Shown here: positions 1 through 64,000 of the stretch, piece by piece
Position numbering within the stretch: the first letter of the stretch is position 1
How the letters are laid out: the number at the start of each line of letters is the position of its first letter
IMG/VR virus record: IMGVR_UViG_3300025389_001063
Source of the DNA: a virus
Lineage: Duplodnaviria; Caudoviricetes
Strand: one strand, 5' to 3'
Length of the DNA stretch: 64,000 nt
Position numbers and translations under genes: made by a program
Notes under the pieces: generated by a model
What the model was told of the DNA's origin: nothing
Database searches by the model: none
What the model saw: the letters and a program-made list of their open reading frames with translations, nothing else

Positions 1-172
1 GTGAGTCTGGAATTATTTCGTGTATTAATTCGCCAATCTCATTGTAAATTTTAACGGAATATGCTTCTACCGTTCTTGCAAAAGCAATAGCATCTTGTTC
101 TAATTCAAAGAAAAAATGTTTAGATTCTACAATACCATTATTCCAATTAAATGTTGTAGTCTTGAATTTCAT
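1..172 (-). CDS. small hypothetical protein, partial (runs off left edge)
   Basis: Read manually: ATG at 172, open frame MKFKTTTFNWNNGIVESKHFFFELEQDAIAF... to the window edge; GGAG upstream overlapping the end of the previous gene. Not in the ORF track. Confidence 0.7.
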   Translation of the reverse strand, partial: MKFKTTTFNWNNGIVESKHFFFELEQDAIAFARTVEAYSVKIYNEIGELIHEIIPDS

Positions 173-174
173 TG

Positions 175-1233
175 TTACTCTCCGTTAAAATATTTTACCC
201 AAATATCGCGGGTGTTATTAGTATAATTAGTCAAATTCTTCTGATTTATTCCCACATTCTGCTGTGGGAAATTATATGCTTTTATAATTTGTTCAGCAAT
301 GTTTTTACTGTCAACTGGATTAGCATTAAACTCTTTACAACTCCACGGTATTTCATTAGATCCTACAAGAGGAACACCTTGACTTATAAGATCAGCACCA
401 ACAATATTAAATGTTTCACTGAAACTAACTTGTAAGCCAATATCCATTGTAGCACATAATTCTAGAAATTGTTCTCTAGGGCGCCACTCATGTGATATCA
501 TTTCATGCCCACTATCTATAAGTTGAATAAACAGTCCACGTAAATTATGTAATACAGCATCCCCCTTCATTTCAATACGTCCAGCATTAATATGAAATCT
601 TAATTTTTTATTAAGAATTTTACAAGAATCAAGTGCTCCAAATGCTTGTAATAAGTGATTTTTTAGTGGACGAACTGCACCAAAACAACAAATGTCTAGA
701 TGTTTTTTATCTTTGTTAAATTCTTTAGTTACATAGTCTTGAGGATAGTAGTTTGGCATGTAAACTATTTTTTCTTTAATTTTATCTTTATCCCATCCCA
801 TTTTAATTTTAGCATAAGTTTTAATTTCGTGCATCATACGTGGGGCATTAATTCCTAATATGATATTTGGAAATGTAAAATAATCTCCAATCCAATTCAT
901 TGCGATTCCTTCGCCTGCTAGGAAAGGCATTTCACTGTGTAGTCGTATAATCCAAGTAATTTTAGGATGCAACTTTGTTAAAATATAAAATTTACTAGGA
1001 ACAACCCAAAGTGCTTCAATAATAACATGAGTTGGTCTATGCTTTGTGACTAACTTATCTATACAGTTATTATCTATTGCTACTTCCATCTCAGATTCTA
1101 TTCCAGAATCTTTTAACATTTGATCCATAAAACTGGCACTATTATAAAGTCCAGTACTTAATCCTTTTGCATTGTGTTTGACAAGGTCGTAGTCTTCTCT
1201 TCTCTTCAAAATGAATAGAACACGTTTTTTCAT
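175..1233 (-). CDS. GT-B fold (GT4-like) glycosyltransferase
   Basis: FGAVRPLKN and QVSFSETFNIVGADLISQGVPLVGS resemble GT4 C-terminal donor-binding motifs; GGAG RBS and ATAAATA upstream. Confidence 0.7.
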   Translation of the reverse strand: MKKRVLFILKRREDYDLVKHNAKGLSTGLYNSASFMDQMLKDSGIESEMEVAIDNNCIDKLVTKHRPTHVIIEALWVVPSKFYILTKLHPKITWIIRLHSEMPFLAGEGIAMNWIGDYFTFPNIILGINAPRMMHEIKTYAKIKMGWDKDKIKEKIVYMPNYYPQDYVTKEFNKDKKHLDICCFGAVRPLKNHLLQAFGALDSCKILNKKLRFHINAGRIEMKGDAVLHNLRGLFIQLIDSGHEMISHEWRPREQFLELCATMDIGLQVSFSETFNIVGADLISQGVPLVGSNEIPWSCKEFNANPVDSKNIAEQIIKAYNFPQQNVGINQKNLTNYTNNTRDIWVKYFNGE

Positions 1234-1261
1234 AAAACTCCCGTCTGTAAATCTTTCCGTC

Positions 1262-1313
1262 TATTTATCGACACATATATCTTTGGTGAGAAAAGAACAT
1301 AAATATTAGTAAA
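1262..1313. promoter_or_regulatory. divergent T4-like late promoters
   Basis: ATAAATA on - strand at 1262-1268 and on + strand at 1299-1305. The 15-mer ATAAATATTAGTAAA (1299-1313) recurs exactly at 2615-2629. Confidence 0.6.
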
Positions 1314-1327
1314 GAAAGGGCAGCAAC

Positions 1328-1597
1328 ATGAAAATAAAAGAACTTATCGAAGCAGCCACAGCAGGTGCTACATCCTCAGGAAGTATAGCAACAGTTGTAA
1401 GCCCACAATTAAGCCCAGGTAAAGCACGTGGCAAAACATCTTATACAGGATCACCAGGAAAAAGTGGAACAAAGGCTCCACCACAACCTAAGGTAGTACA
1501 ACCTAAATCAAAACTAGGTACTACTAAAAATGCTCTCGATATGAAGGCAAACATCTTTGGTCAACCCAAAGAAAGCGTAACAGTTATAAAGAGATAA
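1328..1597 (+). CDS. small basic protein, probable internal head protein
   Basis: 89-aa ORF; N-terminus MKIKELIE then a Gly/Ser/Thr/Lys/Pro-rich body; late promoter upstream. Confidence 0.6.
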   Translation: MKIKELIEAATAGATSSGSIATVVSPQLSPGKARGKTSYTGSPGKSGTKAPPQPKVVQPKSKLGTTKNALDMKANIFGQPKESVTVIKR

Positions 1598-1599
1598 TC

Positions 1600-2316
1600 A
1601 TGCTGCTACGCGATTTCGTTGAACAACATGTTTCTGATGCCGTTGTGTTCCACGATGAACTTAATCCTGTCTTTTGGACTAATAATAAAATGAAGCCTAT
1701 GATTCGCTATAAACTTTTACAAGTTGCTATGGATTTTGTCAAGTTCATAGGTGTTAAAGAATTAGGTCTCACAGATGTTATTATGACTGGATCAAACGCC
1801 AGTTACAATTATACAAAGCATAGTGATGTTGATCTACACCTTGTAGTTAAAATTCCCGATAGCGATGTATTCAAGCAATTATATGACTCCAAGAAGGGTC
1901 TTTGGAACGAACAACATGACGTTAAAATTAAAGGGTATGACGTTGAAGTTTATGTTCAAGACGCCGATGAGCCTCATATAAGTTCAGGCATGTACAGTAT
2001 ACTTAACGACGAGTGGATTAAAGAGCCAAAGCCCGTTAAGCCTAAAATTAATGATATGAGTGTTGAACACAAATATGAAGAAATTCATGCTGCTATTGAA
2101 GAAGCAGTTCATGATGGTGATAAAGCCAAGTTAGAAAAACTCAAAGACGATATTAAAAAGATGCGTCAAAGCGGTCTCCAAAAAGAAGGAGAATTTAGCG
2201 TTGAGAATTTGGTTTTTAAGATGTTGCGTAATCTAGGTGACATGGATATGTTAGTCAATGTTATAGCAAGGTTGCGTGACAAAGAACTCAGTATAGAACA
2301 CGTTCACGAGGAGTAA
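1600..2316 (+). CDS. Pol-beta superfamily nucleotidyltransferase
   Basis: hG[GS]x(9-13)DhD signature (MTGSNASYNYTKHSDVDLHL) and a third acidic strand (YDVEVYVQD). Confidence 0.75.
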   Translation: MLLRDFVEQHVSDAVVFHDELNPVFWTNNKMKPMIRYKLLQVAMDFVKFIGVKELGLTDVIMTGSNASYNYTKHSDVDLHLVVKIPDSDVFKQLYDSKKGLWNEQHDVKIKGYDVEVYVQDADEPHISSGMYSILNDEWIKEPKPVKPKINDMSVEHKYEEIHAAIEEAVHDGDKAKLEKLKDDIKKMRQSGLQKEGEFSVENLVFKMLRNLGDMDMLVNVIARLRDKELSIEHVHEE

Positions 2317-2321
2317 TCACA

Positions 2322-2612
2322 ATGACATATGAATTTGATACACATCAGTCCACAAATAAAATTAATTGGGCTGATTTCGATCTCTTATGGGAAAATTATT
2401 ATACCGTCAGAGCCATACCTCGTGGAAATCTCAAGAAAAAAGCCTTATCCTATATCGACGAACATGAGTATAAAAACGGCTGGAGTAAGCATACACAACG
2501 TAAACTTGTGGTAAAATCAAAGAAGATCAGAAAAAGTTCCAAAAAGGCTGATCGTATGTTTGACTCGCAGTTAACCGATATGGTCAACTGGTACATCCAC
2601 TTTTACCAGTAA
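2322..2612 (+). CDS. hypothetical protein
   Basis: 96-aa ORF with GAGGAG RBS. Confidence 0.6.
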   Translation: MTYEFDTHQSTNKINWADFDLLWENYYTVRAIPRGNLKKKALSYIDEHEYKNGWSKHTQRKLVVKSKKIRKSSKKADRMFDSQLTDMVNWYIHFYQ

Positions 2613-2614
2613 GG

Positions 2615-2629
2615 ATAAATATTAGTAAA
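2615..2629 (+). promoter_or_regulatory. T4-like late promoter
   Basis: ATAAATATTAGTAAA upstream of the 560-aa gene, identical to 1299-1313. Confidence 0.6.
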
Positions 2630-2645
2630 TTATAAGGATTTACTA

Positions 2646-4328
2646 ATGAACCTTTCTGACCTGTTATCTGAATCTGAAATTCAGCAACTAGACGAGTTAA
2701 AAGCAGGAAAGTATGCTCATATAGCGAGTTTATTAGGTGCTCTTGCTGCTCAACACGGTGGCAAGGCAGCTGATGCTGCTACTGTTGGTTGGAAGCAACA
2801 AGCACCACATGCTTTAGCAACATTAGCAACTTATGCCGATACTAAAAAACTAGGTGCCCTACCTGCTACATTAAGTTCTGACGAACTTAATAGAGATGAA
2901 GACGAATTAAGACGTAGAGAAAAATATAGAAAAATTGGTAGATTAGTTTCTCCTAAAGATGAAAGTTTAGACGAGGGTGTAGTTGCCCGTAGAGGCAATA
3001 AAGTAATTCTTGGTTCTCTAGAATTACAACTTTATCCAGATCATGTTTTTTATGTAGTTAATGGTGGGAAAGAAGCAGATCTAAGCATTTATAAGGACGG
3101 AGCGTTTAAGCCTCCTCGCAATAATGAAATCTATTTGAAGGATGCTGGTAAGCATGGCGTTCCAGACGTATTCTCAAAGGTAATTGCTAAATTCTTTGCT
3201 ACTCAAAGCATAGATGATGTTGTTAATGATTTAGAAACTCTATATAGAAATCATGTTAAGAAAGAAGATTTAGACGAAGGAAAGTATAATGAACTTTTCC
3301 TTAGAGGATTAGTTGGTGCTATTATGGCAGGTGGAATTTCTTATGGTATCGATTATGCCAAAGAGAAAACTGCTGATCTTGATAAAGCAGGATTACACGC
3401 ACTTTATAAAAGTATCGATCCACACGAATATAAACAACTTACACAAAAAATACCACTCAAAGACAAAAAAGGTCTTAATTCTATATTAAGCAAATTGAAG
3501 GAACATGCCATGAAAATGGAAGATCTAGATGAAGGTTGGGTATCTATTAGTGATCCTAAAACTGGTAAAACAAACACTTATGGTAAAAAGCCAAAAGAGA
3601 AACCAGAAGTCGGTGAACCAGGAACTAATTGGCAGAAACATTCTAAACAAGGTGGTAGTAAGATATCACTTACTAAACCTATTGAAGAAGGTAATAAAGA
3701 AAATAAAGCAAAGAAGAAAGAAGTTATTCCACCAAAAAGTCGTCCTAAAGATAAGATGAGTTCATTTGATCCACGTAAAGATCTTAAAATGAGAGAAAGT
3801 GAATACGACGGTGAAGGATCTTTCTTAAAGAATGAATTACAGACTATTGCTAGAGTTGCTACTCACCTTGCTCGCGATTTAGACAATGACGAGAATGTTC
3901 CAACATGGGTAATATCAAAGATATCACAAAGCAAAGGTATGCTTGTTGGTGCTATGGATTATATGATTAGCAAACATGAACGTGGTATTCAACCAATGGA
4001 TGAAGAAGAAAAGGATTGGTCAAGTCGTTATAGAGTAGGTTGTACTCTTGTTGATCGTAATTCACCTGCTGCTTCTAACAGAAATAAAAAGATCTTTAAG
4101 AATGTTTGGGTAAGAGCAGAAGACGAATTTGATGCTAAAAAAGTTGCTCAAATCTATTATCGCAAAAAAGGATACAGTGTAATTAATTGCGAAATTACAA
4201 CTCCAAATGAATCAATGAGTGAAGAAAAGCAAAGACTTGATGCTAAATGCTGGAAAGGTTATCGCAAGGCTGGAACTAAAATGAAGGGCGGCGTCAGAGT
4301 TAATAATTGTGTTAAGAGTGGAAAATAA
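2646..4328 (+). CDS. multi-segment charged protein, probable protease-processed head/core polyprotein
   Basis: Recurrent LDE(G)/IEEG motifs separating distinct segments; C-terminal CWKGY...GTKMKGG..VNNCV motif. Confidence 0.6.
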   Translation: MNLSDLLSESEIQQLDELKAGKYAHIASLLGALAAQHGGKAADAATVGWKQQAPHALATLATYADTKKLGALPATLSSDELNRDEDELRRREKYRKIGRLVSPKDESLDEGVVARRGNKVILGSLELQLYPDHVFYVVNGGKEADLSIYKDGAFKPPRNNEIYLKDAGKHGVPDVFSKVIAKFFATQSIDDVVNDLETLYRNHVKKEDLDEGKYNELFLRGLVGAIMAGGISYGIDYAKEKTADLDKAGLHALYKSIDPHEYKQLTQKIPLKDKKGLNSILSKLKEHAMKMEDLDEGWVSISDPKTGKTNTYGKKPKEKPEVGEPGTNWQKHSKQGGSKISLTKPIEEGNKENKAKKKEVIPPKSRPKDKMSSFDPRKDLKMRESEYDGEGSFLKNELQTIARVATHLARDLDNDENVPTWVISKISQSKGMLVGAMDYMISKHERGIQPMDEEEKDWSSRYRVGCTLVDRNSPAASNRNKKIFKNVWVRAEDEFDAKKVAQIYYRKKGYSVINCEITTPNESMSEEKQRLDAKCWKGYRKAGTKMKGGVRVNNCVKSGK

Positions 4329-4564
4329 TGGCAAACCTAACAGTACAAACACCTTACAATCCAAATAGACCAACTAACCCAGAAGATCCAAATGGTATTG
4401 CTCATGCTGAAAGTGCTAATCCCGCTGATACACAGAAGGATCGTGCCGCAGCAAAGAAGTCTTGGGCACAATATGTCCAAGATTGGAAAGTAGCACAACA
4501 AACAGGTGATAGTTCAGGTCCAGCACAGTTTCCAACAGGAACAGTAATTTATCCAAACGATTGA
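4328..4564 (+). CDS. hypothetical protein
   Basis: 78-aa ORF, TAATG-coupled to the upstream gene. Confidence 0.6.
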   Translation: MANLTVQTPYNPNRPTNPEDPNGIAHAESANPADTQKDRAAAKKSWAQYVQDWKVAQQTGDSSGPAQFPTGTVIYPND

Positions 4565-4595
4565 TTAAAATAAATACACTAACAAGGATTTTATT

Positions 4596-4946
4596 ATGAA
4601 AGTAGACGAATTAATCAAAACCATCCTTAACATGGTAGACAAACAGGAAAATCCTGAAGGTGTTGTTAAGACCGATGCTGATACAAAGCGTCTAAAGCCA
4701 GTAGAAATTAAGAATCAAAAAGGTGCTGAACAGGCAGCCGAAGCAGGCGATCACAATGCTCAAAAGAAATGCGATGGTCAGCAAATAATGACTTTTCCGC
4801 TACAACAAAAACACGAACTATTAAAGAAAACAGTTGATGTACCTAATCAATTTGATAAACAAGAAAATGATGAATTAAACCGTATTAAGAAAATGGCAGG
4901 TCTAACAATTATACATCACGATGATTCAACACCATTTGATGATTAA
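4596..4946 (+). CDS. hypothetical protein, possible head-associated
   Basis: 116 aa, MKVDELIK start; ATAAATA at 4570-4576 and AAGGA RBS. Confidence 0.6.
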
Positions 4947-4954
4947 GGAGTCTA

Positions 4955-7900
4955 GTGGTGGCTGTAACAGAGAAACTATTCACAAGTAGAGCAAAAGGTG
5001 TAGATGCTGATCTTTATGTAGGAGAAAAAGGTCGCTTATTCTACAACGAACCAGATGGTACAGGCATTGCTCCTATATTAAGATATAGTGATGGTGCTAC
5101 TGTTGGCGGTGTTCCCCTATTAGGTGGCACTGTAATTGTAAGTAATAATCCACCTAACAATCCAAATACTGGTGAGTTGTGGTTTGACAACCTCGATGGT
5201 AGATTATATGTTTTTTACGACAATACTTGGGTTGATACAAATCCTGCTAGTCAATATACTTTACTACCTGCTACAAATTCAAGTCTTGGTGGTGTTATAG
5301 TTGGTGGAAATATACAAGTCGATGTTAATGGAACAATTAGTGTAGACTTTACCGGACTTGCTACAGAAACTTATGTTAATACTGCTATTACAAATGCCTT
5401 CGAACAATATAATGATTTAGGTAACTTATCAGTTGGTGGTACAGATTTACAAACTATCTATGGTAGCGTTAATAATGCCGACATTGCTATAACACCTAGT
5501 GGTTCAGGATTATTACAAACTTCTGGTATAAGAGTAATTAATCCCCTACTACAGTCTCCACAAGTAGGTTCAATTGTATCGGCACAAAGTAGTATTGTTG
5601 CTAATATCGCTAACATTTATCTAGCAGCCATTTTAGATCACGGTGATGATGCTGATTTAGTTCCCCCAATTTATGGATTAACAAATGGTATCACTGGTGG
5701 TCCTTATACAGTTTATCAATTAGTTACTGCTCCTGTTATTACCCTACAAATTGGAGATATCATAGCAGGTCCTGCTATACCTGTTGGTAGCACTATTATC
5801 TATGTAGGTTCTGATACATACGCTGATATTATAATCACCAGCAGTAATTTCGCACCAGGGGCTACTTTACCTTATGCTGATCCTACTAACACTACTGTTC
5901 CAACTACAGTTTCTCGTGCTGTGGTTAATGCTGGATTAAGCATAGTTACACACCCTGATGTAGATATCACTCTAAATGCCGGTACTGGTGGACATATTGT
6001 TCCTCACAGTGACATTGTTCCTTTTACTACTAGTACATGGAATTTAGGAACAAGTGCTCGTAGATTTAAGGAAGTATGGTTAGGTGCTGGCACAATCTAT
6101 ATACAAGATGAAACGCTAGGAAACGACCAAGCAATCGGTGCTAGAGATGGATTAGTTTATATCGCAGGTGGTGCTGGACTTAAGGTTGGCGAGTTTACAT
6201 TAATAGATAATGAAATTAAAATTACAGATCCTACTAGAGATATTATAGTAGGTTCCATTACTGCTACTGGTAATGTTACATTTAATCGTCCATTACAGGT
6301 AGCAAACAATTCAGGTATCATAACATTCCAAGTTGAACGAGGCGGTAAGACTGATATTTTCTCTCCAGGCCTACCTTTGGGACAATCTGCTTTAAGTATT
6401 AATGCTACTATAGGTCGTAATGAATATGGATTAGTTTCTCCTCTCGGCGGCAGTCTTATTCATGCTACTGCTAAAGAAGGCTCTATTGGTTTTATAACTA
6501 TAGATAGTTTTTCTGATGTGGCTGGAGGAGGTGGCACCGCATTTGTTGGTCGTAGATTCCGCGGAACTGTTAGTAGTCCGGCAGCAGTTCAGCAGGGCGA
6601 CACTATGGCCGTATTTGCTACTAATGGGTATAACGGAACTGATATCAGAACAGGTGTAAGTAGTGCTCGAATAACATTCAAAGCGGCTGAAAACTTTAAT
6701 TCAACTTCACAATCAGCCTATACAGAATTTAGAAATCAAGTTGTTGGCACTGGTGTGGACGCTGTTTCTGCTATAATCGACGCAAATGGTTTAACTTTAC
6801 CTAGTGGTGCTTTAGGTGGAATTGGAAATGTTGGAATTACATTCCGTAATAACACAAGACAAATAACCGCACCAACTGTTATACCAAGTCAAACAGGATA
6901 TGCTGGATATTACTTAAGAACCGACGGCGTTGCTGGTGGTACAGATATTAATGGTAATACTACTTCGGGTACATTAAGTTGGCAACCTATTCCACAAGCG
7001 ATTGTTTATAAAGGTGCTTGGGATGCTAATGCTAACTCACCTAGTTTAAGTACTACAACCCCTACAGGATTACAAGCAGGTTGGGAATATTCAATTTCGA
7101 CTACTGGTACACAAGATATCGGTAGTGGTTCGCAAACATATAGTGCTGGTGGATTTGTTATCTTTAACGGATCAACATGGGAATATATACCACCAGTAAG
7201 TGGCGTTGTTAGTATAGAATTTGATAGTGGGTCAGCATATACCGGAAGTGTACAAGTACAAAGTTCAGATATTGTTAGCACTATAGATACTGGAGCATTG
7301 CCAATCAATAAATTAGCATCAAATTCAGTAACTGTTACAGCCGGTACTGGAATGAGCGGTGGTGGTACTGTTTCTCTAGGTGGATCGATTACATTAACTA
7401 ATGCTGGTGTTACAGGTATAACTGGTGGTACTGGTATTAGTGTTAATACAAGCACTGGATCTGTTACAGTTACTAACTCAGGTGTTACTAGCATATCTGC
7501 TACTAATCATATTTCAGTAAATAACAGCACAGGTTCTGTAACTGTTACATCAGATGCTACAAGCAATTCAACAGCAAATACCATAGCATTAAGAAATGGT
7601 GTAGGTGGGATTGACGCACAAGACTTTACTGCTACTCATGATGTAAGTGTATTAACTGACCATGGTGCCTTTAACTACGGAACTTTAAGTTATAGTGATA
7701 CTGGTATTATGGCTGATTTTAGTTATAGTACCATCCTCTATAATCAAGTAGTTGTACAAAATACTAATAGTGCTAATAGTGCTAGTGCCAATTATATTGT
7801 AAGTAACGACCAAGGAACAGCAAATACCTATTACGGTGAGTTAGGCATGAACTCCAGTACCTTTAGCGGTAGTGGTAGTCTTAATTTACCAAATGCTGTT

Positions 7901-9388
7901 TATCTTAACAGTGTATCAAGTGATTTAGTATTAGGTACGACAGGAACTTTACATTTTAATATTAATGGTACTGATGCTGCTTATATCAATAGTTCAGGTG
8001 TTGCTACATTTGCTAATACTATTCAAGGAACTATATCAAGCCTAAGTAATCATACTACAACTGATTTAGCAGAAGGTACTAACAAGTATTATACAGATTA
8101 TAGAGCCCGTCATGCTATCAGTGCTGGTGCTGGTATTAGTTACGATAATTCAACTGGTATTATTAGCAGCAATATTACTGTTGGGCCAACTGGTCCTCAA
8201 GGTCCTACTGGTCCAACTGGTGCTCCTAGTAATGTAACTGGTCCCACAGGATGGACTGGACCACAAGGTGCTGCTGGTACAAATGGAACCAATGGAGCCA
8301 CTGGACCTACAGGATGGACTGGACCACAAGGTGCTGCTGGTACAAATGGAACCAATGGAGCCACTGGACCTACAGGATGGACAGGACCACAAGGTGCTGC
8401 CGGCACAAATGGAACTAATGGAGCCACAGGACCTACTGGATGGACTGGACCTCAAGGTACACAGGGAAATGTTGGACCAACTGGTCCTATTGGTTGGACT
8501 GGACCACAAGGTGCTGCTGGTACAAATGGAACCAATGGAGCCACTGGACCTACAGGATGGACAGGACCTCAAGGCATACAAGGCGTAACTGGTCCCACAG
8601 GATGGACTGGACCACAAGGTGCTGCGTCAACAGTAACTGGTCCTACTGGATGGACTGGTCCTACTGGATGGACTGGACCACAAGGTGCTGCGTCAACAGT
8701 AACTGGTCCTACTGGATGGACTGGTCCTACTGGAGCAACTGGTCCTACTGGTGCTACTTATGTATTACCAACTGCTGGTGTTGGATCTGGAGGTACATTA
8801 GGTGGTGTTAAAGTTGATGGCACAAGTATTACTATTTCAAGTGGTGTTATAAGTGCTACAAGTAATGGTATAGGTGGTAATCAATTAGTATATGTATTAA
8901 ATTCTCAACAAACTATCGGAAATGCTAAAAATACATTATTAAGTTTATTTGGGTTAACTAACGGCGTTGTATTGGCCTCAAATACTCGCTATCAATATGA
9001 AATATTGTTTAATGCTCAATGTAACAAGGCTGGAGTATTAAGTTATGCTTTAGCACTAAGTGGTGGTGCTGTAGTAGCACAACATAACTACAATGTATTA
9101 TCTAACAAAACTACAACTATAGATACCTATACTGCCGGTGTTACTATGATGAGTTTGAACGCAACTGGTGCTACAATTACTACAGCACAAACAGTAGCCG
9201 ACACCGCAACATTTACTCACACTATAATACAAGGGACTATTGATGTAACTACTGGCGGTAATGTTAATTTTATGGTAAGTCAAGATCAAAATACTCCAGT
9301 AACTTGGACTATAAATGCCGGGTCTTATATCAAATTATTACCGTTAGGTGCTATTGGTGCTAACACAGTTGATGGTACTTGGTCATAA
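4955..9388 (+). CDS. long tail fibre with collagen-like domain
   Basis: 1477 aa, Gly/Thr/Ser-rich; GELWFD motif; long Gly-X-Y tract; GTG start with AAGGAG RBS. Confidence 0.8.
8182..8760 (+). repeat. collagen-like Gly-X-Y coding repeats including 63-bp tandem units
   Basis: Unit [21 protein letters not shown] starts at 8258, 8321 and 8384 (63-bp period) and again at 8501; [16 protein letters not shown] units follow. Confidence 0.95.
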
Positions 9389-9433
9389 TTAAAGCAAGTT
9401 AGATAACTGTACAACTTACCCATAAATATTTTT

Positions 9434-10057
9434 ATGAGAGTAAGCAAAGCCCAATTTACTAATGATCCAAGTATTAGAAACGCAATTAGTGTTGATAGCG
9501 TTCTTTCACTTGACATGAAATACTTTGATAAAGAAGGTTTTGAACTCAACAAACTCGAGCAGGCATATTACAAAGTTAATAGCATACACATTGGACATAC
9601 CCTATATCACATCTGTTGCCAACAAGAATGGATAATAGGATCTTATGAACCTCTACAAGGTCCTTACTTTGATCATTGTATGATCTTAACAAGATTTGAT
9701 TATCAAGGTGCTGCTCGTGAACAATTAGAGAAATTTACTCCAAGAAGACCATGCCTAAACAAACTACTAAAAATAAAACCAAAGTATGGCGTTGATGTTA
9801 GCATGGAATATCAATGGCCGGATGGTGATATCTCAGAAATCTTCCATATTGAAATAGATCGTTATAGTAAAGACGAAATACTAGAGTGGAAAGAAAAATT
9901 AGAAAACATTGTTCTTAATACCGATTGGGCAGATGCTATGAACAGCATCATGCTTCGCAAATCAGAATGGGAACTAATGAACGCCGATGATCAAAGTGAT
10001 TGGCGTTGTCAATTTTTAGGATTACCTAGAGCATACGATACAATTAAGGTTTTATAA
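9434..10057 (+). CDS. hypothetical protein
   Basis: 207-aa ORF; ATAAATA at 9422-9428 lies 5 nt before the ATG and no SD is evident. Confidence 0.65.
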
Positions 10058-11228
10058 TTTCCACAAGAGCATTTACTAAATCTTCAATCATAGCATCAGT
10101 GTGAAGTGGTGTTGGAGCAAATCTTAATCTTTCAGATCCCACAGGAACAGTAGGATAATTAATGCACTGAGAATATATATCATAATCATTTAATAATCTA
10201 TCACTTATCTCTTTACATTTTTTTGCATCATTAACCATAACTGGAACAATGTGAGTTTCATTTTTTAATAATGTTATTCCTGCGTCTCTTAATTTATTCT
10301 TTAAGGTACTAGCACGTTCTTGATGTTTAATTCGTAATTCATTATGTTCTTTTAAGTATTTAACACTCGCCATTGCTCCAGCACAAAGCACAGGGCTTAT
10401 TGATGTTGTAAAAATGAAACCGTTAGCGAGACTCCTAATGCTGTCAATGACAACATTATCAGCAGCAATATAACCGCCACCCACTCCATAAGCCTTTCCC
10501 AAAGTTCCGTTAATAATGTCAATGCGTTTCTGAAGACCATACTTTTCACTTTTTCCTCCTCCTGTCTCTCCGTATAAACCAACTGCATGAACTTCGTCGA
10601 GATATGTGATAGCACCGTACTTGTCTGCTAAATCACATATCTCTCTCAAATTACTCACATACCCATCCATGCTATACACTGACTCAAATACTATACAAGG
10701 TGTTCCTTTAATTTCTTTTAATACATCTTCTAAATGGTTCATGTCATTGTGATTATAAATCACCTTCGGTGCTCTACTGTGACGCATACCTTCAATCAAT
10801 GAATTATGATTCTTACTGTCTGATACAAACACAATATCTTTTACAATTTTACTCAGAGCAATTAATGCCCATTCATTTGCTACATAAGCACTACTGAACA
10901 ACAAAGCCCGTTCTTTACTATGTAATCCTGCTAATTCATGTTCTAGGGCAACATGATAATGAGTAGTACCTGCTATGTTTCTTGTGCCACCACTACCTGC
11001 ACCAACAGCATCTAATGCTGTTCGCATAGCATCTAGCACTACTTTATGCTGACCCATTCCAAGATAATCATTAGAACACCAATTCACTATTTTTTTAATA
11101 CAATAGGGACCATACCAAAGAGCATGTGGATAATCTCCACACTCTCTTAATATATCGTTAAAAACTCTATACTTGCCCGCAAACTTTAAATCTGTTATAG
11201 TTTGTTCAAATAGACTTTTGTTAATCAT
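10044..11228 (-). CDS. hemA: 5-aminolevulinate synthase (PLP-dependent, Shemin pathway)
   Basis: [47 protein letters not shown] (PLP Lys). Start placed at 11228 (MINKSLF); the ORF track start at 11258 overlaps the divergent gene. Confidence 0.9.
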
Positions 11229-11256
11229 TGTATTACTTATTAATAAATATTGTCTC

Positions 11257-11853
11257 ATGAAATCGTTTGTGATATATCTTCCGGGTCATACCCTAACTGA
11301 AGAACACTTGCCCACTTTACAAAAAAGTGCTAAAAAACACAATTGGAATGTTGAACTCTTTGAAGGTATAGATGGTAGAAAAGTTCCTTTTACACATAAG
11401 ATAGATCATAGATATCCCAAAGCAGTTTCTGAATTAGAAAGACCCGGAGTTCGTGGTTGTTTTATGAGTCACTATCTACTTTGGAAGAAATGTTTAGAAT
11501 TAAATGAAACAATTGGCATCTTTGAAAGCGATATTATCTTTTATAAAAGTCCGCCATTACTAACAAAAGAATACGACCTTGTAAAATTAGATGGATTTAA
11601 GAGAGCCAAACCTGCGTCTACAGGTAATTGGCATAAAGGTGCTCATGCTTATATCTTACACCCAAGTGGTGCTAAAAAAATGGTAGATTGGACAGACACC
11701 TGGGGAGCCAGTCCAGCAGACTTTATGTTAGGTAACAAGGTTGTTAATATGAAATATGATTATGATGAACGAGTTAAATTAGCCAATCTAGGTTCTAGTC
11801 TTACTAGGAATTTAGAAGAAGAGATGTTAAACTTACAAAATAAGGAGATATAA
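11257..11853 (+). CDS. family 25 glycosyltransferase
   Basis: [24 protein letters not shown] and IFESD are GT25/Lex2B-type motifs. Start refined to ATG 11257. Confidence 0.8.
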
Positions 11854-12111
11854 ATGAGTCGTGTTTATGGCCCAGAAGAAAAGGCAAAATTATTAAGCGT
11901 TATTGATCAAGGTGTTGCTGTACTACAAGAAGTTGACGACCTAAAAGGTGGACTTCGTGATACTATTAAGGCAATTGCTGAAGAATTAGATATTAAACCA
12001 AGTTTACTTTCAAAAGCAGTTAATGTTGCTTATAAGCGTAATTGGGGTGAGGCTCAGTCAGAGATGGAAGAACTAGAAAACATTCTAGTTACAACAGGTC
12101 GAGATCATTGA
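11854..12111 (+). CDS. T4 DsbA/GapR-like small dsDNA-binding protein
   Basis: 85-aa helical protein (LRDTIKAIAEELDIKPSLLSKAVNVAYK) upstream of the polymerase; resemblance judged by eye. Confidence 0.55.
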   Translation: MSRVYGPEEKAKLLSVIDQGVAVLQEVDDLKGGLRDTIKAIAEELDIKPSLLSKAVNVAYKRNWGEAQSEMEELENILVTTGRDH

Positions 12112-12332
12112 CTTCAGGTGAGAAGCCATATCAGTGGTTAGCGTGGATTGGAACTGTTTGTGTTCTAATTTCTTCCTTTATGGCTTCTCGTAATCTTTAT
12201 CCGTGGTATGCCTATGGTTATATATTTTCTAATTTTATTTGGATACTCATAGGCATTCTTTGGAAAGAAAAAACTATTATTACTATCAATACTGGTGTTA
12301 ATATTATATACATTGCTGGTCTTTTTAGATAA
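12108..12332 (+). CDS. small multi-pass membrane protein
   Basis: 74 aa, about three hydrophobic segments, TTG start overlapping the previous stop. Confidence 0.6.
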   Translation: MTSGEKPYQWLAWIGTVCVLISSFMASRNLYPWYAYGYIFSNFIWILIGILWKEKTIITINTGVNIIYIAGLFR

Positions 12333-12392
12333 GAGTCGTTGCCTTAAGCAACATGTAGACGGTATGCGAGCCATAAGTCGCGGGAGTAACTA

Positions 12393-15062
12393 ATGTCATA
12401 TGTGGATGGAATTTTTGATAGAACAAATGATCAAATTAAAATTGTTGAGAGAGTAGACGGCAAGAGACATTATAAAGAATATCCTGCTCGTTATGTCTTT
12501 TATTATCCAGATGCTAAAGGTAAGTACGAAAGCGTATATGGAGAAAAGTTAAGTCGTGTTAGTGCTCGCAATCAGAAGGACTTTCACAAAGAACTTAAAA
12601 TACATTCTGGAAAAAGAATGTACGAAAGCGACATTAATCCGATTTTCAAATGTTTAGAAGAACACTACTTAAACATAGATGCCCCGGAGTTACACATTGC
12701 GTTTTTCGATATTGAGACTGATTTTGATCCTGAGCGAGGCTTTGCTGATCCTAGTGACCCTTTTATGGGTATCACTGCCATTTCGGTACATCTTAAATGG
12801 TTAAACAGATTAGTAACACTTGCTGTTCCTCCTAAAGGATTAACAGTAGAACAAGCACAAGAACAATGTGCTGAATTTGAAGATTGTTTTATATTTGCTC
12901 GTGAAGCAGATATGCTAGAAACATTCCTTGATTTAATAGATGACGCAGATATATTAAGTGGTTGGAATTCGGAAGGTTACGACGTTCCTTATACTGTTAA
13001 TCGAGTAGCAAGAGTCTTAAGCAAAGAAGATACTAGACGTTTCTGCTTGTGGGATCAATTTCCCAAGAAACGAGAATTTGAAAAGTACGGACGTCAAATG
13101 GTTACATATGACTTTGTTGGTCGCGTACATCTTGACAGTCTTGAACTTTATAGAAAATACACTTATGAAGAAAGACATACATATCGACTTGATGCTATCG
13201 GTGAGATGGAAATAGGCGAACGTAAAACTGTTTACGAAGGCACACTTGATCAACTTTATAACAATGACTTTAGAACATTTATTGAATATAACAGGCAAGA
13301 CGTCGCACTACTTAACAAACTTGATGACAAATTAAGATTTATTGATTTGAGTAACGAACTTGCTCATGCTAACACCGTTCTACTTCAAACAACTATGGGT
13401 GCCGTTGCTGTTACTGAACAAGCAATTATAAATGAGGCTCATCGTCGAGGACTAATTGTTCCTAATCGTCCAAAGCGTGATGAAAGCGAAAATACACAAG
13501 CCGCAGGTGCTTATGTCGCTTATCCAAAAAAGGGATTACACGATTGGATCGGCAGTATGGATATTAACTCACTGTATCCAAGTGCTATTAGAGCATTGAA
13601 CATGGCTCCAGAAACAATCATTGGTCAGTTACGTCCGGAACATACAGACGAATACATCGAAACACAAATGAGATTACATAAGAAATCATTTGCTGCGGCA
13701 TGGGAAGGTCGATTCTCTACTTTTGAATATGATTGGGTTATGGATAAAGACAAAGGCAAAGAAATTACTGTTGATTGGGAGAATGGTGAATCAACTGTAA
13801 TGAGTGGAGCAGAGATTTATAAACTAATCTTTGATAGTCATAATCCTTGGATGATTACTTCCAATGGCACAATCTTTACACATGAGTTTGAAGGTGTTAT
13901 TCCTGGACTTCTAAAGCGTTGGTATGCCGAACGTAAAGAACTTCAGGCAAAGGCCAAAGAAGCATTAAAAGCAGATAACAAAGTAGAACATGCTTTTTGG
14001 GATAAGCGTCAGTTAGTTAAAAAGATTAACTTGAACAGTTTGTATGGTGCTATTCTTAATGCTGGTTGTCGTTTCTTCGATAAGCGTATTGGACAATCAA
14101 CTACTCTTGTTGGTAGGCAGGTTGCTAAACATATGGCATCAAAAGTTAATGAGATTGTAGCAGGAGAATATGATCACATTGGTAAGGCTATTATATATGG
14201 TGATACCGACTCTGTTTATTTCTCAGCATACAATGTCTTAAAGAAAGATATTGAGGCTGGAAACATTCCCTGGAGTAAAGATAATGTTATTAGCCTCTAT
14301 GATCAAATATCAGATGAAGTAAATGGAACATTCTCCAACTTCATGCTAAATGCCTTCCACTGTCCAAAGAGTCGCGGTGAAGTTATTAAGGCTGGTCGTG
14401 AAATTGTTGCCAGCAAAGGCTTGTTCATTACTAAAAAGCGTTATGCTGTTCTTTATTATGATTCAGAAGGCAAGAGATATGACGTTGATGATAAACCAGG
14501 CAAGATCAAGGCAATGGGCTTAGACCTTAAGAGATCAGATACCCCAGAGTTCATGCAAGACTTTTTAAGTAAGATCCTTGATCGCGTTCTAAATAATGCC
14601 AAGGAGGAAGAAATTCTTGATATGATTACACAATTTAGAATAGACTTTAAGAGTAGACCTGGATGGGAAAAAGGTTCTCCAAAGAGAGCAAACAATATTA
14701 CCGAATATATGAAGAAAGAACAAAAGGCCGGTAAGGCAAATATGCCGGGACATGTTAGAGCAAGTCTTAATTGGAATACTCTTAAGAAGATGTATAACGA
14801 TAACTATTCCATTACTATCAGTGACGGTTCAAAAGTTATTGTTTGTAAACTAAAACATAACCCAATGGGCTTTACATCTGTTGCGTATCCAGTTGACGAG
14901 CTAAGACTACCACAGTGGTTTAAAGATTTACCATTTGATGATGCTAGTATGGAAGCAGCAATTATCGATGCTAAACTAGACAACCTTATTGGCGTTCTAG
15001 AATGGAATCTTACGAGTACATCTGAATCTACAACGTTCAATAAATTATTTGCTTTTGACTGA
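12393..15062 (+). CDS. family B DNA polymerase (T4 gp43-like)
   Basis: ExoI FFDIETD; region II DINSLYPS; region III KINLNSLYG; region I YGDTDS. 889 aa with no visible intein. Confidence 0.95.
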   Translation: MSYVDGIFDRTNDQIKIVERVDGKRHYKEYPARYVFYYPDAKGKYESVYGEKLSRVSARNQKDFHKELKIHSGKRMYESDINPIFKCLEEHYLNIDAPELHIAFFDIETDFDPERGFADPSDPFMGITAISVHLKWLNRLVTLAVPPKGLTVEQAQEQCAEFEDCFIFAREADMLETFLDLIDDADILSGWNSEGYDVPYTVNRVARVLSKEDTRRFCLWDQFPKKREFEKYGRQMVTYDFVGRVHLDSLELYRKYTYEERHTYRLDAIGEMEIGERKTVYEGTLDQLYNNDFRTFIEYNRQDVALLNKLDDKLRFIDLSNELAHANTVLLQTTMGAVAVTEQAIINEAHRRGLIVPNRPKRDESENTQAAGAYVAYPKKGLHDWIGSMDINSLYPSAIRALNMAPETIIGQLRPEHTDEYIETQMRLHKKSFAAAWEGRFSTFEYDWVMDKDKGKEITVDWENGESTVMSGAEIYKLIFDSHNPWMITSNGTIFTHEFEGVIPGLLKRWYAERKELQAKAKEALKADNKVEHAFWDKRQLVKKINLNSLYGAILNAGCRFFDKRIGQSTTLVGRQVAKHMASKVNEIVAGEYDHIGKAIIYGDTDSVYFSAYNVLKKDIEAGNIPWSKDNVISLYDQISDEVNGTFSNFMLNAFHCPKSRGEVIKAGREIVASKGLFITKKRYAVLYYDSEGKRYDVDDKPGKIKAMGLDLKRSDTPEFMQDFLSKILDRVLNNAKEEEILDMITQFRIDFKSRPGWEKGSPKRANNITEYMKKEQKAGKANMPGHVRASLNWNTLKKMYNDNYSITISDGSKVIVCKLKHNPMGFTSVAYPVDELRLPQWFKDLPFDDASMEAAIIDAKLDNLIGVLEWNLTSTSESTTFNKLFAFD

Positions 15063-15077
15063 GAACCTAAGTATAAT
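15049..15077 (+). promoter_or_regulatory. sigma70-type promoter
   Basis: TTGCTT (15049-54), 17 nt, TATAAT (15072-77), upstream of the clamp/dpdA operon. Confidence 0.55.
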
Positions 15078-15097
15078 ATGAACATATGGAGAATGAA

Positions 15098-15829
15098 ATG
15101 TTAGACTTTTTAAGAGATTTAGTTCAACACACCCACTCACTAGGTGTTATTGACCTTGTAAAGATTACAGGCACAAAAGATTCAACTGCTATTGACGCAA
15201 TGGCAGAGAATAGAACAGTTATTGTTCAGGCAGAAACAAAGAATCCAGTTAAGGAAGTAAGTGGTACATTTGGTATGCCTAACCTTAACAAGTTAGACTT
15301 ACACTTAAAGAATCCAGAGTATAAAGAAGGTGCTCATATTGAAGTTGTTTGGGATAAGCGTAACGGAGAAGATACACCAGTTGAAATACTTTTTGAAAAT
15401 GCTGCTGGCGACTTTAAGAATGAATATAAGTTAATGGGTCAAGCACTTATCAATGAGAAACTAAAGACTGTTAAGTTCAAGGGTGCTACTTGGCAAGTTG
15501 AGTTTGAACCAAGCGTTACAAGTATTGCTCGTATGAAATTACAGGCTGCGGCACATACAGAGGAATCAGTATTCCTTGTTAAGACAGACAACAATGATCT
15601 TAAAGTGTTCTTTGGTGATGCTAGTACACACGAAGGTAGTTTTGTATTCCAACCAGGTATTACAGGTAAACTAAAACAGAATTGGTCTTATCCAATTGCT
15701 CAATTTATTAGCATACTTGGCCTAGGTGGCGACAAGACTATTAAGTTCAGTGACGACGGTGTTGCTCTTATTACTGTTGACAGTGGACTTGCTGTTTACA
15801 ACTATTACATTCCGGCACAAACAAAATGA
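15098..15829 (+). CDS. sliding clamp-like protein (gp45-like)
   Basis: About 243 aa, acidic, beta-rich, directly after the polymerase. GGAGA RBS favours ATG 15098 over 15086. Confidence 0.6.
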   Translation: MLDFLRDLVQHTHSLGVIDLVKITGTKDSTAIDAMAENRTVIVQAETKNPVKEVSGTFGMPNLNKLDLHLKNPEYKEGAHIEVVWDKRNGEDTPVEILFENAAGDFKNEYKLMGQALINEKLKTVKFKGATWQVEFEPSVTSIARMKLQAAAHTEESVFLVKTDNNDLKVFFGDASTHEGSFVFQPGITGKLKQNWSYPIAQFISILGLGGDKTIKFSDDGVALITVDSGLAVYNYYIPAQTK

Positions 15830-15933
15830 CCGAATTCGAGTTGCTTTATATCGGAACACCTATTGTATTAATAGTACTAGCAGGTATTATTATTTTAATA
15901 TGCTATCTGCTAGAGAAAAAAGGACTTTTATGA
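15826..15933 (+). CDS. 35-aa single-transmembrane miniprotein
   Basis: MTEFELLYIGTPIVLIVLAGIIILICYLLEKKGLL*; ATGA overlaps with both neighbours. Found manually. Confidence 0.6.
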   Translation: MTEFELLYIGTPIVLIVLAGIIILICYLLEKKGLL

Positions 15934-17471
15934 ACGAGAATTTAACGGCAACACAGAATGACTATGCGGTTTTCCTACCTGCCGTTAGTACTTTCTATTC
16001 AACATTTATAGGGAAACAACGATTTAGCAACTATGTAGATCCTACTCGAATACCAGCAGGATTTACTAACGGTGTCGAAGGATTAAACTTCTTTGATCCA
16101 GAAAAAGGTTACTTCTATTACAAGTGGGGATTGTATTCAGCAGGTCATGCTGAATTAGATCTCAATAAGATTAGCGAAAAGGAAGATATGTTTCGCAAAC
16201 GACCACGCAACGGTGATAGCATTGTTGTTGGTGATAGTGGAGGCTTCCAGATCGGTAAAGGCGTTTGGGAAGGTGATTGGAAAGATCCTAATTGTCCTAA
16301 GGCCAAGAAGAAAAGAGAACAAGTCCTTGCTTGGATGGATGCTCTTATGGACTATGGAATGATTCTCGATATTCCGGCATGGGTTGCTCGTAGTCCGGCA
16401 GGTGCTAAAGCAACTGGTATTAGTTCTTATCAAGAAGCAGTTAATGCTACATTCATTAACAATGATTATTTTATTAGAAACAGAAATGGGAGTTGTAAGT
16501 TTTTAAATGTTTTACAAGGTGAAAACCATACCGAGGCCGACGATTGGTACGATCGTCAAAAAAAGTATAGCGATCCTAAAGTATATCCAAATGAACATTT
16601 CAACGGGTGGTCTATGGGTGGTCAAAATATGTGCGATGTTCATCTTGTTTTACGTCGTCTTGTGGCTCTTCGTTATGATGGGCTAATTGAAAAAGGTAAA
16701 CAAGATTGGATGCATTTTCTTGGTACAAGTAAACTAGAGTGGGCATGTTTATTAACTGATATACAACGAGCAGTTCGTAAATATCACAACGAGAACTTTA
16801 CTGTTTCTTTTGATTGTGCTAGTCCTTTTCTTGCTACTGCTAATGGACAAGTTTATATTCAGACAGAAACTCCACATCATAAGAAGTGGACATATCGAAT
16901 GGTTCCTTCTATAGATGATAAAAAATATGCTACAGATACAAGAACATTCCGTGATGCTGTTTTACAAGATGGTATTTTTAAGAACTTTACCGACTCTCCA
17001 ATTAGTTCACGTTCTTTAGTCAAAGATGTTTGTATCTATAAGCCAGGCGATCTAAATAAGAATGGTAAGGAAGGTAGAACTTCTTGGGATAGTTTTTCAT
17101 ATGCCATTCAAATGGGACATAATGTATGGATGCATATTAATTCGGTTCAAGAAGCAAATAGACAATATGATAATAAAGTGATTCCAAACATGTTATTTAT
17201 GGACGGATTTGATAGGCTTTATTTCAAAGATGTAGTGGATAGAATCTTTGAGACTGATGATCGCGACAAAGCATTAGAACTCGTCGACGATTATAACAAG
17301 TTCTGGATTAGCATTATCGGAACAAGAGGTGCTACTGGAAAAAAGACCGTCAATTCTTCAACATTCTTTAATAAACATTTCGACGTTGAAGAAACGCCGG
17401 TCGAACATCATCTAGATGACAGCGGTCTAGATGAAAGTAATCTTGAAAAGTTAGAGGAGTCTGTAGAATGA
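15930..17471 (+). CDS. dpdA: TGT-fold 7-deazaguanine DNA transglycosylase (DpdA/DpdA2-like)
   Basis: GDSGGFQIG, MILDIP, WMHFLGT and FDCAS match TGT-family catalytic and substrate motifs; clustered with folE and queE. Start refined to ATG 15930. Confidence 0.75.
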   Translation: MNENLTATQNDYAVFLPAVSTFYSTFIGKQRFSNYVDPTRIPAGFTNGVEGLNFFDPEKGYFYYKWGLYSAGHAELDLNKISEKEDMFRKRPRNGDSIVVGDSGGFQIGKGVWEGDWKDPNCPKAKKKREQVLAWMDALMDYGMILDIPAWVARSPAGAKATGISSYQEAVNATFINNDYFIRNRNGSCKFLNVLQGENHTEADDWYDRQKKYSDPKVYPNEHFNGWSMGGQNMCDVHLVLRRLVALRYDGLIEKGKQDWMHFLGTSKLEWACLLTDIQRAVRKYHNENFTVSFDCASPFLATANGQVYIQTETPHHKKWTYRMVPSIDDKKYATDTRTFRDAVLQDGIFKNFTDSPISSRSLVKDVCIYKPGDLNKNGKEGRTSWDSFSYAIQMGHNVWMHINSVQEANRQYDNKVIPNMLFMDGFDRLYFKDVVDRIFETDDRDKALELVDDYNKFWISIIGTRGATGKKTVNSSTFFNKHFDVEETPVEHHLDDSGLDESNLEKLEESVE

Positions 17472-17671
17472 CTGATGACAAACTAAATTCACATTACAGA
17501 GTAGTAAAAGCAAGACATGACGAACTTGACAAAAAGATCGAGGAAGCATATAATCACTATGTTAGTGATGACGAACTTCATAAGATGAAAGTTGAGAAAC
17601 TACATCTTAAAGAAGAAATGGCTAAAATTGAAGCAATTAAAAGTGGTTTTCACGGATATCAAGCAACCTAA
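17468..17671 (+). CDS. small coiled-coil protein (DUF465/YdcH-like)
   Basis: 67 aa with pattern H..LD..I.......D..L..MK..KL.LK.EM. Confidence 0.55.
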   Translation: MTDDKLNSHYRVVKARHDELDKKIEEAYNHYVSDDELHKMKVEKLHLKEEMAKIEAIKSGFHGYQAT

Positions 17672-17680
17672 GGAAATAAA

Positions 17681-18274
17681 ATGAAGAGAGACTACGACAA
17701 TGGTGTTAAAGATGATGTCAAATTCTTTGTTGGCACGGAAATAGAGCATACTCCTGCTTACGAAAAGAAAACACTCTTTGTCGTAGGCTTACAGAATCCA
17801 GATAAGGTTGCTAAACTTGCTCAAGCAATGGATATAGATCATATCTATCTCGGTGCTAATCATAGTTTTAATAATACTAATCTTATGTACTGGGAGGCAG
17901 TTATTTTAGAATTACTTAAAAGAGACTTTTGGGTAACTTTAGATTTTGATTACAAATATTATGAAGATATTATGGATAGTCTTGCTTATTGGAATGAACA
18001 TGATAGATTTATTTCACAAATTAGTATAAAATTACCTTATACATCACTACTTAATTACAATACCTGTATTAAGATTGACGACAAAGACTTTAGAGCAACT
18101 AATCCGGGTGTATGGGTACATCATTTACACGACTTACAGGATCGTAAAAAGTTTACAGATTGGTCACAATATGGCAAAGACACTCCAATAGTTGTAGATG
18201 AACCTAACGAAACTGCTACAACTGTTATAGAAGATGAAATTTTAATTGTGGAGACAGTATACAATGGCGCCTGA
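17681..18274 (+). CDS. hypothetical protein in the deazaguanine cluster
   Basis: 197-aa ORF with AAGGA RBS. Confidence 0.65.
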   Translation: MKRDYDNGVKDDVKFFVGTEIEHTPAYEKKTLFVVGLQNPDKVAKLAQAMDIDHIYLGANHSFNNTNLMYWEAVILELLKRDFWVTLDFDYKYYEDIMDSLAYWNEHDRFISQISIKLPYTSLLNYNTCIKIDDKDFRATNPGVWVHHLHDLQDRKKFTDWSQYGKDTPIVVDEPNETATTVIEDEILIVETVYNGA

Positions 18275-18626
18275 TAGTGGAATGATATGGGTTACTTTTC
18301 GTAAGGAAGGTATTCACAAATATCCAGCAGCATTAGATGATCCTAATCTTGCTGATGTTAGTTTTCTCGGTTATCCACATAGACATATGTTCCATTTCAA
18401 AGTTTGGATTGAAGTATTTCATGAAGACCGAGAAATTGAATTTATTCAATTTAAGCGTTGGCTAGAAAGTTTGTATAGCGGAACACTCGAATTAAGTTAC
18501 AAAAGTTGCGAAATGATTGCACAAGATTTATATCTTCAAATTAAACAAAAATATCCAGGGCGTGAGACTTGGATTGAAGTTAGTGAGGATGGAGAAAATG
18601 GCTGTTTCAAACAATGGAAAAACTAA
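18264..18626 (+). CDS. QueD-like T-fold protein with LxxxHRHxF motif (candidate DpdL CDG decarboxylase)
   Basis: LGYPHRHMFHF at 18366-18392 in place of canonical CxxxHGH; C-terminal SCEMIA. Start refined to 18264. Confidence 0.65.
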   Translation: MAPDSGMIWVTFRKEGIHKYPAALDDPNLADVSFLGYPHRHMFHFKVWIEVFHEDREIEFIQFKRWLESLYSGTLELSYKSCEMIAQDLYLQIKQKYPGRETWIEVSEDGENGCFKQWKN

Positions 18627-18639
18627 GGAGAACAATATA

Positions 18640-18846
18640 ATGGCGTTTAGTAGATATCCTGATATTAATAAAATCTTTGATGAATTAGATGCTTATCTAG
18701 CATTTTGTAAAGAGTTTGGTTACGTGTATAATGAGAAGGACTTATATAATTTCAAGACACCATATGGTCAATTTGATCGTTGGAAGCGAGGCCAAAGAAT
18801 AACAAACAATTGGAGAGAAGATAGATTCAATGTTGTATCTAGTTGA
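18640..18846 (+). CDS. hypothetical protein
   Basis: 68 aa (MAFSRYPDINKIF...) after an AAGGAG RBS. Start refined from 18517. Confidence 0.65.
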   Translation: MAFSRYPDINKIFDELDAYLAFCKEFGYVYNEKDLYNFKTPYGQFDRWKRGQRITNNWREDRFNVVSS

Positions 18847-19912
18847 TTTGGAACCAGTCGATACTCGTTATACTTCACAATGGAGAAAATATCTACCTCT
18901 TCAATTAAGAGATGCAGGTATTGAAACAACCATTATACCAGGAGGACATGTTCCACAAACTTTAACTCCAGGTGCTTTTTTAAACTTTGCCGGTACTAAT
19001 AATTACAAAAGCCAACAAATGTTAAGAATAAGTCAATTATTCTCAAATGGATCTATCAAGGACGGTGATTATTTCTTATATACCGATGCTTGGAACCCTA
19101 CCGTTATACAATTAAAGTATATGGCAGAATTACTAGGTATTAAGATTAAAATTGGTGGTATGTGGCATGCTGGTAGTTATGATCCTCAAGACTTTCTAGG
19201 TAGGCTCATAGGTGATGTTCCTTGGGTAAGAAATGCTGAGGCATCTATGTTTCATTGCTATGATCATAATTTCTTTGCTACCGAATTTCATCTCAAAATG
19301 TTTCTTAAAGAACTGTTTGGCGAAGATGACATTGAGGGATGGAAAGAATATTATCCAGGAACATTGCTTGTCGGATGGCCGATGGAATATCTTTACGAAT
19401 TATTAGCACCATATATGCCTGTTCCTAAAGAAAATATAATAGTATTTCCTCATAGACTAGCACCAGAAAAACAGCCTGAGATATTTGATGATCTTGCAAT
19501 GTCTATGGAAGATTATGAATACAAGTGGATTAAAGCACAAGAAACTGTATTAACAAAAAATGAATATTATAGATTGTTAGGTCAAAGTAAAATAGTCTTT
19601 AGTGCTAATTTACAAGAAACATTAGGTATAAGTGTATATGAAGGTGCAATGGTTGGATCATTCCCGTTAATGCCAAATAGATTAAGTTATAAAGAAATGT
19701 GGCCGGCAGATTCTCTGTATCCAAGTGAATGGACAGAAAGTTGGGATTCATACCTAGAACATAAAGACAAACTAATAAATGTTATACACCGAATAATGAA
19801 TTCGTATGATATACCAATGTTAGTTGAATCTAGAAGAATTGCCGAAGAAGTTGGTGAAAAATTCTTTAACGGTAAAGAGATTTATAAGACTATAATTGAC
19901 TCTACAACCTAA
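18830..19912 (+). CDS. GT-B fold glycosyltransferase in the deazaguanine cluster
   Basis: WHAG, VFPHRLAPEKQPE and QETLGISVYEG (E-x7-E) motifs. Confidence 0.7.
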   Translation: MLYLVDLEPVDTRYTSQWRKYLPLQLRDAGIETTIIPGGHVPQTLTPGAFLNFAGTNNYKSQQMLRISQLFSNGSIKDGDYFLYTDAWNPTVIQLKYMAELLGIKIKIGGMWHAGSYDPQDFLGRLIGDVPWVRNAEASMFHCYDHNFFATEFHLKMFLKELFGEDDIEGWKEYYPGTLLVGWPMEYLYELLAPYMPVPKENIIVFPHRLAPEKQPEIFDDLAMSMEDYEYKWIKAQETVLTKNEYYRLLGQSKIVFSANLQETLGISVYEGAMVGSFPLMPNRLSYKEMWPADSLYPSEWTESWDSYLEHKDKLINVIHRIMNSYDIPMLVESRRIAEEVGEKFFNGKEIYKTIIDSTT

Positions 19913-19924
19913 ATAGTATACAAT
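19896..19924 (+). promoter_or_regulatory. sigma70-type promoter for folE
   Basis: TTGACT (19896-901), 17 nt, TACAAT (19919-24). Confidence 0.55.
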
Positions 19925-19964
19925 TAACAAATCGCAATCCACTGCGTTAACATCGGAGAAAGAA

Positions 19965-20657
19965 ATGACAATGACTAACTGTACTTGCAATGGCACAGCC
20001 GCTGCTATTGCTCAACGTCTAAAAGATAAAGGCGTTAGATTTTTTTGTAATGATAATATTAGTGAATATATCTTTCCTGAAGAACACGATCTGCTTCTAG
20101 CAGAAGTCGAAGAAAACATGAAGAAGGTTCTCGAAAGTCTTGTCATTGATACAGAAAACGATCATAATACAAACGATACTGCTCATCGTGTTGCTAAAAT
20201 GTTTATGAATGAAATCTTTGCTGGTCGGTATGAGCCACAACCAAAGATTACAGCATTTCCAAATGCTAATTCTTATGATGAACTTTATGTAACTGGTCCC
20301 ATTACTATTCGTTCAACTTGTGCCCATCATTTTCAAGGTATTAGAGGTAGAGCATATATTGGAGTATTTCCAGGTAAAAATGTTATCGGATTAAGTAAAT
20401 TTAATCGTATCACAGATTGGATTGCTAGTCGTCCACAAATACAAGAAGAAATGACTGTACAAGTTGCTGATGCAATTGAAAAAGCAACAAAAGCAGAAGG
20501 TGTTGCTGTTCTCATACAAGCAGAACATTTGTGTATGACACATCGGGGTGTAAAAGAACACGAGAGTGATATGACAACTTCTATTATGCGTGGTGCTTTT
20601 AGATCTGATCCACATTTGAAACAAGAATTTTTTAATATAGTAGCGAGGATGAAATAA
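19965..20657 (+). CDS. folE: GTP cyclohydrolase I
   Basis: TAHRVAKM, STCAHHF, GLSKFNRI, RPQIQE and AEHLCMTHRG Zn/GTP motifs. Confidence 0.95.
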   Translation: MTMTNCTCNGTAAAIAQRLKDKGVRFFCNDNISEYIFPEEHDLLLAEVEENMKKVLESLVIDTENDHNTNDTAHRVAKMFMNEIFAGRYEPQPKITAFPNANSYDELYVTGPITIRSTCAHHFQGIRGRAYIGVFPGKNVIGLSKFNRITDWIASRPQIQEEMTVQVADAIEKATKAEGVAVLIQAEHLCMTHRGVKEHESDMTTSIMRGAFRSDPHLKQEFFNIVARMK

Positions 20658-21122
20658 ATGTCATGGCTAAAAGGTATGCTTGAAAATAGTAGTACAAGTA
20701 CAAGTAATGGAACATATGGAGTAGTAGGTGCTACAACTCCTTCCACGTTACCATATACATCTCCAACAACAAATATTGTAGGACCAACTCCTACTACTGT
20801 TCCTAATGGTGGATATTACAGTGGAAGTGGTGGCGGAAATATATCTACTACAACTTATCCATATGTTACAACAGGTACAGGTGGATTACAAAATAATTAT
20901 GGTAATAATATTCATATTAGTGGTACAAATCCTACATTAGCGACAGATAAAGTAAAAATTAATCTTAATGAATTAGGTGAATTAATATCTGTAATAAAAG
21001 AACGTTTATTAATCATTACACCAAATTTTGAAAAGATGGAAAAATATCAAGCATTAAAGAAAGCATACGATCATTATAAATTATTAGAATCGATGCTTGG
21101 AGACGAAGGTGACAAAAAATAA
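20658..21122 (+). CDS. hypothetical protein with Thr/Gly-rich N-terminus and helical C-terminus
   Basis: 154 aa; C-terminal KYQALKKAYDHYKLLESML. Confidence 0.6.
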   Translation: MSWLKGMLENSSTSTSNGTYGVVGATTPSTLPYTSPTTNIVGPTPTTVPNGGYYSGSGGGNISTTTYPYVTTGTGGLQNNYGNNIHISGTNPTLATDKVKINLNELGELISVIKERLLIITPNFEKMEKYQALKKAYDHYKLLESMLGDEGDKK

Positions 21123-21597
21123 TAGTATATGGGGTAAAGGTAAAAACGGTGAAGATCTTTGTATAACATCAGACATGCTAGATAGTTGGCAAAAACATGT
21201 TGATCAAATTAATTTGGAAAAAACAATGATTAATACAGGAACAATTACAATACCAAGTAACAATACTATAGATCTTAGTAATATCACTATTGATGCTAGT
21301 AGCAGTAACAATATGTATTACACTAATAGTGATGGAACAATAAGCACTATTACATTATCACCTCCAAGTGCTAGTAATACTTCTTCCACTTATACAATAG
21401 ACACCGAAAGATATTGGGATACTCACAGTGATTTTTTTCGACAAATGCGAGAATTTGAAGACATTATGCCTTCCTTGACAAAAGTCGAAGAAATGTGTAG
21501 TATGTATCCATCACTAGATAAAGCCTTTGAAAATTTCAAAGCCATTTATAATCTAGTTAAAGATGATTACGAGGCAAGAAAAAACAATGATACCTAA
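21109..21597 (+). CDS. hypothetical protein, probable paralogue of the upstream gene
   Basis: Thr/Ser/Asn-rich middle and C-terminal MYPSLDKAFENFKAIYNLV. GTG 21109 with GGAG RBS preferred over TTG 21097. Confidence 0.55.
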   Translation: MTKNNSIWGKGKNGEDLCITSDMLDSWQKHVDQINLEKTMINTGTITIPSNNTIDLSNITIDASSSNNMYYTNSDGTISTITLSPPSASNTSSTYTIDTERYWDTHSDFFRQMREFEDIMPSLTKVEEMCSMYPSLDKAFENFKAIYNLVKDDYEARKNNDT

Positions 21598-22084
21598 GAC
21601 ATATATCTCATGGCAAGACGTTCAAGGACATGTAAACAATATAGCAGTAAAACTATATCGAGATAATTGGACACCTGATTACATTGTAGGTATACATAGT
21701 GGTGGATCCATTCCTGCTGTTATGCTCTCTAAAATGTTAGGTATTAAATCATATAGTCTCGATGTTAGACTTCGCGACAACGACGAAGATCCAGAAACTA
21801 ATGCTTGGATGAGTGAAGATGCTTTTAATGGTATAAAGATTCTAGTTGTAGACGATATCAACGACAGTGGTGCTACTATTAATTGGATTAAAAAAGATTG
21901 GAAAGATAGTTCTTTGCCTTATGATATTAAATGGGATACTATATTTGGAGATAATGTAAAATTTGCTACAATGATTAATAATCTATCTAGTAATTCGACT
22001 GTAGATTATTACTCAACTGAGATTAATAAAGCAGAAAAAGACGAATGGATTGTTTTTCCTTGGGAAGATTTTTGGAGTAGATAA
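21587..22084 (+). CDS. type I phosphoribosyltransferase (purine PRTase-like)
   Basis: PRPP loop ILVVDDINDSGAT, DYIVGIHSGG and WIVFPWE. Start refined to 21587. Confidence 0.85.
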   Translation: MIPKTYISWQDVQGHVNNIAVKLYRDNWTPDYIVGIHSGGSIPAVMLSKMLGIKSYSLDVRLRDNDEDPETNAWMSEDAFNGIKILVVDDINDSGATINWIKKDWKDSSLPYDIKWDTIFGDNVKFATMINNLSSNSTVDYYSTEINKAEKDEWIVFPWEDFWSR

Positions 22085-22281
22085 TGGATAAGATAGCATA
22101 TTTTCTTTCAATCTTAGCAGGTATAATGTTAATTGTACTAACTGTAACTCATATGTCTCAAGCCAAAAAGTTTCTTGTTGATATTGAAACAGAATTAACA
22201 ACTATTAACAAATCTTTAAAACATTTGAATAGAGATTTTAGTAATTTTCCTCCCAACTTATCTGATCTAGAAAAAAGATAA
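22084..22281 (+). CDS. small membrane-anchored protein
   Basis: 65 aa with an N-terminal hydrophobic helix. Confidence 0.55.
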   Translation: MDKIAYFLSILAGIMLIVLTVTHMSQAKKFLVDIETELTTINKSLKHLNRDFSNFPPNLSDLEKR

Positions 22282-22283
22282 TA

Positions 22284-22312
22284 TTGACATTTACGTTTAG
22301 AAAGCGTATATT
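22284..22312 (+). promoter_or_regulatory. sigma70-type promoter for queE
   Basis: TTGACA (22284-89), 17 nt, TATATT (22307-12). Confidence 0.6.
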
Positions 22313-22318
22313 AATATT

Positions 22319-23170
22319 ATGAAAATCAAAATATCAGAAATCTTTTACAGTCTGCAAGGCGAAGGACAGTATATAGGTGTTCCTAGTATCTTTTTAAGAA
22401 CATTTGGATGTAATTTTACCTGCGGCGGATTTGGAATGCCACGAGGAAAAGTTTCTACTGAAAGAGATGAGATTGCTAAAAAATCTCTCGAATATATTGA
22501 TTATAAAAATTTGCCATTAGTTAGCACAGGTTGTGACAGTTATGCTTCTTGGGATCCTAGATTTAAACATCTATCACCTTTTATGGAAGTCGTAGATATT
22601 GTTGATCGTTTTCAAAAACTACTTCCAGATAGAAAGTTTGGAGAAAAACATTTAATTATTACAGGAGGCGAACCTTTATTAGGTTGGCAACGTTCTTATC
22701 CAGAATTAATTGCTGAGATTTATAATCGAGAAATGAATCTAAAATATTTGACTTTTGAAACTAATGGAACTCAACCATTAGAAGAAAATTTTAAAAAATT
22801 CTTAATCGAGTTAGTTGAAACATTTGGAATAGAAATTACATTTTCAATTAGTTCCAAACTTCCATGTAGTGGTGAAAAGTTTGATGATGCTATTAAACCA
22901 GAAGTTGTAAAAGATTATCTTACTATTCCAAACAGAAGTTATTTCAAATTTGTCATTGCTAATGAACAGGATGCATTAGATGCTCAAGCAGCATTAGGAG
23001 AATATAAGAAAGCAGGAATTGATATTCCAGTTTACTTAATGCCAATCGGTGGTACTAATTCAGTATACGAAATGAATGAAAGACAAGTTGCAGATTATGC
23101 TAGGGATATTGGATATAGGTTTAGTCCACGTATTCAAGTTCCACTATATAAAAATGAATGGGGGACCTAA
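22319..23170 (+). CDS. queE: 7-carboxy-7-deazaguanine synthase (radical SAM)
   Basis: EIFYSLQGEG, FLRTFGCNFTC...CDS with an insertion, TGGEP, ETNGT, FSPRIQ. Confidence 0.9.
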   Translation: MKIKISEIFYSLQGEGQYIGVPSIFLRTFGCNFTCGGFGMPRGKVSTERDEIAKKSLEYIDYKNLPLVSTGCDSYASWDPRFKHLSPFMEVVDIVDRFQKLLPDRKFGEKHLIITGGEPLLGWQRSYPELIAEIYNREMNLKYLTFETNGTQPLEENFKKFLIELVETFGIEITFSISSKLPCSGEKFDDAIKPEVVKDYLTIPNRSYFKFVIANEQDALDAQAALGEYKKAGIDIPVYLMPIGGTNSVYEMNERQVADYARDIGYRFSPRIQVPLYKNEWGT

Positions 23171-23508
23171 TGGGACTTTGGAATTGGATTTTACACGGTG
23201 CGTTTGAACCAAAAAAAGAAGAACAAGCAGTTGAGCAACCAAAAGTTAAAAAACCAAAATTAACAGAAAAAGAACGTGCTACAAAAAACAAAGAACCATT
23301 TGTACAAGTTCTAGAAACTCATGTTGATCCAAATAATCCAGCAAATGGATACTTTGAATTAGATTGGAACAGTTACTTCATTGACGATTTACGAAAAGCA
23401 GGTTATACTGGTAAAACTGAAGAGGAGATAATTGATCAATGGTTCAAACAATTATGCCAGAACATACTAGCAGAAGAACAAATGAACAAGGTAGTCCGAA
23501 TCACATGA
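23170..23508 (+). CDS. hypothetical protein
   Basis: TAATG-coupled to queE; FELDWN motif. Confidence 0.6.
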   Translation: MGLWNWILHGAFEPKKEEQAVEQPKVKKPKLTEKERATKNKEPFVQVLETHVDPNNPANGYFELDWNSYFIDDLRKAGYTGKTEEEIIDQWFKQLCQNILAEEQMNKVVRIT

Positions 23509-24470
23509 ACTATATAATTGTAGATACTGCTAACACATTTTTTCGAGCCCGACATGTTGTTCGCGGAGATGCTGATATTAAAATAGGAATGGCACTACAT
23601 GTTACATTGGCAAGTATTAAAAAAGCATGGCAAGACTTTAACGGCAATCATGTCGTCTTTTGCTTGGAGGGTCGTTCTTGGCGCAAGGACTATTATCCAC
23701 CTTATAAGCGTAATAGGACAGAGGCTCGCGCCGCTCTAACTGAAAAGGAGGCGGAAGAGGATAAACTTTTCTGGGAAACATTTGATAAGTTTAAAGAATT
23801 TATTATCGAAAAAACTAATTGTACTGTACTTCAAAACGATCAACTTGAGGCTGATGACCTTATTGCAGGATGGATTGAATCTCATCCTAATGACAATCAC
23901 ATTATTATCTCTACTGATTCCGATTTTGTCCAGCTTATTGCTCCAAATGTTAAACAATATCACGGAATTAACGAACACATCATTACAAATGAAGGAACCT
24001 TTACTCTTAAAGGAAAACCGGTTATTGATAATAAAACTAAACAACCCAAAGGAGCAATTGATCCAGAATGGCTTCTTTTTGAAAAGTGTATGCGTGGTGA
24101 CCCGACTGATAATGTCTTTTCAGCCTATCCAAAGGTGCGTAAGAATAAACTTCAAGAAGCTTATGAAGATCGTAGAAATAAAGGTTTTGCATGGAATAAT
24201 CTTATGTTACAGCGTTGGGTTGATCACGAAGGCGCTGAACATCGTGTACTCGATGATTATGAACGCAATCGCAGACTTATTGATCTTAAATCTCAACCGG
24301 ATGAAATTAAACAAATCATCCAAGATGTTGTTAGAACAAATAGTATTCCTAAGAATGTTGAACAAGTAGGAATAAGATTAATGAAATTCTGCGGATTATT
24401 TGATCTTGTTAAAATTTCAGAACAAGCACAACAATATGTTGAACCCTTAAATGCAAAATATCCGGAGTAA
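23505..24470 (+). CDS. 5'-3' exonuclease / T4 RNase H-like (FEN fold)
   Basis: IVDTAN, EADDLIA, STDSDFVQL and GDPTDNV acidic motifs. Start refined to 23505. Confidence 0.85.
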   Translation: MNYIIVDTANTFFRARHVVRGDADIKIGMALHVTLASIKKAWQDFNGNHVVFCLEGRSWRKDYYPPYKRNRTEARAALTEKEAEEDKLFWETFDKFKEFIIEKTNCTVLQNDQLEADDLIAGWIESHPNDNHIIISTDSDFVQLIAPNVKQYHGINEHIITNEGTFTLKGKPVIDNKTKQPKGAIDPEWLLFEKCMRGDPTDNVFSAYPKVRKNKLQEAYEDRRNKGFAWNNLMLQRWVDHEGAEHRVLDDYERNRRLIDLKSQPDEIKQIIQDVVRTNSIPKNVEQVGIRLMKFCGLFDLVKISEQAQQYVEPLNAKYPE

Positions 24471-24474
24471 TAAA

Positions 24475-24945
24475 ATGGAAATGAAAGCAAAGCCAGTTAT
24501 TGATGGTAAGTTTTGGATTATCGAGAGTGGAGTTAATCGTGTTGGAACTTTACAAAGAGACGAATCGAATAAGTTTATACTTGTTTCGAATAAACAAAAA
24601 GCGGTTTTTAAAGATGTTAAAACTTTGGAAAAGCAATTTGGAAAAAACTTTTTTGTTACAGCAAAGACAGAAAAGTCTTCTAAAGACGCAAATGAAATTT
24701 ACGGATATCCAACAAATTGCGACCCACATAATCCGATGTATGATATCAAACGTAAATTACCTTTGTTCACCAAGAGCGATGCCAGCAAGAGCGTTTATTG
24801 TGCTGGTTATTATGCTATACGTTTTGACAAAGGTTGGGTAAGAAGTTTTTGTCCAAAATTAATTACTATACAAAGATACAATCATAAAGGTCCCTTTAAA
24901 ACAGAACTAGAATTAAAACAGGTTTTAAGTAATGTCAACAGATAA
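24475..24945 (+). CDS. hypothetical protein
   Basis: About 156-aa ORF; GGAG RBS overlapping the previous stop. Confidence 0.6.
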   Translation: MEMKAKPVIDGKFWIIESGVNRVGTLQRDESNKFILVSNKQKAVFKDVKTLEKQFGKNFFVTAKTEKSSKDANEIYGYPTNCDPHNPMYDIKRKLPLFTKSDASKSVYCAGYYAIRFDKGWVRSFCPKLITIQRYNHKGPFKTELELKQVLSNVNR

Positions 24946-25165
24946 GATATCAATAGCAATATTAGAAGATTTCATTAAAAAAGTTCGTCTTGCCTCTAAA
25001 GGTGGACAAAAAGAGATAAAAATACCTGTTTCCGAAGCAGAGAATATTGTACATAATCTCAGTCTATTAACTCTAAGAATTTTAGATAGATCTCAAAAAA
25101 TAGAACCAAAAGAAGAGGTTATAAGCATTGTTATGGATGGCGGGGGATTCGAAGAAAAGCGATAA
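24932..25165 (+). CDS. hypothetical protein
   Basis: 77-aa ORF in the operon. Confidence 0.6.
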   Translation: MSTDKISIAILEDFIKKVRLASKGGQKEIKIPVSEAENIVHNLSLLTLRILDRSQKIEPKEEVISIVMDGGGFEEKR

Positions 25166-25196
25166 ATATTGTCATACTTATTAAGGAAGTATGATC

Positions 25197-25490
25197 ATGA
25201 GTCGTCCAAAGCCAACGGTAATATTAGAATATACTAATAAGAAGAATTATAAAGTAGAACAGATTCTAGACGCTGAGGCAATCTGGGCAGTATTCTATAA
25301 AAATCAACCTTTTAATTTGAAAAGCAGTTCACTTGTATCAAACTATCCAGGTCCAAAGTATAAAAAAACTTCATTCTCAAATCCAGGACACGCTCACAAT
25401 TTGGCTAAAAAGTTAAATACCATGTTCAAGTGTGAGGATTTTACGGTTGTTAAACTCACACAAGGTGAGACCGTAATATGCGAGGATTAA
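25197..25490 (+). CDS. hypothetical protein
   Basis: MSRPKPTVILE...; ATAAATA at 25162-25168 and AAGGA RBS (alternative ATG at 25191). Confidence 0.6.
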   Translation: MSRPKPTVILEYTNKKNYKVEQILDAEAIWAVFYKNQPFNLKSSSLVSNYPGPKYKKTSFSNPGHAHNLAKKLNTMFKCEDFTVVKLTQGETVICED

Positions 25491-25873
25491 AAGAAGTATA
25501 TACTAAAATATTTCTATCACAAACTGGATTACCATCAGATCCGGATTCTGTCCACAAATACATTTTTAAATGGTGGAAGAATCCTCGAGAAAAATTAAAC
25601 TCTGGCCTTACCTTAACTGAAGAAGGATTTGAATTTCTCGTAACTAAACTTGGACTTAAATGCTATAGAGTTCCATTTCCAAAAGATTTTGAATTTACTG
25701 TACAAGTTGTACTTTGGTTAGACAAGTTTTTAGATTGTCCAAATTATTATAACAAAAAAGAAATATACGTATTTAAAGAAAAGAAAGCCGCGGAACTTCT
25801 TCTATTCTCTGGTGACGTCCGAAAATACGGACTAGCTAAAGCAATGGCTCGTCAACGTGAATTGGAACGTTGA
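25478..25873 (+). CDS. hypothetical protein
   Basis: 131-aa ORF overlapping the previous gene. Confidence 0.6.
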   Translation: MRGLKEVYTKIFLSQTGLPSDPDSVHKYIFKWWKNPREKLNSGLTLTEEGFEFLVTKLGLKCYRVPFPKDFEFTVQVVLWLDKFLDCPNYYNKKEIYVFKEKKAAELLLFSGDVRKYGLAKAMARQRELER

Positions 25874-25887
25874 CAGATAGATAAGTG

Positions 25888-25915
25888 TTGACGCACAGTC
25901 TATAGGTGTTATAGT
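25888..25915 (+). promoter_or_regulatory. sigma70-type promoter with extended -10
   Basis: TTGACG, 16 nt, TATAGT preceded by TGn; upstream of the MoxR gene. Confidence 0.5.
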
Positions 25916-25948
25916 AGCAATATAGACGGAAACAAAGGAGCCAACACA

Positions 25949-27031
25949 ATGTCCGATCTTAGCGTTCGCACCGTAAGCATTAATGGAGCCAAAGCGGCTC
26001 TCCGACACGCATTTTCTAAGCGTCGTCCAATTTTCATCTGGGGCCCCCCAGGCATTGGTAAATCCGATGCTATTCATCAGTTAGGTACTGAACTTGAATC
26101 TCATGTTATCGACGTTCGACTTTCACTTTGGGAACCCACTGATATTAAAGGTATTCCATATTATAATTCTAATGACAATACAATGTCGTGGGCACCTCCG
26201 GTAGAATTACCTACTGAGGAATTTGCTAAACAATTCAAAAACATTATCTTATTCTTAGACGAGATGAATTCGGCTCCGCCCGCGGTGCAGGCTGCGGCTT
26301 ACCAACTAATTCTTAACCGTCGAGTTGGTACTTACAAGTTGCCTGATAATGTGCTCGTCGTTGCCGCTGGTAACCGCGAGGCAGATAAAGGTGTTACGTA
26401 TCGTATGCCTGCACCGCTGAGCAATCGTTTTGTTCACTTAGAACTGCGAGTTGACTTTGAAGATTGGTTAAACTGGGCTGTTGATAACAAGATACATAAA
26501 GACGTTGTTGGTTACCTGTCATTTGCTAAACAGGACTTGTATGACTTTGATCCAAAGACTGCAAGCCGTTCGTTTGCTACACCGCGTTCTTGGCAGTTCG
26601 TTAGCGAATTGTTAGACGATGACATCAACGATTCTACTACAGCAGATCTTGTATCAGGTGCTGTCGGTGAAGGTACGGCTGTTAAATTTATGGCACACCG
26701 CAAGGTTGCTGGACGTATGCCTAATCCAACTGACATTTTACATGGCAAGGTTAAAGAACTTAAAGTTAAAGAGATCTCCGCTATGTATTCGTTAACAGTA
26801 TCTTTGTGCTACGAACTCAAAGATATTGCTCAGAAGAAAGACAAGAAGTTTGATGATTTTGCTGATAACTTCTTCCGCTTTATGATGGATAATTTTGAGA
26901 CTGAACTTGTAGTTATGGGTGCTAAAATTGCTCTTACTAACTATGACTTGCCTCTAGATCCAAGCAAGATGAAGAACTTTGACGAGTTCCACGATCGCTT
27001 TGGCAAGTATGTTATCGCTGCGAACCAGTGA
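25949..27031 (+). CDS. MoxR-family AAA+ ATPase
   Basis: Walker A GPPGIGKS, Walker B LFLDEMN, sensor AAGNR, Arg finger LSNRF. Confidence 0.85.
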   Translation: MSDLSVRTVSINGAKAALRHAFSKRRPIFIWGPPGIGKSDAIHQLGTELESHVIDVRLSLWEPTDIKGIPYYNSNDNTMSWAPPVELPTEEFAKQFKNIILFLDEMNSAPPAVQAAAYQLILNRRVGTYKLPDNVLVVAAGNREADKGVTYRMPAPLSNRFVHLELRVDFEDWLNWAVDNKIHKDVVGYLSFAKQDLYDFDPKTASRSFATPRSWQFVSELLDDDINDSTTADLVSGAVGEGTAVKFMAHRKVAGRMPNPTDILHGKVKELKVKEISAMYSLTVSLCYELKDIAQKKDKKFDDFADNFFRFMMDNFETELVVMGAKIALTNYDLPLDPSKMKNFDEFHDRFGKYVIAANQ

Positions 27032-27043
27032 TGTTGGCAAGTG

Positions 27044-27072
27044 CCGTAGGAGGTTGAAAAAATCTCCTACGG
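27044..27072 (+). terminator. 9-bp stem-loop (terminator or operator) overlapping the -35 of the next promoter
   Basis: CCGTAGGAG, 11-nt loop, CTCCTACGG; the loop contains TTGAAA and TGC-TATATA follows. No clear U-tract. Confidence 0.45.
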
Positions 27073-27104
27073 TGCTATATACATTTACATATTAGGAGAG
27101 TTCC

Positions 27105-28811
27105 ATGCTCACATATAAAGCACCTGTTGAAGAATCGTTATTTCTTATAAAAGATGTTCTTAAAGTTGATAATGATTTGTTAGAGCCTATTATTCAAGAA
27201 GCCGCTAAACTCGCTGAAGAAGTTATTGCTCCTACAAATCAAGAAGGTGACAACGTAGGTTGTTTTTGGACTAATGGTCCTGGATTAGAATATCCAGAAG
27301 TTGTAACTACTCAATCATTTAAAGAACCATGGAAACAATTTACAGAAGGTGGGTGGTGCGGATTAAATGTTCCAGAAGAATATGGAGGTCAAGGACAACC
27401 TTACCTTCTTGCTGCTGTTGTAAACGAATTTGTATCAGCAGCAAATATGTCATTTGGTCTATTTCCAGGTCTTACTCGTGGAGCAATCCAAGCACTATTA
27501 GAAGTTGCTACAGAAGAACAAAAACAAAAATACATTCCTATGATGGCTTCTGGTAAATGGACCGGCACTATGAATCTTACCGAACCGCATTGCGGAACTG
27601 ATCTCGGTTTGTTAAAGACAAAATCTATTCCAAATGAAGATGGAACATATTCTATTACTGGACAAAAGATTTTTATTAGTGCTGGTGATCACGATTTAAG
27701 TGAAAATATTATTCATCTTGTTCTTGCTCGTATCGAAGGAGCATCAGCAGGAACTAAAGGTATTAGTCTATTCATTGTTCCTAAATTCTTAGAAAATAAT
27801 GAAAGAAATAAAGTTACATGTGGAGCTATTGAAAAAAAGATGGGCATACATGGAAGTCCAACTTGTCAGATGTTTTTTGACAATGCCACAGGATACTTGT
27901 TAGGAGAGAAAGGAAAAGGTCTCATTCATATGTTTATTATGATGAATGAGGCAAGACTCGGAGTTGCTGTTCAAGGGTTAGGACAGAGTGATCTTGCTTA
28001 TCAAAATGCTGTTAAATATGCTATAGACCGATTACAAGGAAGATCATTAACTGGTGTTAAAAATGAACAAGGACCTGCTGATCCTATTATCGTTCATCCT
28101 GATGTTCGCCGTATGCTTATGGACATAAAATCTGTTAACATGCCAGGACGTTTGTTAATTTATAAGGCTGCTTTGCTTTGCGATAAGAAAGACGATCAAT
28201 CACAAGATATTCTCGGACTAATGACTCCTATCCTTAAAGGTGTTATGTCTGATTATGGTTTTGAAAATGCTGTAAAGGCACAACAGGTTTTTGGAGGACA
28301 CGGTTATATCAAAGAATGGGGCATGGAACAGATTGTTCGCGATGCTCGTATTGCCCAAATCTACGAAGGTGCTAATGGCATTCAAGCATTAGATCTAGTT
28401 GGACGTAAACTTCCAAAGAATATGGGTAGAGCAGTTCGTACTCAATTCAAACTTTTTGAAGAACAACTTGAAAAAGATTTGAATAACGAAAATGTAAACA
28501 AATGGGCATACTTTGTTGAGAGAGCATATCAAGATCTTAAGAAGGCTACAAATTGGCTTGTCCAAAATGGTATGAAAAATCCAGATAATGCTGGAAGTGC
28601 CTCATACGATTATATGAAACTTTTTGGACTTGTTTATATGGGATTTGCTTGGCTCGATATTATTAAAATCGCACAAGAAAAGAATATGAAAGACAAACTA
28701 ATTATGGCAGATTATTTTGTTGATCGTATTCTCCCAGAAACTTCGTTTCTTTGGAGCAAAATAGAAAGTGGATCTAAAAGCATGATGGATCTACCAGTTG
28801 ACAAGTTCTAA
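27105..28811 (+). CDS. acyl-CoA dehydrogenase (FadE/DmdC-like long form)
   Basis: GTMNLTEPHCGTDLG, ITGQKIFISAG, KMGIHGSPT, MNEARLG, QVFGGHGY and QIYEGANGIQALDL. Confidence 0.9.
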   Translation: MLTYKAPVEESLFLIKDVLKVDNDLLEPIIQEAAKLAEEVIAPTNQEGDNVGCFWTNGPGLEYPEVVTTQSFKEPWKQFTEGGWCGLNVPEEYGGQGQPYLLAAVVNEFVSAANMSFGLFPGLTRGAIQALLEVATEEQKQKYIPMMASGKWTGTMNLTEPHCGTDLGLLKTKSIPNEDGTYSITGQKIFISAGDHDLSENIIHLVLARIEGASAGTKGISLFIVPKFLENNERNKVTCGAIEKKMGIHGSPTCQMFFDNATGYLLGEKGKGLIHMFIMMNEARLGVAVQGLGQSDLAYQNAVKYAIDRLQGRSLTGVKNEQGPADPIIVHPDVRRMLMDIKSVNMPGRLLIYKAALLCDKKDDQSQDILGLMTPILKGVMSDYGFENAVKAQQVFGGHGYIKEWGMEQIVRDARIAQIYEGANGIQALDLVGRKLPKNMGRAVRTQFKLFEEQLEKDLNNENVNKWAYFVERAYQDLKKATNWLVQNGMKNPDNAGSASYDYMKLFGLVYMGFAWLDIIKIAQEKNMKDKLIMADYFVDRILPETSFLWSKIESGSKSMMDLPVDKF

Positions 28812-28825
28812 TAATATGCTATTAT
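28798..28825 (+). promoter_or_regulatory. sigma70-type promoter for the VWA gene
   Basis: TTGACA (inside the last codons of the dehydrogenase), 16 nt, TGn-TATTAT. Confidence 0.5.
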
Positions 28826-28849
28826 ACTTGTATAACACGGAGATGTCTA

Positions 28850-30094
28850 ATGTCTACAGAAGTTGCTGAAAAACCAAAATCCAAAGTTGATCACCGTAAA
28901 ATTGAAGAAAAACTAATTACTGCTCGAGTTGGTCTACTTCTACGTCATTCATTCTTTGGTAATATGGCAACTCGTTTACGTATGGTAAATTGTGAGAACG
29001 ATTCGTTTATTAAAACTGCTGCTACAGACGGACGTCACTTTTATTATGCTCCAGAGTTTATTGATACCTTAAATCCAAAACAAACTGAGTTTGTCTTTGC
29101 TCACGAAGTACTACATAATGTGTTTGAGCATATGTTCCGCCGAGGAGACCGTGATCCTCAAATTTGGAACATTGCTACAGACTATGCTATCAATCAAATC
29201 CTTGTAGACGAGAAGATTGGTGAAAAGGTTTCACAAATTAAAATCTTCCAAGATAACAAATATCGTGGTAAGAGTGCTGAAGAAATCTACGACGAGATCT
29301 TTGAGAAATATGATATGGAACAATTACAGCAATTGGGTGAATTGTTAGACCAACATATGGATCCAGATAAGGATGGACAAGGAGAAGGCAAAGAAGGCGA
29401 AGGCAAATCCAAACGTGTTCAGTATAGCAAAGAAGAATTAAAAAAGATCCGCGATGAAATCAAAGAGGCTATGATTAGTGCTGCACAGAGTGCCGGTGCT
29501 GGCAATATTCCTGCCGGTGTGCGTCGTATGATTCAGGAGTTAACTGAACCAAAGATTAACTGGCGTGAATTATTAAAACAACAAATTCAAAGCACTATCC
29601 GTAACGACTACACCTGGATGCGTCCTTCACGCAAAGGTTGGCACACTGGTGCTATTCTTCCAGGTATGAATTTTGATCAAACTATCGATATTTGCGTTTG
29701 TGTTGATATGTCGGGGTCAATTACTAACGAGATGGGTAGAGATTTTTTAAGTGAAATCAAAGGTATCATGGATCAATTTAAAGACTTCAAATTGAAACTG
29801 TGGACTTTTGATACAGAAGTTTACGATCCAATTGATATTACTGCCGATAATATTCAAGACTTTGATTCGTACGAACTTAAGGGAGGTGGTGGAACTGACT
29901 TTGATGTTAACTGGATTTTTATGAAAGATGAACAAATCGTTCCTAAGAAATTCATTATGTTTACCGACGGTTATCCGTGGGGTTCGTGGGGCGACGAAGA
30001 TTATTGCGACACAATCTTTATTATCCACGGTCCAGAAACTATTAAGCCACCGTTTGGTACATATAGTCACTATGAATTTAGTAAACACTCATGA
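28850..30094 (+). CDS. metallopeptidase plus VWA domain protein (DUF2201-like MoxR partner)
   Basis: TAATDG, HEVLH (HExxH) and MIDAS DMSGS, GGGGTDF, FTDGY. Confidence 0.85.
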   Translation: MSTEVAEKPKSKVDHRKIEEKLITARVGLLLRHSFFGNMATRLRMVNCENDSFIKTAATDGRHFYYAPEFIDTLNPKQTEFVFAHEVLHNVFEHMFRRGDRDPQIWNIATDYAINQILVDEKIGEKVSQIKIFQDNKYRGKSAEEIYDEIFEKYDMEQLQQLGELLDQHMDPDKDGQGEGKEGEGKSKRVQYSKEELKKIRDEIKEAMISAAQSAGAGNIPAGVRRMIQELTEPKINWRELLKQQIQSTIRNDYTWMRPSRKGWHTGAILPGMNFDQTIDICVCVDMSGSITNEMGRDFLSEIKGIMDQFKDFKLKLWTFDTEVYDPIDITADNIQDFDSYELKGGGGTDFDVNWIFMKDEQIVPKKFIMFTDGYPWGSWGDEDYCDTIFIIHGPETIKPPFGTYSHYEFSKHS

Positions 30095-30375
30095 GAGAAT
30101 TTAAAGTTAACCCTCTCAATGTAATAGGAAGCAGGCGTCAAGAGTGCCTGCTTCCTCATATGGAACCTATGACTGCGCCAGTTAATGGATTATATCGTCA
30201 TGATATAATCGCATGGATAGATTCTAATCTAAAAGGAAGATATTGGATAGGATCTCTTACAAAATTAGAAGATAATAGAATTGTTTCATACGATGCTATT
30301 GCGTTTGAAGATCCACACGAATCAACTTTATTTTTATTAAGTTGTCCTCATTTGGCCAAAAATAAGGTAGCATAA
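30091..30375 (+). CDS. hypothetical protein
   Basis: 94-aa ORF with ATGA overlap. Confidence 0.6.
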   Translation: MREFKVNPLNVIGSRRQECLLPHMEPMTAPVNGLYRHDIIAWIDSNLKGRYWIGSLTKLEDNRIVSYDAIAFEDPHESTLFLLSCPHLAKNKVA

Positions 30376-30421
30376 TCCTCTTTCTGATTATATAATACAA
30401 AGACATAACAAGGAGTTACAC

Positions 30422-30676
30422 ATGTCTGATGAAGTTAATACAAACGACGCTCAAAATAATCCTGCTGCAAATGCACCAGCTCAAGACTCTGCTGATCTTG
30501 GATTACAAGACTTAGTTGCTATCAAATCAATTATCGATGTTGCTAGCGGTCGAGGTGCTTTTAAACCAAATGAAATGGTTGCTGTTGGTACTATTTACAG
30601 CAAGTTAGAAAGATTTCTAGAGGCTGCACAGAAACAAAGTCAGTTAGCACAAAACCAGGTTGTTCCTAATGCTTAA
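30422..30676 (+). CDS. hypothetical protein
   Basis: 84 aa with AAGGAG RBS. Confidence 0.65.
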   Translation: MSDEVNTNDAQNNPAANAPAQDSADLGLQDLVAIKSIIDVASGRGAFKPNEMVAVGTIYSKLERFLEAAQKQSQLAQNQVVPNA

Positions 30677-31313
30677 ACATATTGGCAAAATGAAGCACAA
30701 CGATGCTAAGGTTTGTGTAGTATATAGAACCTTACCTGGAGATGCTCATAGTGCCTTAGTAATCGGAACATCAAGTCTTATTGACGGTTATCATAATACT
30801 CTTATGAGTGTTGTTGAAAGTCAAGAAGGACAACAGGCTAATGAACTAGGAGATGCTCTATCAACACGTTTTTTCTCTGATGGGACAAATATTTTAGAAC
30901 AACTCCATTTAACTGGAAAATTAGTTAAGGTATCAACTGACAAAGTTTGGATGCTTCCGACGCCTTCTACTCAAATTTCATTAGATGAACTCAATCTTAT
31001 GATTGCTGAACAAAAAGGTGTTTCTTTAGATGATCTTTCAATCAAAGACGACATGCCTCATGTTAAAAAGAATGGAGAAAAAGAAGTTAGACTTCAAGAG
31101 ATTGATCTTACAAAAGACAATACAGAAGTTGACACATCTAATGAATTGCTAGAAGAATCAGTAGAAACAGAGTTACCTTCTGCTAGTAGTTATCGATCAC
31201 AAGCAGATAAACTCTATAAGGAAGCAGCCAGACTAAGAAAATTAGCGGACGAATTAGACCCTCCCAAAAATAAGAAGAAGATCAGTGCCAAAAAAAACGA
31301 GCAAACCGCTTAA
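30669..31313 (+). CDS. hypothetical protein
   Basis: About 214 aa (MLKHIGKMK...); start refined from 30660. Confidence 0.65.
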   Translation: MLKHIGKMKHNDAKVCVVYRTLPGDAHSALVIGTSSLIDGYHNTLMSVVESQEGQQANELGDALSTRFFSDGTNILEQLHLTGKLVKVSTDKVWMLPTPSTQISLDELNLMIAEQKGVSLDDLSIKDDMPHVKKNGEKEVRLQEIDLTKDNTEVDTSNELLEESVETELPSASSYRSQADKLYKEAARLRKLADELDPPKNKKKISAKKNEQTA

Positions 31314-31605
31314 TCAAGACTTAATTGATCAATGGCCAGAAATCTTAGGAGATGTAAATTTAGACGCTATACCTATATTTTATCTTCATAGTGTAGTAAT
31401 TACGTTCCAGGATGGAAACGTCTGGAACGTAGTTCTCAAAAAAGAACATAAAGAATCGGATGGAGAAAAATTTACAGAAACATTAAACGAACTTTTTCAA
31501 AATTATGAAAAACAAATACAACATGTTGACTTTAGATTAGATATTGAAAAACTTAAAAAAGATATTATTAAATCTACTAATCAATTTACAAAGAGAAAAA
31601 GATGA
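31285..31605 (+). CDS. hypothetical protein
   Basis: 106-aa ORF with GTG start. Confidence 0.6.
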   Translation: MPKKTSKPLNQDLIDQWPEILGDVNLDAIPIFYLHSVVITFQDGNVWNVVLKKEHKESDGEKFTETLNELFQNYEKQIQHVDFRLDIEKLKKDIIKSTNQFTKRKR

Positions 31606-32474
31606 CTTTACGTAACGAAATAGATTTTGCTAACGACCCTAACTACGTTCCAGTTCTTGATCACGGTTTTGTAGGATTAGTAGATTATATGGGCAGTGAT
31701 GATGCTATTGTACAAGCAGCCCGTGTTAGTTATGGTAAAGGTACTAAAAGTGTAAACACAGATCGAGGCTTAATACGCTACCTCATGCGTCACGAGCATA
31801 CAACTCCTTTCGAAATGTGTGAAGTTAAATTTCATATTAAATTACCTATATTTGTAATGCGTCAATTAGTAAGACACAGAACAGCAAGTATGAATGAATA
31901 TTCTGCTCGCTATTCTGTGATTACTGATGAATTTTATATTCCACAACACGATCAATTAAAAGAACAGAGTGCAAATAATAAACAAGGCCGAGATGACGAT
32001 CTTGCTCCAGATGAAAAAGAATATGTTACTGAAAGCATGAGAAATCTTTGGGATTATAATTATAATACTTATGAATATTATATTAATAACTACAATCTAG
32101 CTAGAGAATCTGCTAGAACAGTTTTACCAGTTGGTGGCTACACAGAGTGCTATTGGAAAGCCAATCTTAAAAACTTCTTACATATGGCTAGATTACGCAT
32201 GGATTCACATGCTCAATGGGAAATACGTGAATATGCTAATGCTATGTATAATCTAGCAAAACCTCTATTTCCTGCTGCTTGCGAAGCATTCGAAGATTAT
32301 CAAGTAGATTCAGTTAAAGTTAGCGGATTAGAAGTTCCTTTATTACGTCGTTTAATTAGTCGTAATACATGGCTAGATATGCTAGAAGATTATAGAAGTG
32401 AAGAATTATTAGCAAAACAATTTGGTTTAAGTCAAAGAGAACTTGACGATTTTAAGAAAAAATGGATATCTTAA
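31602..32474 (+). CDS. thyX: FAD-dependent thymidylate synthase
   Basis: QAARVSY, RHEHTTPFE, RQLVRHR...NEYSARY, HAQWEIR. Confidence 0.95.
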   Translation: MTLRNEIDFANDPNYVPVLDHGFVGLVDYMGSDDAIVQAARVSYGKGTKSVNTDRGLIRYLMRHEHTTPFEMCEVKFHIKLPIFVMRQLVRHRTASMNEYSARYSVITDEFYIPQHDQLKEQSANNKQGRDDDLAPDEKEYVTESMRNLWDYNYNTYEYYINNYNLARESARTVLPVGGYTECYWKANLKNFLHMARLRMDSHAQWEIREYANAMYNLAKPLFPAACEAFEDYQVDSVKVSGLEVPLLRRLISRNTWLDMLEDYRSEELLAKQFGLSQRELDDFKKKWIS

Positions 32475-32494
32475 TTTATTCCTCTATATTTAAA

Positions 32495-32526
32495 TCCTGA
32501 TAAATAAAGTATCATCGATATCAGGA
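32495..32526 (+). promoter_or_regulatory. late promoter inside an RBS-sequestering inverted repeat
   Basis: TCCTGATA (32495-502) and TATCAGGA (32519-26) flank ATAAATA (32500-06); the right arm contains the AGGAG SD. Confidence 0.65.
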
Positions 32527-32533
32527 GCCAAAT

Positions 32534-34594
32534 ATGCCCTTAAAACTAAGAAGAGGCACAAATGCCGAAAGAATAACTATAACACCCGCCGAAGGTGAAC
32601 TTATTTATTCGACAGATACTAAGAAAATTTATGTAGGTGACGGAATAACTCAAGGCGGTATTGACGTTACTGGGGCGGCCAGTTTATTTGGTCCTTTATC
32701 TGGAAATTTAGACATAAATCATTATAACATTACAGGTATAGGAAATGTCGAAGTTAATGGTATTATCAGTAACGGACCATTATCTTTAAATTCAAACTAT
32801 ATTTCAAGTTCTTCAGGTTATGTATCACAAGGACTAGGAAATCATATTGGAATTTTAGAATTAAGTACACCTACTAATCTTTTACAAATAAACAGATATT
32901 GGTCAGATCCTAACGAACCTATCGAAATACAGACAGGTATTACTAATAGTTTTACTTCGTTAATGTCTGATAGAAGAAGTTCTAGAGGATCTGTAGGTAT
33001 TCCTACAGCAACTATTCCTGGTGATAATATTGCTTTAGAAAGATTTTGGGGTCATGACGGATTTAATTATCTACCAACTTCAGCAATATGGCATGGTGTT
33101 GATCCCAACGGAACAGTATCTCCAGGATTTGTTCCTGGTGCTATAGCACTTATAACAGAAGGTATCGGCGGTCCACACGTTGTTAGTGTAGATTCAAAAG
33201 GAAATTTAGGAATAGGTGTATACCCTGAACTTGTACAGGAAAAACTACATGTAGAAGGTAATGCATTAATATCTGGAACTTTAATTGCAGGTGCAGTTAG
33301 AGGTTCAATTTTTGCTGATAACTCGAGTGTATTGATTGACAGTATATATGGTAATATGTATGCTAATAATTTGTCAGTTACTGGAATTTTAAATTGTGGA
33401 GAGACAGTACAAAAATCTCCAAACGGATATCTTGATATTTCTTCTAGATATGGAATTACCTCAGGTCTTACTTCGTTGATGACTGGAAATTATGCATCAA
33501 GAGGATCATTAGTTAGTCCTTCATCATTACACACTGGTGATTCAATTAGTTTTATAAGAAATTTTGGTCACGATGGAAGTAACTATGTATTTTCTTCTGG
33601 TATACAATTTGGATTAGATCCATCTATAAGTTCAAGTATAGCACCAAGTACAGGAAAAATGCCTGGTGCAATTGGTTTCATTGTTGTTGATGAAAATAAT
33701 ATCCAAAATTATGTTTCTATAGACTCAGCAGGACAAGTAGGTATTGGAACATTTCCTAATCCAACAACAGAGGCACTCGATGTTAATGGTAATGGTAAAT
33801 TTAGTGGTAGTATTACAACAACTTCAATACAACAAAATTTATCTTCAGGAGTTGACGCTACAAAACTATATGGTATTTCAGATGGTGTTAATTGTCTTGT
33901 AACTTCTAATTATGCATCAAGAGGTAGTTTACCATCACCATCTTCTCTCTATTTAGGTGATTCTATTTCTGCTATAAGAAATTATGGATTCGATGGTACC
34001 AACTATATACTTTCTTCTGCTATAGATTTTGTTTTAGATGGATCATATACTCCATCAACAGGTTATATGCCTGGAGCGATAGCATTTTTTGTTCAAGGAT
34101 CTTCTGGACAAAAAATAACAACTATTAATTCTAATGGTTATTTAGGAATTAATAAATTTCCAAGTGTAACTGAAGAAGCGCTCGATGTTAATGGTAATGG
34201 TAAGTTTAGTGGACACATTACTGTTAATAATTCTACAAATAATAGTTCAGTACAAATTACTGGTTATGCTAATAAAGGTGGTACTGGATATCATGACTTT
34301 ATGAGTGTCACTAACACTTATAGTAGTGCTACTAATCCTAACAAATATTTCCGTTTAGATTCATCTGGATCATTCCAAATTGTTGATAGTACTTATAATA
34401 ATACTTTATTCAATTTAACCAATGCCGGTCATACTATTGTTAGAGGTTATGTACAATTTGGTTCTTTCTCCGCTACAGAAAGAGCAGCATTAACTCCTGC
34501 TAACGGAATGGTTATCTATAATACTACTGCTAATAAATTCCAAGGTTATCAAAATGGTGGCTGGATCAATTTAGACACAGGTGCTGCTGCTTAA
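32534..34594 (+). CDS. tail fibre / receptor-binding protein with internal repeats
   Basis: N-terminus LKLRRGT...PAEGELIYSTDTKKIYVGDG typical of phage fibre anchors; three SRGS...GD...DG.NY...PGAI modules. Confidence 0.7.
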   Translation: MPLKLRRGTNAERITITPAEGELIYSTDTKKIYVGDGITQGGIDVTGAASLFGPLSGNLDINHYNITGIGNVEVNGIISNGPLSLNSNYISSSSGYVSQGLGNHIGILELSTPTNLLQINRYWSDPNEPIEIQTGITNSFTSLMSDRRSSRGSVGIPTATIPGDNIALERFWGHDGFNYLPTSAIWHGVDPNGTVSPGFVPGAIALITEGIGGPHVVSVDSKGNLGIGVYPELVQEKLHVEGNALISGTLIAGAVRGSIFADNSSVLIDSIYGNMYANNLSVTGILNCGETVQKSPNGYLDISSRYGITSGLTSLMTGNYASRGSLVSPSSLHTGDSISFIRNFGHDGSNYVFSSGIQFGLDPSISSSIAPSTGKMPGAIGFIVVDENNIQNYVSIDSAGQVGIGTFPNPTTEALDVNGNGKFSGSITTTSIQQNLSSGVDATKLYGISDGVNCLVTSNYASRGSLPSPSSLYLGDSISAIRNYGFDGTNYILSSAIDFVLDGSYTPSTGYMPGAIAFFVQGSSGQKITTINSNGYLGINKFPSVTEEALDVNGNGKFSGHITVNNSTNNSSVQITGYANKGGTGYHDFMSVTNTYSSATNPNKYFRLDSSGSFQIVDSTYNNTLFNLTNAGHTIVRGYVQFGSFSATERAALTPANGMVIYNTTANKFQGYQNGGWINLDTGAAA

Positions 34595-34607
34595 TAATAA
34601 GTAGAGT

Positions 34608-35168
34608 GTGTTTATACTCATTCCTTGGAAACGATCTTTAAACCTTGACGAGTTTTATGCTGAAGCGGCTCGTCGAGGTTTCGATAACAACTCCTCTCAA
34701 AAAAAGATGATCGATTGTCTAGCGAATGAGGATAAATGGGCTGCTTGGATCTTATATCAAAATAATAAACCTATAGGATCTGTAGCAGCCCATTCTTTTG
34801 ACAACATTATGGGTCCAAACAGTTATAGAATATGTGTAAGAACTTGTATATTACCACATGATCGAGAATACAAAGCAGTTATAACAGCAAAAAGAGCGAT
34901 AGCAGAACATCAAAATCTTACTTCACAATTCTTCATACCTAAATGCATAGATTGGACTGGAAAACATAATAATTTGTATATAACATCAAATGAGAATAGT
35001 AGCGGTTCTCAAAAATTAGTTCATACTATATTTTTTCCAACTCTTGCTAAAAAAGGAATTATGACTAAGATTAAAGATGTTCATTATAGAGGAACAGATC
35101 AAACTGTTTGGAAACTTAATGTAGATCTTTTTATAAAAGATTTAGTACATTATCCTAGATGGAATTAA
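34608..35168 (+). CDS. putative GNAT-like acyltransferase
   Basis: WILYQNNKPIGSVAAH...YRICVRTCILP pattern; weak resemblance only. Confidence 0.4.
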   Translation: MFILIPWKRSLNLDEFYAEAARRGFDNNSSQKKMIDCLANEDKWAAWILYQNNKPIGSVAAHSFDNIMGPNSYRICVRTCILPHDREYKAVITAKRAIAEHQNLTSQFFIPKCIDWTGKHNNLYITSNENSSGSQKLVHTIFFPTLAKKGIMTKIKDVHYRGTDQTVWKLNVDLFIKDLVHYPRWN

Positions 35169-35845
35169 CAACTTATAATAATATTAAAATCAGTAAATGG
35201 TAATAATTCTTGAACTTTATCAATAAATTGTCGTTCTACGTCAAACTTTACTATATTAGTACCATTAAAATTAAAATTATCAATAAGACCTCTCTTATTT
35301 GCTCTATTAAGCCAGGGACTTAATTTATGGTCAAATCTATAACGAGCATCACTGTCGATTTTAGATATATCAAGAGTAATAGTCATACTAACTCTATCTT
35401 TTAATTCACTATGAGTAAGTAATTGTCTCACAACTAATTGTGTTCTAGGAATACTACCAAAATTAGCAGCAACATGTAAACGACCTGCATCCATATCATA
35501 CCATATACCATCTTCTTCTACACGATGCATAATCTTATTATCTAAGTCAATTAGATATGCTTGCTCACCACGAATATTAAGATGCCAACGATCATCAATG
35601 TCTGCATGACTATAATAGTTAACACCCCTATCCAATGTAATAAGTCTTGCTTCTCCCTTTGGGTAAGGAAGGGAGTTATATATCTTTTCCCAGATTGTTC
35701 CTCTATATTCATCTTTTAATTCCCATTCATCATAAAAATAACTTGTTATAGGACGATTTATAGTAGTTCTATCATTTTCAGGGATAGACTCTTTTGCTTT
35801 TTCAATATCTTCTAAATCTACAGAATAAATGGTTTCTCTAATCAT
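35165..35845 (-). CDS. 2OG-Fe(II)/cupin oxygenase (Asp/Asn beta-hydroxylase-like)
   Basis: EARLITL...YYSHADID.RWHL and later DAGRLHVAANFG (HxD...H triad). Confidence 0.65.
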   Translation of the reverse strand: MIRETIYSVDLEDIEKAKESIPENDRTTINRPITSYFYDEWELKDEYRGTIWEKIYNSLPYPKGEARLITLDRGVNYYSHADIDDRWHLNIRGEQAYLIDLDNKIMHRVEEDGIWYDMDAGRLHVAANFGSIPRTQLVVRQLLTHSELKDRVSMTITLDISKIDSDARYRFDHKLSPWLNRANKRGLIDNFNFNGTNIVKFDVERQFIDKVQELLPFTDFNIIISC

Positions 35846-35897
35846 GAAAATATTTAGTGGAGTAATATGCTACTATAAATATTCTTGGAGAAAGCCT

Positions 35898-36734
35898 ATG
35901 GAAAAAGCAAACCTCGAACTACTAAGAGAAGCCTACGAAAAAAGTGAATTCAATAATATTATTCATAATGTTTCTGGTGTTTATATACCCTTAGACTTTA
36001 GTTGGAAGAATATAGGTATAGCTATGTCTGGTGGAATTGATAGCACTATGCTTTGCTATATACTTGCTGATTTAATTACTAAAAATAATTTAGATATAAC
36101 CATACATGTTACATCTCATGTGAGAGTTTGGAAATTTAGACCGTGGCAAAAAGATGTAAGTGAAAACGTATATAATTGGATGGTTAACCATTTTCCAAAT
36201 GTTAAATTTAAAAGATATGCTGGATTTATTCCACCAGATTTAGAATGGAAAAATAATGCTCCAACACTTGTTTTAAATGAGTACGGAGAAGAAGAATACG
36301 GTGATGTACTTGTTATGAGATCATTTGCTGAATTTGTTGGTTGGCATCAAAATTTTGACGCTTATTTTAATGCAACTACAATGAATCCAGATGATCCTAA
36401 TATTACATTGGCATTAGATGTTAGAAATCTTACCTCTCAAGATATAATCGATCATTTTGATTATACTATAAAATATTATCGACTAGGAGATAATGTAATT
36501 ACTTGTCATCCTTTTCGCTTTATTCAAAAAGATTGGATTGTTGGAAGATATAAAGAATTTGATATATGGAATCTTTTTGAAATGACACGAAGTTGTGAAG
36601 GTGATCGTAACGAATATCCAGAAACATTTGGAAATTTAGATTATAGAACATATAAGGTAGGAATGGAAGTTCCTACATGTGGTAAATGTTTTTGGTGTCA
36701 AGAAAGAGAATGGGGTATTAAGAATGCTTTTTAA
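35898..36734 (+). CDS. QueC-like PP-loop ATP pyrophosphatase
   Basis: SGGIDS PP-loop and C-terminal TRSC...CGKCFWC Zn motif. Exact TATAAATA at 35874-35881 and a GGAG RBS support ATG 35898. Confidence 0.7.
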   Translation: MEKANLELLREAYEKSEFNNIIHNVSGVYIPLDFSWKNIGIAMSGGIDSTMLCYILADLITKNNLDITIHVTSHVRVWKFRPWQKDVSENVYNWMVNHFPNVKFKRYAGFIPPDLEWKNNAPTLVLNEYGEEEYGDVLVMRSFAEFVGWHQNFDAYFNATTMNPDDPNITLALDVRNLTSQDIIDHFDYTIKYYRLGDNVITCHPFRFIQKDWIVGRYKEFDIWNLFEMTRSCEGDRNEYPETFGNLDYRTYKVGMEVPTCGKCFWCQEREWGIKNAF

Positions 36735-37813
36735 GCATTCTTAGTTCTTTCAATTGTTTCATCATCAAAATGATGTAATGATTTACTAAATCTACCGCAA
36801 TTTCTCACACAAGTTATTAACTTTTTATTATTTTCAAATATATATTCTTTAAAAAATTGATTCCATTCTTCAGAATTCATAATTTCTTTAATTGATGATT
36901 TTGTAGCGTCAAGTGTTTTAAATGTATTAAAAAAATCTTGATTTTCTTTACATGAAATTTTACGAAAGGGATCAAGCATATCATTATAAACAGGACTAGT
37001 AAAAGAAGTTTGACCAAGAAATCCACAAGGATAAACTTTTTTAACTGCATCGATATAAATGAATTGCCATTCAGTAGCTATACATTTAATTGTTGCTTCT
37101 TCAAGATAATCATGATAATTTTCTATTATTTCTTTAGTTATGCAGTCAGCAGTAGTATCAGTTGGTGGTTCTAAATAATAAAGATTATTACCATTCTTAT
37201 CAACAACTTTATATGGTTCATTATCTACATATCTAGAAGTATCTTTAACAGAAAAACTTTCAAAACCTAATTGTTTTGATAATTCTCTGCATTCATCGAC
37301 TTGATGTTGATTGTGTTTAAATCTTATAAACTCCCAACTAGTATTTCCTCCAACATCGATAAATGCTTTAGCATTACTGATAATTTTGTTCCAATCTGTT
37401 CCAATCCTGTATATTTTATGTGTATCTTCTAATCCGTCTATTCCAAAAAGAACTTGATGATTTGTTGGCATATAATTTATAAGATTTTTCCACCATTGTT
37501 CTTTAAAAATGCTACCATTAGTAAAAACTTGTACAGATATATTAGGATTTGATTCTTTAATATATTCAAGCATATATGGTAAATCTTTATTAATAACTGG
37601 ATCACCATAATGACCACAGAACATAATATGTTTAATCTGATTAATAACTTCAGTATTGAGAATTATTTTAAAATCTTCTAAAGACCAATCAGATAAAACA
37701 AAATTTGAATTTTTTAATCCTCCATATACATTTCGAACACACATAGGACACGATGCTTGACATCTACTAGTTATTTCAAGATGTAATGCCTTTAACTTAT
37801 CAAAAGTAAACAT
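36731..37813 (-). CDS. radical SAM enzyme with SPASM/twitch-like C-terminus
   Basis: CQASCPMC (CxxxCxxC), GHYGDP, FTNGS, and C-terminal C...VYPC...C..NC. Confidence 0.85.
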   Translation of the reverse strand: MFTFDKLKALHLEITSRCQASCPMCVRNVYGGLKNSNFVLSDWSLEDFKIILNTEVINQIKHIMFCGHYGDPVINKDLPYMLEYIKESNPNISVQVFTNGSIFKEQWWKNLINYMPTNHQVLFGIDGLEDTHKIYRIGTDWNKIISNAKAFIDVGGNTSWEFIRFKHNQHQVDECRELSKQLGFESFSVKDTSRYVDNEPYKVVDKNGNNLYYLEPPTDTTADCITKEIIENYHDYLEEATIKCIATEWQFIYIDAVKKVYPCGFLGQTSFTSPVYNDMLDPFRKISCKENQDFFNTFKTLDATKSSIKEIMNSEEWNQFFKEYIFENNKKLITCVRNCGRFSKSLHHFDDETIERTKNA

Positions 37814-38332
37814 TTAAATCTTCCAACGATCCCACCAGCCATGAATTCCTTTTCTTCCTTCAATTGATGTTATTAATTCTGATTTACCGCCATTAAGACT
37901 TAGAACAAAATTTACAACATCGTCTGGGCGTAATGGCTTATTATCAGGTATTGGCATTCCTGCTTTGTGAAATACATGAGCAACATAATGTGAACAAATT
38001 TCACTATCATATATATGAGGGTTCATATTGAACCCAACACGTAATGCATCAACAAAATGATACATTCTTCCTAATTTACGAACAGCACATCCTTCAACTT
38101 CATCTGTCCATTTAATTCCTGTAGGAATAACTACCACAGGTAAGTCTTCTTGGAGTAATCTTACACGAACACCACTATTCCATATTGCTTCTAGAACATA
38201 ATATCTTCTATGGAATTTCCATAAAATTCCAACATGACTAAATTCGCTTCTTGTAAATTTAGTTATTATATGTCCAACTAAACTAGTAGGTCGCCAGGCT
38301 AACAACGAACCGCTTGGATATTGTGAGATCAT
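37814..38332 (-). CDS. permuted papain-like amidase (YiiX/YaeF type)
   Basis: His before Cys: FSHVGI, YVLEA, ICSHYVA. Confidence 0.75.
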   Translation of the reverse strand: MISQYPSGSLLAWRPTSLVGHIITKFTRSEFSHVGILWKFHRRYYVLEAIWNSGVRVRLLQEDLPVVVIPTGIKWTDEVEGCAVRKLGRMYHFVDALRVGFNMNPHIYDSEICSHYVAHVFHKAGMPIPDNKPLRPDDVVNFVLSLNGGKSELITSIEGRKGIHGWWDRWKI

Positions 38333-38922
38333 TATTTTTTTCCTATTAACATATACCTTGTATATTTTGGTAATTCCTTTTCACCTGCCCAAAGAACGTT
38401 AATGTGACTCTGATCTCTAAAATCCTCTAAGGAGTTTGCAATCCGTACGTGTTCCGGAATGACATAATTGTTACTCTGTAATACTAATATACTATCTTTA
38501 GGCATATTATTCAACCACGTTTCGTAGTCTGCCTGTGTAATGTGTTCACAAGAGGTATTAATTATAACCTCTGCATTAGTATTTACGTCAATCATGTTAG
38601 AAGTTACTGCTGTAAATCTACCCTCTATTTCTTCTAACTTATTCATAGTGTATGCTGTGACTTCACACTCTGGATCTAAATCAAGAGATGTTATTCTGCT
38701 AATAGGAATTCCCGACTGGAATAATAAACTTGCTAATACACCAACCCAGCCGCCGTGAATATCTATTCTAACAGATTTTTTAATAAACGGTCTTAAATTT
38801 TCAATTAACCAAAGTTTTGAGTTAATTTGACCTTTCCAAAATGCTTCTAATGTTCTATTTTGATCTTTACTATTACGTATAGCATCCATCCAAAAAAGAA
38901 TATGATCAACGTTCAAATTCAT
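38332..38922 (-). CDS. class I SAM-dependent methyltransferase
   Basis: IDIHGGWVG glycine loop, SLDLD, VIINTSCEH. Confidence 0.75.
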   Translation of the reverse strand: MNLNVDHILFWMDAIRNSKDQNRTLEAFWKGQINSKLWLIENLRPFIKKSVRIDIHGGWVGVLASLLFQSGIPISRITSLDLDPECEVTAYTMNKLEEIEGRFTAVTSNMIDVNTNAEVIINTSCEHITQADYETWLNNMPKDSILVLQSNNYVIPEHVRIANSLEDFRDQSHINVLWAGEKELPKYTRYMLIGKK

Positions 38923-40519
38923 CTTTTAACCATTTCCAATCATTAATATTTTTTAACATCTGCTCATCGTTAGCATATTTAGATCCAAACTCTTTTCCTG
39001 CTATTGCTCCGTTAATAGCAAACTCGCCAAATGGCTTATCTATTCCAATATTACACCAAATTTCAAGTCTTCTTTGAGATTCTTCGTCAACTTGACCTTG
39101 TATAATTTTACTAGAAAGTTTTACACATTCTCTAAATGCTGACTTCCATGTATTAAATGGATCTGTATTAAATATTGTAACATTACTAACCTTATTAACT
39201 GATATGAATTTTTTACTAATAGAAGTTGTCATATCGACTGTATTAATATTCATTTCTATTACTGCTTGTGTAGGTAATAATTTTACACCACCATATCCAT
39301 ATATAAGATTGTTTACAGAATTTCTACTTTTAAAAACATATACTGCATCTCTATCCCAAATTGGAACTTCCATATAAAAATTAAAATCATCTTCTATAAT
39401 GGCATCACCGTCAACTGCCCAAAACATACTAGTTTGGCACATTTTTGCTGCCTCAACGTGAGCATTATGAATTCCTTTAATCCCCTGAACTCTCTTTGCT
39501 CTAGGAAATTTTTCTTTTAATTTTTTATAATTTTCATCTGCATTTGGTTCGTTGTAACTTATAAAAACAATATCAAAACACAAATAACTACATTCTATGT
39601 CAATTTCTTTTTTATTAATAAAAAAACTGTATTCTGCTTCTTTTTGTGTAATATTATATTTTTTAGGTATTAGATATAATCCACCGTAATCTCCAGTTTT
39701 ATTTTTAAAAACATGTACATATTCTTTATCATACTCAGGAACTATATAATCTAATTCAAAAGTAGGAATATAATCTTTGTCGATAGCATAAAACATTGTA
39801 GTTTTACAATATTTTTGTGCTTCAAAATAATCATCTGGGGTTGTTATCACAAATCTATCATAATTCAATTTACTTGCTACGATATCAATTTCTTTTTTAT
39901 TAACAAAGAAATTATATTGTGCTTCTTTTTGTGTAATATTATATCTTTTTGGAATCAGATACACACCCTTATATTCATTATGATCTTCCTTAAAGATATG
40001 AACATACTTTTGATCCCAATCTGGAACTATATAATCATTCTCAAATGTAGATTCATAATCTTTGTCGATAGCATAAAACATTTTAGTCTTACATTTTTTT
40101 TGTGCTTCAAAATAATCATCTGGGGTTGTTATCACAAATCTATTGTATGGAAGATAATATCCTGCTACAATATCGATTTCTTTTTTATTGACAAAGAAAT
40201 TATATTCTGCTTCCCTTTTTGTAATATTATATTTTTTAGGTATTAAATAAACACCTGTATATTCTTCTGTTCTATCTTTGAATATATGGACGTATTTTTC
40301 ATCCCATTCTGGAATTATATAATCAAACTTAAAATTATTTTCTATTTCAAATCCTTCACTTATTATCCAAAAAAACTTAGACATAGATTTTTTTTGTGCT
40401 ACAAAAAATGCTTCCCAAGATTTATCTTCATAATTAGCAAGTTTTAATAAAGGAAATTTTTCCTGTAATTTTAAAAATCCATAATCTTTTTCTTTAGATA
40501 TATAAAAAATATCATACAT
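38906..40519 (-). CDS. GT-A fold glycosyltransferase-like protein with three N-terminal repeats
   Basis: C-terminal DIVFISYNEP...WAVDGDAII (DxD) preceded by about 95-aa repeats. Confidence 0.65.
   Translation of the reverse strand: MYDIFYISKEKDYGFLKLQEKFPLLKLANYEDKSWEAFFVAQKKSMSKFFWIISEGFEIENNFKFDYIIPEWDEKYVHIFKDRTEEYTGVYLIPKKYNITKREAEYNFFVNKKEIDIVAGYYLPYNRFVITTPDDYFEAQKKCKTKMFYAIDKDYESTFENDYIVPDWDQKYVHIFKEDHNEYKGVYLIPKRYNITQKEAQYNFFVNKKEIDIVASKLNYDRFVITTPDDYFEAQKYCKTTMFYAIDKDYIPTFELDYIVPEYDKEYVHVFKNKTGDYGGLYLIPKKYNITQKEAEYSFFINKKEIDIECSYLCFDIVFISYNEPNADENYKKLKEKFPRAKRVQGIKGIHNAHVEAAKMCQTSMFWAVDGDAIIEDDFNFYMEVPIWDRDAVYVFKSRNSVNNLIYGYGGVKLLPTQAVIEMNINTVDMTTSISKKFISVNKVSNVTIFNTDPFNTWKSAFRECVKLSSKIIQGQVDEESQRRLEIWCNIGIDKPFGEFAINGAIAGKEFGSKYANDEQMLKNINDWKWLKDEFER
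39640..40340 (-). repeat. 285-bp tandem duplication within the GT gene
   Basis: TGTGCTTCAAAATAATCATCTGGGGTTGTTATCACAAATCTAT at 39816 and 40101; YLIPK.YNIT..EA.Y.FF.NKKEIDI occurs three times. Boundaries approximate. Confidence 0.9.
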
Positions 40520-40521
40520 TA

Positions 40522-41418
40522 CTAGCGTTTTCTTCCAATAATTCTAGGTGTATTTTGATACACTCTCTTAAAAAACTTTGAAGCATTAGAATCCATTTCT
40601 GCAATTTCGAGTTGTAACTCAATTCTTAGACTTTCTCCAATATTAAGAATTTGTTCGTCTATATTATCATTGTTGATTTTAGGTTCTATTTCTTCTTTCC
40701 AGTAATTTGTAAGATATTTAAAATCTCTTACATTGATATAATCCCATTTTGTACAATTAGTTTTATAACAACCTAAACGAGATCCATAGATTGCCCATTT
40801 ACCATTTTTAACATCAGCACCAACACTCATCCATATTAATAATCTTTGATAATTTTGCCACCAAACACTTTGTATATCATTTGTTCTTTGAGCTCTATTA
40901 AGACTCATTTTTACACCTTCTCTAAACCCTGCTCTCCAGGCTTGAAAAGGTGAACCGTTTATATAACTTGTTGAGTAATGTTGATTAAATTGATAATAAC
41001 GCGGATCAAAACAAAATTCTAAAACACTTTCTTGATCATTAGGATCTGAATTTTCATGAGTTTTCATATTAAGAACAAAATCTTTTGTCCAGCATTTTAA
41101 TCCACCGTTACCATATATAAGACCATTAACTGCATTTTTTCCTGCCCACGAAAACACATAATCTTTATTCTTATCATCTATCTCTATTTCTTGAGTATAA
41201 AATTCAGGATCTACAATATTATCACCATCAACAGTAATAAATCTATCTGTTTCGCTTAAATTGGCGGCGGCTTTGTGAGCAGCATCGCTTCCATCTACAC
41301 CATGTACTCTTTTAGCCCAAGGCAATATGTTAAGCAATTCTGAATAATGCTTATCTGCATTAGGTTCATCATAACTTATAAAAATTGTATCGATTTCATG
41401 AAGAACTAATTTTGTCAT
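40522..41418 (-). CDS. GT-A fold glycosyltransferase-like protein (paralogue of the adjacent gene)
   Basis: IFISYDEPNAD, ITVDGDNIV, NGLIYGNGGLK, FQAWRAGFREGVK. Confidence 0.65.
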   Translation of the reverse strand: MTKLVLHEIDTIFISYDEPNADKHYSELLNILPWAKRVHGVDGSDAAHKAAANLSETDRFITVDGDNIVDPEFYTQEIEIDDKNKDYVFSWAGKNAVNGLIYGNGGLKCWTKDFVLNMKTHENSDPNDQESVLEFCFDPRYYQFNQHYSTSYINGSPFQAWRAGFREGVKMSLNRAQRTNDIQSVWWQNYQRLLIWMSVGADVKNGKWAIYGSRLGCYKTNCTKWDYINVRDFKYLTNYWKEEIEPKINNDNIDEQILNIGESLRIELQLEIAEMDSNASKFFKRVYQNTPRIIGRKR

Positions 41419-42079
41419 CTCTTATATCCACATGTAAATAATTTTGAAAATATCTTATTGAAAAAATTGTTACGTCTTCACCATTAAATCTATCTATAGT
41501 TTTGTCATTATTAGCTCGATCTTTAAAATTTATAATATAATAGTCAGTATCGTTTGTTAAATCGTCTAAAGTAAGATTTAAAGTTTTATATAAAATATTA
41601 GGATCGTATGGTGCTGTAACATATAAAGATATTTTATAGAATCCCATACTCTGATTCTTATATTTTAATTTGTTTTCATCTGACAATTTAATTCTAAATT
41701 CTCCTTTTATATTATCTTGTTCAATCAATAAATCAAAGGATTCTTCAATTTTTTTGTCTTCTTTACTTTTAATTTTGGGCAATTCGTAGATAAAATCATC
41801 GATTCTAGTTAAAGATAAATCCTCAGGAACACAAGATTCTATTTTAGATTTACCATCTTCAACTACAACTCGATAATTTGCTATATTAAATTTTTGTAAA
41901 GGCTCAGTTAAATCTTTTTCTTCAAGAATAACAAAAGGAAAAGGATCGGTAGAATCTAAATAATTCCTAAAATTAATTATTTTACCAGAAGAAACCTCGT
42001 AATGAACATAAAAGGATGGTCTTTTATTAAGTGCTTCTTCTTGCTTTCTTAAATATTCAAAAATTTCTTCTTCTGTCAT
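41396..42079 (-). CDS. hypothetical protein
   Basis: About 227 aa; ATGA overlap supports start at 42079. Confidence 0.6.
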   Translation of the reverse strand: MTEEEIFEYLRKQEEALNKRPSFYVHYEVSSGKIINFRNYLDSTDPFPFVILEEKDLTEPLQKFNIANYRVVVEDGKSKIESCVPEDLSLTRIDDFIYELPKIKSKEDKKIEESFDLLIEQDNIKGEFRIKLSDENKLKYKNQSMGFYKISLYVTAPYDPNILYKTLNLTLDDLTNDTDYYIINFKDRANNDKTIDRFNGEDVTIFSIRYFQNYLHVDIRDDKISSS

Positions 42080-42936
42080 TTTGAATCCCAAATATTTAAT
42101 ATTTTTTCATATTTTAAAATTCTATCATCATTTAAAAAATTCTTTTCTGTATAATGAAAGATACCTGTTTGCTGATAGTTTCCAATTTTTAATCGGCAAT
42201 CATCATTAAAATAAGATCCAACATCATTTGTCCACTTTTCAGTACAAATACTCCATTTTTGATCATGACTTTTCATATGAGTAAATGTAGGATAATCTAA
42301 ACTAGAAAATACTTCATTCTCTATGCCTAAAATCTTTACTGCTAATGCAAAAGCCACATCAATACTAAGACGAACAGGTTTTGCTTCTTTTAAAAATCTA
42401 TTATAACAGTTTTTCCAATCTTTAACAATTAATTCAACCAATTCCCAAAACTGTTTTGACAATTCTGTTTTTTTAAAATAAGTGAATGCGCTATAGCAAT
42501 TAGGAAGATCGTTTTTAAAAAATGTTTCTCTATAATAAGAATTTGTTATTAATTCATTTCTATATGTAAAAACTTTATCTGTAATGAGTAAATCAAAATT
42601 TTTACCCATATAACTCCACCACTGACTAACATCCGACAAAAATAGCATATCAGAATCTAATATTACTGTTTCTTCGTATGGAGATATATGATATAATTTC
42701 CATCGATTTTCTATTTTCCATTCAGAATTAAAAGCATCATCGTACCATTTGATAGGTAAAACTTGATCAAAAACATTATAATAATGTTTAGGAACAGCAT
42801 CGGGGATATCAGTAACTAAAGTTATTTTATTAATTTTAGATTGTGTTAATTTAATAGACATAGCCAATGCATATGCCATTTTAACATAATCATCAACTCC
42901 GTTATTTTGTGCAAGAACTAAGTATCCTTTATCCAT
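42076..42936 (-). CDS. GT-A fold glycosyltransferase (DxD)
   Basis: GYLVLAQN, SPYEETVILDSDMLF, IDVAFA. Confidence 0.7.
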   Translation of the reverse strand: MDKGYLVLAQNNGVDDYVKMAYALAMSIKLTQSKINKITLVTDIPDAVPKHYYNVFDQVLPIKWYDDAFNSEWKIENRWKLYHISPYEETVILDSDMLFLSDVSQWWSYMGKNFDLLITDKVFTYRNELITNSYYRETFFKNDLPNCYSAFTYFKKTELSKQFWELVELIVKDWKNCYNRFLKEAKPVRLSIDVAFALAVKILGIENEVFSSLDYPTFTHMKSHDQKWSICTEKWTNDVGSYFNDDCRLKIGNYQQTGIFHYTEKNFLNDDRILKYEKILNIWDSK

Positions 42937-43810
42937 TAATTACCTCTAGCAATTTTTCTTCATGTCTACCAATACTAAATTTATTCATTATATGAACATT
43001 TTGATTATTCGTTTTTGCTAATGTATATTCACCAAGATGCTGTTTCTTTTGAACTAAAAAAATAAAAGATTTATCGTTATCAACTCTTATTAATTCATCT
43101 CTATCTAATGTATAATAAATTTCACATGGCAACGATGATGGATTTATCTTATTATTAAATCCTCCCATTATATGGATTGCTATACTAAACACATAATCAT
43201 TACGGAGTAAAGGAGCAGTTATTCTATAAGCAAATCGATAATATTCATAATTTTCTACAATATGTTGACATAACCCAAAAAACGTTTTTGTCCACAAATT
43301 CTTTTTAAAGTAAAATGCCGTGGCCCAAAAGAAATCAATTCCTTGATCGCTGACTCTATCAAATTCAACAGCATTTCTATCATTTGCTAAATCATAAGAT
43401 ATTCTATTAATCATAAAATCTTCATCTGAATCCCAAACATTATTAAGACGATCATTGACTATTAATAAATCTACATCTATAACTAAGGTTTGATCATAAG
43501 GAGTTAATTCATATGCCCAAGCTCTGTGTGCATTTTTAAAATCTGCTTTTTTAAAGTCTAAAGATCCATCATAATATCTTCTATGTTGGTTAACATTAAT
43601 ATTCAATTCACTTGTTAAAATTATTTTATCAAATATTTTTTCTAAATCTAACTTATCTTCTTCTTTCATCCACCCTAATGTTCCTTCATTGGTTACTAAA
43701 CTAATTGGAACATTTAAATTCTTCTTAACAAAGTGAGCAGAAATATATGCCATTTTGCCATAATCTATTTGAGAATTATTATATGCAAAAAACAATACAC
43801 CTTTACTCAT
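42929..43810 (-). CDS. GT-A fold glycosyltransferase (DxD), paralogue of the adjacent gene
   Basis: GVLFFAYN, TPYDQTLVIDVDLLI, RNDYVFSIA. ATG at 43810. Confidence 0.7.
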   Translation of the reverse strand: MSKGVLFFAYNNSQIDYGKMAYISAHFVKKNLNVPISLVTNEGTLGWMKEEDKLDLEKIFDKIILTSELNINVNQHRRYYDGSLDFKKADFKNAHRAWAYELTPYDQTLVIDVDLLIVNDRLNNVWDSDEDFMINRISYDLANDRNAVEFDRVSDQGIDFFWATAFYFKKNLWTKTFFGLCQHIVENYEYYRFAYRITAPLLRNDYVFSIAIHIMGGFNNKINPSSLPCEIYYTLDRDELIRVDNDKSFIFLVQKKQHLGEYTLAKTNNQNVHIMNKFSIGRHEEKLLEVING

Positions 43811-44162
43811 TTTCAATATCCATAATTTTTGCTATCGATCTCTTAGATTTTATCTCTATGTATTGATGATAATAAGAGTTTGTAGCCTCAACATAGATAG
43901 AAAAAATATTGTCTAAAAATAATTTAACATCGCTTATCATAAAAGGATTTTCAAAATCATCTAATATAACAATATCTTCAGAATGTCCTAAAGTAACTAG
44001 AGTTGATAAAAAATTAATTAATTCTCTATTAACTGTAAATCTGTGTCCAGATTCGTGATATAAACAATTTTCTTTAAATTCTTGTTTTAATAAATCTCTT
44101 TGAGTTCCAAAAGTTACCATTAAATTGGCTACATCGAGTGCTTTTTTTAGACGATCGTCCAT
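43803..44162 (-). CDS. hypothetical protein, possible tail-assembly accessory
   Basis: 119 aa directly after the tail genes; GGAG RBS and ATAAGTA upstream. Confidence 0.55.
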   Translation of the reverse strand: MDDRLKKALDVANLMVTFGTQRDLLKQEFKENCLYHESGHRFTVNRELINFLSTLVTLGHSEDIVILDDFENPFMISDVKLFLDNIFSIYVEATNSYYHQYIEIKSKRSIAKIMDIENE

Positions 44163-44219
44163 AGATATTCTCCAACGTACTACTTATTATAGCATCAGTT
44201 AATATAAAAAAATATCGAA

Positions 44220-45182
44220 TTATGATCCAGATGTTAAACTTGTCGTTGTAGTAGGAGTTGGCGCTGTAACATTAACATTTGTTCCAGATGGCCTATACAT
44301 ACGAACTGTATTTGTAACTGTTCCTGTTACATATTCATCTATACCAAATGGAGGATGCAAAGTAGTCTTTTTGTCTTGAAGATATAATTTAAGATAAAGA
44401 TATCTTGCTCCACCATTAGTATTACTAGCCACATCACACGATACTGTAAATTTCATATCGTTAGTAGCATACATTGATGCTCCATTAATTTGTCCACCAG
44501 ATCTAATATAAATTTGTTGTTCGGTATTTGTTAATTGATAAAAACCAATAGAACTTACTTGAGTTCCAGATAATGAAAAGTTCTTATAACTAAAAGAAAA
44601 TGTTCCAACATTTATAACAGCATTCCAGTCGTTATTAATTAAAGTTGACGATGATGGAGAAAAAGAAGGAGTAATGTTTATAACACCTCCTGCATTAAAA
44701 AAATATCTAGCATTATCTGCTGATCCAAAATCTAAAGTAAAGAAATGATCAATTTCTACGTTCCATTGAGTCGTTCTACTTGATGTTAATAACGATTCAT
44801 CGGAATATTGTCCTGCTGCTATTTTATATATATTTGATGAATTAGTTACTACCGTCAATGCATTTTGCAATGCAGTAACATCTGTAGCAGAAACTTTGGT
44901 TGTAGTAGTTATTGTAGGTAAAGTAGGTATAGAAGTTAGAGTTCCTGATGTCCAACTAGGATTTTGAAGTAACCCTTGATGACCTGCTAATTTTAATAAA
45001 TCAGTTTTTATATTTGCCCAATGAACCTGTCTAATTTTGTTTATTGTAGCTACAGATGTTGGAGACATAGTTAATGTTTGTCCGTATCCAGAACTTCCTG
45101 ATCCTGTACCTAAAACAGTATTAAGGGGTGTGTAAAAAGCATTATAATCAGCCGCTTTTATTTTTGAACTTTTAGTTGCCAT
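44220..45182 (-). CDS. virion structural protein (tail/baseplate-associated)
   Basis: Thr/Ser-rich; DFGSADNARYFFNAGG motif shared with the neighbour. Confidence 0.6.
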   Translation of the reverse strand: MATKSSKIKAADYNAFYTPLNTVLGTGSGSSGYGQTLTMSPTSVATINKIRQVHWANIKTDLLKLAGHQGLLQNPSWTSGTLTSIPTLPTITTTTKVSATDVTALQNALTVVTNSSNIYKIAAGQYSDESLLTSSRTTQWNVEIDHFFTLDFGSADNARYFFNAGGVINITPSFSPSSSTLINNDWNAVINVGTFSFSYKNFSLSGTQVSSIGFYQLTNTEQQIYIRSGGQINGASMYATNDMKFTVSCDVASNTNGGARYLYLKLYLQDKKTTLHPPFGIDEYVTGTVTNTVRMYRPSGTNVNVTAPTPTTTTSLTSGS

Positions 45183-45237
45183 GATGATACCTATCTTTCT
45201 AATAATTTATCTCTAAGAAAGCAGGTGAGTAATTTTT

Positions 45238-46248
45238 TTAGATATTTGTTAATATTCTAGTATTAAATCCAGTAGGAGCAACAACATTAACATTTGATCC
45301 AGATGCTCTACGAATAGAAACATTGCTTGTTAATGTTCCATCAACCCAATCTTTGTGGTAGTAGTGAGTTACTTTAGAACTATGAGCATCATCAAAATAT
45401 ATAGTCACATAAATTTTACTTGCTCCGCCATTGGAATTATTTTCAATATCACAAGACATTGTTACATAGTAATGATTTACTGAGTAATGAGAACTATATG
45501 TAGAATCTCCTGCCATAGTAAAAACTGTTTGTGCATTATTAGTTAATTGATAAAAACCAATAGAACTTCCAGATCCTACACTATTGCTACTTGTACAAGA
45601 ACTATGATCAAAAATTATAGTTCCCATGTTATTTAATGTTCTTGTCCAAGACAAATTCTGCTGAGAAACTCTGCCACCTGTTCTAGATGCAGAAAGTCTT
45701 AAACTACTGCCACTGTTGAAAAAATATCTAGCTGCTTGTGGATTTCTAAAATCTATTGTAAAAGCATGTCTAACAGTTTCTCCACCATACAATTGTGCTG
45801 ATTTATAAGAACTATTATTTCCCCAAGGAAGAACTCTATTATTTGACAAATCTGGTGACAATAATTCATCTGAATATTGACCTGAACCTAGTAAAAATCT
45901 ATTTGTAGATAGAAAATTTAAACAACTTTGATAGGCTTGAAGATGACTTGCTAAAATAATATCGTGCTGATTAATTGTTGGAAGATTAGTAATATGAGAA
46001 TCATTTTGAAGACCACAGTGTGTTGCTACTTTAATAATATCAGATTTTAATTTAGCAATTTGAACTGCTTTTACTTCATCTACAACACTTGTAACTTGAC
46101 CACTCAAAAGAGTTTGCCCATAACCATAAGTTGCAGCAATTGGATCATTCGGATAATTAGTAACTTGATCTCCTAATATCCTAGAAAGAAATGATTGTAA
46201 GTCATCGAAATCAGTTGATCTAATTAGTGCGCCTGTAGTTGTGGTCAT
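45238..46248 (-). CDS. virion structural protein, paralogue of 44220-45182
   Basis: GYGQ and DF....ARYFFN.G, SSIGFYQLTN, C-terminal G.NVNV.APT. Confidence 0.6.
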   Translation of the reverse strand: MTTTTGALIRSTDFDDLQSFLSRILGDQVTNYPNDPIAATYGYGQTLLSGQVTSVVDEVKAVQIAKLKSDIIKVATHCGLQNDSHITNLPTINQHDIILASHLQAYQSCLNFLSTNRFLLGSGQYSDELLSPDLSNNRVLPWGNNSSYKSAQLYGGETVRHAFTIDFRNPQAARYFFNSGSSLRLSASRTGGRVSQQNLSWTRTLNNMGTIIFDHSSCTSSNSVGSGSSIGFYQLTNNAQTVFTMAGDSTYSSHYSVNHYYVTMSCDIENNSNGGASKIYVTIYFDDAHSSKVTHYYHKDWVDGTLTSNVSIRRASGSNVNVVAPTGFNTRILTNI

Positions 46249-46265
46249 ATTTTACATCCCCAATA

Positions 46266-47855
46266 TTAAAGTATGACTGCCATTACTACGCCTGGATCGC
46301 TGTCAACCTTGTCTTCGATAGATTTAGCAAACACAGATGTATGTGGATATCCAACTCCGTCTCCAATAGATACAGCGTATCCCGGATTTGATGAGGTTAC
46401 CAATACATCTCCCTTATGAACAGGACCAACAACTTTTACAGGAACTTTTCCTCTAAGTGCTACTGGTAAGTAATCTGCTGTTTCTCCGCTGTCGTTCATT
46501 AAGTATGCAGGATTAGTTGATATAACACCTGCTACTCTACTATCTGCTAATTTCATAGTAAGTGTGATTTCTTTATTTCCACCAAATACTACTACTGTTC
46601 CTGGTTCATAAACATTATCTGCTTCATATTTCTCTGCCAAGTCAGCATATTGTGCTCTTGTAGCAATAGCATCAATTGTTCCTGCTGCAAAATTACCATT
46701 GTTATCTCTAGCAACAATAGTATTATTTGTATTAGTAGCTGTTGAAACAACATACTTTGTAAGATCAGCAGGATTTGGCGGAGTTCCGTTTGCATAATCA
46801 AAATACAAAGTTTTTGCTCTATCAGATGTACCTACTACATTTCCTATGAAGTTACCTCCATGAAAATTATCAGCATATATGTCTTTAGCATATATGTTTC
46901 TCCATCTAAGCAATGGTTCACCTAAATCGTATGTATCTGTAAGTCCCGGATCAACTGCACTACCTAGAATTTGCATAGTTTCTTTAACTATAGTACCGTC
47001 TTTTATTTTAAAAATAATATTATTTGATTGTGTATTTTGAATAGTTGGAATAGAACTAACAATACCTACACTGAGTGTTTGATTAATACCACCTACTGTA
47101 AATCCGTTAGTATCAAACTGAGATGTTCCGTAAAAAACAGAATCTTGAGCAAGTACATATTCATGCGCTGCATGGAATGTGCTAGTTGTTGCATCTAACA
47201 TTCCATCTGCAGAACTAGCAGTTCCCCAATAGCGATCACCATTAGTTGATACTCCCGAAGAATTATTTGCATCAACTATAGTCATACCAGCATGTATAGT
47301 TCCAAAACCTACAATAGGATTAACTGTCTCATTTAAATTGAAAGTATCTTTAGAAATAATAAATTCTATTTTATCATTAATAAATGCTTCCATAATTGCA
47401 TGTTTATTATTCTGATCGTCTAGAACACTAACACTTTCCCATTGAGTTATTCCCAATCCAGCAACTGCTTGAGGACCAATAAGAACAAATTTAGATATTC
47501 CATCAAAAGCATATAACTGGTTAGAATCAGTATTCCACCAAAAATCGCCAGTAGTTAATCCTGGGGGTTCAGTTGGGCCAATCTCTGCACCACCTGTAGT
47601 TCTCCAATGTAGAGCATCCCAAAATTTTAATTTTCTGTTTGCAGAATCGTACCATATCTGTCCACTAAGAGCATTTGGAGGAGCAGCAGTATTGGAAAAA
47701 TTTTCCATCAAATACACAAAATTTTCATTTTGTATATCACCGTATCCTGCGTAATTTTTACCTATTAACTGGATAGTAGTACTACTATTATTTAGAGTAC
47801 CCTCATCAACGGTTACTAGTGGTGATCCGTTATATCTATTAATTTGATATGGCAT
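46266..47855 (-). CDS. tail fibre/baseplate protein with C-terminal chaperone-like domain
   Basis: Shared N-terminal GKNY.GYG...ENF..L.ENF...GQIWYD; C-terminal YADLAEKY...VALRGKVPVKV. Confidence 0.7.
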   Translation of the reverse strand: MPYQINRYNGSPLVTVDEGTLNNSSTTIQLIGKNYAGYGDIQNENFVYLMENFSNTAAPPNALSGQIWYDSANRKLKFWDALHWRTTGGAEIGPTEPPGLTTGDFWWNTDSNQLYAFDGISKFVLIGPQAVAGLGITQWESVSVLDDQNNKHAIMEAFINDKIEFIISKDTFNLNETVNPIVGFGTIHAGMTIVDANNSSGVSTNGDRYWGTASSADGMLDATTSTFHAAHEYVLAQDSVFYGTSQFDTNGFTVGGINQTLSVGIVSSIPTIQNTQSNNIIFKIKDGTIVKETMQILGSAVDPGLTDTYDLGEPLLRWRNIYAKDIYADNFHGGNFIGNVVGTSDRAKTLYFDYANGTPPNPADLTKYVVSTATNTNNTIVARDNNGNFAAGTIDAIATRAQYADLAEKYEADNVYEPGTVVVFGGNKEITLTMKLADSRVAGVISTNPAYLMNDSGETADYLPVALRGKVPVKVVGPVHKGDVLVTSSNPGYAVSIGDGVGYPHTSVFAKSIEDKVDSDPGVVMAVIL

Positions 47856-47897
47856 TCTAGAAGCTCCTGAACTTTCGTGGTCCGTTTTAAGTATTTA

Positions 47898-49871
47898 TCA
47901 TATACTGCTAGTTAAATCAGTATCGAAAACCCATGCATTATTCCTTATAATAAATCTTTTTAAATATCTTGTAACAGTTGGGGGGGATCCTGTACCCAAG
48001 TGTTGGACATGTACATATGCGTATTTTCCGTCTATATACAAGGATGCTTGTGCTATATCATTTAACATTAGAATAATATTAGTATTAATATTCCCAGATA
48101 ATCCGTTATCTATAAAAGTTAGTGCTATAGGGGATTGTTGTATTGCTCCCGTTACATAATATTTAGGAACTGCATCATTTAAATTTACAGGAAATCCAAC
48201 ATTTGCAATTCTTGGGTAAACTGTAGTTCCACTAATTGTTCTAGTTACTAGGACAATGTTTCCTGTTCCATTTGGATTTAATTCAAGATCTTGATTAGTT
48301 ACTGTAGCAGATATCATATTATTAGAAATATTTAAAGTTCCTGCTGTTAAACTAATTTGATGCCCGATTGATGTTAATCCTGGAGCACTAGTAACTGAAG
48401 ATAATAGTGTAGTTGAATTTAAGATTTCGACTCCGCCAATAGAAAAATATTTTCCTGATCTTAAGTTAAAATTCTCAGAGCAATCAAAAGATTGCGTAGA
48501 AAGATTAAACAGCATCGATTTATCTGTTGTTCCTTTAATAACAACGCCGCCACCATCTGCTGCAAGATCAGACGCCGAAAATGCTGATACTTTATTAATT
48601 GTTCCTATTACAGGAACACTACTGCCAACTGATGTAACTGTAAGTGTAGTTGAATTAACTATACTTAATATGGATACTGAATTTCCTGCTCCTAAATTTC
48701 CACTTCCTGACGCAGATTCAATTCTTTCTCCAATTATTAGTCCTACTGTAGATGATAATCCAGTAATTGTTAATGTCCACGGTCCAGATCCAGGAGTTAA
48801 AGGTGGAGAATTATCAACAACTGATGTGATAGTTGCAGTATCACCTATAATAATCGAAGAAACAACTGCTAATTCTAGATTTTTATCATCCACTGTTAGA
48901 ATAGTTGAATTAATTCTAGTGTTAGTTCCTTCTACTATTAGATCTCCTCTAACTCTCAAATTTCCAGCAACGTCGAGTGCTTGTTGAGGAGTAACTGTCC
49001 ATAAACCAATTTGGTTTGTACTTGCATCTATATAAATTGGAGTATATGTACCAGTACTGTTCTTTGTTTGAAATAAAATTGATCCTTGATTCAAAACATT
49101 TTCTAAAACAAGAGTAGTATTGTTTATTCTAAAATTAGCCGATTGACGTTGTCCAATTGTTAAACCGTTATCATTTTGAATTAATATTTTTTGAGCATTT
49201 ATTGCTGCTTCATCACTTCTCATAAACTGAGAATCTGTTAAACCATTAAACAAAATCGAATTAGATGATGTTCCACCTGTAATTGAACTAACATTACTAT
49301 TTGGTGTATATCCTTTGTTTAATCCATTAGAAAATCCTGGAATAGGTGGACTTGGAGTAAAAGTATCTGATGCATAAATTCCAAGTAATGTATCTGAAAT
49401 ATAAAGATAAAGTATAGATCTTGGATTTTTTGTTGAATCGTAAATTGTATCAGCAACAAATCCTGTTATTCCTTGCGATTTTTTCCATGTAGGGCCAGCT
49501 AATACTAAATCTGTTCCTGTATGAAACCATAGCTGATTTTCTAAATTATCAATCCAAAAATCACCTGTATTAAAAACAAGAGGTTCTATATCTGCAACAA
49601 TAGGACCACCTGCTGTTCTCCAACCTGTAGGAGTATAAACTTTTAATCCATCTGATGTGGCATCAAACCATAATTGACCAATAAGAGGATTTGTAGGCTG
49701 CGCAACACCTGCAAAATTTTCTAAAAGATAGATAAAATTTTCATTAAGTTGTTGTCCATAATTTGTAAAGTTTTTACCTATGAGAGTAAGATCGGTAGTA
49801 GAAGTATTAATTGTACTATCGGCTAATTGGATCAATAAATTTCCATTTGTTAAATTAATAGTATAAGACAT
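47898..49871 (-). CDS. tail fibre/baseplate protein
   Basis: Same N-terminal module (GKNFTNYG...LLENF...GQLWFD). Confidence 0.7.
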   Translation of the reverse strand: MSYTINLTNGNLLIQLADSTINTSTTDLTLIGKNFTNYGQQLNENFIYLLENFAGVAQPTNPLIGQLWFDATSDGLKVYTPTGWRTAGGPIVADIEPLVFNTGDFWIDNLENQLWFHTGTDLVLAGPTWKKSQGITGFVADTIYDSTKNPRSILYLYISDTLLGIYASDTFTPSPPIPGFSNGLNKGYTPNSNVSSITGGTSSNSILFNGLTDSQFMRSDEAAINAQKILIQNDNGLTIGQRQSANFRINNTTLVLENVLNQGSILFQTKNSTGTYTPIYIDASTNQIGLWTVTPQQALDVAGNLRVRGDLIVEGTNTRINSTILTVDDKNLELAVVSSIIIGDTATITSVVDNSPPLTPGSGPWTLTITGLSSTVGLIIGERIESASGSGNLGAGNSVSILSIVNSTTLTVTSVGSSVPVIGTINKVSAFSASDLAADGGGVVIKGTTDKSMLFNLSTQSFDCSENFNLRSGKYFSIGGVEILNSTTLLSSVTSAPGLTSIGHQISLTAGTLNISNNMISATVTNQDLELNPNGTGNIVLVTRTISGTTVYPRIANVGFPVNLNDAVPKYYVTGAIQQSPIALTFIDNGLSGNINTNIILMLNDIAQASLYIDGKYAYVHVQHLGTGSPPTVTRYLKRFIIRNNAWVFDTDLTSSI

Positions 49872-52003
49872 TATACAAACTTTCCTGTAAATATGATATA
49901 ATTGATAGTTACATATGGATTCATAATTTCTATCGGATTAGGATTAGGGTTACCGTGAACATCTTTAATTCCTCCAACCATGTCTCCTGTTTGTGAATTA
50001 TATGCAGCTTGCCCTGGAATATTCGGGCCATTTCCTAAAATCGAATGTGTATCTGTAGGAGGAATAGTTGTAGGACTAGGATTAATTGTATAATATTCTC
50101 CACCTTGATCACCTAAGAAAGTATGTTTATGGTTTGGTATATTAGAAATACCCAATGTTACATTTTCTACGCCGTTAATATTTCCTAGTGTAGAAGCAGA
50201 AGTTTGTATAGTGCCACTAGGTGCTTGAGTATTACTGTCAATAGGTCCTAATCTAGATTCAACAGTATCTGAATTATTCATCGTATTGCGACCTAATGCA
50301 AATTTTCCTCTTAAATCAGGTAATCTAAATGTAGCAATTCCTGATAAAGATAAAGGATCACCATATGTGTAAAGTAATACCTGAAAAAGATCTGGATAAT
50401 CGACTCTAGATTTTTCACTTCCGTCACAAAATAGATAACCAGCAGGTGGCGTTGTTCCAGCAAAAGGTAATATAGTTCCTATCGGAATTAATGCAGTATT
50501 AGTGAAAAAATTCGATCTTAACATTTTTCCTAATTGACCAGTTCCTGGACGATATATTAAAAGTTCATCAGACCCTTGTGGCGGATTAGGTAATTCTACT
50601 TTAGAATCAATAAAATCAACACTAATAGTGGTATTAAAAGTTTTTACTGCAAGACCTGTTGATGGGTCTATTGACCCATCATAAGAAAAACCAGCACTAG
50701 TAACATCTCCTGACATATTAAATGTTGTGGAGGATTTAAGATTTGTAGCAGATCCTGTTACACTTCCTGTAACATTTCCTGTTACACTTCCTGTAACATT
50801 TCCTACAAAATTTGCAGAATGTATAGAAGCAAATCTTTTACTAGAATTACCTATATTAAAAAGATTATCAATACTAGGTAAAAATATATCAGTTATTCCT
50901 GAAGAATTCCCAACATTTATAACACTATTAAATGTTGTTCCACCTTGTACATAAAGATCTTTCTGGATAGTTGCTCCACCAGATATTTGTAATGCCGATC
51001 CATTAATATCTCCGTATGTTGCTGTACTAGTAATAGAAACAATATCACTAAAAGTAGAATTACCTTTAACATCAAGTGTAGCACCTGGAGTAAAATTATT
51101 AGGTCCTATTCCTACATTTCCTGTAGAATCTGCACGAATAAGTGTAACTGTACTACCAGTACTATCTTTAATTCTAATGTCAAAAGCAGAATTAGATGTT
51201 GCATGATAGATATTTCCTATCTTTCCACTATCTACTGATATTTGTAATTGTCCAGATTCTCCTGTTGCTATACCTTGATCTGTCTTTATAGATATTGGAT
51301 AATTAGTAATATTTGATACATCTTTTCTTAAAAAATTAGATGCAGCAACTACTGATGTTCCTATAATTAAATTTTCAGCCTTTTCTGCTACTCCCCAATA
51401 TTTTGTATTACTAATATTTGTACTAATATTAATTCCAGCATTAATTGCTTTAAATCCGTCAATGGCAACTTTAGGAACAAAAGAACTTGCGCTATAAATT
51501 GTAACTACTTGGTCGTCTACATAAGTTTTAAGGATTGTATGCGAACCTGGAGTAGTTCCCGAATCTAATATTGATTCTGCTACAACACCCGATTTAAGAC
51601 CACTACTAAATGTAGGTCCTACTAAAACCCAAGAAGCACCGTTGTAAAGAAATAACTGCTGATTTACAGTGTCAACCCATAAATCACCTTCTGTTTTTGC
51701 TATAGGTGCTGTTTCTCCTTTATTAACAGATCCTGCTGGTTTCCAACTAGTTCCGTCATATACTTTGAGATTATCTATTCCTATTGTTGAATCATACCAA
51801 AGTTGTCCTTGGACTGGATTAGAAGGAGATGATGAGTTGGAAAAATTTTCAAGTAAGTGAAGGAAATCTTCTGCTATGGTAACAGCATATCCTCTTTGAT
51901 TTCTTCCCGGTATAGATAAACTTGTGTCAGTATTAACTGTACTATCATTTACAGTAATAGGCTGTTTATTCTGAGAATCAGTAAAATTAATTGTATAACT
52001 CAT
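49871..52003 (-). CDS. tail fibre with tail-collar domain
   Basis: Same N-terminal module plus collar motif PIGTILPFAG...GYLFCDG...YPDLF...FRLPDLRG. Confidence 0.8.
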   Translation of the reverse strand: MSYTINFTDSQNKQPITVNDSTVNTDTSLSIPGRNQRGYAVTIAEDFLHLLENFSNSSSPSNPVQGQLWYDSTIGIDNLKVYDGTSWKPAGSVNKGETAPIAKTEGDLWVDTVNQQLFLYNGASWVLVGPTFSSGLKSGVVAESILDSGTTPGSHTILKTYVDDQVVTIYSASSFVPKVAIDGFKAINAGINISTNISNTKYWGVAEKAENLIIGTSVVAASNFLRKDVSNITNYPISIKTDQGIATGESGQLQISVDSGKIGNIYHATSNSAFDIRIKDSTGSTVTLIRADSTGNVGIGPNNFTPGATLDVKGNSTFSDIVSITSTATYGDINGSALQISGGATIQKDLYVQGGTTFNSVINVGNSSGITDIFLPSIDNLFNIGNSSKRFASIHSANFVGNVTGSVTGNVTGSVTGSATNLKSSTTFNMSGDVTSAGFSYDGSIDPSTGLAVKTFNTTISVDFIDSKVELPNPPQGSDELLIYRPGTGQLGKMLRSNFFTNTALIPIGTILPFAGTTPPAGYLFCDGSEKSRVDYPDLFQVLLYTYGDPLSLSGIATFRLPDLRGKFALGRNTMNNSDTVESRLGPIDSNTQAPSGTIQTSASTLGNINGVENVTLGISNIPNHKHTFLGDQGGEYYTINPSPTTIPPTDTHSILGNGPNIPGQAAYNSQTGDMVGGIKDVHGNPNPNPIEIMNPYVTINYIIFTGKFV

Positions 52004-52674
52004 CCGTTAAACCCCGATAAACTTTGTATTCTCACTGTATAATCTATCTGTATTAATCTGTTCAAACTTTTTTGAACAGGATGAAAGATAACATGAGTTA
52101 ATAATTTTCCTTCGTAATTAGTAGCATTAGGATCATATCCTCTTAATCCTAACTCATCAAAAACATATTCGCTTGTAGCACTTGCTACGTTATCAAATGC
52201 TTCTTGTCCTGCAGGCTCACCATAATCTAATAAACAAGAAACAAGAATATCTGTATAACTAGTACCAGTTATATGACGAGTTTGGAGGTAATTTCTTGTA
52301 GGATCAGTGTTAGCAGAACTATTAGAATCAACTACTTTTTTATAAGTTTCATTATATAATGAACTGTTTATACCTACTGTATTAGGAGTTAAATAGGTGA
52401 TAATTCCTGTAGGATCAACTTCAGTTCCTCCATTACCAAACGCCATTTGATAAATGGTTCCAACTCCAGAATTAGCCAAGCTTTCTGCTAATGCTATACT
52501 CATATTTTCATAATGAATAGCGTTTCTTTTATTAACAAAAATCTCTCCAGATTGTGGATCAAAAATTTTAATATGTCCTTCTATATGAAAGGGCCCTTTT
52601 TCGTCTGGCTGTTTAGTAGTCATTTCTTTGTCCTGTATTATAGTTTCTTTGGTTTTTTTAATATCTTTTTCCAT
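52000..52674 (-). CDS. baseplate/tail structural protein
   Basis: Between the giant protein and the fibre genes; ATAAATA at 52688-52694. Confidence 0.55.
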   Translation of the reverse strand: MEKDIKKTKETIIQDKEMTTKQPDEKGPFHIEGHIKIFDPQSGEIFVNKRNAIHYENMSIALAESLANSGVGTIYQMAFGNGGTEVDPTGIITYLTPNTVGINSSLYNETYKKVVDSNSSANTDPTRNYLQTRHITGTSYTDILVSCLLDYGEPAGQEAFDNVASATSEYVFDELGLRGYDPNATNYEGKLLTHVIFHPVQKSLNRLIQIDYTVRIQSLSGFNG

Positions 52675-52690
52675 AATAAACTCACTTTAT

Positions 52691-55600
52691 TTATTTAGGT
52701 AAAATCGCTGGTCTTGCTGTTAAGAACTGAGCAATATCTGTTTGACTATATACTAGAGGCACCGATTCCCCTCGTTTTTTCCAAATTCTACCAGTTTTAT
52801 AGATTATAATTACCAATTCTCCAGCAGCAGGTGGAGTAGAGAGTTTAATAGTATTATCAATTCCGCTTACTGCAAATTCTGCTTGTAAAGTTATATCTCC
52901 AGTACCTTGATAACTATCAATAGATTTTGTATAGTTATGTACTATGTATGGATTTTTAATTAATCTTCTTCCTCCAACATAAACTTCAATTTGATCACAT
53001 TGACCGTAACTTACAGGAATTCCGCTACTAATAACTAATCCTGGATGACTACCTGAATTAGTTGGCGTCGTTGCTGTGGCAATGAACGTTAATCCAGGTA
53101 CAGGAGTAGTTCCAGTTGGAACACCAACTTGTGACCAATTAGTAAGACCAATATCTGTAATAGTATATTGCTGACCTACAACAAGATTTGCAGGAGAAAC
53201 TACATTTATTGTGTCTCTATACCAATCAGTATCTAATATAGGTAAATTATAAGGTACCCAATAATTTGTATCAGTAATATCTATAGAAGTTTGAACATCT
53301 TTTATTGCTTGATAATAAATTCCATTATTCCAAACTATTGTACCCTTTGAATATGTTTGAGCAGTATACCATCTTTTTGTATGATTTATGTACCAATTAA
53401 TATCAATGACTTGTGCATATTCTTGCCAGAAACTAGATTGATTAGATAATGCATTAGATGGAATAGTGTTTAAAATTACATTTTGTGTAATTGCTGTTAA
53501 AACCAATTGTTTACCATCTTGCTGATCTGTAATTGTAAATTCAGTGTCTGATAAAATAGAATATACATAATAAATTTGTCCAGCATTTACATTTCCAAAT
53601 TTTGATCCAAATATAATACTTGTACCTACAGACAATGTTGCTGTACTCGAACATATAACAATATTTGTTTTTGTTGTAGAACCTGTAACAACAATAGTTG
53701 GATAAATTGCTGTGTAATAAATTCCATTATATACTACAATATCACCATTACTATAGGAGAGTGTATAATCATAATTTCCTATATATTTGAATCCTTTTTT
53801 ACTAAACCATTTAACTAACGAAGAATTCTTTGGAGTAAAATCAAGATTAAAAATAGTTGTATGATTGTCACCAAAATAAGTTATTTTATCTTCTTGATCT
53901 GAATAAGGAACTGTTTGATCTTGTCCAACATCAGAAACTTCAGTGCCAATTGAATAATAATTTTTTGCGCCAGTTCCTAATGTTGCTCTTCTTAATTGAC
54001 TTAATGTATTATTTTTCATTGAAAAATATTCAATACGCTCGCCTTCAATTTCAATAACTCCCGGAAGATTTTTATTAGGTGTTGGTAATTGAAGTTTAGT
54101 TGTATCATTAACTACAATTTGAGTATCTAAATACATAAAATCTTGTTTAAGATATGTAGAAGAACTGCTATCAATTCTTTTATAGATAGTTCTATTAAGC
54201 ATATCTTTAAAAATTTTAAAACCAAAACTAGGTCTAACAGTTCGATCATTAACTGTTAAAATTTCAATATATCCACTACTATTTAAAATATCAGGTAACA
54301 ATACTTTAACCTGACTTAAATTATCTAGAATTACATAATCAACGTTAGGTATTAGTAAACGTCTATTTAAAGAAACTAAACAACTTGATTTTGAAGAAAC
54401 AAGTCTAGGTAAATCAAATATACCACTAGTATTAACTGAAGAACTTAAAATATCATATTGCGTGAATTCGTATTGCAATACATCATATCCTGTAGTAAAT
54501 TTAAATCCATAACTACTTCTTCTAAATTTAACTATATCATGATTAGTAAATGTATTAACAACTATAAGAATCTGATTTTGTATTTGAAAATTTGTTTTAT
54601 TGAAAATCAATTGATCTCCAATAACTTTATAATCAGATAATTTTGTTATTTCTACAATAATTTCGTCTCCAGTTTTAGCAACACCTGGTGTTAAATTAAC
54701 TAAAACCTGATTACTATCTAAATAATAATCTCTCACTGGCACTAATTGTACACCGTTAAGATATAAACTTATATCATCAGCTACTAATGAGTTTGGTGGG
54801 AATCGAACTTCTTGTATATCAAGTATATCGATTCCTTCATAGGTAAAATACTTGTAAGCAGGTGCTTGCACGAACTCATTAACAACTGTTTGTGATCCAT
54901 CTGGACTAATTTTAATACTATCAACTAAAACAAAAATTGAAGCACTTAGAGGTTCTGCGTTAGCAGGAACTCTATTTAAGGTATATTGATATTGTCCGGG
55001 AACAATAGGAATAGTATCAGCAAAGACTCTACTAAATTTTTGCACTAATCCATTGAATATCATAATAACAATTTTGTCACCGTTTCCTGGTGCTTTTTCA
55101 AACTCAATAACCACATCACCCGGAACTCCGTATTCTGCTATTGTACTATTTTTAACAGTTATACTGTTTCTATAGGATGATGCTTGTACTTGTATAATAT
55201 ATTTTGTTGTTGAATCAAGTGTTGGTGATATTGTTTGTGCATACGTATCCCATCCTGCTCCTTTTACTAACATTACACCTGAACTTTGAGATAATAAAAT
55301 TGGTGGTCCATTTAAAGTTAAAGATATTGAAAATGTTGTGCTTGTAAAATTATCAGATGTTACATAGTAAACTGTATTATTGTTTACTCCAGCAAAACTT
55401 GGACCAAGAGCCGACTTACTAATTATTATAGGCATTCCTATTGAAAGTGTTGCTGTACTATCAACTATAAATTTGATATTATCACACTGTACTACAGGAA
55501 ACCAAATAAAGGATTCTTTAACTACTAAAGCTATTTTACTTTTTGGATCATAATATTCTATAAGACCAAACTGTTCTATACCTGTTCCATCAACAATCGA

Positions 55601-58600
55601 TATAAATGCTCCAGGTGCATCAGTTGGACTATAACTACTTGAATAATCTGTACTAGATGAAATATCAGAATCTGATAATATTATGCTTACTGTATCACCA
55701 CCTTGTGCATAATTTGTATTAAGTATTTCATAACCCAAATATTCTCCATTTAGTATTACTAAAGGTGTTACATTTCCATTATTATAACGTGCAGAAGTTA
55801 AAAATTCTTTTGTACTTCCGTCACCTATAAATGAAACTTGATCTGCAATATCATATCCAGCAGTATCAACGCTAGTTATAGCAATTTGTGCTCCTAAATC
55901 GGGAATATATGGATGATATTGTCCCGTTGTAAAATCGTAACTAAGAATTGTAATTTTATTTTCTTTATAATCAACTGCAAGATCGATTGCTCTATTACCT
56001 ACAGTAACAAGAGCACCTTCTCGTGTTTTTGGCATTAAGGAAGATGGTAAAGTAAACGAACTGTTTACACCGTCACCTAAGAAATTATGTACAATAACAT
56101 TAGGACCACCAGATGAAGGAGTATGATAAACATTAATTTCTAATGTATCAACTACTTGGCCTTGAACTAATTCTTCAGGACCGTAACTAGTATCAGAAGT
56201 AACAAATCCGTCACCGTCGATAATAATTTCTTCAGCAGATACACCGGATGCTGTAGTATATGCTAAGTCGCCGCCATCAACTAAAGAATCAATTAAAGTT
56301 AAATCTGCGGGCAATATTGCTCCATCACTTGTACTTTTACGGAAAGTAATTGTATCATTAGAAGTAAATGCATGTGGTAAAGTAATTTGATTTTTGATTC
56401 CATCTCCAACAAATGTATCCATGATAGTATTTTTTGGAGAACTTGTTAGACCATTCGGTTGTACTGTGCTACCATCATAGTGAGAATAATAAAGATCATC
56501 AACTCGTATTCCATTGACATAGATATTAATTATTTCTCCATTTTTTGGAACATAAGGCAACGTAAATATTACTGTTGAATGATCTGGTATAACAACAAAA
56601 TCATCAGTAGAATTAATAACGTTATCCCATGATGTTGAATCCCAAGGTATTACATCCCAACCACCTCCAACATTAAAGTCGATGCTAGTTAGTTGAACTC
56701 CACTATAATCAACTCCGGTCATTAATAAACCTAATTCATTACCGAGCATTCCTTCTGTTGGAGAATATCCATAATTAATTCTATCTGCTGAATCAAAAAG
56801 TTGAATATTCTTTTTATAAGAAATTGTAATATTGTTAACACCGTATGAAGGTGCTGTTTTAAATACAACATAACCTTCTAATGCAGAATATGTATCATGT
56901 AAATTCTGTACAATTGATATGCTATATAAAGATCCATATATTTCAATATTATTAACTAAAATATTAAAATTAACTTTCTTTGGATCAGGTGCAAAAGTTA
57001 ATTTAAATGATTTAAGACTTCCTGTTCCAGAAAATGTATCTGTATAATAAAAATCTTGTATTGTATAATTAGGTGAGATTCTATCATATTTGATACCTAT
57101 TTTAGTTGTTCTAACCTGATTATTACCTATTATTGCAACTGCTTTTGCTATTGGATCACCTTTAGCATTTCCGCCACTAATGAATATTGTCGGTGCGTAT
57201 GTATATCCAGTTCCTGGATTATCTATTTCAATACTAACTAATTTTCCTTTAGCAATATAAGCAGTTGCTTTAGCACCGGTACCGTCTCCTGTAATAATAA
57301 CATCAGGAATACTTTTATATCCGTCACCTTGATCATACACTTTAATTTCTATTACACCATACTTGTAATTGTCATACCAACTCTTCCAAGGGTAAGTATT
57401 GATAAATGATGATGTTAATGATCCTCTTATTATTTTTCCAACATTTGAATCATAATAAGAAAATAAATCAAAGTCTGTAGTTAACTCATATGCTGGATCT
57501 GTATAATTATAAGAGTCTAACATTTCTCTAATCTTACTCTTATATGGTTTAACTTCTTCAATATATTTTTGATAACTTGGAAGCACGTCACTTTGATAAG
57601 TTATTCTTTGTTTTAATGTTCCTGCATTATGATTAATTTTTAAGAAACTAGTTTTAAAGACCCAATCAACATATAGTTGTTCATGTAATGAATAATTTAC
57701 ACTATTAAAAAATGTACTAATATATTCAACTCTTAATTCATTAATTAAAATATTATCTCTTATTGATTCTAGAATAATTCTTAATTCAATGCTAGGTCCT
57801 TGATCGTAGAGACTGTTATCATAACTATAAATTGTATCAAACCCTAAATCACTATTAAGATTATAGAGTTTATCTGAGAATTGTATAGTTCCGTTTTGTT
57901 TTCCAACAACTTCGTATACTTGTGTATAATCTGGATTTTCTGTAGAAGATACCCTCTGAAGAAGCAACCAGTTATTACTTACATTAGTTACTTTAACTAA
58001 ATCTCCCACCGATGATTGTAATCCTTCAAGATTAACAGTTCTATCTACTTGAAACTTTATATTTGATTCTGAACTGTATCCTTTAGCATACCAATCAGCA
58101 TAATTCCAATAACGCTGAACGTTCCATCCTTGTGTTTTAATTCTTCTCCAATAATAAGTTCCTATATTTCCTGTATTACTAAACCAATCATGTAATGTCC
58201 ATCCGCCTAATGCATCTGAATCAGACCTTATTAAAACTGTATAATTTCTTACATAAATTTTAGTAGAATATGTGTCATAATCATGACCTCTTTTTATAAC
58301 AGTAGCCGCAGAAACAGATCCATTACTATCTAATATTAATTTTATTTTTGCTCCTGTACCTACACCTAAAATTTGTACGGCAGGAGCAACCTTATATCCA
58401 TAACCAGAATCAACAATTGTAACTCTAATAATTTGTCCGTCTTTAATAACAGGAGATAAAACTGCTGCTCTAAGTTTTGCTGTTCCAATAAATCTTAGAT
58501 CATCAAGTATATCAACAATTTGATCAATTTTTCCAGAATTTAGATCAGGTTCTAGATCAGATTTAAGTAAATTCACAAAATTAATTTTGTCTGCAATTTG

Positions 58601-61600
58601 ATTTTGAAGTAAAATAGAATTTACATATTCAAAATATTGTTTTAATGCTTCATAGCGATTAACAAACCATGTTTGTCTAGGTTCATTACTTGCACCATAT
58701 CTTTGAAATTTAGATAATCTAGTATCAGGAACTGATCCTCCATTAACATTAGTTCCACAAAGACTATCAATCCATTTTGTTTCAATTACTGTAGGAATAA
58801 TTGCAAAAGGATCTCCTTCTGCAATCAAAGCATATTCTCTATGAACTATTAAATCTGTATTATCTATTTCATAAAATTGTAAATTAAGATTTACATCTCT
58901 ATGATATATGTCTGGTTTAACATTTACTAATGAAAAACTATTTGATCCTGTTATTGCAATAAATTTATACCCTTCAGCACTTGGATCAAGTATTAATCTA
59001 GCAACATCATATACAGACATACTTCTAAAATGTACATTAGGAATTGTAACTTTATTTTTAACCCAATAATAATAATATGTTGTTAAAACTCCTGATATAG
59101 GATCATATTTTTGTTTAGTACTATAAGTTAAATCACCTGTATATGCAGGAACTCCACTAAATCCATTTGCTAAAGAATTAGTGCCACTTGTAGCAGCGAC
59201 CCATTGGCTAGGTAAAAGGGTAGTTTCTGTCCATTCGTAAACATCAATAGTAGATCCAGGAAATACTGTATTCCAATAAGTGTTTCTAAAACTACTATCT
59301 CCTTGCTCATACCAAATCCATTTTACTGTAGAAAGATCCCACCAAACTTCACCAATATGATCATCTCTCCACGGCGATGATTTATCTACTAATGTTTGAG
59401 AATAATTTGTATAATCATATGATGCGGGATCTCTCATAGTTTGATATGTGATTTCTTGATTTGCAGGTCCTGCTATGTAACCTTTAAGAGGATCAATAAA
59501 ATCTAATTCTTCAATTAAAACATTTTTATTTGTATTATAGATAAATGCTTTTTTAAATTTACTAACATCTACAACATTAGATCCAGATGCTATAACTTTC
59601 CAACTTGGAGTATTATAATCAAATATATATGTTGATCCAGAATGCACCCCATTAACACTATGATTAGGTGCACCTATTACTAAACAATCATTAGATATTG
59701 CTAATGCTAATCCAAAATTATCAGCAGTTACTAAAGTATCTAGAGGTGTTATATAATCAGCATAAACAAATTTATTGTCAAAACTATTATATGCATATAC
59801 TGATCCAGTATAAGGTGTGCTATCATAAAACCCAGTTGCTCCTTGATCAAATGATGTTGATACTAATGCTAAAGAACTATTGGGATCGAGGGTATAATTT
59901 CTTGTTGAATCATAATTAAAAACTAATCTATCAATGTGTACGTCAAACGTGGTATTAAGAGTAACATTACCGCCTGCTGACGATACGACTAAGATGCTTT
60001 GATCTGAATTTGTGTCTATCTTTATTCCAAATCTTTCATTTTGAATTTTTAACGGAGGATAGATTAATTGTGTTACTGTAAACGGAGGAATTACTCCCTC
60101 TGTATACTCAAATTTATAGATAATTCCAGAATTTATATATTCTACGTCATTATTAGGTGAAGAAACAAAAAGGTCAGATCCTTTCATTGATATAGAATAA
60201 CCAAAATTATCGCTATCATTAATCAATGCACTTGTTCCTACACTATTAATTCCAGGTATATTTTCAATAGTATATTTGTCAATAACTTGAATTAACGAGA
60301 ATATTGTCGATGTTTTTTCAAATATGTAAATTGCACCACCGTTAATGAAAGGTGCAGAAACTATAACAAAATTGTTATAAACTTGTAAATCATATCCATA
60401 AAGATCTCCAACCCCCGGAACATACGGAGAAGGAAATACACCATCATTTATGTAGTTGAAATTAAGGAACTGCTGATCTAAATTATAATTCCAAGCACCT
60501 GTACTATCTCTTCTAAATACTTGTACTGAACCTGATTGCAAATATTGTTCACTACTTACATACAACCAATATTCGGATCCTACCTTTGATATCTTAACTT
60601 TAGTACCAAATCTTTCATTTGCTATAGGATTATAAGAGCAAATAATTTGTTCTCTTGCAATATAAGCGCCATTTGTGACTGTCATTGATCCGCTTCCAGA
60701 AGTTAATGGAAGAACAGAACCACCAGATGTTAAAGAAATATTAAATTGAGTTTCATTTGAGATCGAACTTACATAATAAATTGTACTTGTGTCAATACCA
60801 CCAAATGTTGTTCCTATAAATTTAATAAGTTGTCCAACTGTTAAATTTGATGTACTATCACAAGTTAAGTAATAATTAGGAGATGTACCTATTATAGAGG
60901 TTACAGTAGATAATGTCTTTTCGTAAACATAACTATCTCTATTAAATTGTCTTTGATCTATATTATAATTATAAACAAAAACTGCACCTTGTTTGTTTAA
61001 ACCACTTATATATGATTCTTCAGATACTTCAAAAACTTGTGATAATAGTTGCCATCCTGAAAAAACAGAATTTTGAAACACACTATTACCACCATCAATT
61101 GTTGCTTGAGGATAAGATTCTGAAGATCCGCCATCAATTTCAAAATTGTGAGAAGAATCTGTAATTTTTGAAAATGTACCGTCAACATCGGGATTAATTT
61201 TTATCCATAACTGATTATTGTATCTAACAACATCTCCGGTATTATAGATTCCGTTTACACTAAAATCTCCAGTAAAATGACTTTTAATATTACTAAGATC
61301 TGGAGCACTAATAACTAGTACCATACCGTCCGAAGAAATATCTATACTTGTTCCAAATTTTTCTGTTCCTGAAAGAACATTAAAATCTGTAGGCATTGAA
61401 ATAGATTGTAGGAACACCCAATCTGTAGTATTATTCGGTCTTGTATAAACTATTACAGTACCATTTTGGTAACCTATGTAACTAACAAACAAAAATTTAT
61501 TGTCTTGACTTATTTTAATTTCATGACCACTTAATACATTATCTTTTCTTAGAAAAATAGGAATTGTCAAAGTGCTAGATTTAAAGACTTTAGAATTTTC

Positions 61601-64000
61601 TAAAACTTTCCATTCATTTAGACTATCTTGATCAATCCAAATTTTTTCTCCGCTAATCTGTAAATTGTTAAAAAGACTATTATCTATCGATTCTGGGTTT
61701 TTATAACGTACAGATTCAAATTTAAATAGAACTCCATGCGTACTATCGCTTACAAGATTGTTGACTAATAAATTATTACTTGTAAACACTTGTATAAAAT
61801 GAGCGTATATAGATATAACTTTATATACACCATTAATTAAATCTATATTTTTTACAACTATAATATCACCAACCGATAACATCGGAACAAAACTAAGATA
61901 TAAGTTTAATAAGTTACCCTGTCTTTCCCAACTAGTGATAAAAGACTTAGTATCATAATAACCCATAACGTTCCAATCACCGTTAGGGGTATTTCCGATC
62001 CAAATTTTATCTTTGTTTTTTAATAAAGTATGATTATAATTTAATAAACTAGGTTCATCATAAAGAATTAAATCTACATCGTTTGGATTAACATATCCTG
62101 CAACTCTATATTTGAATACTCCATAATTTTTTTGATTGAAATCTAAAGAGGTAGTTACAAAAGGATTTGCGTCATAGGTGTTATATTTTTTAACAACATC
62201 ACTTATTGTAAGATTGTAGATAGACAAATCACTAAGATTTTTAGATCCTAAAGATAACACAATATCTTGAGGATTATGTAGGAATTTAGTTTCATCAAGA
62301 ATGAATTCTAGTTCAGTATATGCATCCGATGCTCCAAAATCAGCAACTTTAAATGCCCATTCTTCTTTAAGATCTAATGTACTATATCCGCTAGAACGTA
62401 GTGCATCAAATAATTTTGTAACACTGTTAAGTGTTCCTTTTTCTTTAATATAACCTTGGTAGAACTTGTATTGAGATACATCATCAACAATAATATCTTC
62501 GAGATATTGTCTCTTTTGATAACCTACTAAATGTCTTGCTAAATTAACCTGACTTTCATCAAAATTACTAGATTCTAAACTATAAAAATCTCTAAATTGC
62601 TCTATTCTATAATCTAGATTTGGTTCTAATTTTGGTGTTGGTTTACTAGATAATTTACTCCATTTTGTATAATCAAATGTTGTTGTTCCGTAAATTCTTT
62701 CAAGTGCTGTATAATAAGAATTTTTATAATTTATAACATCACCAATATTATAATCTATATTAGGTTGCCAATTTTGAACATCGGCATTGTCATACATAAA
62801 TCCGGGTGAATAATAACTTCCATCCCAATTATTAGTTTTAAAACCAACAAGTTTTAATCTGCCTTGTCTATATCCTGGTATAACATCGTATACAATATCT
62901 CCAAAAACAGATATATTATCAAAAATTATAACATGCTCTTGATAAACTAAAGATGTTCTTATATTGTATATGCCATCTGCTGTTTTAATTGTAGGTTGAA
63001 TAGTAAATCCATTATCTTCTCTATAGATATCTGTAAGATCAGATAATAAAGGAGACCCATCGGCTTTAAATATAGAATAACCATAAAACTCACTATTTAA
63101 TGTATCAACTGATGCTGTTATGTTTGGTGAATATTTTAAATTATTGGCAGCAGGACTTAATGTAATTACAGAGCCTGCAATCCAATTCTGCAAAGTCCAA
63201 AACATAAATTCTTTAGCACTTGTAAGCCAATTAAGTGGTAATTGTAAATCACTACTATAATCATCAAATTGGAAACCTAAGTCTCTTAATCTTTCTTGAT
63301 AACCTAAAAGAAAGTCAACTACAGATTGAATATCTGTGAATACTGTTCCATATGGAACTTTAATTGGAACATTTATAAATTTCTGTCTAACATATGCATC
63401 TCTTCCGCCCGTTATAGGTAAAGATGGTAATAATTGAAATTTCTTTGCTGCAATATCTATATCAGCAGAGGAGCTTGATGTATGACTTATTAATGTTCTA
63501 TAATAAAGACTATCAATTTTTACAAGTTGACCCGCAGTATAATATTGATTGCTAGACCACTCAATATAACTTTCAGATATTCCTCCTACATTTATTACTG
63601 GATCTTTAGATGACGTACGAGGAGGAAATATTTCAAAAACATATTTTTCGATGTCATACCCTTTAACTGAATATCCATCTGTTCTTTTTTCTATAATTAC
63701 ACCACTGTAATTTACAGTCTCAACTGGAGCACTTTTATTATAGAAAATTTTATAATTTTCATTAGGTAAAAATATAGTACCCGACGAATTAGGTGTTCTA
63801 CTATCAAGTAATATTTTAATTTTTTCTTTACTCGAAAATCCACCTAAACGATATCGTAACTTAGCATCTAATCCTCTTATTAAAGATTTATAATAATTGT
63901 AATCTATATTTGTGTTAACAAAAATATACTCATCGATGAAATTTGTCAACCCGTTGGTTATTGTTCTTGTTCCATCTGACTGTAATTCATTAGCAAAAAC
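52691..64000 (-). CDS. giant baseplate/tail structural protein, partial (>3750 aa, open at right edge)
   Basis: The frame stays open upstream of the track's TTG at 63949 (VFANELQSDGTRTITNG to position 64000). FG-GAP-like repeats, GxGY..AP motifs and CBM5/12-like modules. Confidence 0.8.
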   Translation of the reverse strand, partial: VFANELQSDGTRTITNGLTNFIDEYIFVNTNIDYNYYKSLIRGLDAKLRYRLGGFSSKEKIKILLDSRTPNSSGTIFLPNENYKIFYNKSAPVETVNYSGVIIEKRTDGYSVKGYDIEKYVFEIFPPRTSSKDPVINVGGISESYIEWSSNQYYTAGQLVKIDSLYYRTLISHTSSSSADIDIAAKKFQLLPSLPITGGRDAYVRQKFINVPIKVPYGTVFTDIQSVVDFLLGYQERLRDLGFQFDDYSSDLQLPLNWLTSAKEFMFWTLQNWIAGSVITLSPAANNLKYSPNITASVDTLNSEFYGYSIFKADGSPLLSDLTDIYREDNGFTIQPTIKTADGIYNIRTSLVYQEHVIIFDNISVFGDIVYDVIPGYRQGRLKLVGFKTNNWDGSYYSPGFMYDNADVQNWQPNIDYNIGDVINYKNSYYTALERIYGTTTFDYTKWSKLSSKPTPKLEPNLDYRIEQFRDFYSLESSNFDESQVNLARHLVGYQKRQYLEDIIVDDVSQYKFYQGYIKEKGTLNSVTKLFDALRSSGYSTLDLKEEWAFKVADFGASDAYTELEFILDETKFLHNPQDIVLSLGSKNLSDLSIYNLTISDVVKKYNTYDANPFVTTSLDFNQKNYGVFKYRVAGYVNPNDVDLILYDEPSLLNYNHTLLKNKDKIWIGNTPNGDWNVMGYYDTKSFITSWERQGNLLNLYLSFVPMLSVGDIIVVKNIDLINGVYKVISIYAHFIQVFTSNNLLVNNLVSDSTHGVLFKFESVRYKNPESIDNSLFNNLQISGEKIWIDQDSLNEWKVLENSKVFKSSTLTIPIFLRKDNVLSGHEIKISQDNKFLFVSYIGYQNGTVIVYTRPNNTTDWVFLQSISMPTDFNVLSGTEKFGTSIDISSDGMVLVISAPDLSNIKSHFTGDFSVNGIYNTGDVVRYNNQLWIKINPDVDGTFSKITDSSHNFEIDGGSSESYPQATIDGGNSVFQNSVFSGWQLLSQVFEVSEESYISGLNKQGAVFVYNYNIDQRQFNRDSYVYEKTLSTVTSIIGTSPNYYLTCDSTSNLTVGQLIKFIGTTFGGIDTSTIYYVSSISNETQFNISLTSGGSVLPLTSGSGSMTVTNGAYIAREQIICSYNPIANERFGTKVKISKVGSEYWLYVSSEQYLQSGSVQVFRRDSTGAWNYNLDQQFLNFNYINDGVFPSPYVPGVGDLYGYDLQVYNNFVIVSAPFINGGAIYIFEKTSTIFSLIQVIDKYTIENIPGINSVGTSALINDSDNFGYSISMKGSDLFVSSPNNDVEYINSGIIYKFEYTEGVIPPFTVTQLIYPPLKIQNERFGIKIDTNSDQSILVVSSAGGNVTLNTTFDVHIDRLVFNYDSTRNYTLDPNSSLALVSTSFDQGATGFYDSTPYTGSVYAYNSFDNKFVYADYITPLDTLVTADNFGLALAISNDCLVIGAPNHSVNGVHSGSTYIFDYNTPSWKVIASGSNVVDVSKFKKAFIYNTNKNVLIEELDFIDPLKGYIAGPANQEITYQTMRDPASYDYTNYSQTLVDKSSPWRDDHIGEVWWDLSTVKWIWYEQGDSSFRNTYWNTVFPGSTIDVYEWTETTLLPSQWVAATSGTNSLANGFSGVPAYTGDLTYSTKQKYDPISGVLTTYYYYWVKNKVTIPNVHFRSMSVYDVARLILDPSAEGYKFIAITGSNSFSLVNVKPDIYHRDVNLNLQFYEIDNTDLIVHREYALIAEGDPFAIIPTVIETKWIDSLCGTNVNGGSVPDTRLSKFQRYGASNEPRQTWFVNRYEALKQYFEYVNSILLQNQIADKINFVNLLKSDLEPDLNSGKIDQIVDILDDLRFIGTAKLRAAVLSPVIKDGQIIRVTIVDSGYGYKVAPAVQILGVGTGAKIKLILDSNGSVSAATVIKRGHDYDTYSTKIYVRNYTVLIRSDSDALGGWTLHDWFSNTGNIGTYYWRRIKTQGWNVQRYWNYADWYAKGYSSESNIKFQVDRTVNLEGLQSSVGDLVKVTNVSNNWLLLQRVSSTENPDYTQVYEVVGKQNGTIQFSDKLYNLNSDLGFDTIYSYDNSLYDQGPSIELRIILESIRDNILINELRVEYISTFFNSVNYSLHEQLYVDWVFKTSFLKINHNAGTLKQRITYQSDVLPSYQKYIEEVKPYKSKIREMLDSYNYTDPAYELTTDFDLFSYYDSNVGKIIRGSLTSSFINTYPWKSWYDNYKYGVIEIKVYDQGDGYKSIPDVIITGDGTGAKATAYIAKGKLVSIEIDNPGTGYTYAPTIFISGGNAKGDPIAKAVAIIGNNQVRTTKIGIKYDRISPNYTIQDFYYTDTFSGTGSLKSFKLTFAPDPKKVNFNILVNNIEIYGSLYSISIVQNLHDTYSALEGYVVFKTAPSYGVNNITISYKKNIQLFDSADRINYGYSPTEGMLGNELGLLMTGVDYSGVQLTSIDFNVGGGWDVIPWDSTSWDNVINSTDDFVVIPDHSTVIFTLPYVPKNGEIINIYVNGIRVDDLYYSHYDGSTVQPNGLTSSPKNTIMDTFVGDGIKNQITLPHAFTSNDTITFRKSTSDGAILPADLTLIDSLVDGGDLAYTTASGVSAEEIIIDGDGFVTSDTSYGPEELVQGQVVDTLEINVYHTPSSGGPNVIVHNFLGDGVNSSFTLPSSLMPKTREGALVTVGNRAIDLAVDYKENKITILSYDFTTGQYHPYIPDLGAQIAITSVDTAGYDIADQVSFIGDGSTKEFLTSARYNNGNVTPLVILNGEYLGYEILNTNYAQGGDTVSIILSDSDISSSTDYSSSYSPTDAPGAFISIVDGTGIEQFGLIEYYDPKSKIALVVKESFIWFPVVQCDNIKFIVDSTATLSIGMPIIISKSALGPSFAGVNNNTVYYVTSDNFTSTTFSISLTLNGPPILLSQSSGVMLVKGAGWDTYAQTISPTLDSTTKYIIQVQASSYRNSITVKNSTIAEYGVPGDVVIEFEKAPGNGDKIVIMIFNGLVQKFSRVFADTIPIVPGQYQYTLNRVPANAEPLSASIFVLVDSIKISPDGSQTVVNEFVQAPAYKYFTYEGIDILDIQEVRFPPNSLVADDISLYLNGVQLVPVRDYYLDSNQVLVNLTPGVAKTGDEIIVEITKLSDYKVIGDQLIFNKTNFQIQNQILIVVNTFTNHDIVKFRRSSYGFKFTTGYDVLQYEFTQYDILSSSVNTSGIFDLPRLVSSKSSCLVSLNRRLLIPNVDYVILDNLSQVKVLLPDILNSSGYIEILTVNDRTVRPSFGFKIFKDMLNRTIYKRIDSSSSTYLKQDFMYLDTQIVVNDTTKLQLPTPNKNLPGVIEIEGERIEYFSMKNNTLSQLRRATLGTGAKNYYSIGTEVSDVGQDQTVPYSDQEDKITYFGDNHTTIFNLDFTPKNSSLVKWFSKKGFKYIGNYDYTLSYSNGDIVVYNGIYYTAIYPTIVVTGSTTKTNIVICSSTATLSVGTSIIFGSKFGNVNAGQIYYVYSILSDTEFTITDQQDGKQLVLTAITQNVILNTIPSNALSNQSSFWQEYAQVIDINWYINHTKRWYTAQTYSKGTIVWNNGIYYQAIKDVQTSIDITDTNYWVPYNLPILDTDWYRDTINVVSPANLVVGQQYTITDIGLTNWSQVGVPTGTTPVPGLTFIATATTPTNSGSHPGLVISSGIPVSYGQCDQIEVYVGGRRLIKNPYIVHNYTKSIDSYQGTGDITLQAEFAVSGIDNTIKLSTPPAAGELVIIIYKTGRIWKKRGESVPLVYSQTDIAQFLTARPAILPK

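What the first reader, a model, noticed from the sequence alone, without database searches (positions are those of the whole stretch)
15930..23170. Non-canonical 7-deazaguanine DNA-modification cluster carrying extra enzymes
Seen: a TGT-fold gene, a QueD-like T-fold gene, folE and queE in one co-oriented block directly after the polymerase and clamp, with a GT-B glycosyltransferase, a PRTase and several unknown genes interleaved. No canonical CxxxHGH QueD, QueF, ArcS or Gat-QueC is present, and there is no QueC inside the cluster. Established: FolE-QueD-QueE make CDG, and phage DpdA exchanges G in DNA for deazaguanine bases as anti-restriction. Inference: this gene set does not map cleanly onto the standard dPreQ0/dG+/dADG routes and may give dDG, dCDG or an undescribed (possibly glycosylated) base.
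Basis: partly seen in the sequence, partly recalled or inferred. Interest (0 to 1): 0.8.

Follow-up and report, generated by a model that had tools for sequence, protein, structure and literature searches.

The report
Phage DpdL-type 7-deazaguanine DNA-modification cluster
An uncultured jumbo phage carries a conserved gene set that most likely swaps guanine in its DNA for 7-deazaguanine to escape host nucleases; the route was published in 2023, but this version has an unnamed transglycosylase family and three conserved extra genes nobody has explained.

Summary
Directly after a family-B polymerase, one co-oriented block encodes:
- a 513-aa TGT-fold protein
- a QueD-like T-fold protein
- a GT4-type glycosyltransferase
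- FolE, a purine-type PRTase and QueE

There is no CxxxHGH motif anywhere in the 64 kb, and no QueC in the cluster.

The T-fold gene carries LGYPHRHMF, the published DpdL signature LxxxHRHxF. It is 60% identical to ACP17 DpdL and 34.5% to phiST DpdL. The core therefore fits the FolE-QueD-QueE-DpdL-DpdA route to 2'-deoxy-7-deazaguanine (Cui et al. 2023). Four related contigs keep a canonical QueD about 10-60 kb from the cluster, so the missing QueD probably lies outside the window.

Three things look new:
- The transglycosylase belongs to a large family (989 clusters at 50% identity) with no Pfam or PHROG model. It also occurs in PA5oct, whose DNA resists G-site restriction enzymes.
- GT4 sits beside or within about 3 kb of DpdL in 18 cultured-phage records and in 42 of 42 informative metagenomic loci.
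- A PRTase and a 197-aa protein of unknown fold recur in the cluster.

The final base is unmeasured: dDG is most likely, and an elaborated derivative is possible. First-reader notes in this scan describe similar clusters in other genomes.

The parts
12393..15062 (+). Family-B DNA polymerase. Context: the cluster lies inside the replication module.
   Evidence: PF00136 1.8e-39 and PF03104 8e-17. 51% identical to the Sinorhizobium phage Phosso polymerase.
15098..15829 (+). 243-247-aa protein, possibly a sliding clamp. Context, unverified.
   Evidence: phrog_12062, function unknown. About 30% identical to Phosso gp221, annotated as a sliding clamp, and to PA5oct EST35_0314, annotated as a structural protein.
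15930..17471 (+). TGT-fold DpdA-like transglycosylase of the PA5oct type, 513 aa. Predicted to exchange guanine in DNA for a 7-deazaguanine base.
   Evidence: AF2 pLDDT 88.5. TGT is the best PDB match: Foldseek prob 1.0, VIA Z 18.2. D102, S103, G105 (DSGGFQ), H262 and D295 (FDC) are invariant in 52 homologues. hhalign to the ACP17 and BUDD DpdA-type proteins gives 96-97% probability. 34% identical to PA5oct EST35_0316.
17468..17671 (+). DUF465 small protein; role unknown, variably present in relatives.
   Evidence: PF04325 3.7e-9. Detected in only some of the 80 related loci.
17681..18274 (+). 197-aa conserved accessory protein of unknown fold ('g197').
   Evidence: No Pfam, PHROG or NCBIfam hit. 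AF2 pLDDT 76, alternating strand-helix core, no convincing PDB or AFDB match. 33% identical to the ACP17 gene just upstream of its DpdA. Present in 42 of 42 informative related loci.
18264..18626 (+). DpdL: a QueD paralogue and predicted 7-carboxy-7-deazaguanine decarboxylase.
   Evidence: LGYPHRHMF at 18366-18392 matches LxxxHRHxF (signature from PMC10516641). 60% identical to ACP17 DpdL, 34.5% to phiST DpdL. The alignment shows Leu in place of the QueD Cys.
18598..18846 (+). Small ORF of about 82 aa between DpdL and the glycosyltransferase; function unknown.
   Evidence: Called as a gene on the same phage in other metagenomes. Conserved in part of the related loci.
18830..19912 (+). GT4-like (GT-B, EX7E) glycosyltransferase, conserved beside or close to DpdL; substrate unknown.
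   Evidence: E263 and E271 are invariant. PF00534 is hit by 21 of 28 family members. Atlas neighbours are GT1-family viral clusters. 48% identical to the Phosso protein, 44% to PA5oct, 39% to ACP17, each adjacent to DpdL.
19965..20657 (+). FolE, GTP cyclohydrolase I: first step from GTP.
   Evidence: PF01227 9.8e-51. NCBIfam FolE models 1.2e-53.
20658..21597 (+). Two overlapping low-complexity ORFs (154 aa and about 162 aa), Ser/Thr/Asn-rich N-terminal parts; function unknown.
   Evidence: No family hits. Only partly conserved in relatives.
21563..22084 (+). Type I purine phosphoribosyltransferase, Gpt/XPRT-like.
   Evidence: PF00156 9.2e-13. phrog_8995 6.6e-23. NF006613 3.6e-15, below its cut-off. 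Present in 23 of 26 related loci. A homologue annotated XGPRT lies in the BUCT-ZZ01 cluster.
22084..22281 (+). 65-aa ORF; function unknown.
   Evidence: Weak phrog_2911 hit only.
22319..23170 (+). QueE, radical-SAM CDG synthase, with a split cluster motif C31-x3-C35-x36-C72.
   Evidence: phrog_2076 7.4e-50 over the full length. QueE NCBIfam models hit below their cut-offs. The three Cys are invariant in the alignment with nine phage QueEs.
35898..36734 (+). Orphan QueC-like PP-loop ATPase outside the cluster; any link to this pathway is unproven.
   Evidence: SGGIDS motif. C-terminal Cys motif in the translation. PF01171 2.3e-4. phrog_1550 'QueC-like' 6e-6, C-terminal part only. Atlas neighbours carry PF06508 in 14-86% of members. 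No hit in cultured phages.

Best explanation
This is a DpdL-type 7-deazaguanine DNA-modification module of an uncultured jumbo phage related to Phosso, Atu_ph07 and PA5oct.

Proposed pathway:
1. FolE converts GTP to dihydroneopterin triphosphate.
2. A QueD, probably encoded outside this window or supplied by the host, makes CPH4.
3. QueE makes 7-carboxy-7-deazaguanine (CDG).
4. DpdL removes the carboxyl group to give 7-deazaguanine.
5. The 513-aa TGT-fold protein exchanges guanine in newly replicated phage DNA for that base, giving 2'-deoxy-7-deazaguanine (dDG). This blunts restriction enzymes whose sites contain G.
6. The Gpt-like PRTase most plausibly returns the excised guanine to the GMP/GTP pool that feeds FolE.

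The GT4 glycosyltransferase and the 197-aa protein are conserved accessories whose step is unknown.

Shown here: the gene identities, the folds, the motifs and the conservation. Inferred: every chemical step, the DNA target, and the identity of the final base.
For: - DpdL signature and homology to the proteins named in PMC10516641.
- FolE and QueE family hits.
- TGT fold with the DSGGFQ and FDC motifs invariant across 52 homologues.
- Profile relationship to the transglycosylase-type genes that sit beside DpdL in ACP17 and BUDD: 96-97% probability.
- No QueC above the Pfam cut-off in whole PA5oct, Phosso and ACP17 genomes or in four large related contigs. This is the gene pattern the 2023 paper links to dDG.
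- phiST, with FolE, QueD, QueE, DpdL and DpdA3, has all its G replaced by dDG.
- PA5oct carries the same transglycosylase, GT and DpdL genes. [quoted passage not shown]
- The block sits in the replication module. Phage 9g has the same polymerase-clamp-DpdA-FolE order.
- The module is strictly conserved in related contigs. DpdL, GT and g197 are present in 42 of 42 loci with at least 5 kb downstream. Among loci with at least 9.5 kb downstream, FolE is in 26 of 26, PRTase in 23 of 26 and QueE in 22 of 26.
Against: - No base has been measured for this phage or for any phage with this transglycosylase type.
- DpdL's decarboxylase activity is itself only predicted. Co-expression of ACP17 or phiST dpdL with dpdA in E. 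coli gave no dDG.
- The glycosyltransferase is tightly linked to DpdL, yet it is absent from the phiST group, the only phages in which dDG was measured. The route in the GT-bearing phages may therefore end elsewhere.
- No QueD lies within the 64 kb.
- A QueC-like PP-loop gene lies 13 kb away.
Confidence: 0.5

Rival explanations
1. Same pathway up to CDG or 7-deazaguanine, but the final DNA base is a further elaborated derivative, not plain dDG. The GT4 enzyme, possibly with the 197-aa protein, would add a sugar or another group. It could act on the inserted base, on a free-base or nucleotide intermediate, or on another base. The result would be a deazaguanine derivative not among the eight described.
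For: - GT4 homologues occur in 23 cultured-phage records. 18 of these also carry DpdL, beside the GT or within about 3 kb: PA5oct group, ACP17, Phosso, BUDD, X1, BUCT-ZZ01, BCSR5.
- GT4 is present in 42 of 42 informative related loci, and its EX7E catalytic motif is invariant.
- BUCT-ZZ01 has a second GT1-family gene in the same cluster.
- dpdL plus dpdA alone gave no dDG, and the authors suggest that other enzymes may be needed.
- GT-B enzymes that glycosylate DNA bases are established in T-even phages (established knowledge).
- No paper in the searchable library links a glycosyltransferase to deazaguanine DNA.
Against: - Unsubstituted 7-deazaguanine offers no obvious hydroxyl for O-glycosylation.
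- No hydroxylase or reductase lies in the cluster.
- The phiST group reaches complete dDG replacement without this GT.
- The GT fold was not modelled here, and its acceptor is unknown.
Confidence: 0.28
2. Pre-replicative route. The PRTase converts 7-deazaguanine or CDG plus PRPP into a nucleotide, as PRTases do in toyocamycin and tubercidin biosynthesis. The modified dNTP is then incorporated by the phage polymerase. The TGT-fold protein would play a secondary or repair-like part.
For: - A purine-type PRTase is embedded in the cluster and conserved in 23 of 26 related loci.
- A homologue lies in the BUCT-ZZ01 cluster and a weak one in PA5oct.
- Other first-reader notes in this scan describe PRTases between queD and queE in other phage genomes (unchecked leads).
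Against: - The window has no MazG, dGTPase or deazapurine-specific kinase or reductase.
- An intact transglycosylase with conserved catalytic motifs is always present.
- The published view is that every known deazaguanine DNA modification is post-replicative.
- The PRTase's best family matches are guanine/xanthine salvage enzymes, which fits recycling of excised guanine equally well.
Confidence: 0.1
3. The cluster does not modify phage DNA. The TGT-fold enzyme acts on tRNA, or the genes produce a free deazapurine metabolite or nucleoside.
For: - The closest solved structures are all tRNA-guanine transglycosylases.
- No direct DNA evidence exists for this phage.
Against: - There is no sequence-level similarity to tRNA TGTs: the Pfam TGT model is hit by 2 of 52 members, best E 0.04, and the PDB profile search is empty.
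- The nearest viral structural neighbours include large uncharacterised TGT-fold proteins of phages, among them a Vibrio phage nt-1 protein and phiST DpdA3.
- The block lies between the polymerase and the 5'-3' exonuclease.
- PA5oct DNA is restriction-resistant at G-containing sites.
Confidence: 0.05

Closest known systems
dDG system of Cellulophaga phage phiST: FolE, QueD, QueE, DpdL, DpdA3 (Cui et al., NAR 2023, PMC10516641)
   Same: - DpdL with the LxxxHRHxF signature, 34.5% identical.
- FolE and QueE present, no QueC.
- The genes lie next to the replication genes.
- Expected product is dDG.
   Different: - The transglycosylase is not a recognisable DpdA3: BLAST finds nothing, and hhalign gives 66% probability over 83 columns.
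- phiST has a MazG and a small ATPase in its cluster, and no GT4, PRTase or g197.
- QueD is in the phiST cluster but is absent from this window.
Acidovorax phage ACP17 cluster (its dpdL and dpdA were tested in PMC10516641)
   Same: - ACP17 gene order: QueD, FolE, g197 homologue, transglycosylase, GT4 homologue, DpdL, QueE.
- DpdL 60% identical, GT 39%, g197 33%.
- The transglycosylase is profile-related at 96.6% probability.
   Different: - The ACP17 transglycosylase is 424 aa and shows no BLAST-level similarity.
- No PRTase was detected in the ACP17 locus.
- The paper reports no measured base for ACP17 DNA. In E. coli, dpdL plus dpdA gave no dDG.
Pseudomonas jumbo phage PA5oct (Wroclawvirus) locus EST35_0316-0322
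   Same: - Same transglycosylase family (34% identical over the full length), followed by the GT4 homologue (44%), DpdL (55%), a weak PRTase homologue, QueE and RNaseH, downstream of PolB.
- No QueC in the whole genome.
- Its DNA resists several G-site restriction enzymes and is sensed by END nucleases.
   Different: - The PA5oct DpdL motif reads HFH rather than HRH.
- FolE was not detected in the 19.6-kb PA5oct locus.
- Two PTPS/QueD genes lie about 55 kb away.
- The preprint names QueE and a PTPS but no transglycosylase, and did not identify the base.
DpdA1-type system of Enterobacteria phage 9g (dG+ route with Gat-QueC)
   Same: The order polymerase, clamp, transglycosylase, FolE and the rest of the pathway is the same.
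   Different: - 9g DpdA is 317 aa and has no detectable profile similarity: hhalign 0.5% probability.
- 9g carries QueD and Gat-QueC, and has no DpdL, GT4 or PRTase.

Membership tests
DpdL (QueD paralogue, predicted CDG decarboxylase) | Signature LxxxHRHxF in place of the QueD motif CxxxHGH | tested here: met
   LGYPHRHMF at 18366-18392 is the only such motif in six frames. The signature is as stated in PMC10516641 section 16.
DpdL (QueD paralogue, predicted CDG decarboxylase) | Sequence homology to the named DpdL proteins of phiST and ACP17 | tested here: met
   tblastn: 60% identity, E 2e-37 to ACP17; 34.5%, E 2e-9 to phiST. In the alignment it groups with the DpdLs and apart from four phage QueDs.
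DpdL (QueD paralogue, predicted CDG decarboxylase) | Genome context: DpdA, FolE and QueE present, QueC absent | tested here: met
   No QueC above the cut-off in related complete genomes. Caveat: a QueC-like PP-loop ORF lies at 35898-36734.
DpdL (QueD paralogue, predicted CDG decarboxylase) | Decarboxylation of CDG to 7-deazaguanine | not testable with these tools
   Unproven for the family itself: expression in E. coli gave no dDG.
DpdA / TGT superfamily (DNA guanine transglycosylase) | TGT-type (beta/alpha)8 barrel fold | tested here: met
   AF2 pLDDT 88.5, pTM 0.89. Foldseek probability 1.0 to Z. mobilis TGT. VIA Z 18.2, 302 residues aligned, rmsd 4.3 to 2ash.
DpdA / TGT superfamily (DNA guanine transglycosylase) | Catalytic aspartates in the DSGG[FY]Q and FDC motifs (TGT Asp102 and Asp280; the numbering is recalled, not superposed here) | tested here: met
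   D102, S103, G105 and D295 are invariant, and G104 and Q107 at least 90% conserved, in 52 homologues down to 26% identity. The same DSGG-Q, H-LG and SYD blocks align with the ACP17 and BUDD proteins.
DpdA / TGT superfamily (DNA guanine transglycosylase) | Membership of a named subfamily (bDpdA, DpdA1-4) | tested here: inconclusive
   DpdA1 of 9g: hhalign 0.5% probability. DpdA3 of phiST: 66%, partial; Foldseek BFVD E 6e-3. The ACP17 and BUDD type: 96-97%, but their subfamily label could not be read because no supplement is held. bDpdA, DpdA2 and DpdA4 were not compared by sequence.
DpdA / TGT superfamily (DNA guanine transglycosylase) | Base exchange on DNA rather than tRNA | not testable with these tools
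   Indirect evidence only: the replication-module context, and the restriction-resistant DNA of PA5oct.
QueE (CDG synthase, radical SAM) | Full-length match to a QueE family and three cluster cysteines | tested here: met
   phrog_2076 7.4e-50 over residues 1-282. C31, C35 and C72 are invariant across nine phage QueEs, with a 36-residue insert between the second and third Cys. The NCBIfam QueE models are hit only below their cut-offs.
GT4 / GT-B retaining glycosyltransferases | C-terminal EX7E motif and a Glycos_transf_1 domain | tested here: met
   E263 and E271 are invariant. PF00534 is hit by 21 of 28 members, best E 1.7e-5, all below the gathering score. The Atlas feature neighbours are GT1-family clusters.
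GT4 / GT-B retaining glycosyltransferases | Two-Rossmann GT-B fold | not tested
The profile search against PDB sequences returned nothing.
QueC (preQ0 synthase), for ORF 35898-36734 | Match to the QueC family model over the PP-loop and the Zn-binding C-terminus | tested here: inconclusive
   No QueC hit at E <= 0.001 in the Pfam scan. NCBIfam gives only TilS_N at 2.7e-5. phrog_1550 'QueC-like' 6e-6 covers the C-terminal part only. SGGIDS and a C-terminal Cys cluster are present. Atlas neighbours carry PF06508 in 14-86% of members.

The most novel reading that the evidence does not exclude
The conserved pairing of DpdL with a GT4 glycosyltransferase, helped by the 197-aa protein and the PRTase, produces a glycosylated or otherwise elaborated 7-deazaguanine in DNA. 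This would be a base outside the eight described derivatives. It would be inserted by a transglycosylase family that has no name yet. It would be widespread in environmental jumbo phages and present in cultured PA5oct, Phosso and ACP17.
Probability: 0.25. Interest if true: 0.85.

Novelty: new variant of a known kind. Interest (0 to 1): 0.58.

Why it matters
- 7-Deazaguanine DNA modifications are a main phage counter-defence against restriction enzymes. They are also targets of newer modification-sensing nucleases such as the END nucleases.
- This locus ties a very large, unannotated family of TGT-fold proteins to that chemistry. The family has more than 7,600 clusters at 90% identity and 989 at 50%, and no Pfam or PHROG model.
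- It gives a transglycosylase candidate for PA5oct, which the 2025 preprint lacked.
- It points to three conserved genes (GT4, PRTase, g197) that may be the 'other unknown enzymes' the 2023 paper invoked when dDG could not be reconstituted.
- All of this can be tested directly in phages that are already in culture.

Tried and rejected
- Megablast of the 9-kb region against cultured phages: no match.
- Exact-pattern search of IMG/VR for the window's own DNA: no match.
- No whole genome is held for the window. Absence of QueD or QueC from this phage as a whole therefore could not be tested. The ENA contig L003 is not searchable as a record.
- Sequence and profile searches of the transglycosylase and of the GT against PDB sequences found nothing useful.
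- The 197-aa protein was folded (pLDDT 76). PDB and AFDB searches gave only weak partial beta/alpha matches (GH5, tRNase Z, SbcD) and its own family. Atlas feature neighbours (GH101, GH123-like, about 0.9) were treated as noise-level leads.
- hhalign found no homologue of the 197-aa protein among the small genes at the matching positions of the Phosso, PA5oct, BUCT-ZZ01 or BUDD clusters.
- I considered that the 197-aa protein replaces QueD. I rejected this because ACP17 has both.
- I considered that the window phage truly lacks QueD. This is unlikely, since close relatives keep one about 10-60 kb from the cluster.
- Supplementary tables of the 2023 paper are not held.
- The promoter and terminator scan showed no clear enrichment: 49 promoter-like sites against 55 expected, 11 terminator-like against 5.5.
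- No complex prediction was run, because no binding claim is made.

Full report
**What is in the sequence.** The window is AT-rich (GC 0.27-0.40 in 2-kb steps) and looks like a jumbo phage. The family-B polymerase at 12393-15062 is most similar to those of Sinorhizobium phage Phosso (51%), Agrobacterium phage Atu_ph07 (47%) and the Rak2-like giants. The same 197-aa protein is found letter for letter on metagenomic contigs of 351-352 kb.

Downstream of the polymerase, every gene from 15098 to 24470 is on the + strand. The start codons used below are those of gene calls made on the same phage in other metagenomes. The genes in order:
- 15098-15829: a 243-aa protein
- 15930-17471: a 513-aa protein
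- 17468-17671: a DUF465 protein
- 17681-18274: a 197-aa protein
- 18264-18626: a 120-aa T-fold protein
- 18598-18846: a small ORF
- 18830-19912: a 360-aa protein
- 19965-20657: FolE
- 20658-21597: two low-complexity ORFs
- 21563-22084: a PRTase
- 22084-22281: a 65-aa ORF
- 22319-23170: QueE
- 23454-24470: a 5'-3' exonuclease

**Checking the observation.** FolE, the PRTase and QueE are plain family hits.

The 513-aa protein has no hit in Pfam, PHROGs, NCBIfam or PDB sequences. It does have a DSGGFQ motif. An AlphaFold2 model built on 52 homologues is confident (pLDDT 88.5, pTM 0.89). Its best solved matches are all tRNA-guanine transglycosylases: Foldseek probability 1.0, E 7e-7, and VIA Z 18.2 with 302 aligned residues. 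Across homologues down to 26% identity, D102, S103, G105, H262, G265 and D295 are invariant. DSGG[FY]Q and FDC are, from my recollection of the TGT literature, the motifs that hold the two catalytic aspartates. I did not superpose the structures.

The 360-aa protein has an invariant E263-x7-E271 motif. Of 28 family members, 21 hit PF00534 weakly over that stretch, and its Atlas neighbours are viral GT1-family clusters. The GT-B/GT4 call is therefore reasonable, but the protein was not folded here.

A six-frame motif scan finds no C...HGH anywhere in the 64 kb.

**The T-fold gene is DpdL.** The same scan finds one LxxxHRHxF motif, LGYPHRHMF at 18366-18392. Cui et al. 2023 (PMC10516641, section 16) give exactly this signature for DpdL. 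DpdL is the QueD paralogue they propose as the CDG decarboxylase that yields 7-deazaguanine. The window protein is 60% identical to the ACP17 protein that the paper calls DpdL and 34.5% identical to the phiST one. In an alignment it groups with the DpdLs. It has Leu where four phage QueDs have the catalytic Cys, and it lacks the QueD central insert.

The paper reports that phiST (FolE, QueD, QueE, DpdL, DpdA3, no QueC) has all its dG replaced by dDG.

**The missing QueD and QueC.** No whole genome is held for the window, so I looked at relatives.
- QueD: all six cultured phages searched that pair DpdL with this GT (PA5oct, Phosso, ACP17, BUDD, BCSR5, BUCT-ZZ01) have a PTPS/QueD above the Pfam cut-off, often far from the cluster.
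- QueD in close relatives: among environmental contigs, G004, G005, G007 and G008 carry a PTPS/QueD match about 10-60 kb from the transglycosylase gene. The ORFs read in G007 and G008 have the CxxxHGY motif. G001, estimated 72% complete, has none.
- The window reaches only 16 kb upstream and 48 kb downstream of the gene. A QueD just outside it is the simplest reading.
- QueC: no match above the cut-off in whole PA5oct, Phosso and ACP17 genomes or in four large related contigs.
- The window does hold an orphan PP-loop ORF at 35898-36734, with SGGIDS and a C-terminal Cys cluster. It hits a 'QueC-like' PHROG only over its C-terminus, and its Atlas neighbours are viral clusters that are partly QueC-positive. 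It has no homologue in cultured phages. It lies in a different, tail-proximal gene group. I treat its link to this pathway as unproven.

**A large unnamed transglycosylase family.**
- The 513-aa protein has more than 7,600 relatives at 90% clustering, all 'hypothetical' and without a Pfam domain. It has 989 representative clusters at 50% identity.
- Among cultured phages it occurs only in the PA5oct group (34%), Phosso (28%) and one Vibrio phage.
- BLAST sees no similarity to phiST DpdA3 or to the ACP17 424-aa protein.
- Profile comparison links it at 96-97% probability to the ACP17 and BUDD proteins that sit beside DpdL. The link to phiST DpdA3 is weak (66%). There is none to 9g DpdA1 (0.5%).
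- In BFVD its structural neighbours are large uncharacterised phage TGT-fold proteins, including one from Vibrio phage nt-1, and more distantly phiST DpdA3.
- The Pfam TGT model touches only 2 of 52 members.
- I therefore file it in the DpdA/TGT superfamily, in a subfamily I could not name.

**The extra genes are conserved, not incidental.**
- In 42 IMG/VR loci with at least 5 kb downstream of the transglycosylase gene, the 197-aa gene, DpdL and GT4 are all present in the same order.
- In 26 loci with at least 9.5 kb downstream, FolE is present in 26, the PRTase in 23 and QueE in 22.
- Among cultured phages, GT4 homologues occur in 23 records. Of these, 18 also carry DpdL, beside the GT or within about 3 kb.
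- BUCT-ZZ01, a T4-like cyanophage, also has an XGPRT-annotated PRTase and a second GT1-family gene in its cluster.
- The 197-aa protein has a homologue just upstream of the ACP17 transglycosylase, and none that I could detect in PA5oct, Phosso, BUDD or BUCT-ZZ01. Its model has an alternating strand-helix core with no convincing structural relative.
- The phiST group, the only DpdL phages with a measured base, lacks GT4, the PRTase and the 197-aa gene.
- The 2023 paper mentions neither a glycosyltransferase nor a phosphoribosyltransferase. Literature searches found no paper that links either to deazaguanine DNA.

[quoted passage not shown] PA5oct is also targeted by modification-sensing END nucleases. 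The preprint notes QueE and a PTPS in the genome, but it names no transglycosylase and does not identify the base. PA5oct genes EST35_0316-0322 are the syntenic counterpart of this cluster.

**Mechanism and rivals.**
- Best reading (0.5): GTP goes to CDG through FolE, an off-window QueD and QueE. DpdL gives 7-deazaguanine. The TGT-fold enzyme then exchanges it for guanine in DNA after replication. The Gpt-like PRTase recycles the excised guanine.
- Main rival (0.28): GT4, perhaps with the 197-aa protein, elaborates the base. This would explain why dpdL plus dpdA alone gave no dDG in E. coli. The chemistry is not obvious for an unsubstituted deazapurine.
- Nucleotide-level, pre-replicative route through the PRTase (0.1): it lacks any dGTP-clearing enzyme in the window.
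- tRNA or free-metabolite role (0.05): it fits the context poorly.

**Verdict.** The system is a new variant of a known kind: the DpdL/dDG pathway with an unnamed transglycosylase family and three conserved accessory genes that are not in the literature I could search. Earlier first-reader notes of this scan reached similar readings on this stretch and on other genomes. I reached the DpdL assignment independently before reading them.

Noticed in passing
window 10044-11258 (-): A phage-encoded 5-aminolevulinate synthase. TIGR01821 scores 567 bits against a cut-off of 338. It sits upstream of a GT25-family gene and the polymerase, and is conserved in the close relative L003.
   Followed up: partly
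window 27105-28811 (+): A complete 568-aa acyl-CoA dehydrogenase with all four ACAD domains. It lies between a MoxR-type AAA ATPase (25949-27031) and a DUF2201 metallopeptidase/VWA protein (28850-30094).
   Followed up: no
window 22319-23170 (+): The QueE radical-SAM cluster motif is split as C31-x3-C35-x36-C72. The window clade, PA5oct, BUDD and BUCT-ZZ01 share the roughly 36-residue insert between the second and third Cys. ACP17 and 9g have the compact Cx3Cx2C form.
   Followed up: partly
window 35898-36734 (+) and 36731-37813 (-): An orphan QueC-like PP-loop ATPase sits back to back with a radical-SAM enzyme that hits radical-SAM/SPASM maturase models, next to a C92 permuted-papain amidase (37814-38332). 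This may be a separate tailoring locus. Distant homologues of the PP-loop protein (24% identity) exist in the related contigs G001 and G004.
   Followed up: partly
L018 (IMGVR_UViG_3300017949_001012): One related contig has the transglycosylase and DUF465 genes followed directly by the 5'-3' exonuclease. The 197-aa gene, DpdL, GT4, FolE, PRTase and QueE are not between them. This may be a natural deletion or a relocation of the biosynthetic genes.
   Followed up: no
L093 and L002 (Sinorhizobium phage Phosso): In Phosso the module is split. PolB, the clamp-annotated gene, a 177-aa gene annotated 'glycosylase', DpdL, GT, FolE and QueE lie at 145-156 kb. The transglycosylase lies at 323 kb next to the primase and helicase, and QueD at 372 kb.
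   Followed up: partly
window 20658-21122 and 21109-21597 (+): Two adjacent ORFs with Ser/Thr/Asn/Gly-rich N-terminal halves and no family hit. Only one of them is detectable in most relatives.
   Followed up: no
window 31602-32474 (+) and 4955-9388 (+): ThyX, the flavin-dependent thymidylate synthase (PF02511 1.2e-56), and a 1477-aa protein with collagen-like repeats.
   Followed up: no

Follow-up and report, generated by a model that had tools for sequence, protein, structure and literature searches.

The gene at positions 18830-19912 of the window (the whole 64,000-nucleotide stretch of viral DNA analysed here) encodes a putative glycosyltransferase (GT) and lies among genes of deazaguanine synthesis, which raises the question of the molecule that receives its sugar. 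The window belongs to a large phage genome rich in A and T, in which the polymerase and clamp, a 513-aa gene, small ORFs, a 197-aa gene, dpdL, a 68-aa ORF, the GT gene, folE, a phosphoribosyltransferase gene and queE follow one another in a single co-oriented block. The features concerned are the following:

12393-15829, plus strand: family B DNA polymerase and sliding clamp (homologues so annotated in Phosso and PA5oct); directly upstream, replication context
15930-17471, plus strand: DpdA2-like DNA guanine transglycosylase, 513 aa, with DSGGFQ, QG, GG, HFLG and FDC motifs
17681-18274, plus strand: conserved 197-aa protein, partial alpha/beta barrel weakly resembling QueE, without CxxxCxxC
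18264-18626, plus strand: T-fold protein DpdL, predicted CDG decarboxylase, with LGYPHRHMF corresponding to LxxxHRHxF
18640-18846, plus strand: conserved 68-aa ORF, weak match to phrog_38713
18830-19912, plus strand: GT, predicted retaining GT4-type GT-B glycosyltransferase, 360 aa, donor domain akin to QTMAN/GTDC1
19965-20657, plus strand: FolE, GTP cyclohydrolase I (PF01227, E 1e-50)
21563-22084, plus strand: phosphoribosyltransferase (PF00156, E 9e-13), frequent in the cluster (63 of 80 loci)
22319-23170, plus strand: QueE, CDG synthase of the radical SAM type (phrog_2076, E 7e-50)
31602-32474, plus strand: ThyX thymidylate synthase (PF02511, E 1e-56), pointing to normal dT

The GT open reading frame starts with ATG, and GGAGA is found about 14 nt upstream of it. 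The initial annotation had placed the gene between the T-fold gene and folE, as is the case, and had it overlap its upstream neighbour; the overlap of 17 nt is real, but the partner is the 68-aa ORF and not the T-fold gene. The AlphaFold2 model (pLDDT 89.5) adopts a GT-B fold with two Rossmann domains, and its top structural matches are all retaining GT-B enzymes aligned across the whole length, with sucrose-phosphate synthase giving a Z score of 23.6 (rmsd 3.2, 318 residues aligned) and BshA 23.3. A single-sequence Pfam search yielded no significant match, nor did searches of PHROGs, PADLOC and the PDB return anything; among the homologues, PF00534 was detected in 33 of 65 close sequences at E<=0.05 and in 95 of 114 diverse ones at E<=1 (best value 4.5e-9). 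The E-x7-E motif reported earlier is E263-TLGISVY-E271, in which E271 is kept in 114/114 and E263 in 112/114 diverse homologues, and the whole set H113, R209, K214, E263 and E271 is conserved in 112-114 of the 114. By analogy with GT4 enzymes generally, R209 and K214 presumably form the R-x4-K phosphate clamp and H113 the histidine that follows beta-4, next to the E-x7-E pair. To judge from the model and these motifs, the gene product is a real retaining GT4-type GT-B enzyme, and it is predicted to transfer a sugar. Its family is large: more than 7,800 clusters exist at 90% identity, and at 50% there are 428 with E<1e-30. Among cultured phages, Sinorhizobium phage Phosso has the most similar GT (48%), followed by the Pseudomonas PA5oct/Paride group (43-44%). 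With the homologue of phage X1 as query, a scan of viral sequences returned nothing.

The initial annotation compared the enzyme with the T-even glucosyltransferases of hmC. These are likewise phage GT-B enzymes encoded near replication genes, they protect DNA, and AGT is also retaining; the analogy thus stands at the level of the fold (AGT, Z 18.4). It does not extend to the sequence, the GT family profile scoring T4 AGT at -1.5 bits and BGT at -1.7 bits (hhalign 1.3%). With the same profile, every one of the 20 bacterial QTMAN_N-family proteins scored 50-80 bits, whereas some 29 ordinary GT4s stayed at or below 11.5 bits; the QTMAN set was made of bacterial PF12038 members of predicted function, with human QTMAN outside it. 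In the reciprocal search the GT obtained 46.8 bits (family median 43), against 24.7 for the best generic GT4. Profile-profile alignment with hhalign gave 99.5% (E 4e-22) for the QTMAN family and 97.4% (E 2e-11) for generic GT4, and with the donor domain 99.7% (E 2e-26) against an E-value of 9e-10. The donor domains of the GT and QTMAN/GTDC1 have in common the motifs HRxxxxK-P, Y..L..S, E-x7-E and P.RL.Y.E, and in the donor-domain tree the two families are joined at 94/89, slightly below strong support. QTMAN/GTDC1 therefore appears to be the closest family among those tested, with the qualification that the two most divergent homologues, those of X1 and BCSR5, score equally well or better against generic GT4. 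The acceptor domain aligned with QTMAN_N at an hhalign probability of 0.9%, no improvement on generic GT4, and PF12038 was neither matched in the GT at E<=1 nor present among the 25 families that the search listed across 114 members. By these comparisons the GT is a relative of the queuosine glycosyltransferase that stands outside the QTMAN family, the likeness being limited to the donor domain.

This specific kinship with PF12038-bearing proteins, together with the joint donor-domain branch, speaks for a QTMAN-like enzyme acting on queuosine of host or phage tRNA. GT and QTMAN share the GT-B fold, and QTMAN is known to act on a 7-deazaguanine derivative that forms part of a nucleic acid. However, QTMAN, a tRNA-queuosine alpha-mannosyltransferase, takes its mannose from GDP-mannose and attaches it to the cyclopentene hydroxyl of queuosine (Q) in tRNA, and the pathway encoded here cannot make Q; the neighbours of the GT indicate DNA and UDP-Gal instead. 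The lack of PF12038 among the listed families, the failure of the acceptor domains to align, a gene context of DNA replication and DpdA, and the observation that bacterial QTMAN-like genes have no dpd or que neighbours within 1.5 kb all argue in the same direction, and we regard a tRNA substrate as very improbable.

The neighbouring genes point to a base that is inserted into DNA. The 513-aa protein contains the invariant TGT motifs, and its family profile matches bacterial TGT at 96% (E 2e-9) and ACP17-type DpdA at 100%. The ACP17 enzyme is 34-36% identical to proteins of Vibrio nt-1 and VH7D, which we infer to be DpdA2; as one family with ACP17-type DpdA, the 513-aa protein can be called DpdA2-like. 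The T-fold protein is 34.5% identical to phiST CGPG_00067 (E 2e-10) and carries the LxxxHRHxF motif by which DpdL was defined (Cui et al., PMC10516641), so that on sequence grounds it is identified as DpdL rather than QueD. The 197-aa gene, present in 75 of 80 close loci and usually directly upstream of dpdL, belongs to a family of at least 7,878 clusters. Its product was folded (pLDDT 90.5) as a candidate hydroxylase or hydroxymethylase, and this assignment was dropped, as no match was clear (best Z 6.5; QueE Z 6.0; not significant).

QueD was absent from the 64-kb window. It was found in five of five complete GT-bearing phage genomes, often distant from the cluster, and no QueC above the cut-off was detected in these five. 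The presence of QueD without QueC implies that preQ0 and preQ1 would not come from the phage's own genes and that the phage-encoded pathway would end at CDG or 7-deazaguanine, although the host could supply preQ0. The initial annotation had suggested the hypermodification of a deazaguanine side chain. The tie of glycosylation to the deazaguanine pathway is supported, but the side chain itself may not exist, since DpdL is predicted to remove the CDG carboxyl and no QueC scored above the cut-off in the five complete genomes.

The initial annotation also suggested looking for co-occurrence with dpd genes, and this was found, in distant lineages too. DpdL stands beside the GT in 80 of 80 close loci and a DpdA2-like gene is present in 76 of them, most viral loci forming one syntenic clade and hence being non-independent. 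In a GT subfamily about 24% identical, the counts are 75/80 for DpdL and 74/80 for the DpdA2-like gene. Seven distant representatives, some of them in PolA-type phages, had DpdL near the GT in 9/9 loci, with a DpdA2-like gene or a TGT-like gene of DSGAH motif nearby wherever the contig was long enough; distant loci devoid of the DpdA2-like gene mostly had the DSGAH-motif gene nearby. Eight of eight distant representatives, again including some PolA-type phages, lie in phage replication regions with folE. In PA5oct, ACP17, X1, BUCT-ZZ01 and BCSR5 the gene order is reshuffled and the genes are still clustered; in Phosso, DpdA is about 170 kb from the GT.

The association is also found in bacteria. 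Mobile defence-type islands of alphaproteobacteria carry a Vut_1 transporter, the GT and DpdA, usually with a 585-aa gene, and keep GT and DpdA without folE or queE. An early idea that these islands lack DpdL was dropped, DpdL being found just past the initial flanks in several; it often lies 3-11 kb away and was detected in five of ten genomes searched and at three further loci, and was not found in five island host genomes. A survey of 401 genomes from a single bacterial family turned up two GT genes (one being the seed), each next to DpdA and close to DpdL; DpdL itself occurred three times. The set formed by Vut_1, GT, DpdA and the 585-aa protein (L101-L118, L199, L266-L269), seated beside integrases and defence genes (MC2/CTD6) and, in L103, beside what looks by eye like a CBASS-like pair, is possibly an undescribed bacterial DNA-modification cassette.

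In the opposite direction, the link is loose. DpdL without GT occurs, then with the small DpdA3, and DpdA2-like genes without GT also occur; searches of five DpdL/DpdA3 phages, among them phiST, the DNA of which carries plain dDG, did not detect the GT. Such a one-way link is what an optional final step would produce. A distant GT beside the DpdA2-like gene of the preQ1-type Vibrio phage 2.275.O was tested as a family member and rejected, indicating that DpdA of this type can do without the GT.

These distributions also bear on whether the GT could be a passenger of a conserved block, with another base (hmC or hmU) or a virion or surface glycan as its target. Further sugar enzymes are indeed encoded in the window, such as the GT25 at 11173-11853, synteny inside the clade is strong, and there is one partial exception to the linkage with deazaguanine genes: Xanthomonas phage PhiXhv-12 (L086, L277) has a distant GT homologue among amino-sugar genes (GlmS-like, deacetylase), its folE and queE stand in the replication block more than 100 kb away, and no DpdL or DpdA was detected in the PhiXhv phages. 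Against this, the linkage persists through reshuffling, different phage lineages and transfer to bacteria. The T-even enzymes moreover need hmC from gp42, and the earlier remarks that ThyX is encoded and that no hmC synthase is visible were borne out, no gp42 homologue being found in the window or in scanned loci L001-L208; at most one strong match to thymidylate synthase was obtained in the five complete genomes. A target unrelated to deazaguanine thus seems distinctly improbable.

Neighbours of the relatives give indications on the donor. GalE (UDP-glucose 4-epimerase) is encoded in 123 of about 200 GT loci, directly downstream of the GT in 62, and a UDP-glucose/GDP-mannose dehydrogenase in 46; neither gene is found in the present window. 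The GalE neighbour suggests that many relatives use a donor of the UDP-galactose type. A Vut_1 (YhhQ-like) transporter lies near the GT in 23 phage loci (L007-L024 and others), which suggests precursor salvage.

The GT protein is acidic, with a pI of 5.0 (family medians 5.2-5.7) compared with 9.0 for BGT and 6.1 for AGT, and so fits poorly to a DNA substrate. Acidity and Vut transporters near the GT are what a different account can claim, in which a free deazapurine or pterin is glycosylated for storage, transport or as an antimetabolite, as in huimycin or biopterin glucoside, and never enters DNA. The top fold matches are small-molecule GT4s, including the BH4 glucosyltransferase (Z 18.8), and HuiG of huimycin biosynthesis glycosylates a preQ0 derivative, a 7-deazapurine base, from a UDP-sugar (bioRxiv 10.64898/2026.04.15.718813). 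HuiG is set beside the GT on grounds of function; its product is a free secondary metabolite and no DpdA is involved. The near-constant partner of the GT is, in contrast, a DNA transglycosylase, deazapurine clusters of secondary metabolism reportedly lack insertion enzymes, and the bacterial islands retain GT and DpdA while losing folE and queE. We consider this account unlikely; the acidity and the transporters can also mean that a free base is glycosylated first.

The reading that we prefer, with a probability of about 0.7, is that the GT glycosylates a 7-deazaguanine base destined for DNA. The FolE-QueD-QueE route to CDG and the insertion of deazaguanines into DNA by DpdA are established. 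Here FolE, QueD (encoded elsewhere in the genome, or by the host) and QueE would convert GTP into CDG, which DpdL would turn into 7-deazaguanine by removal of the carboxyl, as predicted in the literature. The DpdA2-like enzyme, by the activity of its family, would exchange this base for some guanines. The GT would transfer a hexose from an NDP-sugar onto 7-deazaguanine with retention of configuration, either in DNA or on the free base beforehand; where GalE adjoins the GT, as in many relatives, the donor is probably UDP-Gal or UDP-GalNAc. The sugar-bearing base would shield the phage DNA from restriction. In this scheme fold, motifs, gene identities by homology, linkage and kinship were computed, and the DpdL, DpdA2 and GT steps are deduced.

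Among the closest known systems is that of phiST, which shares FolE, QueE, DpdL with the same motif, a DpdA and the absence of QueC. It differs by its small 259-aa DpdA3, where a large DpdA2-like protein is encoded here, and by having none of the extra GT, phosphoribosyltransferase and 197-aa protein; plain dDG has been found in its DNA (Cui et al. 2023, bioRxiv 10.1101/2023.04.13.536721, PMC10516641). In the same study, DpdL was predicted to decarboxylate CDG, attempts to demonstrate this failed, among them one with dpdL and dpdA of ACP17, which gave no dDG in E. coli, and further enzymes were proposed as possibly needed; a GT step could explain the absent product.

The position of the sugar raises a chemical difficulty. 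Since 7-deazaguanine lacks a hydroxyl group, the sugar must go onto C7, the N2 amine or a retained carboxyl, and the chemistry would be unusual. On a rough split, attachment at C7, either direct or by way of a small group introduced at that position, is the leading candidate at somewhat less than even odds; the N2 amine, which is the glycosylation site in huimycin, would take about a third of the weight, and the retained CDG carboxyl is the least probable. The C7 route could be direct, perhaps coupled to decarboxylation, or could proceed via a group supplied by an unassigned neighbour. A more ambitious proposal, which as a whole we hold to be less likely than not, is that widespread phages and some islands have in their DNA a glycosylated purine, possibly a C7-glycoside of 7-deazaguanine, made by DpdL decarboxylation coupled to a GT that serves DNA and is kin to the tRNA queuosine mannosyltransferase of eukaryotes.

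As far as we know, only pyrimidines have so far been described as glycosylated bases in DNA. If the preferred reading is true, a sugar-bearing guanine analogue would be a new DNA base chemistry in a very large family, and the kinship of the GT would connect DNA modification in phages with the way in which mannosyl-queuosine arose in eukaryotes. Eight deazaguanines are known in DNA and none bears a sugar (Cui et al. 2023, PMC10516641). Members occur in two Pseudomonas jumbo phages already under study, PA5oct and Paride, which have modified G; for PA5oct the evidence is indirect, the pattern in which its DNA resists five enzymes in restriction data having been interpreted as modified G (PMC12191111). 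In the openly accessible literature searched, no mass spectrometry of any GT-bearing phage was found, and no description of this module turned up in connection with DpdA, deazaguanine glycosylation or QTMAN in phages; an earlier computational prediction elsewhere is possible.

Other sugar-related genes were recorded. A second, unrelated GT4, common to BUCT-ZZ01 and several islands (L085:6001-7344; L110:12272-13468, minus strand; L201:12277-13671), could add a second sugar. In the window, a 352-aa ORF at 175-1233 (minus strand) displays GT-B-like motifs by eye (FGAVRPLKN, SETFNIVGAD) and has no Pfam match, and a run of GT-A-looking, Pfam-negative genes at 38906-43816 (minus strand) adjoins baseplate and tail genes and is possibly devoted to virion glycosylation. 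Just upstream of the polymerase, 10044-11853 encodes a class II aminotransferase resembling ALA synthase (minus strand, PF00155) and the GT25 (plus strand, PF01755). A full acyl-CoA dehydrogenase, unusual for a phage, is encoded at 27105-28811 between an AAA ATPase and a VWA-type protein. Finally, the cumulative GC skew peaks around 34000-36000, where the coding strand also switches.

Follow-up and report, generated by a model that had tools for sequence, protein, structure and literature searches.

What do the enzymes encoded directly behind the fibre genes of this giant uncultured phage modify? The original prediction saw them as one phage-encoded pathway that modifies virion proteins or the host surface. 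In the window, i.e., the whole stretch of 64,000 nucleotides (64 kb) that was analyzed, the minus-strand genes running from 44162 to 36731 lie directly 3′ of the fibre genes (44220-63949) and share their orientation. The description of a mostly co-oriented block holds for these genes and fails for three others of the proposed interval: those at 34608-35168 and 35829-36734 are on the plus strand, and that at 35165-35845 is separated from the block. In 69–80 of 80 related contigs, the distal fibre/baseplate operon ends in a cassette of abutting genes, p119–A2–A1–X–B1–B2, which is the core of the locus. The cassette and the features upstream of it are as follows.

47892..47898, minus strand: ATAAATA late-type motif, 37 nt 5′ of the TF529 fibre gene and the nearest one upstream of the cassette on the same strand
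45238..46248, minus strand: F336, virion protein of the F320 family and paralog of F320, candidate acceptor
44220..45182, minus strand: F320, Ser/Thr-rich virion protein, last structural gene before the cassette, candidate acceptor
44186..44194, minus strand: perfect extended −10 element, TGCTATAAT, in the 57-bp gap before p119
43803..44162, minus strand: p119, small conserved protein, first gene of the cassette (69 of 80 loci; ORF354 of RsoM2USA)
42929..43816, minus strand: A2, predicted GT8-like GT-A glycosyltransferase with a DVD motif (73 of 80 loci)
42076..42936, minus strand: A1, predicted GT8-like GT-A glycosyltransferase with a DSD motif (77 of 80 loci)
41396..42091, minus strand: X231, fast-evolving protein always encoded between A1 and B1 (positional ortholog in 76 loci)
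40522..41418, minus strand: B1, predicted GT-A glycosyltransferase of a new family, with FISYDEPNA and VDGD motifs and a C-terminal helical domain
38906..40519, minus strand: B2, with three GT-A half-domains predicted to be degenerate and truncated (residues ~1-313), then a single complete glycosyltransferase domain of the B type (~314-537)

The cassette belongs to a lineage of ~350-kb phages. Its linkage to tail genes proved to be conserved across ~80 diverged contigs and in one cultured phage. Fibre genes were found in 47-54 loci, about as many as have at least 5 kb of upstream flank (47). The cultured phage, Ralstonia phage RsoM2USA, carries the same core in the same order at the 3′ end of its fibre operon (~31-46% identity), where its neighbours encode the sheath and other virion proteins confirmed by mass spectrometry (MS). 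The cassette encodes no transmembrane segment, flippase or ligase, which indicates a soluble system.

The proposal of two pairs of paralogous GT-A proteins was supported by BLASTP, by the predicted folds and by the DxD motifs. The four glycosyltransferases were previously unannotated, none being recognized as such by Pfam, NCBIfam or PHROGs, and the two pairs show no detectable relationship to each other. A1 and A2 are paralogs (BLASTP, 3e-12), and structure prediction confirmed their assignment as GT8-like enzymes: the AF2 model (pLDDT 89.5) matches the GT8 enzymes glycogenin, XXYLT1, LARGE1 and UGGT with a Foldseek probability of 1.0, a profile match to glycogenin was also obtained (2.4e-6), and D94-x-D96 is invariant in the family, including the paralog. 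Pair B was likewise confirmed as a predicted new A64R/GT2-like family of GT-A glycosyltransferases. B1 is a paralog of residues ~314-537 of B2 (2e-35), and the relatives of B2 fall into length classes of about 225, 330-374, 450, 560 and 678 aa. The best Foldseek match of the pair B model (AF2 pLDDT 94) is the PBCV-1 capsid glycosyltransferase A64R, and the peptide S-glycosyltransferases SunS and ThuS are also among the matches. Residues ~2-155 align with many GT-A enzymes (VIA-align Z of 8.5-10); a point against the transferase reading, like the missing family-database matches, is that the fold also resembles that of nucleotidyltransferases (Z of about 9). In the VDGD motif, D66 is invariant and D64 nearly so. 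The family groups into more than 8000 clusters at 90% identity and 1289 clusters at 50%, and no cluster has a Pfam domain. Its own domain is fused to GT-B glycosyltransferases in five of the ten long homologs scanned and in one shorter form. Of the two other cassette proteins, p119 (mean column identity of 57%) had no family or PDB match, and X231 (31%, with almost no invariant residues) had no match in family or structure searches.

Bacterial enzymes with a B domain are ~42% identical to the phage B1. In all four bacterial contexts with an upstream flank, the pair B homologs adjoin genes for precursors with a double-glycine leader, and two of the four also include C39-ABC exporters. A radical SAM gene directly follows B1 in 18 phage loci and in RsoM2USA, and the radical SAM enzyme of one of the bacterial clusters (L088) is a full-length homolog of it (1e-13 to 3e-49). 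The bacterial homologs of pair B lie in RiPP-type peptide-maturation clusters, which favors a protein or peptide acceptor.

It is thus probable that the cassette attaches a sugar chain to a protein, most likely a fibre protein of the virion. The best reading, which we hold tentatively, at a little below an even chance, is that this glycosylation takes place in the cytoplasm on such a fibre protein; from folds, motifs and gene context we infer both the transferase activity and the protein acceptor, including its identity. The four soluble DxD enzymes would use nucleotide sugars to build a short glycan stepwise on the protein, and the minimal and commonest form of the cassette would draw its donors from the host. 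The likeliest acceptor would be a Ser/Thr-rich virion protein of the F320/F336 type encoded directly upstream, or another fibre protein. At 51 of the 63 loci, F320 lies directly 5′ of p119; its Ser+Thr content is 23.5%, against a background of 12.9%, and reaches 30% in the last 30 residues (vs 13%). Its C terminus has a conserved block, RxSGSNVxV..P, and after it a short tail rich in Ser and Thr; Pro308 and the tail are invariant in the family alignment. ESI-MS/MS detected a homolog of the F336/F320 family, gp360 of phage PA5oct, in virions. In PA5oct the same operon stops at this homolog, and the cassette is lacking (p119 was not found there either), which suggests that the cassette is an add-on. 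That an F320-type virion protein is made without it counts against virion glycosylation.

Precedents exist for such systems. A064R combines two glycosyltransferases with a methyltransferase, and in Megavirinae clade-specific clusters adjoin the fibril protein gene. The original prediction knew of no characterized phage pathway of this kind, but glycosylation of phage virions is known in mycobacteriophages, at least as Freeman 2023 is cited in PMC12619734.

The promoter motifs differ from those expected. Late-promoter motifs had been reported at several gene starts of the locus, but TATAAATA occurs once in 64 kb, at 35874-35881 before the QueC-like gene, and the relaxed motif ATAAATA is missing from the stretch between 47.9 and 36.7 kb. 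The window as a whole has 13 copies of the relaxed motif, fewer than the 50 expected; on the coding strand, at least 9 of them precede a gene start by no more than 40 nt. Late coexpression with the tail genes fares no better. The extended −10 of the window ends 23 nt before the ATG of p119, at the position where relatives carry a full sigma70-type promoter; such promoters (≤2 mismatches) precede the cassette in 38 of 56 relatives, compared with 1.4 in shuffled sequences. Moreover, 17 of the 35 relatives evaluated have a hairpin that would hide the ribosome-binding site (RBS) of the first cassette gene on RNA reading through from the fibre genes. An own promoter and RBS occlusion suggest that cassette expression is uncoupled from that of the fibres, as would be just as well explained by an early role directed at the host. 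In PBCV-1, early-expressed soluble glycosyltransferases glycosylate the late capsid protein. Given this chlorovirus precedent, early expression does not refute virion glycosylation, even though early-only expression had been named as a refuting observation. In most relatives, the cassette would be transcribed from its own host-type promoter, so that synthesis of the enzymes would precede that of the fibres or be independent of it, following the chlorovirus pattern.

Beyond B2, the locus becomes a hypervariable island, whose members here are as follows.

38332..38922, minus strand: p196, probable Rossmann-fold SAM methyltransferase, sporadic partner of B2 (7 loci; ORF347 of RsoM2USA)
37814..38332, minus strand: C92 permuted papain-like amidase, YaeF/YiiX-type (Pfam, 30 bits; cutoff, 27)
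36731..37813, minus strand: radical SAM enzyme with a SPASM/twitch-like C-terminal region and a CQASCPMC motif, last gene of the minus-strand block
36717..36745, no strand assigned: hairpin (stem of 13 bp) where the QueC-like and radical SAM genes converge, resembling a terminator on either strand
35829..36734, plus strand: divergent QueC-family PP-loop protein, probable true start Met24 at 35898
35165..35845, minus strand: p226, AspH-type 2OG-Fe(II) oxygenase with an HxD...H pattern, divergent from and overlapping the QueC-like gene
34608..35168, plus strand: p186, which travels with the 360-aa radical SAM gene

Most of the proposed enzymatic assignments in this island held. The amidase scores above its cutoff and is confined to the closest relatives (2 loci), and the radical SAM enzyme reaches 41 bits in Pfam (cutoff, 29.5). 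The latter, of 360 aa, does not belong to the family that partners B1 and is only distantly related to the RiPP-associated radical SAM enzyme (8e-5). The QueC-like protein shows weak PP-loop/TilS matches, an SGGIDS motif and a C-terminal Cys cluster; the Pfam QueC domain occurs in 3 of its 103 homolog clusters, and JGI gives the name QueC to two. The 2OG oxygenase was recovered through an ortholog of p226 in a relative (PF05118, Asp/Asn hydroxylase, 30.5; cutoff, 22.6), p226 itself having no Pfam match. The SAM methyltransferase is only probable: p196 has Rossmann-type motifs (GGWxG, DxD and INTSxEH) and related Atlas clusters are named methyltransferase, but it has no Pfam or PDB match. The call of a GNAT-like protein for p186 was not sustained, since neither it nor its ortholog matched any library searched.

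For 53 of the 80 relatives the length of the island is about 0 kb; in one it reaches about 45 kb. Enzymes encoded by the islands of relatives include an NAD epimerase/dehydratase, a DegT aminotransferase, a DHQS-like cyclase, kinases, a methyltransferase, 2OG oxygenases and many radical SAM enzymes. The idea of one pathway uniting all the enzymes of the locus is not supported, only the cassette being conserved, whereas a glycan-building system tied to fibre genes is upheld by the conserved linkage, the sugar-tailoring islands and the RiPP-type contexts. In some lineages, the island after B1/B2 may add tailoring enzymes that diversify the decoration: in the window the methyltransferase-like protein, the amidase and the radical SAM enzyme, and elsewhere as many as a dozen radical SAM enzymes, together with sugar epimerases, aminotransferases, oxygenases and kinases.

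That the QueC-like, oxygenase and p186 genes are functionally tied to the glycan is something we infer with caution. It is quite possible that these three, the 360-aa radical SAM and the amidase lie outside the glycosyltransferase pathway, having gathered at a permissive site where the convergent structural and replication modules meet. Of the 80 relatives, 53 have no island, and both the QueC-like gene and p226 are missing from the closest relative. In another relative, G004, the 360-aa radical SAM gene travels with p186, p226 and the QueC-like gene 12-17 kb beyond B2, as a subcluster of their own that keeps the divergent p226/QueC-like pair. The QueC-like gene, on the opposite strand and with its own late-type motif, could serve 7-deazaguanine chemistry, either in DNA modification with the QueE-containing locus (16-23 kb; QueE-like gene at 22319-23170) or in protein deazaguanylation, as in the CBASS and Qat systems, where enzymes of the QueC family attach deazaguanine to proteins. 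However, G004 retains the relative gene order of the window in the same intermodule island, the islands of relatives are rich in sugar-tailoring enzymes, the p196, amidase and radical SAM genes of the window are packed tightly with the glycosyltransferase genes, overlapping or abutting in a single block, and a late-type motif would be odd before a DNA-modification gene.

The main rival to virion glycosylation is modification of the host receptor, which we consider unlikely. Here, an early cassette would glycosylate a component of the host surface (LPS core, or a flagellin, pilin or porin receptor), blocking superinfection or keeping progeny from adsorbing to infected cells and debris. The linkage to fibres would then reflect coevolution of receptor-binding and receptor-masking functions, following the logic of T5 llp, which adjoins the T5 receptor-binding protein gene. 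The sigma70-type promoter, the insulation from fibre read-through, a hypervariable island as expected of a surface arms race, and PA5oct fibres that function without the cassette all agree with this, as does the GT8 fold, common to the LPS-core transferases that GT8 enzymes also include. Against it, the cassette and the islands examined lack any membrane protein, flippase, ligase or lipid-carrier enzyme, and chlorovirus capsid-glycan glycosyltransferases are early too. The RiPP-type character of pair B and its partner radical SAM family in bacteria also argues against it, while still allowing a host protein as target.

The same bacterial clusters could point to a nonvirion phage polypeptide, e.g., p119 or X, matured into a glycosylated effector against the host or competitors. 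Both are positionally conserved without an enzymatic signature, and X shows the rapid evolution that is frequent among substrates and specificity factors. We regard this as improbable: neither a small ORF with a double-glycine leader nor a C39 exporter occurs in the cassette, its abutting genes leave no space for a hidden precursor, and p119 (119 aa) and X (~200 aa) far exceed typical precursors in size.

Finally, hypermodification of phage DNA bases by the four transferases would suit a common role of phage glycosyltransferases (reviewed in PMC12619734), the early-type promoter and the nearby ThyX and deazaguanine genes, but is very improbable, since the cassette keeps its linkage to fibre rather than base-synthesis genes even where gene order differs in relatives, its bacterial homologs have peptide-type contexts, and the deazaguanine locus already holds a separate GT-B gene unrelated to the cassette transferases.

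The window is a piece of a large, AT-rich phage genome (GC content of about 0.27 to 0.40), and a 352.5-kb contig on record carries the B1 protein. Between 1.6 and 34.6 kb, the plus strand holds a replication and nucleotide-metabolism module encoding a DNA polymerase, an exonuclease, a QueE-like radical SAM enzyme, a MoxR-type ATPase, a DUF2201/VWA protein, and ThyX. The minus strand from 63.9 to 44.2 kb encodes a giant virion protein (3752 aa or more), followed by three fibre/baseplate proteins with a common N-terminal module, and ends with two Ser/Thr-rich paralogs, F336 and F320. The enzyme locus occupies the junction of these convergent modules. Between 44162 and 36731, nine genes of the minus strand abut or overlap and are co-oriented with and downstream of the fibre genes, in agreement with the original prediction of a mostly co-oriented enzyme block directly 3' of them. 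The features concerned are as follows.

45238-46248, minus strand: F336, virion protein paralogous to F320
44220-45182, minus strand: F320, virion protein upstream of p119
43803-44162, minus strand: p119, first gene of the cassette
42929-43816, minus strand: A2, predicted glycosyltransferase of pair A
42076-42936, minus strand: A1, predicted glycosyltransferase of pair A
41396-42091, minus strand: X, cassette protein
40522-41418, minus strand: B1, predicted glycosyltransferase of pair B
38906-40519, minus strand: B2, whose C-terminal domain belongs to pair B
38332-38922, minus strand: p196, probable methyltransferase
37814-38332, minus strand: C92, papain-like amidase
36731-37813, minus strand: rSAM360, radical SAM enzyme
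35829-36734, plus strand: QueC-like PP-loop protein
35165-35845, minus strand: p226, AspH-type oxygenase by orthology
34608-35168, plus strand: p186, earlier called GNAT-like
32534-34594, plus strand: Mtd_N-domain fibre-like protein of 686 aa, last gene of the plus-strand module

The genes from p119 to B2 (the cassette) very probably form a four-glycosyltransferase unit that builds a glycan. None of the annotation libraries searched gave a glycosyltransferase call for any of the four proteins. The proposal of two pairs of paralogous DxD GT-A proteins nevertheless holds in both its parts. A1 matches A2 at 3e-12 and B1 matches the C-terminal domain of B2 at 2e-35, with no relationship detected between pairs, and each pair combines a GT-A fold with an aspartate motif (GT8 fold matches and an invariant D94-x-D96 in pair A, VDGD in pair B).

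The predicted structure of A1 (AF2; pLDDT of 89.5, pTM of 0.90) matched the GT8 enzymes glycogenin, XXYLT1, LARGE1, and UGGT in Foldseek with a probability of 1.0 and TM-scores of up to 0.55, and an Atlas match to a PF03407/PF01501 cluster reached 0.65. D94 and D96 are invariant in 17 aligned sequences, the paralog A2 among them. The family profile matches glycogenin at 2.4e-6 over residues 13 to 108 only, that is, the nucleotide-binding and DxD region. Pair A thus resembles these GT8 enzymes in fold, nucleotide-binding region, and DxD motif, but at about 12% identity and below the threshold of Pfam PF01501, a search that gave no match. As modelled, pair A is a set of GT8-like GT-A glycosyltransferases by fold and DxD motif, with putative retaining transfer from a nucleotide sugar. 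WaaJ and LgtC of the LPS core are GT8 retaining glycosyltransferases.

In the predicted structure of B1 (pLDDT of 94), the GT-A domain occupies the N-terminal ~155 residues, and residues 157 to 298 form a helical domain with few structural matches. The best Foldseek match was the capsid glycosyltransferase A64R of PBCV-1 (probability of 1.0), with RmlT at 0.96 to 1.0 and then TarP/TarS, SunS/ThuS, and WrtF. VIA-align gave Z-scores of 8.5 to 10.2 to GT-A enzymes over ~135 to 145 residues, to be read against ~9 for nucleotidyltransferases of the same fold class. Among 54 diverse homologs, D66 of the VDGD motif is invariant and D64 is at least 90% conserved; S15, E18, and P19 of the first-strand motif FISYDEPNA are also conserved. 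Sequence profiles place the family far from known ones: the Pfam GT2 families each gave one weak match among the 54 members (E-values of about 2e-3 to 6e-3) and none to the window's own pair B protein, and the best PDB match of the pair B profile was GmaR (E-value of 0.14). The B1 family is very large, with 8000 or more clusters at 90% identity (1289 at 50%), none of which carries a Pfam domain. In five of ten long homologs scanned and in one shorter form, the B domain is fused to the C-terminus of a GT1/GT28-type GT-B glycosyltransferase (P0287, P0302, P0317, P0336, P0366, and P0316). The first ~313 residues of B2 (39581-40519, minus strand) consist of three tandem, degenerate, truncated copies of the GT-A N-terminal half-domain, of which copies 2 and 3 retain D-K-D. 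Since the B2 orthologs fall in length classes of ~225, 330 to 374, 450, 560, and 678 aa, the number of repeats varies among relatives. The extra half-domains could be acceptor-binding modules or decayed duplicates.

At least 591 relatives are present in IMG/VR. The same-strand order TF710-TF657-TF529-F320/F336-p119-A2-A1-X-B1-B2, which begins with three fibre genes, recurs in 80 fetched loci, with A1 present in 77, A2 in 73, and p119 in 69 of them. Fibre genes occur in 47 to 54 loci, which roughly equals the 47 loci whose upstream flank spans at least 5 kb. A nucleotide search for cultured phages with the locus returned nothing, and tblastn with B1 and A1 returned only the Ralstonia jumbo phage RsoM2USA, which thus appears to be the sole cultured carrier found. 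Its ORF354 to ORF347 hold the cassette in the same order at ~31 to 46% identity, downstream of the sheath and of virion proteins confirmed by mass spectrometry (MS). The Pseudomonas phage PA5oct has the same structural operon, ending with an F320 homolog (gp360), after which the cassette is absent. As gp360 was detected in PA5oct virions by ESI-MS/MS, F320-type proteins are genuine virion components; the missing cassette makes the segment from p119 to B2 an add-on unit.

In 51 of 63 loci, the gene just upstream of the cassette encodes an F320/F336-type protein. These proteins contain 23.5% Ser+Thr (12.9% in the background), and their conserved C-terminal block closes with an invariant Pro, beyond which lies a short Ser/Thr-rich tail that PA5oct gp360 lacks in this single comparison. 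On sequence grounds, they are the obvious candidate acceptor. The four transferases would act in sequence to glycosylate a virion fibre protein in the cytoplasm, and enzymes encoded downstream of B1 and B2 would add lineage-specific tailoring. Taken as a whole, acceptor included, we give this reading somewhat less than an even chance.

Its main rival is an early modification of a host surface receptor by the cassette, which would likewise explain the linkage to receptor-binding genes, and the timing of expression bears on both. Only one copy of the strict T4 late motif TATAAATA is present in the window, against ~15 expected; it lies at 35874-35881 (plus strand), 17 nt before the probable true start (Met24, 35898) of the QueC-like gene. 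The first 23 codons of the annotated open reading frame are probably untranslated, because homologs are 235 to 278 aa long. The relaxed motif ATAAATA is four-fold depleted (13 copies, 50 expected). For at least nine of them, a gene start follows within 40 nt on the coding strand; the genes include TF529, p224, and those for the Mtd_N and QueC-like proteins (motif scan of both strands: 1262, 2615, 4570, 9422, 25162, 32500, 35875, 47892, and 52688). ATAAATA is a likely late-promoter core of this phage, looser than that of T4. A scan of the window found no copy between 47.9 and 36.7 kb, and the late-promoter motifs claimed at several starts of the locus were not confirmed. Terminator-like hairpins were found only at ~36.7 kb, so read-through from the TF529 motif, with none nearer, could cover the whole block. 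The hairpin at 36717-36745 has a 13-bp stem, lies where the convergent QueC-like (plus strand) and rSAM360 (minus strand) genes overlap by 4 nt, and is likely a bidirectional terminator.

A generic scan for sigma70 promoters and terminators from 34 to 47 kb showed no enrichment (72 versus 85 in shuffles). In relatives, the stretch preceding p119 has a median length of 62 nt. A sigma70-type promoter with no more than 2 of 12 positions mismatched is present there in 38 of 56 unique sequences (10 of them perfect), whereas shuffled sequences gave 1.4 (maximum of 4). The -10 element of the relatives ends ~20 nt before the p119 ATG. About 20 to 70 nt upstream of p119 in loci L002 to L081 (e.g., in L060, L021, L007, and L078), the spacer between -35 and -10 contains one arm, the 5' one, of a hairpin pairing with the ribosome-binding site (RBS), and transcripts begun at the p119 promoter do not contain this arm. 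The RBS is fully paired in 17 of 35 evaluated sequences when the RNA includes the region upstream of the -10, and in 0 of 35 when it starts after it (median folding energies of -14.9 and 0 kcal/mol, respectively). This is the RBS-occlusion logic of T4, used here to favour a host-type promoter over late read-through. By promoter and pairing predictions, the cassette would be a unit of its own for the host RNA polymerase in most relatives, with its first gene insulated in about half of those evaluated. The window itself has only a perfect extended -10, TGCTATAAT (44186-44194), at this position. Sigma70-type promoters also precede metabolic genes of the plus strand in the window, and are thus probably early or middle.

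An own promoter and translational insulation weigh against simple co-expression with the fibres. By analogy with PBCV-1, where all six glycosyltransferase genes are early and the capsid protein is late, an early promoter would not refute glycosylation of the virion.

The original prediction had treated all enzymes from p119 to p186 as one tailoring locus. The fibre-linked part, from p119 to B2, is retained, whereas the remaining enzymes are hypervariable and missing in many relatives. In 53 of the 80 loci, a convergent ThyX gene begins 0.64 to 2.7 kb past B1, B2 is the last gene, and the other "tailoring" enzymes are absent. In ~15 loci, the interval between B1 and ThyX exceeds 6 to 10 kb, and in one contig (G004) it reaches ~45 kb (about 35 to 80 kb), between the cassette and the replication module. 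The order in G004 is B1, a 10-kb insert, B2, p196, then p186/rSAM360/p226/QueC-like, a second rSAM360 paralog, and the replication module, with the same relative order as in the window. A separate, distant module for p186, rSAM360, p226, and the QueC-like gene in G004 was set aside as a reading, since they lie in the same inter-module island in that order. The closest relative has B2-p196-C92-rSAM360-p186-Mtd_N-ThyX, without p226 and QueC-like. Islands of relatives encode one to four radical SAM enzymes of ~460 aa, a 2OG oxygenase, an NAD-dependent sugar epimerase/dehydratase, a DHQ-synthase-like cyclase, a RuBisCO-like protein, and a fructosamine-kinase-like kinase, as well as a DegT-type aminotransferase fragment and a kinase bearing a cytidylyltransferase-like region. 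Such a gene set clearly leans towards carbohydrate tailoring, although the junction between modules could simply be a permissive insertion site. The ~45-kb island of G004 (contig of L008; loci L085, L083, and L086) includes the RuBisCO-like, DHQ-synthase-like, and fructosamine-kinase-like genes, the DegT fragment, two AspH-type oxygenases, and several radical SAM genes.

Most of the enzyme names proposed for the window's own island found support. The radical SAM assignment of rSAM360 is backed by PF04055 (41.1 bits, cutoff of 29.5; SPASM match weak) and by the cluster motif CQASCPMC at residues 18 to 25. C92, named a permuted papain amidase, passes the cutoff of PF05708 (30 bits versus 27), with a weak match to the NCBIfam YiiX family. 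The QueC-like protein is best described as a divergent QueC-family PP-loop protein: it has a PP-loop SGGIDS and a C-terminal, zinc-site-like cysteine cluster (C...CGKCFWC), scores 21 bits against a PP-loop cutoff of 27 and 6e-6 to phrog_1550, and has no match to PF06508 (QueC) itself, a family carried by 3 of 103 homologous clusters. For p226, PF05118 gave no match, and the 2OG oxygenase call comes from its G004 ortholog (31% identity, 2.8e-17), which scores 30.5 against a cutoff of 22.6 and makes p226 AspH-type by orthology. The SAM methyltransferase is partly upheld: p196 has invariant GGWxGxL and DxD motifs and Atlas feature matches to methyltransferase-named clusters, and is probably a Rossmann-type class I enzyme, but it matched nothing in Pfam or the PDB. 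The GNAT-like name is not supported, as neither p186 nor its G004 ortholog found a match in Pfam (E-values of up to 10), PHROGs, or NCBIfam. Single-sequence and profile searches of the PDB returned nothing useful for A1 alone, a pair B alignment, QueC-like, p196, rSAM360, p119, or X. The C-terminal Tyr of X is near-invariant and resembles an ordinary strand motif.

These peripheral genes, especially QueC-like, are about equally likely to tailor the glycan and to have a role apart from it; the latter role could lie in the window's deazaguanine pathway or in protein deazaguanylation by the QueC family. The late-type motif before the QueC-family gene would be unexpected if this gene served DNA modification.

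The nature of the acceptor is informed by bacterial homologs. The B domain of the bacterial GT-B::B-domain fusions is ~42% identical to phage B1, and in all four contexts with an upstream flank (L087, L088/L089, L090, and L094) the fusion genes adjoin small open reading frames with double-glycine leaders and cores rich in Pro, Ser, Thr, and Gly. The clusters, in which the precursor core starts with YG or xPYG, are as follows.

L087, 4876-11984: bacterial RiPP-type cluster
L088, 2212-12250: bacterial RiPP-type cluster
L090, 581-4914: bacterial RiPP-type cluster
L094, 392-5724: bacterial RiPP-type cluster

They hold one or two fused glycosyltransferases, and a conserved partner protein of ~235 aa recurs in L087, L088, L093, and L094. 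L087 and L088 encode C39-peptidase ABC exporters, and L088 also has an AprE/HlyD-type adaptor and a 409-aa radical SAM enzyme. Over its full length, the latter is homologous (1e-13 to 3e-49) to the radical SAM enzyme of ~444 to 474 aa encoded directly behind B1 in 18 phage loci and by RsoM2USA ORF349; CN(F/L)(K/R)CxYC is present in all of them; the window's rSAM360 is only a distant relative. To judge from these genes, the bacterial clusters may represent an undescribed class of glycosylated, radical-SAM-modified peptides (RiPPs). The literature search found no description of a cluster type combining GT-B::B-domain enzymes and a radical SAM enzyme. The GT-B gene of the deazaguanine locus was considered as kin of the GT-B half of the bacterial fusions and is unrelated.

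Since the B-type glycosyltransferase and the radical SAM family are common to the RiPP-type clusters and the cassette, a peptide or protein acceptor is favoured over DNA or lipid. The same kinship could suggest a free, RiPP-like product of the phage, which is less likely: no small open reading frame with a double-glycine leader was found on the cassette strand from 36.7 to 47.9 kb, where genes abut, nor any Pfam domain of a C39-peptidase ABC exporter in the proteins encoded from 28.8 to 49.9 kb. Without leader peptide and exporter, the cassette does not belong with glycocin clusters. The cassette proteins have no transmembrane segment, and neither a flippase nor a ligase was found. DNA glycosylation is likewise less likely, given the acceptor favoured by the shared enzyme families.

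Returning to the virion fibre protein as acceptor, pair B and its partner radical SAM family, which serve double-glycine-leader peptides in bacteria, would have been recruited by phages together with two GT8-like enzymes. The outcome would be natural-product-style chemistry on the receptor-binding apparatus, diversifying fast like an O-antigen locus. That the cassette is such a domesticated RiPP-type maturation system, putting glycans (and radical-SAM modifications in the lineages with an island) on a full-length fibre protein, is a speculative proposal that we rate as rather unlikely. The YG/PYG with which the RiPP cores start recalls GYGQ, invariant in the F320 family, but this likeness was rejected, as PA5oct gp360 has GYGQ without a cassette.

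The closest precedents lie in other viruses. In PBCV-1, soluble, virus-encoded DxD GT-A transferases, accompanied by a methyltransferase (A064R, A111/114R), build a glycan on a virion structural protein. The locus resembles this system in its DxD GT-A transferases, in the probable methyltransferase p196, and in B1, whose best Foldseek match is the glycosyltransferase domain of A64R, although identity is 14 to 20%, the TM-score is ~0.3 to 0.4, and the alignment is confined to the N-terminal ~150 residues. PBCV-1, a giant virus of eukaryotes, encodes multidomain fusion proteins and carries atypical N-glycans on its capsid; it lacks the GT8 pair, p119, X, and the radical SAM partners. The Megavirinae have clade-specific clusters of 6 to 33 genes for glycosyltransferases, nucleotide-sugar enzymes, and methyltransferases, which adjoin the gene of the decorated fibril protein and vary strongly between close relatives. 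They differ in infecting amoebae, in their mostly GT2-type enzymes and rare amino-sugar pathways, and in having neither radical SAM arrays nor RiPP-type kinship. In glycocin systems (SunS/SunT, ThuS, and pallidocin), a ribosomal peptide made with a double-glycine leader is glycosylated by a GT-A enzyme whose C-terminal domain is helical, and a C39-ABC exporter is present. SunS and ThuS are among the fold matches of B1, and the bacterial homologs of pair B have double-glycine precursors in four contexts and exporters in two, but they use a GT-B::B-domain fusion and a radical SAM enzyme instead of a SunS-type enzyme. Among tailed phages, mycobacteriophages encode glycosyltransferases and carry glycans at the C-termini of capsid and tail-tube subunits (Freeman et al. 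2023, as described in PMC12619734). These are actinobacteriophage siphoviruses, and the modified proteins in that description are the capsid and tail tube, not fibres. According to a 2025 paper, the moraphages, another lineage of aquatic jumbo phages, have four core glycosyltransferase orthogroups; they are probably distinct from the present lineage (at most 307 kb, Bacteroidota hosts).

By analogy, the system would work like the glycosylation machineries of chloroviruses, Megavirinae, and mycobacteriophages. It is set apart by enzyme families recognised by no library, by its occurrence in Gram-negative-type jumbo phages, by its position at the fibre operon, and by its kinship with bacterial RiPP-type clusters. 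The literature search found no paper describing the phage cassette. Virion glycosylation by virus-encoded enzymes is established in giant viruses and mycobacteriophages, and we know of no such case for Gram-negative jumbo phages or for tail fibres. The cassette is very widespread and adjoins host-recognition genes. Decoration of the fibres, if it occurs, could affect host range, stability, or the way in which host defences recognise the phage, and structural models of the fibres would need to include the glycan. Should the host be the target instead, the cassette would represent a superinfection-exclusion module of a new kind. RsoM2USA is a culturable system carrying the cassette.

The Mtd_N gene ends the "early" strand and has a late-type ATAAATA motif in front. 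A template/variable repeat pair of the diversity-generating-retroelement (DGR) type was not found at this gene (32534-34594), which contains an in-frame internal duplication of ~420 nt with ~70 to 76% identity (repeats at 33448-33816 and 33868-34221).
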